This document shows, one piece after another, positions 1-64,000 of a DNA stretch of 64,000 nt. Source of the DNA: Takakia lepidozioides (taxonomy: Eukaryota; Plantae; Bryophyta); assembly GCA_030704615.1 (NCBI GenBank), contig CM060733.1, forward strand, positions 2,232,001 through 2,296,000. Reading direction: 5' to 3'. The stretch's first letter is position 1, and the number at the start of each line of letters is the position of its first letter. The notes beneath the pieces are model-generated. The model was not told the DNA's origin and ran no database searches. It worked only from the letters and a program-made list of their open reading frames with translations. The translations under genes were made by a program, and so were the position numbers.

Positions 1-364
1 CGAATCCATTATGTTCAAACGTGAGAAATACGAGCCCCTAGTTCTAGCCCTCCGTCAATATGGATGGAACACTGCCCCTCTGACAATTATCACTACTGGT
101 GTCAGAGGGGGAGCTCACTGTCACAACAGTCTAATCCTAAAAGAAACCTTAAACTACCTCATAAATATACCACCCCCCTATTACGAACACTACACTTCAC
201 GGCCATCACTTCATTAACATCCGTTATCCTCAACAAAAGAAAGATTGAAAGTGGCCAGCTTGCCGCTTAGTAACTGGTTCTTGTTACTATAGAGCCCACC
301 CCCGAAAGGGGGCAACACCCACAGGGGGAAGAGGCTCTTATTTACACTAGCTTCGGCTGGCGTC
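1..364 (+). mobile_element. 3' end of an RLE-type (R2/CRE/NeSL-like) non-LTR retrotransposon, frameshifted, followed by an (AT)n tract
   Basis: KREKYEPLVLALRQYGW...IITTGVRG matches the K..KY..L...L...GW......G..G C-terminus of restriction-like endonuclease domains. It continues in a second frame to TAG at 270, then a structured 3' UTR ending GCTGGCGTC and (AT)n at ~365-390. Confidence 0.6.
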
Positions 365-443
365 ATATATATATATATATATATATATATCACTACTTGG
401 TGGACTGCCACATGTGACTAAGACTAATCTACAGTAATCTATG

Positions 444-1700
444 TCAACATGGGCCACCAGGCCCATTAGGGTATCCACGACCACCGCCATTGCCTCTATA
501 TCCTGCCATACCACGCCCCCTTACAGGAGATCCTGCTGCTGGATGGACCTGCTTATACCCCCCACCACTCCTTGGCACTCCGGCTGCGGATGGTGAGGAT
601 GATGTGGGTAGTGATGATAATGCCCTGTGTTTGTGGCTGCTCCACTGCCTTCTCTTCCCCCACATCGGCAAATGCTTCCTACATTTGCATGAGGCTGCCC
701 GAACTATCCACCCACCATCAACACCAGGACACCTAGTCAATTTTCTCTCTCCACCTCTCTGCAGTAAATAGAGATTGTAAGTGGCAGAAAGTACAGGATC
801 AGATTTGGAGTGAGAGCACAAGGGATTATGCCGTATCGGTGTCGGGAGGTGATTAATTTGTCCCTGCTTGTTGGAAACATTACTGGGTTCAAGTACTCAG
901 ACCACACCTGTGGTATTTCAGTGGCTGCCCCTGCACTGTCAGGAGAGAATGTTGTAGGAGTTCTGGCAGGTACTTCTCCATTGCTGCCTACCACCTCATA
1001 CTCGTACAGCTGTGCTCCTGCTGTCTGCTGCTCCTGTTCAAGCTCCATAAAAAACTCAGGAGTGAGCTCAGGTACCTGAATTGGTCAAACATTGCATTGG
1101 CAGGGAAACAGATGATCTATCCTTCCCTCAAGAAGACATCCCCAAGAACACATAACTATGTAGATAGACAGAAGCGTTGCACCAAAAGTACAGCCAAATA
1201 GATGGAACTGACAGATAATCATGCATTTTGTGCAACTAGAATGTTGAGCCCTAGCAAGCAAAAATTGGTAGGTGACTGACTAAGGACAGTCTCGTTACTT
1301 CAGATCAAACAGTCAGAAACAAAGGATCTGCACAATGATTTGCCTTTCAGAATCGCTGTAAAATACAACCAACCACCTGCTGAGAATAGTATGTAGGAGG
1401 AGCATATTGTTTTCCACTTCCTCGGTCGTGAGATACTGGCCAGCAGCTATGGCTGCAGCCGCAGCTGTTTGCAGGCTCACGGTTTGCAACTCTGGAGTCA
1501 TTGTGAAGTACTCAGATGAAAGGACCCTGTTCAACCTCTCCCTCAGCCGTGAGTCTTGTAACATTTTGTGTCAAGGCGCAACACTTTCAACCACCCAACA
1601 ATCCCCTGCGCTCAACACAACTGAGCATCATAGACATAATGCTCCAGGGTTCTTCAAACCATTGAATCGAAGTGGTCAAACATTTTACATCTAGGAAGAA
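444..1700 (-). pseudogene. Probable decayed glycine-rich (At1g27090/caprin-like) gene
   Basis: RLRERLNRVLSSEYFTMTPELQ...AAAAAIAAGQY resembles the LKERLNKIMASDYFTTTPEMK...AAAAGNY block I recall for this plant family. It has an RGG-rich end (GRGMAGYRGNGGGRGYPNG). The ORFs are broken across frames. Confidence 0.45.
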
Positions 1701-3479
1701 TACCTCTCGCTCTGATCCGCCATTCGATCCTCCATTGACATAACCCTCCGGGCACATCCTTGAGATTGCTACGTAATCTACCCACAGTGGGCATATTATG
1801 CTACATTCCGGCTCATTTGAGATGTGCGAGAAGCGGTGAACGGGCGCGGCAAATTAGCTGCGCGCTGGCATCACACCAACAATGCTTGGTGGACACGTGG
1901 TGGCGGTTAACCTCCATGGGGTTCACATGAACTGTGCAGCGCTCGTCAATACTCCGTTGTGTACATCAGTCTAAGCCCCCGTCCCAGTGGCTTCCGCATC
2001 GAGTCTGTCGGTCACAATCTCTACTCGATAGTATGGTACCCAGCATTGCTTGTATATTTCTACAGTCTGACAGGTGAGTCATGCTCTTGTCCGGAGGATC
2101 ATGCTTAACTCCGGTTCTCAAAGGACTTGCCTCTCCGTCTCTTTCATCTGGAAGGGCAATTGTGCCGGCATTGGGTGGTTCATTGCCTCCTTCGTAAGAC
2201 TGATCCTCTGAATTAGCCCGATGTCGCTTTGGCTAGTTCATGGCAGTTCAAGATGCGCTATTCGATTGTTTATTATGAATGTCTCGTGACATCGTGTAAG
2301 GGCGCTGATCTTCTCTCTGTATCTCATCGTGCCTGTCAGTACAGCATACAGCATCCTGCGGAGAACAAGCCTTGAGTAAACCTATATTTCATATTTCAGC
2401 GTCTTCGTCGCCTTAGAGTGCTACCCAAATGCCAGTGGCTTACCCTGGGAGAAGCATCCCCAGTCGTCCTAAATTTCTCGAACGAAGTAAACCAAGAATG
2501 ACCGACCATTTGAAGATCTTCTGAATCATGTTTGATTTCTATAACGAATCTAGTACTACAGAATCTTCAGAGGACATCTGTTATGTATCAGGAATCGATG
2601 GACCTGCATTTTCTTGCATACCAATAGTAAATATCAGACTGATCTAGAACTGATCTAACATTTTGATTTAGACATTTGATTGTGCCTACGTATCCGAACT
2701 GCACGTTCTTAATCGTAATCTGCAAACATCCAAGGGGACTCTCGAGCTTTTACTAATCGAGGTTAGATTCACAGCAAAGGTAGTCCCGAGGGCCTATAAT
2801 GTCTTCAACGGGTACTGAATCTCGAATGGGGAGGGTTTCTTAATTATGTTGTGTATAGAATTATGGGTCTTGGAGTAGATGGGGAGTGGGTCCATGATAT
2901 CTAAGTTCCACATGCATGCAGGCCTCTCTACTCTCACCTCAATTAATACAAGCTCAGACTTCCCTTGGATGTTTGTAAATTAAATTACATTTTTACTAAC
3001 AGACTTATGTGCTACCTCCTGGCCCCCTCACACCCTTCAATGGTTTTGAATAACCTTAATATCCTAAGTTATTTAGTCCAAACACTTGGGTACTACGTCT
3101 GATCAATCTGTCTAGAAAACTAGAGTTTGTGCTGTGTCAATAACTCATCATTATCAGTACCAGCTCAATTACTTAGGGTTAGGAAATTGATTGCCGAGGT
3201 ATGAGCATGTGCAGGAACCGATTCTTGAAGAAAAACTCGTGGAGAGGGGAATAGACAGGCAAGAGGGGTAGCAGGCATGGGAAGGGGAGCAGGGGAGTCG
3301 TCTACGAAGGTAGGAATAGAAGCCGAAACATTTTATGATACACAGGCCTTTCAGTATGGAGTTCGAGATAAGTGGGGATTTTCCCCTCACACCCCCGATG
3401 AAGACAAAGCTGGCAATGTCATTTATGCGGTAACCCCGGAAAGAGGCTGCTATATCAAGCCATGGGAACAGGCACTCTC

Positions 3480-3545
3480 TCTCTCCCTCTCCTAGTATCC
3501 GCAAGGGGAAGAGGCTCTTATTTACGCAAACTTAGGTTAGCGTCA
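3480..3545 (+). mobile_element. Short copy of the RLE-LINE-type 3' tail
   Basis: GGGGAAGAGGCTCTTTATTTAC...GCGTC, as at 325-364, followed by a CT-rich tract. Confidence 0.55.
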
Positions 3546-4259
3546 TCTCTCTCTTTTTTCCTCTCTCTCCCCCGTAGTAATCAAAAGTACCGAAGAGCAT
3601 ATCACATAGTTTATTCATAATTCTTGCCAGGCCCGCCAAGCAAACCCATGCAGGCTCGGAATTAAAACACGTGTAATTCAAATGCGTCGTGGTAGAGAGA
3701 GGAGAGTGTCTCTCAATCGGATAGTCGATCGTCACGGTCTGTGCGCGAGCGCCATGGCGATTTCGGGTTGAGTTTCATATACTCTGGGAATCTGAACCTG
3801 GGGTCTAGTATGGGTACTTTATGGCCAGCGTTCGCAAGGGAATGATCAATTAGCACCTCTTATATAACAAGCTCAATGAAAACAGCGACCGGTGCTTGAT
3901 GTTACACTCACTGAAGGAATATCAGTACCTGTTATGCTACGGTAGGTGAATTCGTTCAAAGTCGAAATCTGTGTGCAGATTGAGGATTTCACACTGTGAG
4001 ATGGTCAGATCAAGTGAATGAAGGAGGGTTGGGTGATCCTGAAATGAAATGGCATAAAAGTCTGAAGTGGCCGACCTTTTTTCTTCGGTCTAGTTTCACA
4101 TACTAGTTCTTGCACCTTCTGATGTCTGTGTGTGCCACGAGGACAAATACCGCCCAATGCTGGGGTCTAAAATTTTGAATCGTGGTACTCGTACTTAGTC
4201 TGGAGCCATGGGTACGTGGTTGGGTGCTTGCAGGGGGGCCACCCTCATGACTTTTACAG

Positions 4260-5675
4260 AGCGTCACGGTCAACAAGAAGCACTGATCCATATGCTCACT
4301 ATGAGCAAGGGAAGGCGCTTGAGGTGCTGTGTCTACCTTCCGCCAATTTCTTATTATGAACACGCCCTAGGCTCTAGCATGTGTCACCCCTTAACACTGA
4401 CGTGTCAATCATGTTGGAACCAGGATAAGGGACGTCCAGATGTGTTAAGAGAAACGAAGTTAGGTTCTTCCTCCATGAAAATTGATGCGCTCGTGTCATG
4501 TTGGTACAGAGGCATGAAAGGTTGGTGGCGGAGGTAGATGCCTGGAGGCGGCGGGAGATACTGAAGGAGGACATGATAATGCAGATGAGCAAACTGCAGG
4601 CAATTGAGCGCCAACGGGCTCACTCCATTGGTCTCGTTCTCAGCTCTGTGCTCTTCTTTCCTTCATTCCAACAATACTATGGCCAGCATGGACTAACGCG
4701 CAACTCACCCAACTTGGTTTTGGGCTGCTTGGTGGGGCGCACTCTCTATCTTGTTTCATGCTTTCCCTTGTCCCAGCTTGTTTTTGAGCTTTCTGCGGGC
4801 GTTATCTAAAGTATCATTTCATTTCTCACCCAACAACCCAGCTGCCGCACACCACCCCCCCGCCCACCCTCCGCTCTCCACACTGCTTTCAGTCTTCCCG
4901 CACCATCACTAATTTGTTCAATAAAATACTTTCCTCAAATATCGTCAAATCTCTTGTCAACTGCAGAGTTGAGGAGACAGATACACTTGGAGCAGATGCA
5001 ATGGTCAAGGCCTCAAACAGCTCGATCCGCAGGCTCCTCACTACACTCATCCAGGGCTGGATCAGCAGATGGCGAGCAGACATATAGACCAGGCTCAGTG
5101 AACCTGTCAACACAAGCAAATGCACTGAGGGCTCCTCGTTATTCACATGCAGTTAATCCATGCTCTCGGCAATCTCTGGGCAATTACAGCACGGCACCTT
5201 CATCTGCACGATCTTCAAAGGCCGAAGAAATGCCCCCTATTAGAATTGTTAATCCTTCCTCTGGTATTATTCTGTTCTTTGCAGTACAGTTACTCTGGTT
5301 GGTGTCAAATTTGACATCTTAGCTGCAGACAGCCGTAGGGTACCGTGGCATTGAAAACAAAAATCTTGCATACAGCAATTATCTTGCAGCCTTACAGCCA
5401 ATTCCCTTTCCTGAAAGTCTTAATGTGAGCCTCAGACTGCTTCTGTAGGTCCTAAATTTGTGACTCACTACCCTACCATTTTCCTCCCAGCCCTTCAGCA
5501 AAGATATTTATTGGGTTAACACACATAAGCCTTGTGGCTTCTTATAACCCTTTTGTTTTTGTTTGCGGTGACTGCAGCTGCAGCAAAGTTAGAACTACAA
5601 GACCTGGATACATTCGAGGAAAGGCTTGAATCTATGCAAGCCCCCCCACAAGCCGCAAGAAGCAGAAGAGGCTGA
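4260..5675 (+). CDS. Putative spliced gene for a small unknown coiled-coil/Ser-rich protein; 5' end unresolved
   Basis: Phase-compatible exons at ~4260-4323, ~4510-4630, 4967-5262 and 5578-5675 (RHERLVAEVDAWRRREILKED / ELRRQIHLEQ / AAAKLELQDLDTFEERLES...TGA), with AG acceptors and GT donors. Confidence 0.45.
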
Positions 5676-6261
5676 CCAAGCGATAGAAGTGACCCTCGTT
5701 TCCCTCATAAATTGTACATATTGATGTTGCAAACCAAAAGGGCTAGTATTGTAACGATGCATGAAATGTTGTTTTTACAAGCTGGTAGGAGATCCCACCA
5801 TGGCTGGACATTGGGTGGCTTGATATATTATACACGAATGTACCAGTATTGTTGGCAAGGTCAGTCAAAAGCACTTCCTCTCCATTCTGTTCTATTCCTC
5901 CATACTCCCAGTTTAAACTTGACATCATTGTAGAATTTGTAGATCTCAGACATCAATCTATGAAGCGAGACGTTTTGTTTTGTTTTGTCACGTTGAGATG
6001 TCCCAAACCGCATGGCCCCAGCCTTGGTCCTTGGTACCGTTGGAAAGGAGGGTGCACGCTTGGTCTCATGATTTTTGGACCGGCAGTGTGGGAGGTGTGG
6101 GATTCCAAGTAATTTCGGTTGCTGGAAATTCACAAAAAATAGCAAAAATGGCTGGGCATTCATGGGGACAATGGTTGGAGCTTCCATGGGAGAGATATCA
6201 AGGGAAAGGTCTCAAGTTCAAAGCTGGTCGCAGGCTTTGTGGAAAAAACTTACTTGGATGA

Positions 6262-6462
6262 CATTGGACACTTGGGCCAATGGCAAAGGCTACCCTAGAG
6301 GTTGCATTTGGGCCTCAAGATAGGAGTGCACTTTGATACATAGGGGATTGCACACTGGACACTTGGGCCAATGGTCTTGGGGGGGGGGGAGGAGATTAGA
6401 TACGCCTTGCTTCATATATTGATGCACTTGGACACTAAGTTGGGCCAACGGCACAGGCTACC
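6262..6462. repeat. Three degenerate copies of a TGGACACTTGGGCCAATGG unit, ~75-90 bp apart
   Basis: Motif visible at ~6265, ~6356 and ~6429. Confidence 0.55.
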
Positions 6463-7889
6463 CAAGTCGGAAATTAAGAAATGCCACTTTGTGGTCTGGT
6501 AAGTTAAACCATAGTTTGGTGTAAGAGCTCATTTTCAGGTCCACAAAAACATTATAATATACGTATTATATCATGCCAACTTTAGAGGTGTGATGCGAAA
6601 ACTAGGCTAAGTATTACACGGTTGGAAATTGTGGATGAGGTAGATAGTTCATTGGTTTTAGTGCAACTGGTACTAAAAATGTCCAAAAAGTTCAAAACCA
6701 CCTTGGGATATCAAGGGTTAAGCTAAAATAGTTATACATCAAAAAGATAATTTTATATTCTTGAACGGTTTCGATTTTTCTTAAAACCCAAATGTTCGGA
6801 AATTGGAAGCCATCTGAGTCAAGATCACAAGGTCAATGAGGTCGGCACAAATGCCTAAATTTGCAAGACCACCAGGGCCACAAATGTATATTTAAATTGG
6901 TTATGATTTTTGTCTATCCTAATAAAAAAAGAGCTGGAATGAATGAAATTTGAAAGTTAGTTGAGTTTTCATTTAAAAACTGGATGAATAGCAAAAACAA
7001 ATCTACATCAAAGAAGTTCCGCTACTAACTGCATAATACTCCGTTATGTAAGAAGAAATTTGTTGTAGAGTTGTTTTTGTTCATCCAACTTGTGTCACCT
7101 GGATTTATTTATTTTTTTTTTCGAGGAGACAGTATGGAAGCCCTCACATTTATTCATAAGCGGAAAACATAAAACCTCAAGGGGCTATGAAGCAACCATG
7201 AGGGACGACTAGCTATGTGTTGATAAAGGAACCCACATAAGATATGAGGGATTCTTTGACAGTGAGACCAAACATCATAAGGTGTTGCCAGATTTCCTTC
7301 ATCTTAATTTGATTGCTTAGCTATTTTGGAATCAAGCTATTGAGTGCCTAGCTGCAGTCATAAAACAAAAACCCAATACAAGAGTCTGATGTTTCTCTAT
7401 TTATAACATAATTACATATTGATAATTTATTTCGGTTCAAAATTATACAAGTCCGAACAATAGCACTGAGTCTGCCTCTTAGTCTATAAGAATTCTCTTA
7501 ACTCTTTTTTCCTGTTACCAGAAATTATTTAGCTATAGATATAAAAAAAGTATATCCACCCCTTTCATCTCCAAAAACAATTGCTATATCAAAAAACAAA
7601 TTGCTATAGTATTGTACATAAATAAATTGTAAAATATATAAATATTGCAGCTCTCTCTCTCCCTCGGCATTCACTGGACTTTATCTCCCTCGGCATTCCA
7701 CATGTTTTGGTGGGAAAGAAGGCGGCTTATTAGAAGTAGACAATGGCGAGGGGGAGAGATGGAAGGTGGGCGTCGGATGCAGTTGGGTATTTATAAGTAG
7801 AGAGTTGTGATGTTGGGATCAGCGATTCTTGCAGGGATCTCGTGAGCGATGCGTTAGCCATCGACATTGTTCAATCCGAGTATACAGTT

Positions 7890-9882
7890 CTAGCGTCGGA
7901 AGCTCCGGACTGGGCGTCCCTGGGCGTCTTCCTCTTTGAGACGCACAGCACTGTAGGCGGCAGCACCTGCCAGTGCCCCAATTATGGGCCCCACAATGTA
8001 GAGCCAGATGCCTTTGTAGTTGTTAGCTGCAATTGCGGGACCGAGAGTGCGAACTGGGTTCATGGATCCCCCCGAGGTTTCCCTGTTGCATCAGTCATAC
8101 ACGAGAAACAAGTCAGGAAAAGCTGCGTGCGTGCACATAATCTACCAATAGTTTTAAATGTTTTCGCTGGTAGTAGTCGCATCTAAATTTCAAGTGGAGG
8201 CTAGGCCAATGTATGATTGGTTTCCGTGTGAAGCGTATGATGAGAAAGCGATCTATAATTGTCTACTGTAGCCGCAGTGCATATCAATCTGGGTGAAAAT
8301 GCGCCTAAAGGTCAGAGGCAAAGCCACAATTGCAACTCAGTATCTTGTGCCCACCAAGTCTTGCGTGATGAATTTATGCACAACAGTCCTAAAGGCAGCG
8401 GCTTGTAAACAAGGAAATTGAGATTTTTGGTTTTCAACCAAAACAACATGTGATTTGTCCCACTGGGAAGAAGAGAGTATGAATTTACCCAGCAATCAAT
8501 ATATTCATCATGACACATGCGCCCACTGCAATGCCTGCGAGCTCTCCAACCTGCCATCCCCTTGATAGTGAGTCTCGGTTCTCTCTCGTCAAAACTGAAA
8601 ATCAACATGTTGTTGTTTTGTGCATGCACATGACGTGTGTTGGAACGGGCCAAAGAGAGAAATAACTCACAGCGCGAGTGTCAGTTGCTACAGCTGTCAC
8701 CACAAACATAAGGTTGAAGGAGATGATCAATTCTAGCACAAAGGAAGGCCAGTATATATCCCCTGAAGGATTAGTCACTCCCCCATGCATGTCAGGATGG
8801 AAAACTCCCTTGAGCGCGAAAGATGCTGCAATTGAACCAATCACTTGTGCCCCGATGTAGAGAGGTACCTGCATATCCATGTACATCACTTTGATATACA
8901 TATACTTGAGTTTTGCGACAGTGTAGACCTCTCCGTAAAAAACGTCTAAATCGGGAAAGTCGAAAGAAAGTATCTGTCCTACATCATCGTAGATTGTGAG
9001 ACACTATGTGAACTTGTAGTGATTTGAACGTGGAGAGAGCATTTTCAATCTCGACTCTTTCCTGCCGATTGGTTGTAAACTGATAAATCAAATATGAGTA
9101 TCCTCGCTAACGTGCAGAACACACACCTGGATCCATGGAAAATGGCGCAGGGATGCAAATGCGATCGTAACTGCTGGGTTCACATGGGCGCCTGAGATAT
9201 GGCCAGTAGAGAAGATGACAATCATAATTGCCAGGCCAGCAGCGGCAGCGTTTCCGATGAGTGTGACTGCTCCACCTGTCTTTTCATTGACAATAGGTGC
9301 CGCTGTGGCCGCAAAGATGAGCACAAAAGTGCCTATGAACTCTGTTGCAAGCTTCACACATGCGATCCCACCCAGTTGCAGTGTGGAAAATCAATCACCA
9401 GACAGGCTAACTATGATGTACATAATGTTAGGGAGTTGCTTGTGTGTCCAGTCTATATTTCCAAGGTTTGCCCTATAAAATGTTCGGATTCTGTGGGTAG
9501 TAAAAAATATCCATGATCCCAAATCCCACTTTGGTCCCATGTCTAGAGACTACTCAAATATCAATTGGTACTTCCCCAGATCAAGCAAATATGATGTACA
9601 TAACTTGTACTTAGAAAATTGGGAATCAGAACGGTTCAGCTGAGAACTCACCTTGCGTTTGAGAGAGGCAGAGGGTGGGAACACAGTGGGAAGATCCTTG
9701 AAGAAACCGTCTTCCTCATTCCCGCAGGAATCGACCGGAAAGCACTTGCTTGCAGACCCTCGAGTAGATAGCTGTCGTTCAAAGCCAGAGCTATTGACTG
9801 ATATCTGTCTCTCTGGGGGACTTGCAAAAAGGGGCCCTGGGGGCAGGTCTTCAGGTGCAGGTATATCCTCTGGCATTGGCAT
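7890..9882 (-). CDS. NIP: NIP aquaporin, NIP II type (NPA/NPV; ar/R A-I-G-R), probable boric acid/metalloid channel
   Basis: Exons 9882-9652, 9351-9127, 8868-8671, 8550-8489 and 8082-7890, all GT-AG. Motifs SGAHVNPAVT, ATDTRAVGELAG, SGGSMNPVRTLGP and C-terminal RSFRR*. Confidence 0.95.
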
Positions 9883-12800
9883 ATTCTTGTAGTGTCCCCA
9901 GAACTCTATGATGAGAGCTCTGGTGTAGGCGCACAAATGTTTTGCTGTACTGATGTCACTCTTGATATTTTTTTTATTTTTTTCCTGCCTCCGGTAGGAG
10001 ACCAGGGGCTTACAGAAGGAACACTGAGTTACATGCTTAAAAGGTTTTTATTAAGGTCTGTTTAAGGAAGTATGGTCGTCTCCAGTTCTAAACTCTCAAA
10101 GCCTAGGATACCTTCGCTTTCAAAAAGCTCTGTGAAAGGTGGTTACTGAAGCTAGCTGAAAAGAAATCCTGGAGAAAGTCTACGGCTCGCTCGAGAGACA
10201 GTGGTTGGAAGACCGGGACGCAGAATATAGAACCAGACTACAAGACGGACCTAACTTGTGACGTCCGACTAAGATATGCCAGCTCGAACCGAGGAAAGAT
10301 CTCCAGACTAACCACCCTCGCGTCTTCTAGTGCACACTGCTCGACGAGGCGATCTGTTCACACAACCACATACGTACACTTCAGCTATCTAACCAATGTA
10401 TCACTTCGGCAGCTCTGCAAGCCTCTGGCAGATAGTAGAGTACATTTAGAAAATTTACAATTGGTCGGCGACTTGAACTGTACATTCGTGGCATACCCGG
10501 GCCCGCTACAATCGTCTGGATTGGCCTTAGACTCGGCTGTGTGCATAGATCACCCTCAAGAGCACACTCTTGCAAATCGCCTCCAGGAGGCCATACCTTA
10601 ATCTTAAGAAGACTTTTCGTTTCTATCAAATGTTAAGAGACCAGTTGAAGGTAAGAAATGGAAGCACTTGTACCCTGTCACTGAGCTTCTCACCAAATGC
10701 ACAATCACCGGTAGCGCTGAAGCAAAAAGTATACGTAGGAACCAAGATTATGCAGTTTCCTGGAACAAAAACAACCAAGCAAGGAAAGGTAGACATCAGA
10801 GCATTGTTGAACATGCGCCTTTATGTAGGCCTTCCAGCAAACTAGTGGAAATCTGGTGCATCCTGCTCTGAAGCATCACACTGGGGTGAAATGACATGAA
10901 TGCAGGCCCCCGTCCACAAGGGAGAACAATCACAATATATGCCTGGCTGCTCTAAGATATGTCATCTCCCCACCTGGAAACGTAGTTGAAAGACGTTCAC
11001 AGACAATATTATGAGAAGAGGAAGAGAAGACATGATCGTGACTGACTGGACCACTGGTGTAACTTTGATTGCAATCAACAGAAGGAATTGTTAAGATGAA
11101 CTTCGACATACGAATCTGTCCCGTCCACCAGTAGGGAGAGAGCTCTAGATATATGTTGATGCAGCAGCTGCAACTACTCACATGTGGTGGAACTAGCTCT
11201 GGCCACCAGAACCCTTCTTAACTGAATGAGGATTGTTATTCTGAATTCAACAGGTCTACAGTGTGATGACCTGAAGCTGTACTTACAACGTGCCTGATCA
11301 CAGCCCCCTTGGGTCTCGCCTCTTCAGCCCCTTCAATTGTCTCAGCCACAACAGCAACCAGCTTACCAGAATCAACGACGGTGGGGGACTCAGTTTCCGC
11401 AGCTAAATAACCCAAAAGAACGTCTCCAGTTTAGGGTTCGTCTGGAGTCTGGACCACCACAGCACAGCTACTCAGCTGGCCCAGCGCATACTCAATTCTG
11501 AAAGCGAGTACAATCCGTGTAGCGATAGCGAGTCTGGAGCCAAGTCAGCGTGCAGCTACAGTCTGCCAAGTTTGTTACGCAGATCCATCTTTACTGACGA
11601 GAGACGACCGACACGACAAGTCCTACGATAAAACGTGTATTCATGATATGTATACTTAAAATTCCAAACAAATTTGTTGATCGCTTTCGCATCCAGTTCC
11701 CCCGAACAGATCCCCGACACCATGGCCCACTTCTCATTTCTTGCTGCACTTTGACCGACCCAACAACTAAACAACAAGTGGCTCGCATGTTCTGCAGTCA
11801 CTTGTAGGCCCACTCTACAGTGAAACAAAGTTGAGGGCCAAGTGAGTTATATCATAGAGTACGAACCTTGGCGGCTAACACGTGAACACAGACATCAGCA
11901 ATCGTCAATTCCACACAGATCTGATAGCAGAGCTACCTCCTGCTATCTAGTAAAGGGCTCCACGACTTTGCTTATTAAAGTGGGCCGTAATGTACTGTGA
12001 TTGCATGCACGCCTTGTGGGGCATAGAGGAATCCATTGGTGAAGACTTGGACCAGTACTCTTGCATCTCAAGCCCCTTCATTCAATACCAAGACCCTCGA
12101 ATCCCTGCAGGTACATAACCCGCCAAAGGTGATGTTCCAGTATGGCTCAACTGGTGTACAGTCATAGTGATGTCAGGAGTTCGAACGTTACTGCAAAAGT
12201 TCCGTAGGACACTAGAAACCATGGTATGAAAGATCATAACCAATCTATGGTGGGCACCTCCAGAGTCCATGGGGCTGGGCGGTTCAGCGGGTCCCACCTT
12301 TCAAAATGGCGGGGTGAGGGTGTAAAGGAAACCAAGTATTCATTCTGAAGGGTTATTCCTGGGCGGCCCATAGCACCTTTGCTTTATGCAGGGCTGTTTG
12401 TTGCAGCCCTTTGCAGTAACACGGCCGTTGTTTTGGTTCGCATTGTTCGATCATTATGCTCGATCATTATGCCCCCATATCGGCATCCCTAGACTCATCT
12501 CTGGTAAATTTTGGAGAAGCAAGTGGTGTTGCCCATGTAAGCGATATCACTAACTTACTCAATGGTCAATTAAGATGCTGACTATGGACAGGGACTGATC
12601 CCAGTGTTCTGATTTTGGATGGTCTTTATCATCACTTGCACTTCTGGTTTTTTAGGACATTTACCCTGCCCATGTATATAATTAGTAACCATCTGCATGG
12701 CACCACCCGCATAGTCTTGCAATTGAAATTTAGTTCATGATTGGTCAGACTAAAAATGTCCCATGCCAATCTCAGCATTTGGAATGCTTCAAAAAGCTCA

Positions 12801-14194
12801 ATAGTAATTGCTTTTCCCTCTCCTTAAAGAAAGATATCAACAAGCTCCAGGTCACCCCATTCAAATATAGTGACATCCTGCAACACAAGATTTTAACAGC
12901 CTCCACCAATTCCAGTGCAACTCTCCCACCTTTATCTCCCAACAATTCTCTGTCTCTGTTCAAACTGAATTCAACGTTTCTAGCGCACCACCCACTTCCC
13001 CTCTCCTTTCCCTGCACCACACAAAGTGGGCATGGCGTCCATGACTACAAAGCACTGAACCCCACTCATTTTCTATCTTTCCTGCCCACTTTGTGGTGTA
13101 GTCAAACCAAATTTGAAAATTCTGGTGCATTTGAAAGTCATGGACAGGACATCAGGACTCTCTATCTCATAGGGTCTGTATCTTGTTAAGGGGCTGTTAT
13201 GAGTCTTACGACTCTCTTCATACACATGGCCCAGCTGGTTTTATTGCTACAGGGTATGATACCCAACCCAAAATTGCCATAGCACCTGGTGCACATGTCG
13301 AGAATCTGATTACAGGGGACGGGGGTTTCATTCGAGGGATGGCATTCACATCACAGAACTGCTAGTGTCCCTATTCTTTAAGCACAAATTGACACGTGCT
13401 CCACTGAAGTTACCCTGTATAGGCAAAGAAAGACATCATAGTCATTAGACTGTGGTTGCTATAGTTTTGTAGCACAGAGAGAGAGAGGTTACCCCCACAG
13501 TGTGTTTCAACACACGCCACTTCCCTGTTTAAGTTCATTCCTCCACCATTGAGATCGAATATCAGCTCCAAAACAGTTGTATGGTTCTGCCCCACATTAC
13601 AATAAACCCCACCCTTATTTTAGGAACCCCTGGAAGAATCAGAGCACAAGAAAATTTAACTAGAAGTCAGGCTGACGACTGATGAAATCTTGAACCCAGA
13701 CACGACAGTGCTGCTTTAGCCAGTTGTCATAGATCCTCCACAAGTATGGATGGGCACTCATTGACAACTCACTCGAAGTCATAGTCCTTATTACAGTCTA
13801 GTCTCACCATCTGCTTCGAAGCTGATGTCCACACCAGCATTGCTACTTTCATCCTCTACCTTGCGAAGATGTGAAACATGTGGCTGCGTGTAGTATAAGT
13901 CGCACTGTAGTGAACAACAGGAGACAGGCCCAGAGATAAGGAAAACACTCACCTACACCCACAATGGGCCCAGAGAGGGCCAATGGATGAAGGAGGATAA
14001 AAACAGAAAACAAAGGGAACACAAGAAAGTCGCTCAAAGAGAACAGTTGCCTCAGAAGGTAAGCTGCCAAGGCCATGAAGCTGAAGGCCTCTGCCACATG
14101 GGAAATCTTCTAAAGAGACTACTACCTTACCTGATATCTCCAAGTATCTGGGTTAGGAGAAAAGAAAAGAAAACTCTCTCTAAGAAGCATGTAC

Positions 14195-14255
14195 TTATGA
14201 GACGTTTGCCGTAGCCTTGTGGCCATAGACCCTGTGCCTAGCTTGGGCGGAACTG
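14195..14255 (-). mobile_element. Very short 3'-terminal copy of LINE family L-A
   Basis: Reverse complement of GGGTCTATGGCCACAAGGCTACGGCAAACGTCTCATAAGTAC, shared with the copies at ~41010, ~50580, ~53050, ~53780 and ~54445. Confidence 0.7.
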
Positions 14256-15095
14256 CCTCTCTAGGAAGGAGAAGAGAGAGAAGGAATGCATGCAGATGCC
14301 TTGAAAGGAGGGGTGACAGGGTAGAATAATATCCACTGCTGCTGAAGCCTTGGAGCCCACTGGCCCCACATGATACAACCCCACCCCGGCTGTTGAGACC
14401 ATGGCATTGCCACCAAAACCAGCAATGGAATTCCAATTCAAAATTCAATATATCAATTCAAGAAATCACTTTATTTGAGTGAAAATTTAAGACTTACGAT
14501 TGTTCCCATGGATTTGCTTGAATGTACCACCCAACATGTAAGAGCTTTCAAGGCAGCCATATCCAGATCCCTATGTTGTATACTCTGATTCGGCCCCATA
14601 TCCTCCCTCTGTAGCACTGGCTCCAGGATTACTGTCGGGTGAGCATCATTGGTTTGCTGGACATCCATCTCCAAACAGGTGGCATGTTGCAGGAGGCACG
14701 TCAGCAAGACAAACCCTGGACTATGATGTTCTTGGACATTCAACTAAAGAATGAAAGAATAGAACGAAAATGTGAGAGGCGATTTCCTTGTAAGGATTCT
14801 GCACTTGGTCTCCACCATTCCTCCTCTTTTTCAAAGATTGAACAGAGAACTATCCATCATGAAATCCTTCTCTTCTGCAGTCTCCCTGTTGATCAGACAC
14901 TCTGATAGTTGCCCCTGTGCTGACTGTCTATTCAAAGGTAGGTGATTTTACAATCCCCCACCCACTCTGTTTTACATTTTGGGATTTCACCAAAAAATTA
15001 GAGTTCCACGACATGCGAAAGATTCAGGCTCTAATTTGGGTCGAAGAAGAAAGAAGAATGCTGAGAAAGGTCAATTGTTTGGCAAAATTTTGAAG

Positions 15096-16427
15096 TCATG
15101 CTTGTGGGCCAACATCTTCTGAGTCATCCATGGCCTGTGCTAGTATCTGCTCTGCTCGTTTCCTCTTCTCATCCTTCTCCTCCTCCTTGCCCACTGAGAC
15201 AACCCCCTTCCCCTTTTTGATGGCTGAACTACTGTGTGCCAGGCTCAGCTGTGCGAAGATGGCCTTTGCCCGTGCCTTTCTTCCCCAATCAAATGTCAGA
15301 GAGACAGGCACCCGATCCTTTGCCTCAGGTATCCCACTTCTTGTGTGTTCACTGGGAGGTCCAGCTGCCAATTCATCATGTTCCATATTCATGGCGGCCT
15401 CAAGCGCAGGAGCAAATGCCTCCAGGACGGATGGCAGAGCTGCCTGCCCTTCACCGCCAGGCTTGGATATATTAGCATCGAACCCTCTCCCCGCAAGAGA
15501 AATGGGCGAAATCTCCTTCTCCCCAGCTAAAAGAGGAACAGCTAGAAATGGGTTTTGGACGGCGGTTGCTGGTTTCCTTCCTTTGCCATTTGCACGCTCA
15601 CCCTCCACCTCCATGTTTGCCAGTAGTGTTTCCTGATCCTTGGCTGGCCACTGCTGCCGAATGAGAAGGGACTGTGGGTTGGCTGGGTTCTTCGCACCGT
15701 GGAAACCACCTGCCCCTCTAGGTACCAAAGCTGATCCTGAAGAGGATGCGCCCCCCGCCCCCACCACCCTCCCAGAGAGACGGAGATGGAGGGCGACAAG
15801 CGAGCATTCTGCCTTGCGGCGCTTTCTGGCTTGCTCCAATTTATCCATGCACAGGTCGCTCTTTCGCTCATTCCAAACAGGAGTGGCTCGGTAAGTATGG
15901 GAATCAGGAAAAGCAGGCATCCAGGCAGGGATATGGGCGTGCGGGGGGGTCTCGCCCAGCTGTACAAAGCTGGGCGGGGCCGCCCGCTTCTTGGATACAG
16001 GGAAGTGTGGAACAGGCCTCGCAAATGGAATTTCCTCAGAGAATTCCACATACCTCATCACCTCGCGCAACGCTGCAGAGCTTGAAAGTGGCCGGGCCGG
16101 ATCTAACACTGCGCCTGGGCCAGTGCCCACATCCTCAATGCCCAAGATCACATCCAGCGCATTGCATTGTGTACGCCCACCATGATTTGCATAGAAGTGT
16201 GCCGCTTTGGCAAGATCACTGAGGTAACGCAGAGCAATGTCAGCCAACGTCTCTGCAGCAGAGCACTGGAAGGCATGAAAACCGAGAGACTCACATACCT
16301 GGGCCACGCCCATTCTGGCTACTGCGCGCCCGAATTGATCGTTACCCCCGCCCCCACCGTTGCAAGCTCCTGATCTACCCGTCGCACCTTTCTTCCCCCC
16401 TCTTTCTTTAGTTGATTTCGCAGCCAT
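15096..16427 (-). CDS. TAF8: TFIID subunit 8 (histone-fold/bromodomain-associated domain plus TAF8 C-terminal domain), intronless
   Basis: FGRAVARMGVAQVCESLGF...HGGRTQCNALDV, HIPAWMPAFPDSHTY and EQARKRRKAECSL. Start taken at MAAKST (16427). Confidence 0.9.
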   Translation of the reverse strand: MAAKSTKERGGKKGATGRSGACNGGGGGNDQFGRAVARMGVAQVCESLGFHAFQCSAAETLADIALRYLSDLAKAAHFYANHGGRTQCNALDVILGIEDVGTGPGAVLDPARPLSSSAALREVMRYVEFSEEIPFARPVPHFPVSKKRAAPPSFVQLGETPPHAHIPAWMPAFPDSHTYRATPVWNERKSDLCMDKLEQARKRRKAECSLVALHLRLSGRVVGAGGASSSGSALVPRGAGGFHGAKNPANPQSLLIRQQWPAKDQETLLANMEVEGERANGKGRKPATAVQNPFLAVPLLAGEKEISPISLAGRGFDANISKPGGEGQAALPSVLEAFAPALEAAMNMEHDELAAGPPSEHTRSGIPEAKDRVPVSLTFDWGRKARAKAIFAQLSLAHSSSAIKKGKGVVSVGKEEEKDEKRKRAEQILAQAMDDSEDVGPQA

Positions 16428-18377
16428 CTCCAAGCCCTTTCTGCCTGCTGGTGACAGGAAGGGCCATGCAGCATGCAGACCTGTGTTCCACAAGAAAGCT
16501 GAGGAGATAACCGAGACCACTGAGACAACCGGGCCCTAAATGATACGGTAATCGTTAGTTCGGATATTCTATAATAAGCATTCGTTTGGGGGTGGGATAC
16601 TGATGAGGTAACGTATCTATCAGAGTCCCTTACCCCGGGCACCACGTGTAAGTAGAGGAGACCTAAGAAACCCACCCAAAAACCCTCATCCTCAGATCTG
16701 TACATGGTGCCCTCGACGACCTTGTTACTTCGCAGTCTGCTGAAGGATCTTGAGAGCTCTATGGCACAGTGAGGATTACTTAGTCTAGCAGATGTGACCA
16801 AGAAACAGTTACAGGGAGAGCCCAACATGTTAGGAGATGTTAAGCCCTACATTGGTTCAAAGTGGGAAGCATAGCAACAAGTATCAATGCAGCGCCTCGA
16901 GAAAACACCACAGATGTTCATCGGAGTTCAACATTTTCAAATGAAAGCTCACGGTTCTCTGCATTGCAACTACAACGTGCAGGAAGCATATGGTCATCCT
17001 TAAGAATTTCTGACATCATCTCAGGGTTTACAAGTGGGAAGTTCACATTTGATGATCCGAAGTCAAACACAAAATAGGCTGGAGTCCAAGAAGATGGGTA
17101 CTCTTGCCCCATAAACGATTAGGCGGTACAGGTAGAAGGTTACAGCGCTTGAGACTAATCCCTTGAACCTAAAAGACCTTTGTGGGTCCTCGCAGTGGGG
17201 ATTGACCAACAATCCAATGGGAAAGAAGTCCCTTTGATCCCAAGCCCGACAAGTTACTCAGCTCTGTTCCATGGCACAGAACCTGCCGTATGGTTTTGCA
17301 GTCTCCTCACTATAGCTCTTGGATGAGGTTTGTCCAGGAATGAACATAAACTTCTCATGGACGATCTGTAGAGGACCCACCTCAACAACAATGATCGCGA
17401 TCGGAAAGAGACGGATGGATTGTAAGTGGCCGTGGACTTGGGACGCCGCCCCACTCAGAAGGCATAGTAGGTAGGAAAGCTGTCGCATCTCCTGTAGTAG
17501 GTGGGTACGGTGGTGTGAAGCATGTACATAACGATCGGTCCTGCTGTTCTTCTCAGCTTTCCTGTCGATGTTACAGAGCTTGACACACCACCCACTCTAA
17601 TTCTGCACTGGTGCAAAACATCACATGTGCATGTATGCCAGTGCAGAACCCTTTTAAGTTTCCCACGAGTCCTTCCAACAAAACAGGGACCAAAGCTACT
17701 AGTAAAAACCCCCAATCTCCAAGTGCTGCACTAGGTAGTGTAGTTTTATACATTGCACATGTATGGAGATCTACTTCTTTTGCCCTCTGCAAATAAGATC
17801 CTCCTGATCTGTGGTAGGTTGACAGTGCCTCTGCGGGGCTATTGTCTATGGGCAATAAGTGGGCGATGTGAGCGAGAGCAGAATTTAGTGCTCATGTGAT
17901 TCAGTACTATTGAAAATCTGCTTGCCATCTTCCTGGAATGATGGCTATCATGGAGGCAACGAATTAGTGACTGATTCATTGCAGGCGGTAACTAAGAAAC
18001 AGTCCTAGGTAGTGAGACGCTAAACTGACATATTCGAGGCTTTCTGCTCTGATGTTCATACAAGGCTCCGTGGGGAGGTGCAATACTACACCCTATCTTG
18101 GACCCAAACTTTTCGAGACCATCATTGCCTTCAGCAATTTATCTTCACTAAGCTCAAAAAGGTTAGCATAATCTAAGGATTTGAGTCGTAACTGCGGTCC
18201 AAGGAGGAAAGGCCCCTTGTCTGTATACAGCTCAGGACGATGCTGACCAAGTACCTAGCTGGACCGTAGCTTGCAGCTAATTTGAGTCCCTAGGGTACGT
18301 GGTACTGCAATACCAGAAGGCTTCCTGCATGTATACCTACTACCCCATTGTGCGGGATTCGAGTAGCGCTATCATCA

Positions 18378-21300
18378 TGTCTCACCAGAGAGAAGAATCC
18401 CTTCCATCTCTGGCCGCCTCAAGAGCCTTGAACAGATATGACTTAGTCCATGCATCTGCTGATACTTCGACGGTGAAGGATCCTCTTCTAAGTAACTCCC
18501 GGCAGGTCAACCTGGTCGTTATGGAGGAACGTAAGCTAGCAGGCGTATCATATCTCTCACTACTACGCAGGGTAATGGCCACTGATCCCGAGGTCAATAA
18601 TCTTGTTCAAAATTTGTATGTGAGTTCTGTTGTGACGGAGAAGTTGGTGAAATGTAATATAGATTCATCTAAACAACAATACCTGCAGAGAGGGAGCAGA
18701 GAGGAGGCACCTAGAAACTTGAAAGTATGTGTATTCAAGTTCAAGAGCTAGGGAGATTTAGAAACATACATAATGTGACAGTATGTGCGTCAATTCAAGA
18801 GAGGGAGTCTAAGACATCCTCATACATTGCACGACACTGCACCGGCCGGCCTCAGCAGGGACTGGAATCATGGATTAGATCACATATGTAAAACTTCAAA
18901 TATTAATTAGGGTCTATGGGAGTCTGGAGAGAGTTATATGGACAAAAAGGAAGTCGCTAGGAAAGGAAAAAGTTGTTCAAAGATTGTGATCATATAGATC
19001 TCGAATCACCTACTTGCGGAAGCCAAGGCAAGTGTAGTAAAGAATTTTACGTACATGTTTCAGAATTTTGGATTCGGAATCATTCCAGAAATTTCAGTCG
19101 TAGAGATTTATTGATCTGCAATGTTTAGGAATTTGGATAAGATTGATGTATTGATATATAGTGACTAAGTATGTGAACTGACTGGGGATTCGAGGGCAGG
19201 CTGTAGCAGAGATGCTTGCAGTTTTCCTCATCGTGTTTACAGCAGGTGGAGCAACGATTGTCAACGCCAAGAATCATGGGGACCTGACCCTGTTCGGGTT
19301 AGCAGCTGCTGGAGGGTTGGCTGTCACGATGATGATCTTCTCTGTCGGTCAAATATCAGGAGGACATGTGAATCCTGCTGTAACAATTGCCTTTGCATCA
19401 ACACGGACATTTCCATTGGTTCTGGTAAGCGACAAAGTCAGGAAATTATGTTCAGGGAAAAAAGAGGAAATTACTCGTGCAGAGCCTCCGATGATGAATT
19501 GAACGATGTCAAGTAATATTCAACATCACCTGTAGATCATATACATATACATTAGTGCAAGCAGCTCTGAACATTCGAGCGGGGGTTTCTCACGGACAGT
19601 TGCATGTGAATACCTGCAGATACCCAGATTCGTTTTCTGGGGGTAGTGACCGACCTTCTAAGCTCATGTCGTGCTGTGCTGTCTCGCACATGTATGTCGG
19701 ACATGGTTTGCAAATAGTCCGCGACTGAAATCTGTTCGAAGTCCCACCCAAAACCGACTACCTAGTGAAAATGGCCTCAACATGCTGTCCAGATTCGTGA
19801 ATTCTCTTGTTCATAGTACATATATCTTAGATTTCAAATGTCAGAGGAGGACATACTGTTCGAAAAACTGGGGAACGAGGATTTCGCGAACCGTACTACC
19901 GTCAAACGTCGAAAAGCAGGAAATGGCATCTACAAGTACCATTCAACTCCTCATACAGGATCGTATTGAATTTCAGGTTCCTATATACATTGGAGCGCAG
20001 TTTGTTGGAGCCATAACAGCAGCCGCTGTTCTAAAAGGGCTATATAATGTTGATGGAGCAGCAGTTACAGTTCCATATGGAACCAATTTGCAATCGTTCT
20101 TTGTTGAATTTCTTTGCGGATTCAATCTTATGTTCGTTGCTACTGCAGTTACCACAGGTTACCAAACTGTGAGTTCCTTTCCCGATTGTCTTCTTTTATC
20201 TCCAGTTTCTGGAACCTCATAGATCTATATTGCTTCTTATTACTGAGTATACATGTAAAGGATAATTCTGAATGCCCCTCCATAAGTCGTTGCACCGTCA
20301 TCGCTCTGTTACACGTATATACATGTAAGCACTGTTCAAAATGCACAAAGTGAGAAGATTCTGAGCCCTTTCTTGTTGTTTTTGGGCTGCTTGTGGAGAG
20401 GCCCCTCTCTCTTTCTTGTTTCATGTTTCTCTTCTAGTCCCATGCCATATGCATAGATCTGTCCTAGTGCTGTATTTCATATGTTCAAACAGGCTCCACT
20501 TCTTTAAGGATAATAGAACGATATGGTCGAGGTGAGTCTGAGACTTCTTAATCAATTAAGGTTGACATTTACTTTCATCGTCACGAATGCAGTCCGGGGA
20601 GCTGGCTGGAATAGCCATCGGAGCCACAGTGACACTCAACGTCCTTTTTGCTGGGTATGTGAACCTATCTAAAGACATCTTAAAAGAAGTACAGTCCTTG
20701 ATCATTCACTCCACCCATTGCTGCTTGTCGTGCTGAACCGCATTGTCTATTGGACCTCCGGTCTCGACTCTTCTGACGGAATTAAGTTTACCAATTTCTG
20801 GACAAACTTGTTCCCAACGGGCGAAATTTTAGTTTCAGTAGATTCAGGACTAGTGGTACTAAGTTATGTAATGATAATGGACCGATACAAGATTGGGATG
20901 CTTGGGCCTACATTCGCTGATTCCATGATGTTTGCAACCTACAACATATTGAACAGATTTCCTGATTGATAAATAGAGTACTTACAACGGCCTGGCTTGT
21001 TCACGATGAACTTTCATCTTCAGTTTTCAGCCTGAAAATCATGATCTGCTAGATTAGAAGCCTGCATACTCTCCTTCAGACTGGGTATAGTAACTTGACT
21101 AGCATGTTAGCTCCCTCAATTTAACACAGAATTTCACTTTAAAATTTTGAGAATTTAAATGGAATTTACTGAATGAGATTGTTTGCACCTTCTTATACAT
21201 GGACTGAGTGGCCATGCTGTTTTTTTGTGCTCAGTCCTGTATCAGGGGCTTCGATGAACCCAGCTCGAAGTTTGGGCCCTGCAATAGTCGCAAACAATTA

Positions 21301-21397
21301 TGAAGGTATCTGGATCTACCTTCTGGGGCCCACAGTGGGCGCTGTGGTTGGAACGTGGGCTTACAAACTGCTCTATCATAAAGATGAACAAAGTTGA
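18378..21397 (+). CDS. NIP: NIP aquaporin (NPA/NPA; ar/R G-V-A-R)
   Basis: Exons ~18378-18619, 19200-19424, 19977-20168, 20593-20654 and 21235-21397. Motifs [21 protein letters not shown] and [13 protein letters not shown]. Same intron positions as the minus-strand NIP. Start codon uncertain. Confidence 0.92.
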
Positions 21398-22145
21398 GAC
21401 GATCGTATCACTGCAAAACTTTCTCTGACCCAAGCATCTCCCAAGCATATGAGAAGCAGATGGCTCGCAGATGCAGGAATTGGAATCACTACTACTTCAT
21501 GGCTTCCATTTGCAAGACAACAATTTCAGGTGGAGCTAATTGATCATGACGATGAGTTATCAGATGCCTCGGGGTAAATTACCAGCTGGCACCTTATAGA
21601 AGTGAATGCAATCTGGAGTGTAGTTAAAACATCATGTAACTAAGTCCTCTGCCAAAACTTCTTGGTCCTGCACATCTGCTAAGTCTGTGCAGATCGGCCA
21701 AGTCACTACATCATGACATGTTGAACTAGGAAGGAGTCGAAAGCTTCCAGCATGCCAAGCTCGTGGATAGGGACACCGCCTCCAACTATTTTAGCCAGCC
21801 TGAGAAATCCTTGTAACTTATTTCCTCAATTTCAGTGCTCTTTCAGTGATTCTCGAAAGCTCTGAAGTTTAGAATTCCTACGGTCCCGACTAACTAATTA
21901 ACCCAATTTTTATTTGAATCCTAGATATCAAGTTAGATGATTACTCTGCAAAACAATAATCAGGGGTGCCGTCCCTTTCGAGTAAGTTCAATATTAAAAA
22001 ATCCATCAATTGAATGATGCGTCTAGTGTTGCATTTTGTAGAGTACTCTGACACATTTAATATTTATGAAATATTTCAATGATTGAAAGTTTTTATTTGA
22101 CAAATCTATGCTTAGATGCTCCTTGGAAGAAGCTAGAGACGTTGG

Positions 22146-22230
22146 AGACGCCAGCGTAAATGAGAGCCTCTTCCCCTTCCCCTTGGGGTAATGCCCCCTC
22201 GCGTGGGTGTAAGGCTATATTCTCCTTGGA
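22146..22230 (-). mobile_element. Third copy of the RLE-LINE-type structured 3' tail
   Basis: Reverse complement reads ...GGGGGCATTACCCCAAGGGGAAGGGGAAGAGGCTCTCATTTACGCTGGCGTC, matching 290-364. Confidence 0.6.
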
Positions 22231-22616
22231 TATAGAATGAAAGTACGCATATGTATGGACTGAATCGTCTCTTTGCTATGTACTTCCTACTCAAGTGAGA
22301 ATTATAACTTGGAGACAATGAAGTTCTGATCAGATTTGATCTGTATAAATCGCAGTTTAAACCAACATACCGTGTCCAGAGACTTGTGTCAGTACCTGGA
22401 CTAGACTCATCTTCATCTTCATTGTAACAACTGCGTTCATGAATGGTTTAGAGGATATCCATCACAAATAACCCACATCGCGAAGGACCCGTGGTCTGCG
22501 TATAATTAAGCCAAAGATCCTTCGCTACCCTACCTGAACTGTGGCAGACCATATGACAGACGGTTTCTGTAGTTCGCACCTAGTCCAACCCTTTCAGGAC
22601 TGTGGATTTTTCCCCA

Positions 22617-23213
22617 CTAGCATGAGACGAATGCATATTGAATATTCAGGGGGAGCATGTCTGCTTGGGCATACGCAAAAGAAACAGAACTACTTGTAAC
22701 CATCGGCCCCCCATTGTTGACAAGGCATGAAGTAGTAGTACCGAACCGCCGGAACTCCTTGGGATCCACCAAAGTTGCCGAAAGATTTAGGTCTCCACAA
22801 CTGGCAATGATGTTTGTTATTCTGCAAGCAGGATTTTGGCAAACGTCAACAATTTGCACCTGGTATTGAGGGATGCCCTGTGAATTAAACCTCTTTTCCT
22901 GTGAGACTCTGACGTCGCTTGCAGTGCAACCCTTGGTGAAGTTCGAATCCCTGACCTCCACCCCACCATGAGAGAGAAGCTTACGGTTGGGGCAAGTACT
23001 GACAGTCGACTGCATCACGCCCTTGGCACTTATCTCCACCAGGCGTGTACTGGAGTGGATCGCCACCTCTGTCATCTCCGAAAAGGCATCCTGCTCCACT
23101 GCTAACACCACCTCAGTACTCATGGAGAAAACCACCATGAACATGTAAGAAAAAAGCAGCAGAGCTTGGAGGGAAACAAACTGCACCCGGGTGCAGCTAC
23201 GTCTGGCAGCCAT
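22617..23213 (-). CDS. TPD1-like (tapetum determinant 1 family) secreted Cys-rich protein, intronless
   Basis: Hydrophobic N-terminus and RKLL processing-like site, followed by C...DVRVSQ...GIPQYQVQIVDVC...C...CG...SATLVDPKEFRR...CLVNNG.P...VSFAY...C. Confidence 0.88.
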   Translation of the reverse strand: MAARRSCTRVQFVSLQALLLFSYMFMVVFSMSTEVVLAVEQDAFSEMTEVAIHSSTRLVEISAKGVMQSTVSTCPNRKLLSHGGVEVRDSNFTKGCTASDVRVSQEKRFNSQGIPQYQVQIVDVCQNPACRITNIIASCGDLNLSATLVDPKEFRRFGTTTSCLVNNGGPMVTSSSVSFAYAQADMLPLNIQYAFVSC

Positions 23214-24833
23214 GGGGACTCTTTGAACAGGAGAAAATGGCCGACTGGAACTTCAGCCTTGTGCACAGCCCGTGCACAATAGAACTGAGTCTGCCAATTG
23301 ATGACTTGCCCAGCACCAGATTTCTGCCAACCACTGCTCTCCAGCAATGGTCGCAATCGGGAGATAACGACAAAGTTGACAAAGCTGGTATTGATATGCA
23401 ATCTCTTGAGAACTGTGCACGGCCAATTATAATAGAATAATCGTTGATCCCAATATTAAAATATCAATTGGCTTGGCCTCATACGTCAATGTGTCAACTT
23501 TGTCGTTGGTAGGTTATCAGGGACCCACCCGGTTAATTACAGGTTATTTGTCGGGTAAGGGTAACTATAGCCCCAGGTTATGAGCATAAAAGAGAACAGT
23601 GGACAGTGAACACCGTCATTACTGGACAACTCAAATACCCTGTGAAACACCCTGAACGTGTGAGTGAATAGCATCTCAAGACATAGAACAGACCCCCATA
23701 TCTTTTAAGTGGATGGAAACGGTTATAGTAGCTATGGTTTCGTGGCAAATAGTAGTTTTCTTTTGATGTCCTATTTTCACTATATACATTGAAGTGCACA
23801 TTGAACCTGAGCGATAGGTTCTGCAGGCCTAGGTTCTGCAGCTTACCTAGGGTACTTCAATTATATCCGATGGTAGGCAGGTTATATTTCGGTTATAACA
23901 AAGGCCCGACTTGAAATATCATCACATGTTATGATTTGTTCATGAATTGGCAAATAACCTGACCACAAATATTGTTCAAATTTTCATAACCGTAACCTTC
24001 ATTCAATGTGCATATTTCACCTGGAACAAGAGGTTATTTACTGCACGAGTCAACTTGTATAACGTGAACCTCATGAGAGTTGAAAAAATGAGAACCGACC
24101 AACACTGCCCCATACCACCTCAAAATAGGCTGTGCAATAACATGCCTCAAGAAGAGTGCGAGTGGATGTGACAACCAACGTCCCTGGAAATAATTTCAGT
24201 TGAACCAGCCAGTAGCCGCTCATTCCCAGCAGCAATAGGCTAAGTGGGTTGGGCAGTCGGTTGCTATCCCTTAGTAATAACTATACCTGGTCAATTTCCG
24301 AGATAATGTTGTTACAACTGGTAATATTCCTAATGATTTATTTTGTGTTAGCTATAAATCCGGCCCTTATAAATATCAACCTGTTGACAACACAAGTGTC
24401 AAATGCACAACAATAAATAAATAAATAATAATAAATAATAATCACAACCAGTTTTAAGCAATTCAAACAAGTGAAGAACATTGTATCCTTATAGAAGTTG
24501 GACCTGTCAATGCCTTCAAACCACATGGAGGCCAAGAATTGAACCTGCGTGGACAGGTGAGCTGTGATAGCAGGCAGCGAGTGCAAGCAGGCGTGGGGCT
24601 GGGGCTGCGGAGAGCAACGTCCAGACTTACTAGGGTTTGCCCGCTACCCCGGCCTCTTGAGTTCAATATTTTTTCACCTAAACGCCCTTCCTAGGATGTA
24701 ACCCGGCTTGGCATGTTGGATTTCTGCCATGTGGCGGACTTAGACGGCCATTTCCGTTTTTTGTAATATAAGAAGGGCCGGAATCCGTCCAGGCCTTGCC
24801 AACTAAGGCAGATTTCCTGTCTGTAATGTATTA

Positions 24834-24945
24834 GGGAAGGGTCGTTCCCAAGGCCCTTCCTGAATTTGAGGCACTGGCAACGAGGGGGGAGCCCGAGTTC
24901 CGGGTGCTCGAAAATACGGGAAGGGCCATGGGAACGACCCTTCCA
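24834..24945. repeat. Compound inverted repeat (hairpin whose arms are themselves palindromic)
   Basis: GGAAGGGTCGTTCCCAAGGCCCTTCC...GGAAGGGCCATGGGAACGACCCTTCC. Confidence 0.7.
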
Positions 24946-26480
24946 CGTGAAAAACTGGGAAATTTTCTTTCCCGCTCCTTGCCCCGCAAATCGGGGGACC
25001 CCTTCCACACGCGGAATTTACTTCCCACAAATTGGGGGACCCTTCCAAAAGCGGAAGGTACTTCCCGTAAATCGGGGGAACCTTGCGGCCAGGGAGGCTC
25101 CTTGAATTACAAAGAAAAAAATTTGCCAGTGTTTTACGAAATGGAAAGGCAAATATCCTTCCTAAAAGTAGGGCACCCGGTTGATTTCCGCTTAGGCCAT
25201 TTTTTCCCTCGGATCCATTTCCTGCGGTTTCATATGTCATTCGGAAACTCTGGAATTCAGTCAGGGCTAGCATGTAACTGGCTGCCGGTTCTCCCCGTTG
25301 GTTGGTGACAACTTCCAAGGAATCTTGCAGTATTTCCGACATCTTGTGTTGATTGAACTGAAGTGGCCCAGCTCTTCCTCTCTCTACAATATCGGGAAAT
25401 TTCAGCGCTGGAGACCCTTAGATGAAAAGACAACTAACCGTGCGCAGCGATCCTGCTGAGGTCATCTGGCCTAATCTCCAACCGTAGATATTTGTAGATC
25501 TTGAGAATACAATGTAAAACACGTGACTCCTTTTAATTGATGAATTTAGCACCTTCTACTCTTGCGGTTTTCCCATAATCGGAGTACACTCTTAGTACAC
25601 ATGTATAGCAGAGATATGTGGGCTCTTACATCGCTATGAAGAGCTGGTGTTCGATCTATCCAAAAGTCGGTAAGTGCACCTATAACGACTACAAACTACC
25701 CAATTTCGATGCGGCACACTTGGCAGACCTTGTAGCGATGATTCTCAATTCTGATAGTTAGTCTAATTCACTACTGGCCGATCAGTCACTTTCTTTTCAG
25801 ATTCCTAATTCATAGTGTTCCTCTCAAGGGACATTCATGATTATAACCCGAGTAACAAGGATTAGATTGGAAGGTGATAGAGGCCGAGAGATGCCCTCCT
25901 ACATGCATTTCACACATCAGAACTCCAAACAGGTACATGATACCAGATATCAGATGCACACATGTTCAGTGTTGATGTTTCAGATGTTGGATACCTAGCT
26001 TCTTGAGAACAATGATGAAGTGATTTTACGCATTTTCTCTATGTAATTAGTTCCCCTCACAACCTTTTTAAATTATCCATTTCTCCTTCCTGCTGCACCT
26101 AAAAAATAGACATAATTATGCATTAGTTACAAGTCTGTTTTCATAAAGGTTCTTATATTGTCAATTATAACACCATGTATAAGGAAGTCACCTAGACCTG
26201 TATAGATTGTATAGATCAGAGCTTTTATAGATCAGTCAAGACTTGACTGTATATTAACTTTATAGTAACTTATTTATTTAGCGTTGAATAATGAAGGACC
26301 TGGCATTAGGTCTTTGCATTATTAGTGGAAACATCTTATCAGGCTGCCCCAGTCATAATACCTAATGTTCAGCTAGAATCTATCCGATCACAGTACTACA
26401 CTCTTCAATGTGAGGTGAAACCCATAGCCAAAACCGCTTTGATATGTCCCCAACCTTTGGACCAGATCAGATGGTACTAA

Positions 26481-27071
26481 CTACCGCGTGCATGAGACGT
26501 GTATAGACTGTATATGCAACGGGAACATGTGTGTCTGGGTATATATAAAAGAAACAGAGCTACCCATACTCATCGGCCGGCCATTGTTAACCAAGCAAGA
26601 TGTAGTCGTGCCCAATCGCTTGAACAATTGGGGGTCCACGAAAGTCGCAGAAGCAAAGTCTCCACAACTAGCAATAACGTCTATTATCTTGCAAGGAGTG
26701 TTGCATAAGTCAATAATCTGCACGTGATATTGGGGGATGCCACTTTCACCAGGCACAGGGAGCTCTTGCTGGGTGATGCTCATGTCGTCTGCAGTGCAAG
26801 GATATTGGGTCAAGGTCCTGACATGCACGCGTAGAAGCTTGCGGGTGGGATAAGACTTAAGCTTGACAGTCTGCAACTCATCTTTGTATGCTGTCTTCTC
26901 CACCAGTTGTGTGGAGTGGATCGCCACCTCTGCGCCCTCCACATTAAAAGAACCCTCCTCCAAGGGCAAAGTCAGCTCATTCACACAGAGAACCATCAAT
27001 AACATGTAAGAAAGAAGCATACTAACTAGAATGGAAGAAAACACTGCACTGAAGCCAAGTTGGGCAGCCAT
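26481..27071 (-). CDS. TPD1-like secreted Cys-rich protein, tandem paralog, intronless
   Basis: Same motif set (RKLL, GIPQYHVQIIDLC, SATFVDPQLFKR, CLVNNGRP, VSFIY). Start taken at MAAQLG (27071). Confidence 0.88.
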   Translation of the reverse strand: MAAQLGFSAVFSSILVSMLLSYMLLMVLCVNELTLPLEEGSFNVEGAEVAIHSTQLVEKTAYKDELQTVKLKSYPTRKLLRVHVRTLTQYPCTADDMSITQQELPVPGESGIPQYHVQIIDLCNTPCKIIDVIASCGDFASATFVDPQLFKRLGTTTSCLVNNGRPMSMGSSVSFIYTQTHMFPLHIQSIHVSCTR

Positions 27072-27704
27072 GGGAATGGAAGAATGGAAGAGCCTAGAAA
27101 TCCAGTAGACTAGAGAGTGGATTGATCTTGCCAATAATCCATTAAATACCCAAGCATGCGCCCCCGCCAGCTACTCTCTAGAAGCAGCCTGAGGCCATGT
27201 AGGAAAAAATCTTCCAGTAATGGCGGCACGATTTCTCCACACGCTTCTTCTCCACTTGCCAAACGGTTAATAGTGGATGTGGATAGCACAGTCTTAAGAA
27301 TATTCTATGCACCTTCTCTTTCCAGGGACGAACGTGAAGGCATCCGTACACGAATCTTCCATACTGGTCCTTACACGGGGGTGGAAAGTGCTGGGGCTGG
27401 GAACGGGCCTCGTCATGGATGAAGAGCCCACCATAGATGAACACTGCTGTCTCTCCCCTTTCTATCCAGATGTGATCCATGACGATGTTACTGAGTTACT
27501 GACTCACTGAGTTTTATTGGCCAATTCTATTGAAGAACTCGTTCTCTGAAATATATGTCACGAGCATGCTCTCATTCCGCCCCTTCATCCAGTGCGTTTA
27601 CCGAGGCATCTAGGGACACCAATGGAATTTTCTCATAGGTTGGCTTTGGATGAGGAGGGGATGGCTTTAGGGTAGGCTACCTTACACATACACATGGGGT
27701 CGGG

Positions 27705-27873
27705 TCGACAACCAGCATGTAGCCAGTAAGGACACATACCCTCTCACAAGTGGTTGTGGGTTCAATCCACCTGTTGGAAGTCATTGCGGTGTCCACCTTC
27801 CCACCGGAAGGCAGTAACACTATGGGGTCAAGTGTACACCATAAGTTACACTTGCTTCAGCAAAGCGTCCACC
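27705..27873 (+). mobile_element. tRNA-derived SINE copy 1
   Basis: A-box-like TAGCCAGTAAGG and B-box GGTTCAATCC (27759-27768); homologous to 39818-39988 and 56103-56220. Confidence 0.7.
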
Positions 27874-28049
27874 TTACATGTCGGGCCAGTTCTTATACTT
27901 CCCTTCATGAGGAAGGCCACAATGGTGTGACTACGTACATTCTCAGATTCTTCTCTAAAATGTGAGAATTGCAAGTTCAGCAAAAGAAAAGAAAACCAAG
28001 AAAAACCAAAAAACAAAATTGCAAGAGGAACCTATTTGGTTGGACTTAA

Positions 28050-28287
28050 CCCTTAAACGCTCAAGGCCCTAGTTTGACTTTTTCAAAAAAAAAACCCGCA
28101 GTGAAAAAATGATGGAACTTTTACAAAATTGATTAAAAAAGTTTTTTGATTTTTTTTTTAAATTAACAGCACATTATGACATGCGTATCTTCCTCCTACA
28201 CCCACCTCCCAATTTCCAGGGCAATCAGCCCCAGATCCAAAAAACGGCACTGTTGAATGTGTTTAGAGTCTCTTGAGGGTTTAAGGG
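28050..28287. mobile_element. piggyBac-like MITE (238 bp)
   Basis: TIRs CCCTTAAACGCTCAAG / CTTGAGGGTTTAAGGG, flanked by TTAA (28046-49) and TTAT (28288-91). Confidence 0.6.
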
Positions 28288-28873
28288 TTATTTTTATTTA
28301 TTTATTATTTTATTATTTTATTTTTAAGTAAAACTTCTTTATTATTATTGATGAAACACTACAAGAACAAGTAGCAGAGTGTGTAACAGAACATAATCCT
28401 CATTTTTGTTTTCTCTAATTTTTTGTTTCCAGTGAAACACTAGCCCCGGGGCAGTGCCAGGGAATATAAACCCTCTTTTTGAGCCATGGAGGCATTACAA
28501 GGGCCAGCCAGAACGCAGAAGGGGTTTGAATCCCTGACCCACATAGGCCATTAATCCATCATACATTGTTCACAATGCAAAAGATTGCATAGGGGAGACA
28601 GAAATTGTCTCCATTGCCATTCGTTATCCGTTATCTCGTGTGCAATAATGACATAGAGAGAATGTACTCACAAGATTTTGTTTGCATAGCCTTGTGACCC
28701 ACATGATCACATGAACACAAAAATATATTCAACATATTCTAGAAATATGCAGAGAAAATATGTTCCGATGAAATGGATGTGTGCTGCTGATCAGGCTAAA
28801 AAGATGCAAAACTATTTCAAATTTGTGCTCACATGAGCACAATAGACGATACTACACTTTACTCTTTGCATAA

Positions 28874-29329
28874 GAGCATGGCCAGCAACGGCAATTTCAG
28901 ACGCGCCAACTCCAAAAGTCGTGGCCGACGGTTTCGGGGCTCTTCCCGCGTCCCCGGCAGCACCACCCCACTCCTTAAAGTGCCGGCCGTCTTGCAAATC
29001 CGCTCTTCAAGCACGACATCTAGAATTCCATTGTCGTCCCCGACCCCCCCCCCCATTCCACGGCAACGTCTTATCCGGGCATTGTCGCTCACATGTGCTG
29101 ACGGGTGGCGGGGTAGGTGGCAGGGCCCACAAGTCAACGTATGCATCTCAGTCTGGCACGCATCTCAGCCGTGCGCCTAGTGGGAGGGGGGGTTTTGGCC
29201 GTCAGAGGCTGCCATGCTGCTGGCCTTCACACTAGCTGCCACACTACTATGCGGGCTCCGGGCCAAAAATGGGCTAGTATTATAATGCCGTTGGTGTGTC
29301 TGTTTACCGCGCCACTGTTGGTCATGCTC
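28874..29329. mobile_element. Tourist-like PIF/Harbinger MITE
   Basis: TIRs GAGCATGGCCAGCA / TGTTGGTCATGCTC, with a TAA target duplication on both sides. Confidence 0.8.
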
Positions 29330-29332
29330 TAA

Positions 29333-30476
29333 AAGCATCTCCACCCTATCCACTAAAAACTTAACTGTAAAGCTCCATATAGGGACACCTATTCCATGCG
29401 CTAAATATTATTTTACGTTGCTCTCAATGCATCGACCCACCGCAGATGCGGAAAAGCCAATGTTATATGCCGTCAGGCTCGTTGATGACGACCCCAACGA
29501 AATAGCATGTGGCGGGAAGCTAGATGGGTGTGGATTGTTGGGTTTGTCGAGTATCCAGAAATGCACAGCGGCATTAAGGATACTCGCTTATGGAGTAGTT
29601 GCCGATGTTGTTGATGAGTACTGGAGGTTGAGCGAATCCACTACTATAGAGGCTATGAAGAGATTTGTACATGCAGTTCGTGCCTGTTTTGAGGAAGAAT
29701 TTTTTCGTCAACCAACTGCACAAGACATACAGACTCGGCAAATGCGGATCAATACTACTCGAGGGTTTTCCGGTATGTTTGCCTCTTTAGATTGTATGCA
29801 TTATGTTTGGAAAAACTGCCTTGTTTCTTGGCAGGGCCAGTATCAAGATAAAGATGGAAACCGCAGCATTGTGCTTGAGGCAATTGCATCTCAAGATCTT
29901 TGGATTTGGCACGCCTTCTTTGGGCTGCCAGGCGGAAACAATGACATTAACGTTCAGGATCGCTCTCCATTGGTTGCAAATTTGCTCAAAGGAGAGGCTG
30001 AGAATGTCACCTTCACTATCAACGACAATGTCTACAAGAGGTATTACCTCTTGGCAGATGGCATATATCTCTCTTGGTCCATTTTTGTGCAGACAATTCA
30101 CAAGCCTCAAGACCAAAAGAGGGTGCATTTTGCAATGATGCAGGACTCAGTGAGAAAGGACGTCGAGAGAGATTTTGGTATACTACAGAGCAGGTTTTCA
30201 ATCATACAAAACCCTTCAAGACAGTGGGACGTATACACTATCAAATCTATCATGTTAGCATGTGTCATACTTCATAATATGATAATAGATGACGAGCAAG
30301 ACACTGCTTTTGAAGGCCAATTTGATGAGCACCTAGTAGTGTCCATTCGCAAAGGTCTCAGTTTTGAATCTTATCGTCTAGGTACTGTAGAAATTGAGAA
30401 TCTTGAGCAGTACCACAGATTGAGAAATGACCTCATTGAACACCAATGGGAGTTGAAAGGTGTCACAATGTTTTGA
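29333..30476 (+). mobile_element. PIF/Harbinger DNA transposon with N-terminally truncated DDE transposase (ORF 29418-30476)
   Basis: QKCTAALRILAYG, ASLDCMHYVWKNC, WIWHAFFG...NNDIN, YLLADGIY, RKDVERDFGILQSRF and CVILHNMI. Left TIR-like AAGCATCTCCA follows TAA. Right TIR not found. Confidence 0.9.
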
Positions 30477-30579
30477 TTGTACTCTATCAATAAAGTGTGT
30501 TACTTCATGTGCTTGACATGCATAAAGGATTCGGTTATGAATTATAGGATGCCAAGTGGAATATTTTACGTTTTGTGAG

Positions 30580-31350
30580 GCATATTCACAAATTGGGACA
30601 TAACTTTATGCCAACAAATGAGAATGGAATGTAAGAGGGCTCCTCACATGCCTAGTGAAGCCCCCCACCTACTGCAGTCTTGAGTTTGCACCAAAAACAT
30701 CTCAAAGTCTGATTTGTATAATGCTAAGAGTCAATTTCTAGGTTTTGGAACACATCTTCACAAATTGGGCCATACCTTCATGCCAACAAATGAAAATGGC
30801 ATGTGGGAGGGCTCCCCACCTACTGCAGCCCTCAATTCGCACCAAAAACATCATGAATATTGAATTCCATGATGCTAAGACTCATTTTCTAGGTTTTGGA
30901 ACAGATATTCACAAATTGGGACATATCTTCATGCCAGCAAATGAGAATGGCATGTGGGAGGGCTCTATACATTGGTAGTGAGGCCCCCCACCTACTGCAG
31001 CCCTTAGTTTTCACCAAAAACATCTCAAATGTTGAATTGTATGATGCTAAGACTCATTTTCTAAGTTTTGAAAAATATATTCACAAATTGGGCCATAATA
31101 TCTTCATGCCAACAAATGAGAATGGAATGTGAGAGGGCTCCACACATTTCTAGTGAAGCCCCCTACGTGCTGCAGCCATGAGTTCTCACAAAGAATGTCA
31201 AATACATGGAATGATATGATGCTAAGTTGACACATTGTGGTTTTTGAAGACATACTCACAAACTGGGGCATATGTGTTGATGCCAAAAAAATGACAATGG
31301 CATGGGGGAGGGCTCCACACATTCCTAGTGTGGCCCCCCACCTACCAAGC
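30580..31350. repeat. Tandem array, about 4.5 copies of a ~150-175 bp unit
   Basis: Recurring TCACAAATTGGG...ATGCCAACAAATGAGAATGG...CCCCACCTACTGCAG at ~30585, 30757, 30909, 31081 and 31256. Confidence 0.85.
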
Positions 31351-31369
31351 CACACCATAAGCAAAATTT

Positions 31370-31755
31370 AACCAATGGGTGCAATGGTAGGGCTGTCTGA
31401 GTGTCAGTATGAATGAAAACACAAACAAGAAAATTCAGATGTGCTCAATGTATTAAAAAAATGTTAGGCTCTGGAGGCCTTGATACAATCGTCATAGCTA
31501 GCACTTTGTTAGGAATCTATGAAGCCAAACTGAACCAATTTTTTCGATGGTGAGGGCTGTCTGAGTGCTAGTATGTACGAAAACACAAACAAGAAATTTC
31601 AGATGTGCTTGGGGCCTGTCCACAATGTATAAAAAAAATATTAGGCTTTGGAGGCCCTGATACAATCGCCATAGCACTTGTTAGGAATCTATAAAGCCAC
31701 ACTGCATGCAAATTGAACCAATTTTTGCGATGGTAGGGCTGTCTGAGTGCTAGTC
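31370..31755. repeat. Second tandem array, ~2.2 copies of a ~170-180 bp unit
   Basis: AGGGCTGTCTGAGTG at ~31389, ~31553 and ~31735, with shared downstream sequence in the first two copies. Confidence 0.8.
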
Positions 31756-32229
31756 TCTCTCATTCAAATGTGCAATCCACCCTATATTCTGAATCCTCTC
31801 CTTGTGACTCATCAAGGTCTGGGCGATTGCCAGCCTCATGTTGGAATGGCGTGGGGGTGTAGAATTGATCATCAACACGACAGGGAGGAATAAATCGGTT
31901 CGCAGGTCTGAATGCCTCACTTCTGCTCTCTACTGGCTTGAAATACTCTTGGTATGGACGGAAAGAACCTTGGTTTTCTACAATGAACAGTTGATGAAAT
32001 TTTTGAGATAGATTCACAACAAATCTGTTGGACTAGGTTGCTCTGCCAGTGACGGCTGACTTACAGGAATTGGAGCAGTAGTAGGGGGAATAATTGGGGG
32101 AGGATTGGTCTTCGCTTGGGTGACATCGGCAGCCTTCATAGCAGCTTCAACGCCTTCAATACGGAACTTCACCTTCAACAGCTCCTCAGAGGTCGCAACC
32201 TCAAGTATTCAAAATATAAAAAAACAAGA

Positions 32230-32505
32230 TTGGCGGTGGTACTGGCGGTCGATTTATTTTTCGAAAAAAAATAAAAAAAATAAAAAAAATAAAAAATAGC
32301 GACCGCCATATTGGCGGTCGCTTCAATTTATTTTAAAACAAAAGCAAGATTGGTGGTCGCATTGGCGGTCGCCTAATTTAAAAAGAAAACAAGCGACTGC
32401 CGTATTGGCGGTCGCATAATTTTACAAATATATACAGAACAAGCGACCGCCATATGGCGGTCAGATAATTTCAAAAATATATTAAAAAAAACAAGCGACA
32501 TATGA
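32230..32505. repeat. Array of GCGACCGCC-n3-5-GGCGGTCGC palindromes in A/T-rich spacers
   Basis: About 5-6 copies visible directly. Confidence 0.85.
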
Positions 32506-32509
32506 AAAT

Positions 32510-33619
32510 AGCTTGCGTATTCCCAATGGGGTGGCTAAGCCCCAATCACACATCCCAATCTTGATCTCATTGGTGTCATCTGGAGAATGCAACAAGATGT
32601 TGTCGGGGGACAAGTCGTTGTGCAGGACACCGTTCTTGTGGACAGCATCCATGATGCACATCAGTGCCATGCAAGTTTACTGCGCACTTTCTAGAAACGA
32701 AGTAAACGATCGCATTCCTGGAACTCTGCTTCCGTTCCATTTTGTTCCAAAATCACCCTGTTGTCCGAATCGTTGCCCTATTTTCTGTCAAGGTTCATCA
32801 TGTCGCGTATTGTCCTCATGTTCCACCAGCGAGCGTAACCTTCTACCTCACGTGCATTCACAACAAAATATGAGATAACACCCGGATGCTGGAACTTCAC
32901 TGCCAAACACTCGTCGTTATGTTGTCTCAACGTCTTTTCTGGATTTTTGGACTTGAGTTTTTTTCCCGCTAGCTTCTAACGCTCCGGTATTTTAGAATCG
33001 TCAATAATCCTACAATAACGGACTTTAGCATACCCTCATTATTTGTAAGGGCCAATCTCTATCACCTTCGCACTAGAGTTCAAGTAATAAAGACCAGTTG
33101 TGCCTCCCACGCCCAATGACCTCGCCTTCAAAGGGATAACCCTAGTCCGGTGATGTGAATTCTGACTTGCCGAGCAAGCCCAATACTCGACACGCCGCAT
33201 TAACTCAACTTTGGTGGAGGGCACTCGACCCTCAGTTGTTCTACCATTTCATGTCTTCATTAGCTGCCTCAAATTCCACGTGCCGTCTTTCGCTCTGCTT
33301 TGGATCCACCGATTAAACTTCGGCTTGTCCCTGTCCGCCGTCCACTTAATCCCCCTGCCAAAGCATTCGTCATTTTCCTCTCCATATTCTACTATAAAAT
33401 CTGAAACCTCTCCCATCCATGTCTGACATAAGCACTCTCCAGCCTCATCATGTCTGTACCCTTGAAATAATCCACTACCACTTCTTTCACCCTATCCAAG
33501 GCATCCGGTTCCGGGTAGTCTGGCTTGTTGACCTGGTTATCCCGTTCGTGGGCACTTTTTCTCTTTCTCCGACCCCCAGACGACCCCACCCCAAAACTTG
33601 AATTCACAACCCCCGACAT
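32510..33619 (-). pseudogene. Degenerate intronless protein kinase
   Basis: Across frameshifts: GYAKV (subdomain I), LAGKK (II), E...HPGVI (III/IV), LHNDLSPDNILL (VIb) and IGMCDWGLA (VII). Truncated at the palindrome array. Confidence 0.7.
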
Positions 33620-34199
33620 TGTATAAACCTTTGCCCACTACAGGGGACAAAACCTCAGAAAACGGCAATGGACGCGTGTGGATGGTGTCTTCGTAGTTTC
33701 TGCAAAAAAACAGGCCGCCGGAGATCCGAAAACGGAAAAATGGTGATACGATGATTGAACCGTGAACAAGGGTGTGGGACTGACCAATAAAAAATCGATA
33801 AAACCTCCCCCCTCCCAAATAATCACCTTTGCACCTCCTGTTGGCAGTGCCAAGCAACGAAGTCCGAAAAAACTACAGGATGCCAAAGAACCGCACCACG
33901 AGAGGGGCAAAAGTGATCAGAAAATGAGGGATGAATGGTTTATATAGGCGCCTATCAGCCCCCCGCCCCCAAGAAATGGCATTATGCTTGAAAAGACATG
34001 ACAGGCGAGTAGCGCCTCGCCACGTGTCAGCATGCGCGCGACTGACCAGTCGCACCATGCCACGTGCACCCACATGGGAGAGGTGAAGGGTTCAAAACCA
34101 CCTCCCCCTCATCCCATTTGTTTCGTTTTTCCTGACCCGTGGCACCGCACCACGTGGCTGGCCAGACGCCGCTTCATGATTTTATTTTATTTTTAAAAA

Positions 34200-34468
34200 A
34201 CAACCGCCACACGGATGATCCCTGGATTTCAAAAAAAATAAAAAACACGCGACCGCCGCATGGCGGTCGTTTAATTCAAAGATTCAAAATAAAAATAAGC
34301 GACCGCCGCTAAATAACGGTCGCTTCATTTAAAAAATATATATTAAGTAAGCGACCGCCAAACGGCGGTCGCTTAATTTAAGAATCAAAATCAAATCAAG
34401 CAACGGCCGCCAAATGGCGGTCGCTGCATTTTTCAAAAATTTACTAAAAAAAAAGACCGCCAAACGGC
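34200..34468. repeat. Second array of GCGACCGCC...GGCGGTCGC palindromes; the last one is interrupted by the gypsy element
   Basis: About 5-6 copies. The last reads GACCGCCAAACGGC|TGTCG (element start). Confidence 0.85.
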
Positions 34469-35151
34469 TGTCGTGCTTATACATATCACTACACAACTAC
34501 ATCGTTGTCCAAAACCACACAACACATGTGCACGCCACACACTAGTATACCACTAGTCCAACCACTAGTCCAACCACTAGGCTATAACTAGTCAGTCACT
34601 AGGCTGCCACTATGCTGCCCACTATGGCAGTCATTAGTCCACACAATGATATAGAAGAATAATACAAGCACAAACTCATGCGAGCTCACAAAGCTGAAGC
34701 ATAAACTCATGCATATATTACCTCATCACTCAAATACAAGTCAAGTCAAGTGCACCCCACGCCATGGGAAATCCACACTACGGTGCCATAGCTAGGTGCG
34801 GTGAGGCTCAACTCGAGAAAGATGAGCCTCTCGCGCTTGCCGTGAAGATAACCACTCCAGGGCCTAAATCCACCTTGACCCCTGGATTGACACTTGAGCC
34901 AATCCTAAATGTCAATATGTAAAAACTAGTTATTTCCTAGCTAGTTTCACACTAGTGGTAAAATAACTTGACAGCTGTCGTGCGCATACATATCGCTACA
35001 CAACTACATCGCTGTCCAAAACCACACAACGCATGTGTACGCCACACACTAGTATACCACTAGTCCACCACTAGTCCAACCACTAGGCTACAACTAGTCA
35101 GTCACTAGGCTGCCACTATGCTGCCCACTATGGCAGTCACTAGTCCACACA
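34469..35151 (-). repeat. Terminal repeat block of gypsy element 1: A (35151-34976) - GC - B (34973-34647) - T - A (34645-34469)
   Basis: Two ~176 bp direct repeats (about 9 differences) flank a ~327 bp unit that matches 58374-58694. Each unit is bounded TG...CA. PPT-like AAGGGGGCGAT at 35162-35152. Confidence 0.85.
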
Positions 35152-35411
35152 ATCGCCCCCTTAGCTGGTGTTTAGGTCCCTCTAAGTCCAGGTAGCCACA
35201 AGATGTGATAGTGACCATAGCCTCACTATGTCCTCTACCACTGTCCCTATTACACTGAAACTCGATAGATCAAGAGGCCGGGTGTAAGAGTTGCCCCATC
35301 GTTAGTCGCCGTCTTGCAACCTGTGAACTTGAGCCTGGGATCTCATGTATTGACTCATATGAGCTTGGCCTCCCATGTCTTGTTAGCTGCCTCTAGTCAT
35401 GTCCACTGCTA

Positions 35412-35560
35412 CTATCCCAAGCAGTGTGGACATAACCAATCTCCATCAGGAACCCTCTCAAGAGGTGGTGTCAAGCATTCCATATGCCAACCTCTTGAGC
35501 ATCGATCACACACCAGCATGGTGGCTGCCCCTTTGGCAGACCCACAGAGCATGCACCTCA
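35412..35560 (-). other. PHD finger at the integrase C-terminus
   Basis: CMLC...MLVCDRCSRGWHMECLTPPLERVPDGDWLCPHC is a C4HC3 PHD. Confidence 0.92.
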
Positions 35561-38500
35561 AACCTGCAAGTACCACTGCCAAGTTTGGGTCAGTTCTGCC
35601 ATCGACATTAGGAAGGTGACATGGCGTACAATTACGCACATGGTCTTTCCAAGTCATGCCATCCCGACCCTCCAAGATCAGGACCCCTGAGGGCAACACC
35701 TCTCGAACCCTCAGAATAACACGCCCTGCAGTAACATCCAGGGTCGTAGGAGCAGTCTGCAGCAAATAAACATAGTCACCAGGACGATATCCTCCACCAC
35801 GTATAGTGGCATACCTCAACGTATCACGGTGTTGTGCAATGGCAAGGTTCTCAAAAGCCATGTGCATGACTTTCTTGAACAACTCTGCACGCTAATCACA
35901 TGCACGTACCCACACGTCCGGATCATCAAGGTTAAGGACTTGAGCAGTGTCCCTACGAACGGCTGCAGGCAAATCCGGCTCTCGGCCAAAGAGAAAGAAA
36001 TATGGTGAGAAGGAGGCAAGTGATGTTTGTTTGCTGAACCTGTAGCCCATGGCTAACCAAAGAACCTGAAGATCCCAATCTCCTAGGTGTCCCTTCTTCA
36101 AGCCATACTTGCGCAAACCCCTCTTCACCGTCTAAACAACTCTCTCTACCAAGCCATTGGCCTCAGGATGATCCCGAGAAGTGGTGCAGTGGTCTATCAA
36201 AGCTTTATCACACAAAGCCTGAAACTCTCCCAAGAACTCTCTTCCTTGGTCCGTGAGTACCTCAGTTGGAGCACCGAATCGGCTAAGCATACAATCCAAG
36301 AATGCATATGCAGCCCCCTCACTAGCCTTATCAGGCAATGGAACCAACTCAATCCACTTGGAGAAGTGCTCCACCATCACCAACACATATCTGTGGTGAC
36401 GCATAGTCAGTGGCAACGGTCCTGCGAAGTCAAGACTCCACCTGTAGCCCAATCCCATGATTGGTAAATGACGCAACTGTGGTGTAGGGGCGTTGAATGA
36501 AGCATGCACCCTATCACACACCATGCACCTAGCCACGAACTGTTGCACCTCTGTATGCATACCACGCCACCAATACTGCCCCTGCAGTAAACTGTGAGTG
36601 CGTCGCACTCCAAAATGCCCCAACTCCTCATGGGCATGCCGCACTAACCGTGCACGCTGTGTGGGGTGAGGCACAATCCTCACCCGACCATCCTCCCATA
36701 CTCGGAGTAGGTGTATCCCCTCCCACTTGAACCTCTTGGTTCGTTGCAAGATCCGATCCCTCTCCTTGGCAGTCACAGTGGCTGCCATGTCTCCAGTACG
36801 GAGGTAGTCCAACACAACCGAATCCTCATGTATATCTCTGGTACCACCTGGCTCATCACTAGCCTAAGGATCCTCAGACACTTTGTCTACAGTCATCCCT
36901 ATTGTAGGTCCAACCTGATCTCCCGATGCCAAGATACACAAAAAGGCAGATGCATGCCATCCCGGCACCATCCCCGCATCCGTCTCACCATGTCACCGAG
37001 CTCCAGTGTCATCCTGCTGGCTTGTGCATGGATTGCGACTCAATCCATCCGCATCCCGATTGACCAAACCCGGTCGATGCACAACCTGAAAGTCATACTC
37101 CTGGAGTATGAGTGCCCACCGTGCAAGCTTCCCCGTAAGCTTGTCTGACTCCATCAACCACTTGAGTGGCTGGTGATCCGTGACAAGGGTGAAAAGATTG
37201 TTGTATAGATAGCACCTGAAGTGTGCCACGGCCCACACTGCAGCTAAGCACTCTCCCTCATATGAGCTGTACTTAGCCTCTGCAGCGTTGTTCGAGCGGC
37301 TAGCATAAGCCACTACAAACTCTCTTCCCTCATCATCCACCTATGTGAGCACCGCTCCAAGCCCCAGCATGCTCCAATCCGTATGCAGCTGAAAAAGACG
37401 TCCCCTGATAGGTCGTCTCAGGATAGGCGTCGAGATTCAACCTCGCCTTGAGCTCTTGAAAAGCTCGTTCCTGCTCATCTTCCCACTGCCACTCCTGGTC
37501 CACTTTGGTCAGCTTGGTTAGAGCCTTTGCAATGGCACTAAATCCCTTGACAAACCGTCTATAATAGTTTGTCAACCCCATGAAAGCTCGAACTCGGCTC
37601 ACATCCGTGGGGCGTGGAATTTGTGCAATGGCCTCTACCTTAGTCTGCTATACCCCCAATTCTCCAGGATATATGATGTGACCCAAATACTCAATCTGGT
37701 TGTGGAAAAACTTGCACTTCCCCGGATGCAACTTCAATCCATGTGCTCTCAAGCGCTCCAATACCACTTGAAGGTGTCTCTCATGCTCCTCCACCGTAGC
37801 ACTAAAGATGATGATGTCATCTATGTAGCACCGAGCAAAGTCCACCCTTGCTAGAATCCTATCCATGACTCTTTGAAACTTTGCAGGAGCGTTCTTAAGC
37901 CCAAATGGTAAGAACCGCCACTGATATAGACAATCCTTGCCGTGCTCATTGATCCCCCAGAATGTCGTCTTCTGCTTGTCCGCCTCCTTGATCGGCAACT
38001 AGTGATATCTGGATCGTAAATCCAAAGTGCTAAAGACCTTAGCATGCCCGATGGCATCAAAGATCTCCTCTGGTGTTGGCATGGCATACTTATCGGACTT
38101 GGTCTGACGATTTACAGGCCGGTAACCACCGCACATACGTCTCTCCGTCCAATTGCCATAGACATCCTTCTTGGCTGACATCACTATGGCTAAAGCATAC
38201 TCTCCACCAGAGAGCTCCACCAAACCTGCCTCCAATAGATCTTGAGTCCTCATCTGAATCAAAGACCTCTCCATGTCACTATATCTATAGGGTCTCCGAA
38301 AGAATGGCGTGTCAGTGGCCAACTCAATATGGATCTCTTGACCCTTCAGTGCTCCCAAGTCCTTCAAACTTAAGGCAAAACAATTTCTGTAAGCCCTCAA
38401 GAACCGCCGTATACGTTGTCTCTCTCCTCCGGTGACAATGGGTCCAATGTCAGGCTCCCAATTGTCCTCCGTAACTGCAACCTTAAGTCCAGTGGGTTTA

Positions 38501-38799
38501 GAGGTAGATGACGCGTCCAGTGGTTGCTATGTTGCATCCTCTTGAGCAGTACTCCCTACCTGCTCAGTCAATGACAAGGCCTCATCCTGCCCCATCATCT
38601 CATCCTCGAGGACTTCCTCAACCCGAGAAAAATCCCCAACCTCATCCATCATCGCCACCTTGGCTGCCAACTCCCTCTGAACCTCGAGCACCTCCCACGT
38701 GTGCCATGGATGCCTGCACCCCGTGGTCCTCTCATGCTCGCCCCCACTCACTGCCTGTACCGTCTCGGTAGGTAGAGAGACCATCGAGGGAAGTGTACT

Positions 38800-39574
38800 C
38801 CGCACTCTTCGTTGCTCAGCCATAGCCAAACTGATAATCCAAGTCAAGCAATTGAGATCCATTGCTTGCCCCAACATCTAACGACGCGATGCCTCAGAAA
38901 GAGACGGCACCGCCGTGGTACCAGTGGTAAAACCCATTGCCCGCTCACGCTCGTCAGCATTAGGCTCCACTAACTGCTGCAACTGAGCATCCCACAGGAG
39001 GCCAGGTCCACTATCCCGGTCCTGGGAAGCTGAGTAGTATAGGTAATGTTGCTCGTGGTTGACCCACCTTGTTGACCACTGCCAAAGGCGAACGGTCATC
39101 GTGTCTCACACGCTGAGACTGCTTCCCTGTGTCCAAAATGCTATCCACTGTGAGGTGTGCTGGCCGCTGCACCCCATCAAATGCACGCTTGAGCAGTGCG
39201 GGTGGCATCAAGTTAGTCCACCATAGCCGTGGACGATGAGCCCGTGACCCCACTGTAGCTGCATCTAGCAACACTGCTGACCCAAGCCACGACCGGACTT
39301 GATGCACACTGGCCATCACCCTGGCCCGAGAATCGCTCATTAGTGGCACATTCTCCAAGATGTATGCTGGAGATACAGCTTGATGAAGCTGCAAGTGGCG
39401 CGAAACCCGCACCATCTCCCAAAACAGACCCGACCTCGAGTCTTGCAATCCATTGTCATGCCCGGCTGATGAATGCTCTTGGCAGGGCCAACCTGCCACT
39501 ACCAGATCAATGGAGCCAACCTGCTCCAAATCATGCGCCCCCAGCTTCCGAGGTGGTATGTGCCCATTATACAA
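38800..39574 (-). pseudogene. DNMT3-like C5 cytosine DNA methyltransferase domain within the gypsy pol
   Basis: Motif IV DLVVAGWPCQ, SGLFWE, motif VI ILENVP, motif VIII HRPRLWWTNL and motifs IX-X ERERAMGF...RR*MLGQAM. Motif I lost by truncation. Confidence 0.88.
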
Positions 39575-39811
39575 CCTGAGAAGGGATATAAAGGAGAGCC
39601 GGGCTCTCTTCCCCTACCTCTTACTATTTACTAAGGGCGCTACCACATGAGCGGCATTGGAAGTCCCCACAACCTGCTAAAGCTGATTGGTCCCGACAAC
39701 AAGAAGGTAATGTGACGTGGTGCTTATGTAGAGCCTCTCCGCGAAAATAGGATTTTCCAGGACTATTGCCTCGAAATAGTCCTGAAAATCCGAAATGTTA
39801 GGGAAACATAT

Positions 39812-39988
39812 AAAAAAGGTGGACGCGTTGTCGAAGCAAGCGTAACTTATGGTGTCACTTGACCCATAGGGCTACTGCCTTCTGGTCGAGAGGTGGACAC
39901 CGTAATGACTTCCAAGAGGTGGATTGAACCCACAACCACTCGTGAGAGGGTATGTGCCCTTACCACTGGGCTCCATGCTGATTGTCAA
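39812..39988 (-). mobile_element. tRNA-derived SINE copy 2, ending in a T6 Pol III-like terminator
   Basis: Minus strand reads GAGCCCAGTGGTAAGG (A box)...GGTTCAATCC (B box)...GCGTCCACC TTTTTT. Confidence 0.72.
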
Positions 39989-40339
39989 TACGAAGAAACT
40001 TCTTTGTCGTGATATGCTCCTTCCCGCCGTGGAGCTCATTTGAGTAATTCATTTTTGCTTCTCAACTATCTGTTCTGTGCCCGATTGCCGCTCATGTGGT
40101 AGCGTTGTTTTGTTTTTGCTGACATGGGCCTACTCTCCATAACATTACTATGCTACAATCCTAGCCAGGAACTTCCATTTCACTCCAGCTCACTGCCGCT
40201 CGGGTGGTAAGGCCCTAAGTTACTACTTACTAAGTTAGTACCTAGTGGGATTTGCACACGCAGGGCCCCAAAAAGAATAAATGCAAACATGAACCATAGA
40301 TGTATTAATCAACATGGACAATGAGCTGAACAATCTCAT

Positions 40340-40900
40340 TCATTTTCCTCTCTGCATCTGTTTATTGTTCAAAGGTAGGCTCCCCGCCCCCAACATAAAT
40401 TTCAGTCCGGTGCCAAGGGTAGGTAGGCCCTTCAGATCATACTTAATGTCCTTGCCCCATGTAATAGACCGGAAACAACTTCAGGGAAGTTTCCACTTAA
40501 CTTCATTTTCATGTTCATTTTCACCTGAGAGTCTTTGGGCCTAAGACATGGCTTTGGACAACCCCCTCCGAATTAACTTCTTCCAATAGAGCCAATTCTT
40601 TTGGCATAACATTCAGATACTGTCTACTCTTCCACCAAGATAGCCTGATTAACAGGACAGTGTTGCTTCCAAGAAATGTTGCCATTTATCTTAGGGCATC
40701 CGGTATTAGGCATGAGATTCAATTGACCCCACCATCCGAACTTGAATTCATCATGTTGAGAGCCCAAAGGAGGTATGCCAAACTCAGCCAAAGCAACCAC
40801 ATCAGCTAGCAATCACATACATGCTTTCTTTGAGGACCATGACCTGAATGGATTCTAGAGATTTAGCATGGTTGGAATTGTCGATGTGTACTTCAACCCC
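40340..40900 (-). mobile_element. LINE family L-A internal fragment
   Basis: Homologous to 49790-50220 (AEFGIPPL...WWGQL...SWKQ; GTGLKF). Confidence 0.7.
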
Positions 40901-40984
40901 GGCCTAATACCATTGCAAGGCATAGTCCTTTTAACTTTAGTACTAATCCCTTTGAAGTGGTGAGACCCAAAGGTTTTGAGTTTA

Positions 40985-41470
40985 ATGTACTCATAAGACG
41001 TTGTTTCCGTAGCCTTGTGGCCATTGACCCCGCGCCTAGTTTGAGCAGAACACAAAGGGACAGAACCTACCTTTTTCAGGGGCTGACGCTAGTTGTAAGA
41101 CTTACCTTGGAATAGACAATTGATCCAGGTTTTCCAGATATCTCTAGAAATCCCTTTACACAGGCGTCAACCTGCTTGTGTGGTTTGCCCAATAACTAGG
41201 CCCCAAAAGAGCCTGGGCTTTTGGCTCAGCCCCGAGAGTTTCAAAGTTGGTAAACAGAGGTACAGGCACAATTTCCTTGATAGATTTGAAGAGAGCGGCT
41301 CTCTGGTGAGAGAACCCTGGACAATGAATCAGAAAATATATTGTCTTCAGGTTGCCCGCACAGCGGGCAATTGCACTCTCCCTTTCGTCTCTGCTTTTGT
41401 TTGCTGTTCAAAGGGAGGCTTCCCGCCTCGATGTCACAGACTGGAAACAAGTTTAGGAGGTTTTCTGCCT
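40985..41470 (-). mobile_element. LINE family L-A 3' fragment (CCHC zinc finger plus tail)
   Basis: GSLPLNSKQ...CPLCGQPED..F..HC, plus the shared 3' terminal motif. Confidence 0.8.
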
Positions 41471-41776
41471 AACTTCATTAGACAAACAGAGAGAGAGGAT
41501 GAGGTAGGGACGGAATAGTAATATGCAGTTGCCCAGGCTTACCTACAAAGTTGATCCTGACATGAAAAGACGTCAAGGGCTCTTTGGCAAAATACTGTCC
41601 TCTTAAACAGATGACCCAGATTTTCCAATCTTGGCATAGAATACCTGACAGTGCAGAAGCAACCCACATACAGATCAACATCCACTCCAATATACATCTG
41701 GCGAAAATCTCTCTTTAGATCTTTCCAAAACCCAATTGTATTTCCTCCAGACTTTCACCAAGCTGACTTGCACTGG

Positions 41777-44485
41777 TTATTTCTTCTCCCTCCGAAGGTG
41801 CTCATTAGTTGCCAAAGGCAGATACCATTCCGGGCCAAAACCAGCCGCAGCTCTTGCACTCTCATTAAATGGAGCCTTCAATGGCCCTCGGAAGTATTTC
41901 CGAACAACAGCATGAAAGGCAGCCACTACATGCTCTGGACTACCGCTACTTCCTCCCAGCGCTTCTCGAGGGAGTTTGCCACCTTGGAAGCTTGAGGCGC
42001 CACTCCTGCTCAGAACTTCCTTGATTCCAACTCTCTCTCCAACAGCAGCACCTTCCTCTGCCTCCACACCTGCCAAGGAGCACATGGAATGTGCCAACTC
42101 CAAAATCTGGGTGTTCCCATCGCTGAGAACCTCAAACATTTGCGAATTGCTGTCACTTAATGTAGCATTGACTGTTGGTTCCTTATGTACAATATCTGCA
42201 CAGTTTCTCTCGCATCTATTGCTACACCCCTCACCCTGATGAGCCTCTAGTTGTGTTTCTGACCTTTCCTCTTTTGGAGGACACTCCTTTGTAATCCCCA
42301 AAACCCCATTGCAGTGGAAGGCATTAGGGGCTGGCACAACTGTCCGGGCTGCCCGTTGGCAAAAAAATGTGAACCATTTTACACCAGCAGCACAGTGAGT
42401 GATTTCCTCCGGAAATATCACCGACTCCAATAAACTAGCAGTGGGGTAGTCACCTCCTTTCCGAAATCGAGAAATTGTGGTTGGTAGAACATCTAAACCC
42501 CGCGCCTGTATGCAGCCATAAAACACCGTCACTAACACCGAGAGTGCTCATAAGACGTAACACCATGAGAGAGAGAAAACTGGTCTATCAGGTGGACAGT
42601 AAGCCAGGATAGATTGTGAGCAACTTAGTTAAGAACCCACCATAAGTGCCAAGTTCCTCCAATAGCCCATACAGGACGACAGTACATATAGCTCAGCAGG
42701 AACACCAACACACAGTGTACAGCATCAAAAATCTTTTCGCCCCCACTCCTCTCCCTCTCTACCTCTCTCTCTCTTTTCTTCCCCTCTTATGCACATGATC
42801 TCTCAAGGACAGTAAAACGTCAAAGCCAAGCATTGGGGGCAAGAATAGCAGTGGTCAAAAGGGCATTGAATTTTCCAGGATGATGTCTGCAGCAGCCCTT
42901 CCATCAACACTCACTTTTGTACTGCCAGACTGTAGCAAAGTGCTACACCAATTTCGGACTGAGATTCCAGACCATGGTGGGCACAAACCCAACAACTGGC
43001 TCTGGGAGGGTTGACATCCAGCTTGAACAACCAATTCAGTAGGCAAAGTTGGTAGAGAAAGGACAATTGAGGATCTCTCTACATGTCCCCATCTGGGACT
43101 TCCCGAATCAAACACACTGACCTTCCCAACTGCCGCTTCCCAAGCCCAAAGGGAAGGGAGGCACACCTCATGAACACAATGTTCCACTGCAAGACGAGCA
43201 GAGAGATCATGGGCAGTAGCCTCTGCCGAATCCCAGAGACCATCATGAGCAGGTAATGCACCATAGTAGGACCCTAGCTCTTCCAACCTTGCAGCAAGCA
43301 ACCGAAAATGGCGGCCTTCATCCTGGGCAACCTTCACAAAGTCATCAAAAAAGTCCCTGGGCATTGCCTCTGCCTTCCCAAATCGGGCAATAATGTCCTG
43401 CATAGAGAGAAGGAGAGAAATAAAAATGAGAGAGAGGAAGGAAAGAATGGCCAAATGTGCAGGAGATAAAAGGCTGAGATTTTTGGATCTATTCATAATG
43501 GAGCCTACTCAAAACATTTTGGAGAAGCCAGTGATCGAGGGGTTGAGAATGGTGTTGAAGGGAAGCACAACGATATAGCAGAGATAAGACCAAAAAGAAA
43601 GTGCAGACTGACAATTATGCTTTGTTTAAAGACTGCAAACTCACCCAGCTTAAATCTATGGCCCAGCTCTCAGTATGGACAAGGCTATGCAGAAGGGCCT
43701 GACGACTGTGTAGACTGCCACCCTTCCCAAGCTTCGGCATGTTGCTCGGGGACACCAAACGCACCTGCCATCACCATCCATCCATGCATCTCCTTCATTC
43801 CTTCCTGCCATCCTACATCCCTTCCCATATCTGCATTTCAGCCCCAACCCAGACGCACACACTCTCACTCTGTCCTCCCCCTGCTGTCGCCCCTCCTTTG
43901 TCTTTTTCCCAACTTGGGGTACACAGCATCTATGGCCATGTCGATGATGGGAAAGCAACCAAATAATGAGATCTCTCTCTCCCCATGTCCTCTGTCCAAT
44001 ACCCATGATTTCCCACTGATAGCTCAACTCATATTGCAAACTGACCCAGAATGCTCATTTTTCTCTTGCTTCTCTACTTACCAAGTTCAACTTAATTTGG
44101 GCCAAATTCTACCTACTCAAAACGCAGGGGAGATGGTGGAGGAGGGAAGGGGAAAATATTCTCAAGTTGAACACAGCGGCACTAGGGGAGAAGAAAAGGA
44201 GCTTTCTCTCCAACACAACAGACGACCAAAAACACACACAGTTTACAAGAGAAAGCGGGAACAAACGCTTACTGTAGGAAGCCGAGCAGGGCGATCCGGC
44301 ACAGGCAAGGCATCTATGGAATCATCATATGCAACCCGCATTTCGCCCTTCAGCCACAGACTGGCCGCAGCATCTCCGTACGCAGCTTTCGTCCACGGAT
44401 CCTCCGCATTCAGCACTTTCAGAGCTGCCATGACCAAAGTATCCGAGCTGGATGGACCAACATCATCCTTTTGCAGTTCCTCCAT
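41777..44485 (-). CDS. DUF455 family ferritin-like protein (4 exons)
   Basis: Exons 44485-44273, 43764-43645, 43397-43167 and 42505-41777. Motifs PDRPAR, LHSLVHTESWAIDLSWD, DEGRHF, HCVHEARGLD, EEITHCAAG and PFNESARAAAGF. Confidence 0.9.
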
Positions 44486-45095
44486 CTTCTGCGCTATGTG
44501 GGTGCTCTTCTTTTAGCAATCAGGTTCGTGCTTCCCTTGCGCACTTAAGCTATTGGCAATCGGTCACATGACTTTTTCAGGCGTTCTAGGTGGTAGGCGA
44601 ACCCACGTGGCTGGGCTACCAGGTTGCCGTGTTATGTAAAAAGCCTTATAATAAGCAGCAGATGAACCTGATTCCCGAAGATACTTACACCCCCACCTGG
44701 CTGCTACCATCATGATGCAGCAATCTAGAGTACTGCAGCGTGCACTTCTAGGTGGCCACAAGGCGGGAAAGCGCCGTCACTGCGCAGTCTTTGGATAAAT
44801 GTACATAACAGCTCCTGTGGGCAGCTAGAAGAAGCAATGCTTTGCTAGAGGGTGAGGGAGATGAAGAGAGGGGGGCGGGTTTCTAGATTTGGACCCAGAG
44901 AAGAGTTGACGGAAAGGATTATTAGCAGGTTATAATTGAGAGCGCTGTGCGAAAGAGGTCGGTTGTGGGAGTAGTAAAGTGCACTTGTTGTTGACTGCTC
45001 AATTAGAGTGAGTTTTTGGGAATTGAAGCGATTGCAAGTGCTAGAGGAAGTGAGCGCATTGTTCAGGAAGCATACAGCCATTCGGCGTTGGAGAA

Positions 45096-47411
45096 ATGGG
45101 AGATGAAGACCTGGCAGATGTGGGGGATAGGTTGCAGCTGTATGAGCTTGGTTATTCCATAGATAGAGCTTCGAAGACTTTCAACAAAGAGGTCCTGTTG
45201 GAGGTTCATGTGAAGGTCATGGAGCGGTTTGAGGATCGCTACAGAAGCTTCGACGCTGTCGATCCCCAGTGCGGGACATTATTAAAAGCCCTGCCTATTA
45301 TTGATGATGTGTCTATGGGTTCTCCTGAAGGCATGTTGACAGGCTTGCGAGCTGTTGGTATGAGAGTTTTGACAGTGGGCGAGCGCGGCAATGGACTTGT
45401 TCTGTATGCCCATCTCTGCGCCAAAGCTTTTATCGTGGCGTGTTGCCAAAGTCTTCTGGAGGATGAGGAGGGCTTGGGGGTGAGGCTCCTCATCTATGAT
45501 TATGCCGTCATGAATAGCTCCTGGGATGAAGTGCAGTCGCGTTATCCGGAGGGTGCTAAGGTGGCGATCAAGCAGCCATTCTTGAAACGCCTGAAAGATA
45601 AGAGTATTGCCCTGCATGTCGATCATGCCCGGGACATTGTAGTGTTATCCGGCGGCAGCCCCTTGGACGCTTTGGATGCAAACGCTCTACGCGCTCGAGG
45701 AAATTCCAGGTTTGCTAAAACCGATTTTACTGGAGCCATCGAACTCCACTCCCGATCTATTAAAAAGTGCATGGAAGAGAACCCATGGACCTCCCAAAGA
45801 ACGAATACATGCAGGAAAGCGGGTGAATCGATTGAAGAGGGTGGTCCAGAGAGATGGAGGTAGCGGTACTGTCGTATTCGAATAGAGCAGAAGCATGGAT
45901 GAAGCTGTGCAACTATGATAACGCTTTGGCAGATGCCAACAAAGCACTTGAGTGGGAGCCTGGATATGTGAAGAGCATGGTGCGGAAGGGATGTGCATTG
46001 CATGGCCTCCATGAATATAGCCAAGCTTTGACGTGTCTGGAGACAGCCCTCGCCTGCGGCCCAGACGACAAGGTCATCCTGGCAACGCTTGAAAGGAGTA
46101 GGAGCTGTGGAGCTCAAAGCTCATCTGGAATGTTTAGCGACGTCCTCTCCTCTTTTCTGCTAAACGGTGGAACAGGCAACCCACCGGAGTGCGGGGAGTA
46201 CGTTGGGCCTGTGGAGGTGCGTATGGTGCAAGGCAAGCGTCAGAGGGGTCTATTTGTGAACAAAGATGTGCAAGCAGGAGATCTACTGCTGGTGAGTAAT
46301 GCACTGGCAGTTGGACGCCCTGAGAACGACTGCAGCTTCGAGTTTGGGATGATGTGTATTGCAGGGAAGGTCGGCATGGCGGTGAAGGAAGATTTAATGT
46401 CTGCCCTTTCTGCTGCTCTTCTGACTTCCCTAGCTCCTTCAAAGCGGTTGCATCAACTTTATAGCTTGGCTGAGGGGGATGGGCAGAGACCTCTGACTCT
46501 TCCAGCCATGGCCCTATTCCAGCCCAGTAGTGGTTGGGTGCCCACTAGTTCAGAGACCTTGGAGTTTGAATTGAAAGGGTCCGTCGTATCGTCTCGCACA
46601 ATTGCATGCTCGAGTCCAGATTTCTGGCCAGGCATCTGATGGGGAAAGAGTGCATTAGCCCGGGTGTGGGCCTTTGGGTGCTCCCATCTTTCATCAACCA
46701 CTCCTGTGCTCCCAATGCAGGAAGAATGCATGTGGGAGATGCTCTATTCCTGCATGCCATGCGCGACTTGCAGGCAGGGGAGGAGATCACACCCTTGACT
46801 ATGGCAACGGTGATGATATACTGATGCCGGTGAATGTGCGGCAGATCCAGACACGCCAATGGGAGTTCCATTGCAAGTGTACCCGCTGCACCTTCGAGGA
46901 GAAAATCTTCACTGAATTTCACGAGAAATTTGCCTCTCTTAAAAAGTTGCAGAATGTGCAGATTCCTCTAGTTAAAGAACCCAACCGTCCGCCCCCTGAT
47001 TACAAGCAGTTTTGCAAACTCGTTCACATGCTAGAGCAGGTCTTGGATTCCCTCATCACGTTCAAGCCAAAAGAGAAGATGCTGATTCGAGCTTCATTTG
47101 CGTTGATATACTTCAAAAATTTTGAGTATGTGGCATTGCGCCCACTGTCTGGGTTCACGCCACCACCAGCAGAGACCGTGGTCGATCTCATAGCTGAGGT
47201 CTGCCCAAATCACGACGCTGCCTTCCATGTTGCGGTAGTGAGGTTGAACGATTTTGTGAGAAAAGGAGACCAAGTCAGCCCTGCGTTCCAAAGAGCAGAC
47301 CAGCAGGCTAAACAGATTTGTAGAGCTAGGTTGGGGAAGCAGAGTGAGGCAGTAGTTGCCGCTGCAATCCAAGCACGAGCTCAGGTCAGCTACGGTGTTA
47401 GGCAGCCTTGA
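45096..47411 (+). pseudogene. Intronless TPR + SET lysine methyltransferase (SDG35/ATXR1-like), broken by three apparent frameshifts
   Basis: TPR: LRARGNSRF, YSNRAEAWMKL. SET-N: RGLFVNKDVQAGDLLLV. SET-C: SFINHSCAPNA...GEEIT. Post-SET: FHCKCTRC. These are spread over four ORFs in different frames with no evident introns. Confidence 0.8.
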
Positions 47412-48329
47412 CCTGGTTGTGGGTGCTGGGGAGTGTTTTCCAAATTTTGTGCGTAAGAGTGCCAGAATTTTTAGTGCATAGAAGTTTTGGTCTGGAGCCC
47501 TTGGAGTGAAAGGAGGTTCTGCTTGTGTTTCTGGAATCACAGGGACTTCTACACATGGTTCTGTAATTCACCCAGTACCGGCAAGCGCACATTACATTAC
47601 AAAACAAAAATTTCTCTCTCCCTCCATGGACTACCACCCAGGCTTCCACTTGTGCATCGCACTGTTTTACAGACTAGGACAGTGGGCCTGAGATGAACTC
47701 ACTAAGTCATGGAGGATTAGTAACATGCGATAAAAAGGTCATGTGAAGTTAGAGGAAAGCTTGGGAGGGTTAAAGATGTTGCAGATGAGATCTGCCACTG
47801 CCCGGAACCTCATTGCAGATTTGCAATAGAACAAGATATTACATACCCAGTTCAGCAAAGTCTTCACCTTTTCGATGCATCCTGTGTGGAAAACACCAGG
47901 ACAGGTAGAAGAGCCAGTGAAAGTTTGCTTGGGAAAGTCATGAGGTAATCATTGGAATGTGAAGCTTGACTCTGGCTTCACTCTGAAAACTCTAAATCGG
48001 GTTTAGCTTGGCAGCAGTGATATCAAGCAGTCTGCTAATCAAAAGAGCAGCTATCCACACCTGGTACAAATCTAACATTGGCCTGATGGAAGATAGATCT
48101 TCTGCATGAGTAAAGGACGGTAGTCACAGCAATACAACTCATTTTCACCACCATGACATGGGCTTGGATACAACAATGCGCTCTGTTATATACCTAGGAA
48201 CCGTAAAACATCCAAAATACTCTCACCAATGCTTTCTTCATCTGAACTATCCTTAAAAAGGAAAACCTTATCCTGCAGGGCTCTAATCAAATCAATGTAC
48301 ATATGCGCATATAGGTACAGCTATTGCAA

Positions 48330-55454
<7,125 letters not shown>

Positions 55455-56102
55455 GGCTGCCAAATCCTTCAAATCTTTCAAACATCAACCGACAGCGGTA
55501 CAAATAAGACCTCAGACTCTCCAATATAAACCCTTCAATGTAAATGTGAAATCTAAACGAAACCCAACTGCTCATAACAGAGCAAACAGCGTGAATCAAA
55601 TCAACAAGATCCAACAAACTCCAGTAACTATGCATACACACATCTGGTGCATGCACCCACAGCAATGGTGTGCAGGTTACAGAGTAGGTGCCTTCATTTG
55701 TTCTCTGCAGCGTCAATCCATCCGAAATCTCAAGAAAAGTTTCTGATTTTGTTAAACCTACCTTCCACAGATTTGTCTCAGTAGCCCTAAACGCCCAACT
55801 TGAAGGTAATAACAACTGGAAATTTTATATCTCCCATCAACAAGGATTACACTTTCACCACTGTAAAATATTCAACATAATTGTTGAATGACACCATAAT
55901 TTACATTTCCTTTCGACATCGTGTGTGTATGTATATATATATATATATATGTGCTAGTCATATGTTGAGTAGTTCAAACTTCAAACCATTCACATCAAAT
56001 GGGTCCTGATGAGATGGTAGCAAGGAATATAATTAGGTAATTTCAAAGCAAAAAATTTAAAAATATATATATGAACCGAAGGAAGCATAAATTATGATCT
56101 CC

Positions 56103-56220
56103 TGACCCCTAGGGCTACCACCTTCCGGCGGGAAGGTGGACACCTTTGTGAAATCGATCGGTGGATTGAACCCACAACCACTTCCAAAGTCTTATATGCC
56201 CAATACTATTGGGCTGAGTA
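56103..56220 (-). mobile_element. tRNA-derived SINE copy 3 (partial)
   Basis: GTGGTTGTGGGTTCAATCCACC...GGTGTCCACCTTCCCGCCGGAAGG on the minus strand. Confidence 0.65.
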
Positions 56221-56325
56221 CAACTTGGTTGTTGCAATAAATAGGTACATGTTTATGTTTAGCCCAATATGCTTTTTGTAATACCACACTAGGGCTACGC
56301 ATTGCTCCGCACTAGTGGTGATGAC

Positions 56326-57081
56326 CAGTGTTGGGCGGTTCTTGCCTTTGTGAAGGAACCTTCGGTTCCGGTTCCACAAATTTTTGAAGAGACGGTTCCG
56401 GATCCGGATCCGGTTATTTTTTATTAAGGCGGTTCCGGTCCGGTTCAGGTTCCGACTTTTTAACATGGGGGCGGTTCCGGTTACCGGTTAGTTGCTGGAA
56501 AAAAAACACCGGTTCCGGTTAGGTTCCGGTTCTTTTTTAAAAATATATTAAATTCTTTTAATTTTTTATTCTTCTGGAAAATTAGATGAACTGATCTGAT
56601 TGGTCATACTGAGAATTTTCAACTAAAACCAGGGAATTTATTAGTAAAACAGAAGTAAATAAACTTATATGTTTTTTGTGATTGTCTTTTATGGTATATA
56701 TAACTAGTTATATATGCATGGTCTCCATTAAAAACGGAAAACCAGAGATTTTATAAGTTGTCGTACGGTGTAGCAAAGAACAACTAAAACAAACTAACTA
56801 CATAAGGATCTTAATTCAAAATACAAAACAAATTAAACATGTGTAATTCTATGGTTACCTTTTATGGTGCAGCAAAAGCACAACTAAAAAAAACTACATA
56901 AATTTGGACCGGAACCGGAACCGGAACCGCTTTGGAGATGGAACCGCCGGTTCCCACACATGTGGTCGTAGCTGGAACCGCCGGTTCCGGTTCCCACACA
57001 ATCCCCAATGAGCGGTTCCGGTTCCGGTTCCAGTTCTGCACAGGCGGGTCCGGTTCTGGTCCGGGTAACCGCCCAACACTG
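56326..57081. mobile_element. Non-autonomous hAT element (756 bp)
   Basis: Perfect 15-bp TIR CAGTGTTGGGCGGTT, 8-bp TSD GTGATGAC (56318-25 and 57082-89), and many subterminal CCGGTTCC/GGAACCGG repeats. Confidence 0.93.
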
Positions 57082-58694
57082 GTGATGACTTCTTATGAGA
57101 ACAATGTTCCTTTTGATTGGAAATGTATTTTATGCAAAAAAAATTAGGAACGGTATAAAAACTTAATGCAGACATGATCTGATGGTACTTTCGTCGGATT
57201 TAGGCAGCATGGCAGGCTTCCTATCAAATCTTCCCCACTTTTTTTACTCTGGATTCACTATTAGATATTTTAGAATGCAAGGGATTGTTAGACAGTGATG
57301 AGTAGCCTATTGGTAAGATATTGTTAAGGTGATGGTAGTGGAGGCGATGAGGTAGAAGATTTGATTCTTGATGGGTGGTAGTGTCATCTTTGGCTTCTAA
57401 GGTTAGTGTTACCCCTTTAATGTGTAACTCCTCTTAGTCCATTTTAAACAACCAAATTTGGACTTCGAGACCAAGTGTGAGTTACACCAAGTAGAGTTAC
57501 ACTCATCTGCCGTGTAACCAAGTATAACCTCAAGTGGAGTTACATTCCACACCATGTATCCCGACTGGAGTTTACAATCCATCTTTGTAAACCACTATCA
57601 CCTAGACTGAAGTTACATTCCTTTCAGTTCCATGTCACTCTTAAGACTAGATGGTGGGAAGATTCAATCTGTTGGAAATCGGCCTTCTGTCTTGTTAGAT
57701 ATTATACGTGTGCATAAACTCCATACATTCTTCCTATGGTTCTCTATTTTATGTGTTATTTTGTTACAATCACCTCAGCCAACTTCCCTCATCCCCCCGG
57801 ACACCCACGAACACAACTATGCTTAGTCAGTCCAAACAACCATGAGACCAATGCCAAAGCCACAGCAACCTTGCGTATTTATACATAGCCAGCAATAGAC
57901 AATTCAATCTACACTGGATGTCCCTACAGAGTCGTGACACCTCAAATAGACACATCTCTGAGTCATACTCGGACAACACTGAATCCGCCACATCCCATCG
58001 CGAACTAAGGGCCACGTTTTCAGGCGAAAACGAGGCCACCCCCATTGCAAAGCAGACAGCCTCAAGATCAAAAACTTCCACCAAACACACTGTGAGTTGT
58101 TAGGTGGTGAACATGTCCAGCACTCCAACTAGCTCCAAACGATCCCATGGAGCCACCAGCCATCCTGCGCCACCCTCTTTACAACCGCACGAGTCAATAT
58201 AACCACTTATGGGCACCAATGAGTTACTAGTGCATGCTTCACCTCCAATACCCACCAATACTAAGGGAATTGCACTCCCGCCTCGGCCGCCATCAAACAT
58301 CAATGCAGGGAGCGATCCACCTCCACCAATATAACCCAATGCGCAGAATGCTAGCAATGCAGTACCTAGTGGTTGTCAAGTTATTTTACCACTAGTGTGA
58401 AACTAGCTAGGAAATAGCTATCTTTTACATATTGACATTTGGGATTGGCCCAAGTGTCAATCCAGGGGTCAAGGCAGATTTAGGCCCTGGAGTGGTTATC
58501 TTCACGGCAAGCGCGGGAGGCTCATCTTTCTCGAGTTGAGCCTCACCGCGCCTAGCTATGGCGCCGTAGTGTGGATTCCCCATGGCGTGGGGTGCACTTG
58601 GCTTGACTTGTATTTGAGTGATGAGGTTATATATGCATGAGTTTATGCTTCAGCTTTGTGAGCTCGCATGAGCTTGTATTCTTCTTCTTTATCA

Positions 58695-58710
58695 CTCGAG
58701 AAAGATGAGC
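58695..58710 (+). promoter_or_regulatory. Putative self-priming primer-binding site
   Basis: CTCGAGAAAGATGAGC abuts the LTR-ending CA and is the exact reverse complement of GCTCATCTTTCTCGAG at 58520-58535. No TGG tRNA-type PBS is present. Confidence 0.75.
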
Positions 58711-60219
58711 TCGTATCTGTGAGTGCCAGATACGAGTTAGTTGTAGCACTTGTGGTTTTTGCTTGAGAATGAGAGAAACCAAGTTGTTATGCAAGGAGCA
58801 CCATGGAGCTCTTGGTTGTTAGAAGCGGAGGCGATGTGGGTTATGAGGTGGTAGACCTTGGCATTCGATCTTCAGCTTCAGAGATGAAAGCACCATGTTG
58901 CAGGTAATTCCAGAGCACCTTGATGGTTTCAGATTGTGTACATGCATGAGCAAACACGATTGGGAAGAGGACCAGTCAAGAACAGGTTATAGTGGCTTTG
59001 GTGGCAAAGTGAGAACTGGACTTGGGAATGCGAGCTTCATTGTGTGAAGGATTGCAAGACCAAGCGAAAGGGCTGATTTGGCTTGGGGCAAATCAGTGCA
59101 CTTTGTGGAGTATGGTGAGATTGGGTTTCAATCTCGAGCTTCAGCATTGAGAGGGCTCTTGTCATGGCAAGAGCAGGGCTGGAACAGGAGCTAAGAGGTG
59201 CGGCAAGGCCATGGAATGTGCACCTAGGGTTTCAGAGCTTGGAAGAAGAGCTCTTGCACCACAAGAGAAGTGTCTTGTGGCTGGAAATGTAAGCCTTAGG
59301 GTTTCAGGAGCTTGGCAAAGGCTATGGAGTGCTTAGTCTTGTCTTAGAGAGCATCAAGGAGCCAAGGAGCCAAGATAGGGGGCTGATATCTCTTGTGTGA
59401 AGAGGTTGCATGTGTGGAGCATGTATTCAGCTCATTGAAGCTTCCATCTTCAAGCTTGGAGGGCAAGCAAGGAAGAGGGAAGGGCTGACTTCCCTTATGT
59501 GAGGGCAATGTATGTGTGGAGCATGCTATCAGCCTGGTGAAGGCTTGCACTTTTAGGTGTGGGAGTGCAAGAAAGGAAGGAAGGGCTGGTTTCCCTGTAG
59601 GGCATGGTAGAGCATGCTTTCAGCCTGCTGAAGCTTGTATTATCAGGTTTGTGGGTGCAAGAAATGAAGCAAAGGAGCTGATTCTCTTATGGTGAGAGTG
59701 GGGCATGTGTGGAGCATGCCTTCAGCCCATTGAGGCTCTTGTTTTCAAGCCTTAGAGAGCTAGAACAGAAGGTCTAGGGCTGGTTTCCACTTGGAGTGAA
59801 AGAACAGCACTTGTAGGGCCTATGTGAGTTGGGGTTTCAACTTCAAGCTTGAAGGGAGCGCAACTCTTGAAGCAACAGGTGTAGAGGGCTGGAAAGGCTC
59901 TAAGACAGATGCTATGGCCAATGAGAGTGCTTGAATGAGTGCTCACAAGGGCTGGGAACCAGCAGGGCTTGGTTGTTTGCCATTGAGTTTAGTGGCGTGT
60001 TTGGGGAGGCTAAGTGAGAAAGAAGGCTTGGTTTGTGGCAACCACCTCATGGCTTAGGGCTACTATGGTGGTGTGTGGGAGCCGAAAGAGCAAGGATACC
60101 TTGCTGATTTCCTCACAGCCACCATAGCTCGGTGGAAAGAAGCCTAGAGTCCAAGAGACACAAACCCTAGCTTGGCGTGGCTAAACCCCTTGGAGAAATG
60201 GCTAAACTGCCAGAGCGGC

Positions 60220-61340
60220 CATGTGTGGGGCTGTGACAGGCTGTGGAAGCTGTGTCAGGCTGTGACTCTGTGAGGGCTGTGTCAGGCTGTGTGGCGAGCT
60301 GTGAAGGGCTTGTGACGGGCTGTGCCCAGTGGCCTTGTGGGGCTGTGACGGGCTGTGATGGGCTGTGGCAGGCTGTGTGCCCAAGCTGTGACAGGCTGTG
60401 ACAGGCTGTGAGGCTGTGATGGGCTGTGACAGGCTGTGCCCTGTGCCCTGTGGGCTGTGTCAGGCTGTGACAGGCTGTGCCAGTGGCCTTTGGGGCTGTG
60501 ACGGGCTGTGCGGGGCTGTGACCGGCTGTGCCCATGGCCTTGGGGGCTGTGACAGGCCGTGCCCCTGGCCTTTGGGGATGTGTGACGGGCTGTGAGGGGC
60601 TGTGACAGGCCATGCCTGAGGCCTTTGAGGCTGTGTGGGCTGTGAAGGGCTGTGAGGCTGTGTGACAGGCTGTGCTGTGAGGCTGTGGGGCTGTGACGGG
60701 CTGTGCAGGCTGTGGCGGCTGTGACGGGCTGTGACGGCCGTGCCTGAGGCCTTTGAGGGGCTGTGACGGGCTGTGAGGGGCTGTGACAGGCCGTGCCCAT
60801 GGCCTTTGGGGCTGTGACGGGCTGTGAGGGGCTGTGACAGGCCGTGCCTGAGGCCTTTGGGGCTGTGACGGGCTGTGAGGGGCTGTGACAGGCCGTGCCC
60901 ATGGCCTTTGGGGCTGTGACGGGCTGTGAGGGGCTGTGACAGGCCGTGCCCATGGCCTTTGGGGCTGTGACGGGCTGTGAGGGGCTGTGACAGGCCGTGC
61001 CTGAGGCTTTGAGGCTGTGATGGGGCTGTGGCAAGCCGTGTGGACGGCTGTGATGGGGCTGTGATGGCTGTGACAGGCTGTGCCCTGTGCCTGTGGCTGT
61101 GACGGGCTGTGAGGGGCTGTGACAGGCCGTGCCCATGGCCTTTGGGGCTGTGACGGGCTGTGAGGGGCTGTGACAGGCCGTGCCTGAGGCCTTTGGGGCT
61201 GTGACGGGCTGTGAGGGGCTGTGACAGGCCGTGTGCCTTTGAGGGCTGTGACTGTGACTGTGAGGGGCTGTGACAGGCTGTGAGGGGCCAGGCTGTGAGT
61301 GGCCTGTGGGACTGTGACGGCTGTGACCAGTGAGCTGTGT
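60220..61340. repeat. GCTGTGA-based minisatellite with a 51-bp higher-order unit, inside the element leader
   Basis: GGGCTGTGACGGGCTGTGAGGGGCTGTGACAGGCCGTGCCCATGGCCTTTG repeated in tandem. Confidence 0.92.
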
Positions 61341-62063
61341 GGGCCTGTGCTGGTCTGTGGTGGCCCGTGTTGACCTGTGGACGGCCTGTGCTGACTCGTG
61401 GAGGCACTGGTGGACTGCCTAAGGACTGGCATGTGGTCTGGAAGGCCGAATTTTGAAGCTCGTGGAGGGCGGTTTGAGGAGTATCTTCATGATATTCCCA
61501 TGGTCATGCAAGTGAGGATAGAGAGGAGAGGCAGAGTGTTGGGATGAGAGCATGCTGGGGTTAGGCATTGCTTTAGCTTCTCTTCCTCGTAGTTTCCACC
61601 CTCTCATTAGGCCAAGACCTTTCCGTAGGTGGAGGCAAGAGTCAGTCCGGGTTTGGGCTGGGGTGTCCTTGCAGGAGCAACACCGTGGAGTTGTTTTTGG
61701 TGTGGGGGAGTTGTCGTCTGATTTCTTGTGTTTGGATCCCCTCCATACCTGCATGCTTGACTGTGCGCCATGCTAGTTTTGTGTGGGCGCTTGTTTTTAT
61801 AGGTGATTGGTCCGGATTTGATCACCGGCCAGTCCTAGAGCATGCTGTCGATGGTGAGGCTGGGGTGATGACCAGCCAGACCATCATTGTTTCTCCTGTG
61901 GTGAGGTTGGAGGTGATGACCAGCCAACCATAGGAGTGCTTGCGGTGGATGCAGGTACAGGTGTAGGCTATGTTAGGAACTTAGTATTCCAAACCATAAG
62001 CCGCAACAGGTTCTCTACCCGGTTACCTTGTGGAGAGGGGGTTAGGGACATGTTCATGACCGG

Positions 62064-63495
62064 TTGAGTGTCAACACGGAGGTGCCACTAGTTGCTGGGG
62101 ACAGTGCCGGTTCGAGCACTAGCGATACTAGTGGGTACACGAGACGAGGTGTGCGGTTTAGGCCACCTTCACCTCCTGTGTCTTCCACGGAAGGTTCTGA
62201 TTCGGATTGTGAATCAGGAGGACTCATACCGGCGGTGCAAGTTGTTTCTTTGCCATTGTTGTGGGACACAATGGAGGAGATGTATGGAGCTACCAAGGGC
62301 CACGAAGGTACTCTGGGGCGGTGGGCACCATCGAGTTGGATGATTTTATCCAAGAGTTTGATAGTTGGTGTGATTTGCAGCAAATGCGCAATCCACAACT
62401 ATTTACGCCTTTCATGGCATGGAAGGGGCTGTTTCAGCACCTTGAGGGCCGCCTATGGATGATTACCATGAGTTCAGGCGGGGGCATGAGGTTGAGATCG
62501 AGGAGTGGAGGATGTACTGGTCACCCGACTATGTCTCCATCACTAGGGGCACTAGAGCCACGAGGGCAGTGGCTACACCTGCCGCTGCACCGGCAGCTTC
62601 AGCAAGCAGCAGTGGGACTGGTGGTACAGTAGCTACGACGTCCACCCAAGCCACTACCGCACCAGCACTAGCACCCGTGCCTGCCTTCAACCCTGTTGTG
62701 GAGTTCTTCGAAGAGTTGAGAGGGAACTACCAAGGGGTGAGGACAGAGAAGTTGCGGAGCTTGCAAGAGTTCCAACGGAAGCCGACCGAGAGCTTGAGGG
62801 AGGCTTTCACTCGCATGAGGCGCTTGATAAATGTAACCCAAGGGGTTACGGAAGCTCAGGCAGTCCAATTCTGGTATGGGATATTGGACAAGGAGCTGAG
62901 GAGAAGGGTGCGGGATGCAACTCTCCTACAAGCGGCCCAACCCACCTTAGCAAATGTGTTTTTGCTGGCAGAGCGGATAGAGCTCAACATGGTGGAGGAA
63001 CGAGTGGTCATGGTGGGATTTGCTAAGGAGACACCACGGGGTAGTGGTGCTCCTAGCCAACCACTACCTCAACGTGCTCAAGGCAACAAGGGGGCTCAGG
63101 TGAAGCTCAGGGAAGGGCAGAGAGGACCTCAGATGCAGGGGTCTCTCCCTTCATTTGCTGGCCAACAACGGGCGGATGTGGTGTGCTGGACATGTGGAGG
63201 ACCCCATGTCAAGAAGGATTGTCCAGAGGGAGGCAAAGGGCCGGCACATGCACAGCCTGCACAGTTACAGTGTGGGCATTGTGGCAAGCACGGGCATGGA
63301 GAGGCTCAGTGTTATGGTTTGCATCCTGAGTTGCGCCCAGGCCAGTTCCAAGGGAACAATGGTGGCCGGGGGCGAGGTGGAGCAGCCCAGAGGGACGAGG
63401 TGGCCAGCCACGAGGCCAAGGGCAAGCTCAACGTGGCCAAGGACGCGGAGGTCAGGGTGTTGACCAAGGCATGGCCAACCGGCTTCAGCAGCTAG
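62064..63495 (+). CDS. Retrotransposon Gag with two CCHC-type zinc knuckles (frameshifted)
   Basis: RRYSG...LDDFIQEF, FQRKPTESLREAFTR, CWTCGGPHVKKDC and CGHCGKHGHGEAQC. Frameshifts near 62260 and 62450. Confidence 0.82.
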
Positions 63496-64000
63496 AGCAG
63501 AGGCTCGCTGCCATGGCTACAGCTCAGGTGGTACCGGCTCTAAGGCCGGATGGTCCACCTCCTGCTCCTGAGGGAGGAGATATGGGAGGCATGGGATTCA
63601 TGTGTGGAGCAGCACTACCACTAGTGCAGGTGGAGTCTGCTGCAGCCGTGACTCGAGGAGCAGCACGAGTTCCTGAGCCACGAGGTGCAGAGGTGGAGTT
63701 GGATCCACAGCGTGGGGAGGCAAGCCGTCAGGCTAGGCTTCCTCAGTCATTCACATTGGCGGAGACAGTGTCGACGCCATCCATGGCACCTAGTTCTCGC
63801 CCGACTGTTACCGAGGCGGAGGTTACTATGCCATTGGGGAGAGCTACACGGGTAGCACCACTACCTAGTGTTGCCAAGGCTACGGCAGCTAGTGTGCTGC
63901 TAGGAGCGGCCACATCTGTGTGCCAGGCTCCATTGTTCTCGGCTACCATGATTGCGACGCCGGGGGTAAGACCAGCTGAGGTGTTCAGGCTGGCAGCTAC

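Follow-up and report, generated by a model that had tools for sequence, protein, structure and literature searches.

Retrotransposons that carry a DNMT are known from dinoflagellates and Klebsormidium, a precedent that an earlier note on this DNA had cited and that de Mendoza et al. (2018, PMC5890265) confirm. KnitGypsy-Dnmt3 of Klebsormidium nitens is a gypsy element that combines a Dnmt3 domain with DIRS-like repeats (PMC5890265). Dnmt3 domains borne on DIRS elements were reported to carry out CG methylation, whereas the K. nitens gypsy domain gave none in yeast, a result called inconclusive by its authors, who proposed that the elements methylate their own cDNA (PMC5890265). What methyltransferases do in retrotransposons was an unsettled question in 2018, and the organisms concerned are difficult to manipulate. 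Later papers, in the portions consulted, speak of 'streptophytes' and name no land plants (PMC12344493; bioRxiv 10.64898/2026.05.21.726589). Precedents also exist for other features relevant here. Tcn1 and Tf1/Sushi elements are reported to prime themselves (Neumann et al. 2019, PMC6317226), the integrase of foamy virus cleaves palindromic 2-LTR circle junctions (PMC1180852), and a leaky UAG of the TMV type is followed by CAA UYA, in which the first C is needed (PMC2754532).

We analysed a 64,000-nucleotide stretch of Takakia lepidozioides DNA (the window), which holds two gypsy copies, element 1 and element 2 (Table 1). In element 1, methyltransferase motifs IV, VI, VIII and IX-X (in the numbering used for C5 methyltransferases) are all present on the minus strand and co-linear with RT-RH-INT, as the earlier note had read them. 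The HMM check proposed there gave a match above the cut-off: among 21 ORFs scanned against Pfam, the ORF at 39,011-39,613 was assigned to PF00145 (E=3.8e-13, 50 bits versus a cut-off of 22). Alignment to a Calypogeia protein covers motifs IV, VI and VIII at 39,544-39,023 (70% over 174 aa) and, in another frame, motifs IX-X at 39,018-38,797 (81% over 74 aa). The methyltransferase does lie in the span first claimed for it (38800..39574), but its homology starts at 39,544 and the sequence beyond is an unrelated repeat, which cuts this copy and at which summed depth falls from 1e6 to 2.7e3. In each host run, 23-24 contigs diverge from the window at 39,545 and agree with one another at 80-96%, indicating that other copies extend past the truncation, and 26-31 host-run contigs differ from the window at the frameshift. 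Element 1 is a dead copy, with motif I cut off, a frameshift and a premature stop all seen as had been claimed, and its breaks are private to this copy.

Table 1. Features of the window, with strand and the evidence or detail given for each.
Feature	Position	Strand	Evidence or detail
TAF8	15,096-16,535	minus	
Aquaporin piece	19,662-20,222	plus	
Two intronless TPD1-like genes in tandem	22,617-23,252 and 26,481-27,170	minus	66% DNA identity
Harbinger-type transposase ORF	29,286-30,476	plus	PF04827, 1e-81
Element 1, repeat B2 (3' end of element)	34,469-34,646	minus	
Element 1, repeat A2, 327 bp	34,647-34,973	minus	TG...CA
Element 1, internal B/A junction, predicted integrase attachment site	34,970-34,979	unstranded	10-bp palindrome GACA-GC-TGTC
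Element 1, repeat B1, 177 bp	34,976-35,152	minus	ends CACGACA
Element 1, polypurine tract directly before B1	35,153-35,162	minus	sequence; same purine run before B1 in relatives
Element 1, PHD finger closing integrase frame	35,421-35,555	minus	PF00628 1.1e-11
Element 1, integrase (H2C2 zinc finger, rve core, C-terminal part), with stops	35,685-36,863	minus	PF17921 3.1e-16, PF00665 1.2e-14
Element 1, reverse transcriptase + RNase H	36,900-38,460	minus	several stops, one frameshift near 37,436
Element 1, in-frame amber stop + CAA-starting hexamer, likely programmed read-through site	38,521-38,529 (TAG 38,529-38,527)	minus	
Element 1, DNMT3-like C5 cytosine methyltransferase, 5'-truncated (without motif I)	38,797-39,544	minus	motifs, Pfam, protein homology
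Methyltransferase premature stop	38,880-38,878	minus	alignment with Calypogeia protein
Methyltransferase frameshift at small deletion	near 39,022-39,019	minus	alignment with Calypogeia protein
DUF455 gene	41,777-43,508	minus	
TPR protein gene	45,836-46,639	plus	
Element 2, 5' repeat A, no B before it	58,374-58,694	plus	holds self-primer 58,520-58,536
Element 2, primer-binding site, predicted self-priming	58,694-58,710	plus	exact 17-nt complement of 58,520-58,536
Element 2, long leader with tandem repeats	58,711-62,281	plus	
Element 2, gag, frameshifted	62,282-64,000	plus	runs past window end

The truncating repeat at 39,545 contains no tRNA by ARAGORN, and the 33.5-41 kb region has no Rfam match at gathering level. 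A mid-copy short repeat with a tRNA-like arm adjoins the truncation point (39,816-39,986) and recurs at 27,707-27,875 and 56,077-56,182, and a palindrome-rich mid-copy repeat (34,226-34,473, depth 4.7e3) abuts the 3' end of element 1. Element 2, which runs from 58,374 to the window end, represents the 5' half of another member of the family: its A repeat is 94% identical to that of element 1, and its gag is 53-83% identical to the Marchantia protein P0011. Its methyltransferase would lie past the window end. In the leader of element 2, joints in DNA run X1 skip GT..AG segments at 61,511-61,955 (depth 5,669) and 58,901-59,048 (depth 1,807); the leader copies that lack these segments have likely passed through spliced RNA. 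Among the neighbouring genes, TAF8 has 52-59% identity with its named counterparts from mosses and liverworts, and 40-46% with those from named ferns and gymnosperms. In a tree with no named hornwort or lycophyte, and with two oddly placed algal long branches, TAF8 falls in a bryophyte-containing set (95/91), beside a clade holding Ceratodon (85/79) and outside Sphagnum. A moss host is likely on this placement, for which support is weak.

Searches at E<=1e-3 returned 74 longer relatives, those named coming from Marchantia, Calypogeia, Sphagnum and Klebsormidium, and Closterium was found too. The Marchantia, Calypogeia and Sphagnum models match at 47-71% identity and K. nitens KFL_009030040 at 42%; several include RT in the same protein. 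A metagenome scan added 227 relatives, of which the best 80 were retained as loci, and whole copies were taken from these metagenome loci. Among the best 80 of 227, RT/RH follows the methyltransferase within 2 kb in 50 of the 56 loci that are long enough, and a protease precedes it in 59 of 64. The loci were chosen by their methyltransferase, so copies without it cannot be counted from them. On that point the host runs are informative: summed contig depth of the methyltransferase (1.13-1.25e6) equals that of RT and integrase (0.8-1.2e6), neither value being a copy number; likewise not a copy number is the element depth in the host-species run, about 1e4 times that of unique flank (72). In one putative RNA run a few contigs match at 85-95% identity, which we do not count as expression.

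The methyltransferase of the window differs from three relatives by a dN of 0.25-0.27 with dS saturated, and those of L003 and L005 differ from that of L023 by a dN of 0.28-0.29 with a dS of 1.7. The protein remains 63-66% identical though synonymous sites are saturated. Between lineages, dN is 0.15-0.17 for RT, versus 0.25-0.29 for the methyltransferase, and two close copies give a Ka/Ks of 0.65 for the methyltransferase and likewise for their RT. By these divergences the methyltransferase is under purifying selection (Ka/Ks < 0.2). The earlier note had asked whether other family members lack the domain; relatives carry it at a fixed place, the exception being the K. nitens model P0107, which has a protease and RT with no methyltransferase between them and may reflect loss or a gene-model artefact. 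It had also asked whether the domain is a stray piece of an intron-containing host DNMT, and here the intronless relatives and the purifying selection answer in the negative. A chance fragment of a host DNMT3 gene beside a gypsy pol, which the unrelated repeat cutting the copy just above the domain might suggest, is scarcely credible, given a fixed position in dozens of copies from several genera, the absence of introns and a depth equal to that of RT. Identity to the Klebsormidium element protein is, moreover, 42%, compared with about 22% between the modelled relative described below and human DNMT3A. Element 1 is almost certainly a member of the Gypsy-Dnmt3 lineage, with the DNMT as a fixed and, from its divergence, selected part of the element.

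One locus family is 100% identical to a Sphagnum fallax model over 141 integrase residues, so this Sphagnum-like family is likely peat-moss DNA. Viral contigs gave weak matches alone (17 loci, best 9e-15), with no close viral donor among them. Several Marchantia models, including Mp_Vg00370 and Mp_Vg00540, lie on the male V chromosome and are annotated as hypothetical genes. The question of what the enzyme does becomes testable, because Marchantia polymorpha, a model for genetics, has close relatives that are listed without label as 'hypothetical proteins'. Bryophyte gene catalogues will count such element domains as host methyltransferases.

The earlier note placed the domain inside a gypsy pol, upstream of RT. 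It does lie before RT, but in the window's subfamily it closes the Gag-protease frame, and a conserved stop stands between it and pol. None of that subfamily's 35 linkers between methyltransferase and RT is open, and in six of them this stop is the only one. The stop is TAG in 26 of 34 loci and TAA in 8, and CAA follows in 32 of 34 (the search pattern demanded a stop). Of 23 proteins checked, nine terminate 92-98 aa beyond motif X; two Marchantia models continue into RT. The conservation identifies the stop of the window as a feature of the subfamily and not damage, and it implies that the enzyme closes the Gag-protease frame and that RT and integrase would need read-through. Judged from this pattern, Gag-PR-DNMT is very probably the bulk product, most ribosomes stopping after the methyltransferase, while a minority would read through to make RT-RH-INT-PHD. 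The conserved stop would in this way predict enzyme dosage. Expression at the Gag level is not universal, as these metagenomes also contain a second family that lacks the conserved stop and in which 10 of 21 linkers are open.

The earlier note judged the wording of the motifs to be closer to DNMT3 than to MET1 or CMT, and both the PDB ranking and the fold agree. A family profile searched against PDB gave DNMT3A as the top match (1e-23), then DNMT3C/B, with DRM at 2.5e-15 to 6e-12 and bacterial enzymes and DNMT2 only at 1e-7 or weaker; no DNMT1, MET1 or CMT occurs among the 58 PDB matches at E<=1. The ranking obtained with a single sequence agrees. The predicted fold of a natural relative (pLDDT 72, pTM 0.77) matches DNMT3A/B/C in all the rows listed. 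Relatives are intronless and have motifs I-X in order. Among the best 80 of 227 loci, those covering each position keep the motif I Phe in 75 of 76, the catalytic Cys in 76 of 78, the Glu in 72 of 80, and the motif VIII Arg residues in 65 of 79 and, for the second, 77 of 79.

The domain could have been kept for a role that is not catalytic or not on DNA, such as RNA methylation or nucleic-acid binding in the particle. Its Gag-like stoichiometry would suit such a role, as would a motif IV variant with E-C in place of P-C, Cys kept, found in 68 of the 150 best of 497 clusters of distant relatives and also in loci L048-L080. The element likewise has no added CpG depletion (observed/expected 0.47-0.61, versus 0.51 for the window), and the Klebsormidium domain was without activity on yeast DNA (PMC5890265). 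We nevertheless consider this quite improbable, since the SAM-binding motif I and the catalytic Cys, Glu and Arg are all conserved, sequence and fold are nearest to DNMT3 and not DNMT2, and related DIRS-borne Dnmt3 domains methylate CG de novo (PMC5890265).

A DNA methyltransferase working on the element itself is the reading that we prefer. Our whole account, which we hold to be moderately probable, is that the DNMT is made at the Gag level, packaged, and methylates the new cDNA of a high-copy element. The packaged enzyme would modify cDNA cytosines, and the analogous dinoflagellate DIRS enzymes suggest CG as the likely context; cDNA methylation by the element's own enzyme is somewhat favoured. 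Action inside the particle agrees with bulk expression alongside Gag. The PHD finger, whose best PDB matches are CHD4, PHF12, KDM5A/B, ATXR5 and PHF21A, likely steers integration via histone H3 tails. Readers like those of CHD4, KDM5 PHD1 and PHF21A bind unmethylated H3K4, the state that animal DNMT3 reads as well. This resemblance would also suit an enzyme that acts on chromatin at or after insertion (on the target site, the new copy or sister copies), for example in self-limitation or in setting the state of the site; bulk Gag-linked expression need not imply packaging, and de Mendoza et al. list the option (PMC5890265). Such a role seems unlikely to us, because in this subfamily the stop separates the PHD finger, with the integrase, from the methyltransferase, so that most methyltransferase molecules would lack it, and because the very high depth in the host fits self-limitation poorly.

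Element 1 ends with a purine tract followed by B-A-B, and element 2 opens with A alone. These termini are borne out by host contigs: in one run, 38 with mixed flanks (agreement 0.36), matched on B1, leave the element at the last base of B, and in another run contigs depart where A begins, at its first base. Whole A-body-B-A-B copies occur at six metagenome loci. Among eight whole copies, a number that includes L019 (single B) and the rearranged L033, a 4-bp target duplication is exact in six, differs by one transition in one and is lacking in one. At the internal junction the sequence is GACA-NN-TGTC. Of 28 B ends, 20 have CACGACA as their last bases and eight depart from it through one or two C>T/G>A changes, although the B repeats of different families are otherwise unlike. 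No B precedes the 5' end at any of 26 loci (21 insertions), nor at element 2. Were the intermediate a plain circle whose two junctions are equivalent, A-B-A-body-B copies should arise as well, but no such copy is represented among the 26 5' ends.

The primer site after A1 and the purine tract before B1 define the LTR as B+A, and reverse transcription should therefore give BA-body-BA. Self-priming is predicted from complementarity: pairing of at least 13/14 is found in 9 of 22 5' ends (three different sequences; 0 of 200 shuffles each), 12/14 in three and only 8-11/14 in ten. The A/B junctions are flush in 6 of 13 loci and one base off in four. That of L027 holds a remnant of the purine tract plus filler, and those of L033 and L034 hold 9 nt of the primer site. 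Similar remnants occur at retroviral circle junctions, and the circle junctions of the IS3/IS30 type are a similar case to the internal junction.

The 4-bp duplications flank ends whose sequence comes from the palindromic internal junction. This points to integration of an end-joined, permuted cDNA, and on this pattern integration probably proceeds through the internal junction and not through the cDNA ends. The RNA would start inside A and prime itself, and ordinary LTR-type reverse transcription would give BA-body-BA. The two cDNA ends would then be joined, forming the A/B junction, and within the left BA repeat integrase would cut at GACA-NN-TGTC, the junction already present there, so that the inserted form is a permuted A-body-B-A-B. 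Of the two junctions the left one is likely preferred, since it is the earlier to become double-stranded (a kinetic proposal), and this earlier completion of the left repeat would explain why no 5' end follows a B. Alternatively, A-body-B-A-B could be copied off RNA by a DIRS/PAT-like route, with no end-joining of BA-body-BA. The repeat layout is of the DIRS type, no A-B-A-body-B occurs among the 26 5' ends and the flush A/B junctions would suit it as well, but the conserved primer site and purine tract are those of LTR priming with an LTR of B+A, their remnants persist at A/B junctions (L027, L033/L034), and a DDE integrase and 4-bp duplications are present. We regard the DIRS-like route as rather unlikely.

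Integration through the internal junction is the reading we retain, and the ends suggest an LTR element using a route otherwise known solely from side reactions of retroviral integrases. Software that searches for LTRs and requires the A...A pair to be bordered by a target duplication would overlook such elements or place their boundaries wrongly. We also considered single-B copies (5 loci) as products of 1-LTR circles and rejected this: L019 shares its 3' flank with the B-A-B locus L050 (95-99%), so at least one of these copies is explained by an A-B segment lost once inserted, or by collapse in the assembly. At L069 (14,392-14,864) the 3' end reads B-A and then unrelated DNA, with no second B; this end may be a truncation or a rare insertion by a plain cDNA end. 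A further step, which we offer as a long shot, is that DNMT3 at capsid stoichiometry methylates a conserved CpG of the B arm, five bases from the attachment CA, and that this strand-specific mark directs integrase to one of the two identical junctions. If true, reading of the CpG mark would tie the captured enzyme directly to integration, in an ancient green-lineage clade that ignores its cDNA ends.

At E<=1e-30 the family profile finds 497 clusters, formed at 50% identity. Among the best 150 of these, many have the DNMT between RNase H and integrase (33 RT-RH-DNMT-INT-PHD, plus fragments). This second architecture also occurs in a Chlamydomonas eustigma model, and Closterium models have the DNMT before RT. 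Proteins of the second architecture include P0132, P0056, P0122, P0127-P0129, P0139 and many of P0226-P0365. Quick RT trees, one of them built after 35 of 83 rows had been dropped as near-duplicates or short, join the window to Marchantia and the Sphagnum-like family (SH-aLRT 97). They place the two architectures together with K. nitens on one side (SH-aLRT 91), apart from chromovirus and animal rows. Two methyltransferase-bearing proteins, P0133 and P0057, lie outside this RT clade on long branches. A quick methyltransferase tree, with a prokaryotic outgroup and no host DNMT3/DRM/CMT/MET1 in the set, gives the same local grouping (99) and places the second architecture in one clade (96), as RT does too. 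The Marchantia and Sphagnum-like families are nearer to each other than either is to that of the window, which indicates old paralogous lineages or transfer.

The methyltransferase domain and the DIRS-like repeats were already known, whereas land-plant hosts, the read-through layout, self-priming and 4-bp duplications at permuted ends were not found in print. Land-plant members and a split-repeat gypsy element were not found in the literature searched, most subscription papers and Repbase lying outside its scope. The element is not described in the portions consulted of PMC6453930, PMC11982613, bioRxiv 363937 and PMC9940879. Most of the text of PMC5890265 holds no mention of a PHD finger, a self-priming site, a target duplication or a palindromic junction; Marchantia appears neither in that text nor in three supplements, and the main supplementary PDF may bear on this.

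Several described systems share parts of the design. EpiLTRs/DAM-LTRs are LTR elements with a DNA methyltransferase and a chromatin reader, but their DNMT is sister to DNMT4 and is stated to be distinct from the streptophyte Gypsy-DNMT3 (bioRxiv 10.64898/2026.05.21.726589). SymbioDIRS-Dnmt3 has a Dnmt3 domain, which methylates CG de novo in yeast, and the same A-coding-B-A-B order (PMC5890265). It encodes a tyrosine recombinase, in contrast to the DDE integrase with 4-bp duplications found here; no tyrosine recombinase family was detected among the 21 ORFs scanned, and the rve integrase fills the space from RH to the repeats. With the Tcn1 and Tf1/Sushi chromoviruses, the shared traits are those of a bryophyte Ty3/gypsy element with self-priming and a chromatin reader at the integrase end (PMC6317226), and the differences are a PHD finger in place of a chromodomain, split ends and the methyltransferase. 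In quick trees, in a set with no named Tcn1, the RT lies outside the chromodomain-bearing rows. In foamy virus, too, a DDE integrase cuts an abutted CA/TG palindrome in continuous DNA (PMC1180852), but that junction arises by end joining, whereas here it is preformed inside the repeat and gives the regular insertion end. The stop is a partial match to the leaky TMV type: UAG CAA is conserved, and the second codon, CCA/CCC, departs from UYA (PMC2754532).

KnitGypsy-Dnmt3 shares most with the element of the window: gypsy domains, an intronless and unrearranged Dnmt3-like domain before RT, key catalytic residues kept across the family, purifying selection and A-body-B-A-B (PMC5890265), as well as the RT clade in quick trees and the Ty3/gypsy order RT-RH-INT with a DDE integrase. 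Its domain is continuous with RT in the Pol frame, as reported, and the second family is continuous too (10/21 open); the window subfamily keeps the same frame but interrupts it with the conserved stop. That stop, the land-plant hosts and the very high depth set the Takakia element apart from its Klebsormidium counterpart.

Follow-up and report, generated by a model that had tools for sequence, protein, structure and literature searches.

A Ty3/Gypsy retrotransposon family with split end repeats, predicted self-priming and a candidate integration site within the repeat in Takakia lepidozioides

The 64,000-nucleotide stretch of Takakia lepidozioides DNA analysed here (the window) contains copies of a Ty3/Gypsy retrotransposon family whose end repeats are split, giving the layout A-body-B-A-B. 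Covariation among related families makes it very probable that this family primes reverse transcription with the 5' end of its own RNA, as Tf1 of fission yeast does. We think it fairly likely, if with less assurance, that the whole route holds, in which a self-primed cDNA is inserted by an integrase that cuts a palindrome in the middle of the LTR. A broader proposition, toward which the balance tips only slightly, is that the family belongs to a widespread Gypsy lineage of green plants in which the attachment sites have moved from the cDNA ends to the intra-LTR palindrome, and in which end-joined, self-primed cDNA is the normal precursor.

Repeat layout and coding domains

In the window the layout was pieced together from two copies, both incomplete and broken, and it is present whole in loci L022 and L025. 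The parts of the two copies are as follows.

58374 to 58694, plus strand: repeat unit A1 (TG...CA, 321 bp), the 5' end of the element and the putative promoter-R-U5 part of the split LTR
58739 to 62270, plus strand: long leader between the leader stem and Gag
62271 to 64000, plus strand: Gag and following polyprotein, frameshifted, running off the window
34469 to 34646, minus strand: repeat unit B2 (178 bp, ending ...GACA), the 3' end of a second, 5'-truncated copy
34647 to 34973, minus strand: repeat unit A2 (327 bp), joined directly to B2
34970 to 34979, no strand assigned: palindrome GACA-GC-TGTC at the B1/A2 joint, a candidate integrase attachment site
34976 to 35152, minus strand: repeat unit B1 (177 bp), starting where the polypurine tract ends
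35153 to 35162, minus strand: polypurine tract AAGGGGGCGA, preceding B1
35412 to 36890, minus strand: DDE integrase (H2C2, rve) with in-frame stops and, at its end, a PHD finger
36930 to 38472, minus strand: reverse transcriptase and RNase H, Ty3/Gypsy-like, with stops and a frameshift
38689 to 39586, minus strand: C5 cytosine DNA methyltransferase domain, broken

At 58374 unlike flanks join and the depth of the family climbs from 0-27 to more than 300,000, and beyond B2 it drops to about 900 (depth here and below is taken from contig data and does not give copy numbers). The two A copies align with 306 of 321 identities and a 6-nt indel. A preliminary description of this DNA had called A1 the 5' LTR and A2 copy 1; the former is only part A of a split repeat, and the latter belongs to another copy, whose 3' end is a B-A-B block with A2 in its middle, and so has no primer site behind it. 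Readings as a solo LTR with a 180-bp duplication and as a TRIM were also rejected. The leader carries a tandem array (60228-61288) of about 104 copies of a 10-bp unit with a 51-bp higher order, and a six-frame Pfam search of 58695-60230 gave no match.

The family encodes Gag, a DNA methyltransferase, reverse transcriptase, RNase H, a DDE integrase and a PHD finger, the last following the integrase at E 2e-11, whereas a chromodomain after the integrase gave no match at E up to 0.1. All of these domains lie within one locus bounded by target site duplications, L025. The features by which Ty3/Gypsy elements are recognised, namely Gag, the order reverse transcriptase-RNase H-integrase, a Ty3-like reverse transcriptase and the purine tract, are all present, with the whole order in L025. 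A single protein contains both Gag and methyltransferase in Marchantia (P0064) and likewise in Sphagnum (P0108). The window's Gag and polyprotein match P0064 with 83% over 54 aa and with 51% over 318 aa. Klebsormidium protein P0098 resembles the window in the same domain order (methyltransferase 42%, reverse transcriptase 41%, RNase H-integrase 48%). The named relatives come from Marchantia, Calypogeia and Sphagnum, all land-plant hosts. One review describes methyltransferase-bearing retrotransposons as absent from land plants such as tracheophytes (PMC6338049); the window family and its relatives show that such elements do occur in land plants. Separately, a scan of viral contigs returned 17 loci with short, weak methyltransferase matches.

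Primer binding site and predicted RNA start

The signals around the start of the element, most of them predicted, are listed below.

58496 to 58501, plus strand: weak TATA-like TTATCT, presumably functional, 28 nt before the predicted start
58511 to 58551, plus strand: hairpin across the predicted start, which would keep the primer from pairing in an RNA that starts at 58511 or earlier
58524 to 58535, plus strand: predicted self-primer, the putative first 12 nt of the RNA; complementarity in the window copy reaches 58520
58536 to 58606, plus strand: predicted R stem formed by TTGAGCC (58536-58542) and GGCTTGA (58600-58606), each arm being conserved in family 2
58616 to 58697, plus strand: predicted U5 stem (58616-58626 with 58687-58697) that closes at the terminal CA and competes for the first 3 PBS bases
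58695 to 58706, plus strand: primer binding site (PBS), flush with CA, no TGG
58708 to 58738, plus strand: leader stem of 10 perfect bp, or 12 if a G-U is counted

The 16 nucleotides that follow A1 (58695-58710, CTCGAGAAAGATGAGC) are the exact reverse complement of 58520-58535 (16 of 16 pairs), as the preliminary description had claimed, and the match gains one inward pair, A58694:T58536. Its account of a hairpin holding the target (58511-58551) and of a perfect 10-bp stem after the PBS (58710-58719 with 58727-58736) also held up, and the target is intact in A2, one base away from where it had been placed (34812-34827 rather than about 34813-34828). No spacer separates the PBS from the terminal CA of the repeat 58374-58694. 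As a plant survey words it, self-priming is recognised by a sequence right after the 5' repeat that is complementary over at least 10 nt to a stretch within the repeat (PMC6317226); the window element has 16 of 16 with zero spacer. Dinucleotide shuffles of the repeat gave a complement of at least 12 nt in 0 of 20,000 cases (longest 11), and in the real window a perfect complement of at least 16 nt within the 321 nt upstream is found at 10 of 63,659 plus-strand positions, in 4 places including the PBS. Since comparable local inverted repeats lie elsewhere in the window, it is the position flush with the CA that gives the PBS its meaning. The TGG with which a tRNA-type PBS starts is absent, the site beginning with CTC in the window and family 2 and with CTA in L069. 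ARAGORN found no tRNA genes in the window or in the 52 metagenome loci scanned (of 80), and Rfam returned only 2 matches on 58300-59000, both at chance level (E 6-8).

Pairing between PBS and repeat is maintained where the letters differ. The PBS of family-2 copy L042 departs from that of the window at 6 of 12 positions, counted by direct anchoring because MAFFT did not align the window copy correctly at its R stem and at the first three bases of the primer; each PBS pairs 12/12 with its own repeat, and cross-pairings retain just 6 Watson-Crick pairs. The distant locus L069 has 4 of 12 PBS letters in common with the window (8 differ) and pairs with its own repeat at 12 of 13 positions, an 11-nt match arising in 46 of 20,000 shuffles. 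Across an 11-row alignment, 95% of cells pair, compared with 31-56% when the partners are slid. For family 2, 18 copies were tried and 13 kept, damaged ones among them, leaving out L022 (unmapped), L009 (other sequence after the CA) and the duplicates L018, L039 and L047; these copies are kin, and L035 and L066 are one insertion. The 11-nt boundary is soft in this set, with pairing at position 12 in 4/13, at position 7 in 8/13 and at positions 13-20 in 6-11/13. Compensatory change, which the preliminary description had named as a check on its proposal of self-priming, is found across families, in that pairing is kept with altered letters in two related ones. Because the pairing is real, no TGG is present and related families keep complementarity to their own repeats despite differing PBSs, we infer that self-priming is very likely, and the TATA box upstream of the predicted start in family 2 lends the proposal further support.

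The RNA had first been suggested to start near 58520. A start at about 58524, with a 12-nt primer, appears more likely, since PBS position 58707 is variable in ~22% of depth with no partner change among the variants listed. Of the 15 family-2 copies that could be anchored (two further copies could not), 13 have a TATA-like box (TATAAA, TATAAG or TATAG) at -31 or -29 relative to the predicted start. In the leader stem, variants G58719A and C58727T occur at similar depth, and T58714A/A58715G (~11% of depth) has no leader-stem partner change among the listed variants. When RNA is folded from 58524, the outer nine primer:PBS pairs form at probability 0.81-1.0 and the last three at 0.01 or less; the latter are lost to the stems of R and U5, and the model therefore does not show the cut site as a plain duplex.

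Element ends and the proposed route of insertion

From the priming signal it follows where the cDNA must end; inserted copies end at other points. They begin at the TG of A and end at the CA of B, the two halves of the palindrome, whose central GC (34974-34975) is absent from the element ends. Junctions with unlike flanks lie at 34973 (18 contigs each in X1 and X2) and 34976 (38 in X1, 31 in X2). Target duplications, which were read in relatives only, are 4 bp long in all four relatives that have both ends (TCTC, AAGG, TGTG and CACA), a fifth relative without its 3' end falling outside this count. The B/A joint reads CA-GC-TG or CA-AT-TG in 5/5 family-2 copies and CA-GC-TG in the distant loci L068, L069 and L073. 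The A/B joint is irregular, with four forms among five distinct family-2 copies, one of which retains 9-10 nt of PBS. Loci L059-L061, L070, L074 and L075 yielded no usable ends, and terminal repeats were absent from L019, L027 and L063.

The route by which such copies probably arise begins with an RNA that would start near 58524 and pair its 5' end with 58695-58706. RNase H, whose domain is known from the sequence, would cut near 58535/58536 and free the primer, as in Tf1. Plus-strand synthesis would begin at the purine tract before B, so that the full LTR would be B+A and the linear cDNA BA-body-BA. The cDNA ends would then be joined, which would create the A/B joint, and the DDE integrase would make a 2-nt staggered cut at GACA-GC-TGTC and insert the opened molecule. 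The complementarity of the PBS to a stretch of A1, the ends at A's TG and B's CA, the lost central dinucleotide and the 4-bp duplications of the relatives are the parts of this route that are observed. If the route is correct, a DDE integrase routinely inserts end-joined cDNA through a cut at an internal palindrome, and the old question of LTR circles as integration precursors becomes directly testable.

An end-joined molecule has two equal palindromes and copies of the form A-B-A-body-B are therefore expected, yet B precedes A1 in 0 of 13 distinct family-2 5' ends. This would be accounted for by an alternative mechanism, likewise self-primed, in which there is no free circle: the left B/A palindrome of the linear cDNA is cut and the released B is joined to the right end or, in a variant, a head-to-tail cDNA dimer is the substrate. 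Such a mechanism would give A-body-B-A-B only, and the observed ends, target duplications and irregular A/B joints agree with it as well. We regard it, its variant included, as unlikely but the most credible of the alternatives; it requires that the freed B fragment be retained and then joined again, correctly oriented, in most copies, for which we know of no precedent. Locus L069, which has B-A-B-A before its PBS, also speaks against it, although that arrangement lies at a contig start. The A-body-B copies were rejected as proof of one-LTR circles. A 3' flank common to L035 and L062 shows that B1 and B2 recombine after insertion.

A somewhat less probable idea, which is compatible with self-priming and mid-LTR integration and can hold alongside them, is that the choice of start site turns priming on or off, RNA from upstream of ~58516 folding the 58511-58551 hairpin and hiding the primer. 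Modelled primer:PBS pairing collapses to a probability of 0.002-0.006 for RNA 5' ends at 58500 or 58511, compared with 0.22 at 58516 and 0.71-0.73 at 58518-58524; in family 2, too, the primer is enclosed by a comparable hairpin, and in a read-through B1-A2-B2 RNA the primer copy of A2 would be folded into it. The idea calls for an upstream start, of which none is known, and pairs of the left arm are broken in X1 with no listed partner change by G58517A (8% of depth) and by G58517T with A58518G (7%). The hairpin might instead serve only to hide the extra copy of the primer in A2, or function at the DNA level. The structural switch of the preliminary description can thus be seen in silico. Its support is weak, however: the predicted start comes after the left arm of the hairpin, and the listed variants are uncompensated.

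It is improbable that the primer is instead a host tRNA, a half-tRNA or another small RNA, with the LTR:PBS pairing being structural or a by-product of a hairpin-rich repeat. The strong structure of the region (z -9.2) and the three other places in the window with local complements of at least 16 nt would suit such a reading; folding-energy z-scores are weak in the relatives L042 (-0.9) and L069 (-1.7). However, no TGG stands behind the CA, three families have three PBSs that each match their own repeat, and half-tRNA priming was limited to Ty1/copia lineages among the plant elements surveyed, as that account reports (PMC6317226). That two unrelated LTR elements were brought together by chance, through nesting or recombination, to give the B-A-B block, A being an ordinary LTR, is largely refuted and most improbable: the B-only 3' ends of L013, L017, L035 and L048 and the recombination after insertion seen from L035 and L062 would fit, but a second family has the same layout with target duplications around A...B, contigs of the window's species run across the block at high depth (T34652A, 50 contigs in X1), and the layout has been described for KnitGypsy-Dnmt3 (PMC5890265).

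Comparison with known systems

Self-priming has been proven in fission yeast and predicted for the plant Tcn1 and TAR elements. In Tf1 of Schizosaccharomyces pombe, both the start and the RNase H cut are established (PMC7175516, PMC4600332). Like the self-primed Ty3/Gypsy elements Tf1/Tf2 and Tj1, the window family has a PBS complementary to a stretch of the 5' repeat, with predicted stems inside the loop, and the predicted primer of 11-13 nt in the family and its relatives compares with 11 nt in Tf1. Whereas Tf1 has two ordinary LTRs, the window family, in which start and cut are predicted, has split repeats, a methyltransferase and a PHD finger.

The preliminary description made no mention of Tcn1; the plant survey had already predicted self-priming for 83% of 1500 elements of the Tcn1 clade (REXdb) in mosses and club-mosses (PMC6317226). 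The window family is likewise a Gypsy element of seed-free plants with predicted self-priming. By the same account, all Tcn1 elements have a chromodomain (100%) and a 5-bp target duplication (100%), with two LTRs (PMC6317226). Membership in Tcn1 was rejected given the lack of a chromodomain match, the PHD finger, the 4-bp duplications of the relatives, the methyltransferase and the A-body-B-A-B layout. Phygy, a moss non-chromovirus with a tRNA-Trp PBS and an NCGN target preference, was rejected as well, there being no TGG and the duplications being TCTC, AAGG, TGTG and CACA. Since the compensatory changes support self-priming in a Gypsy lineage that is not Tcn1, the mechanism would seem to be more widely spread or to have originated separately.

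DIRS, PAT and Ngaro elements encode a tyrosine recombinase and integrate via the B/A joint of a joined intermediate. Their split direct repeats have the A-coding-B-A-B order (PMC5890265), which the window family shares, together with a probable insertion at the B/A joint of a joined intermediate. It was not assigned to DIRS/PAT in view of its rve DDE integrase, purine tract, TG...CA ends and 4-bp duplications, and six-frame Pfam searches, which covered the leader of L025 and window 58695-60230, gave no match, to a tyrosine recombinase or otherwise. If the proposed route is correct, the layout is convergent with that of these tyrosine-recombinase elements, and standard LTR finders would miss the lineage. 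KnitGypsy-Dnmt3 of Klebsormidium nitens has a C5 methyltransferase in a Gypsy Pol and DIRS-like repeats (PMC5890265). The window family resembles it in both respects, the likeness of the methyltransferases being one of similarity only, and differs in that it and its relatives reside in land plants; the published description of KnitGypsy-Dnmt3, in the part that concerns us here, gives no priming or integration mechanism (PMC5890265).

The proposed cut has a counterpart in retroviruses, where the 2-LTR junction, a palindrome, is a substrate for cleavage by HIV-1 integrase in vitro (PMC1905944), an integrase there too cutting a palindrome made of two attachment ends (PMC1905944, PMC1180852). In the retroviral case the junction is formed end to end and its cleavage is a side activity, whereas in the window family the palindrome is encoded inside the LTR and is the apparent normal point of insertion. 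If that is the case, the 2-LTR circle, a dead end for retroviruses, would be a true integration precursor for a DDE integrase.

Primer binding site and element content

The preliminary description placed a self-priming signal beside a 5' LTR, and comparison within the window bears out its sequence basis. The 16 bases directly 3' of the repeat, which form the predicted primer binding site (PBS), match the reverse complement of 58520-58535 at every position, as had been claimed, and this target is intact in the second repeat copy (34812-34827). The hairpin described at the primer target (58511-58551) and the stem 3' of the PBS (58710-58736) are likewise present. The label of 5' LTR does not stand, as repeat A is only half of an LTR and the arrangement B1-GC-A2-B2 is found at the second copy. 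The features are:

58374-58694, plus strand: repeat A1, TG...CA, 321 bp
3' of repeat A1: leader, 3.5 kb, with a tandem array
Downstream of A1 and the leader: Gag, frameshifted
Minus strand, with the second repeat copy at its 3' end: decayed pol with C5 methyltransferase, RT, RNase H, integrase and PHD finger
34469-35162, minus strand: in order, purine tract, B1 (177 bp), GC, A2 and B2 (178 bp)

The order at the second copy makes the element A-body-B-A-B. By their coding content the two window pieces are one family, since related proteins of Marchantia (P0064) and Sphagnum (P0108) join the window's Gag and methyltransferase types in a single protein and the metagenome locus L025 holds all domains inside one pair of target duplications. 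The closest proteins to the TAF8 of the window are from mosses and liverworts, with 52-59% identity for the named top matches, which makes a bryophyte host likely. The leader array (60228-61288) has a 10-bp unit in about 104 copies with a 51-bp higher order; the leader of family 2, a related Gypsy family, is only about 1.1 kb long. Many 'hypothetical' genes of Marchantia polymorpha (P0057, P0059, P0060, P0062, P0064 and others) are copies of this methyltransferase retrotransposon. Distant relatives (L059-L061, L068-L070, L073-L075 and P0109) carry the methyltransferase between RT and integrase, an order unlike that of the window.

When the repeat was shuffled 20,000 times with its dinucleotides preserved, no shuffle gave a complement as long as 12 nt. 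Local perfect complements of at least 16 nt occur at four places in the real window, the PBS site included, and the weight of the complementarity therefore lies in its placement immediately after the terminal CA, and in its conservation. A scan of metagenome contigs, in which 80 of 87 related stretches were kept, yielded mostly family 2, and the complementarity proved to be conserved across copies, with pairing kept in family 2 and in the more distant L069 despite changed letters. The family 2 PBS, CTCAAAGAACTA, differs from the window PBS at 6 of 12 positions; that of the copy L042 pairs 12/12 with its own repeat, and the 3' end of its primer lies at the same place as in the window, directly before TTGAGCC, whereas cross-pairing between the window and family 2 leaves 6 Watson-Crick pairs. 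The L069 PBS has 4 of 12 letters in common with the window PBS and pairs at 12 of 13 positions with its own repeat, where a match of 11 nt arises in 46 of 20,000 shuffles. In an alignment of 11 copies, pairing holds for 95% of cells, versus 31-56% after sliding, and the compensatory changes sought appear as two-sided change in 4 of 11 pairs; the aligned rows are kin, and thus amount to about three independent lineages rather than eleven. No PBS of the window, family 2 or L069 opens with TGG. Taken from sequence, self-priming like that of the fission yeast retrotransposon Tf1 is likely in the window's family.

Primer length, RNA start and hairpin

In public sequencing runs matched to the window, G58707 is C in 22% (X1), 23% (X3) and 42% (X5) of depth in the window's species, with no change at its partner 58523 among the variants listed for these runs; the sole primer change listed is G58533A, at 1.4% in X1. 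Since G58707 varies without a listed partner change and the leader stem can be extended to 58708, a primer duplex of 12 nt (58524-58535 with 58695-58706) is suggested. Transcription starts generally follow a pyrimidine-purine initiator rule, and the duplex suggests an RNA start near 58524, an A after C. The boundary is soft in family 2, where pairing falls to 4 of 13 copies at position 12. Of the 15 family 2 copies that were anchored, 13 have a TATA-like box 29-31 nt upstream of a predicted 11-nt primer. The available text on Tf1 gives a primer of 11 nt, with the RNase H cut between bases 11 and 12 (PMC7175516). Counting against the simple picture, in the predicted fold from 58524 the flanking R and U5 stems displace the last three pairs of the primer.

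A structural switch had also been proposed, and in silico folding is indeed bimodal: RNAs starting at 58500 or 58511 form the hairpin (0.99; primer:PBS below 0.01), and those starting from 58518 to 58524 form primer:PBS at 0.71-0.73. However, the left arm of the hairpin lies upstream of the likely start and the variants listed there are uncompensated, and the switch is doubtful. A plainer role for the hairpin may be masking the spare primer copy in A2. Leader-stem variants include G58719A (14.5% in X1) and C58727T (16%), which together, if linked, would turn the loop-closing pair from G-C to A-U.

Element ends, integration and neighbouring repeats

In contigs of the public runs, unlike flanks join the element at A's TG (18 contigs each in X1 and X2) and at B's CA (38 in X1, 31 in X2), the central GC of GACA-GC-TGTC is absent from both element ends, and depth collapses 5' of A1 and past B2. 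Among the metagenome relatives, all four copies having both ends show a target duplication of 4 bp, placed at the start of A and the end of B. The B-to-A joint does not vary beyond two forms, CA-GC-TG and CA-AT-TG, in 5/5 family 2 copies, and its palindrome recurs as CA-GC-TG in the terminal repeat of at least the distant L068, L069 and L073. In the same number of family 2 copies the A-to-B joint is irregular: it holds a single base in three (G, A and A), an insert of 22 nt in one, and in another an insert of 16 nt opening with 9-10 nt of the PBS. Irregular joints with primer remnants are typical of end-joined LTR circles.

The probable route is that the minus strand is self-primed and jumps to A2 while the plus strand starts at the purine tract, which would give a BA-body-BA cDNA with B's start as its left end and A's CA as its right end. 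On end joining, these two ends would meet in an A-to-B joint, and a 2-nt staggered cut at one B-to-A palindrome of the joined molecule would leave two CA-3' ends with GC overhangs, the normal substrate of a DDE integrase. The inserted product would then be A-body-B-A-B, and a short stretch of target would be duplicated. HIV-1 integrase can cut a palindromic 2-LTR junction in vitro, according to the text available (PMC1905944). B precedes A1 at 0 of 13 5' ends, and use seems confined to one of the two equal palindromes, for which the proposed route does not account. As a whole, self-priming combined with mid-LTR integration in a split-LTR methyltransferase Gypsy lineage is reasonably likely. 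Ends with B only were rejected as a sign of 1-LTR circles, because the common 3' flank of L035 and L062 shows that they can arise after insertion. At a contig start, L069:1-1646 has B-A-B-A directly 5' of the PBS, which may be a tandem insertion, the product of the alternative cut or an artefact of assembly.

One of two short-palindrome arrays (32217-32487 and 34215-34473; type CGACCGCC...GGCGGTCG, spacing 43-102 bp) directly adjoins the minus-strand copy at its 3' end; the arrays may be the subterminal repeats of some DNA transposon. A 150-bp inverted repeat (27726-27875 and 39816-39963, 90% alike) lies at the truncation point of this copy and had no match in L025. Elsewhere in the window are a Harbinger-type transposase ORF (29286-30476; Plant_tran, E 1e-81) with tandem repeats of 175/323 bp after it (30538-31345) and, on the minus strand, a tandem pair of TPD1-domain ORFs (22617-23252 and 26481-27170), 3.9 kb apart. 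A second dispersed repeat family (14204-14253, 40366-41401, 49685-50607 and 53027-54499) occurs in both orientations with a common 40-50 bp motif, and a translated stretch of it resembles the terminal zinc finger of LINE elements.

Comparison with known elements

The self-priming signal alone is of a known kind, since self-priming is already predicted for 83% of elements of the Gypsy clade Tcn1 and for TAR, in the part of the source available (PMC6317226). The window's family departs from DIRS/PAT in the recombinase, of which the regions scanned gave no match, and from Tcn1 in the chromodomain, the 5-bp duplication and the whole LTRs. Within the open literature, with subscription papers mostly outside, no report was found of self-priming or mid-LTR integration in this lineage, or of the lineage in bryophytes. 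REM1 may be a relative, as may Gypsy-7a_cRei, which has a PHD finger and 'LTR subparts'. The layout of the Klebsormidium nitens element KnitGypsy-Dnmt3 is stated as A-body-B-A-B in the available portion of its description (PMC5890265), and the window's family shares both of the features compared with this element.
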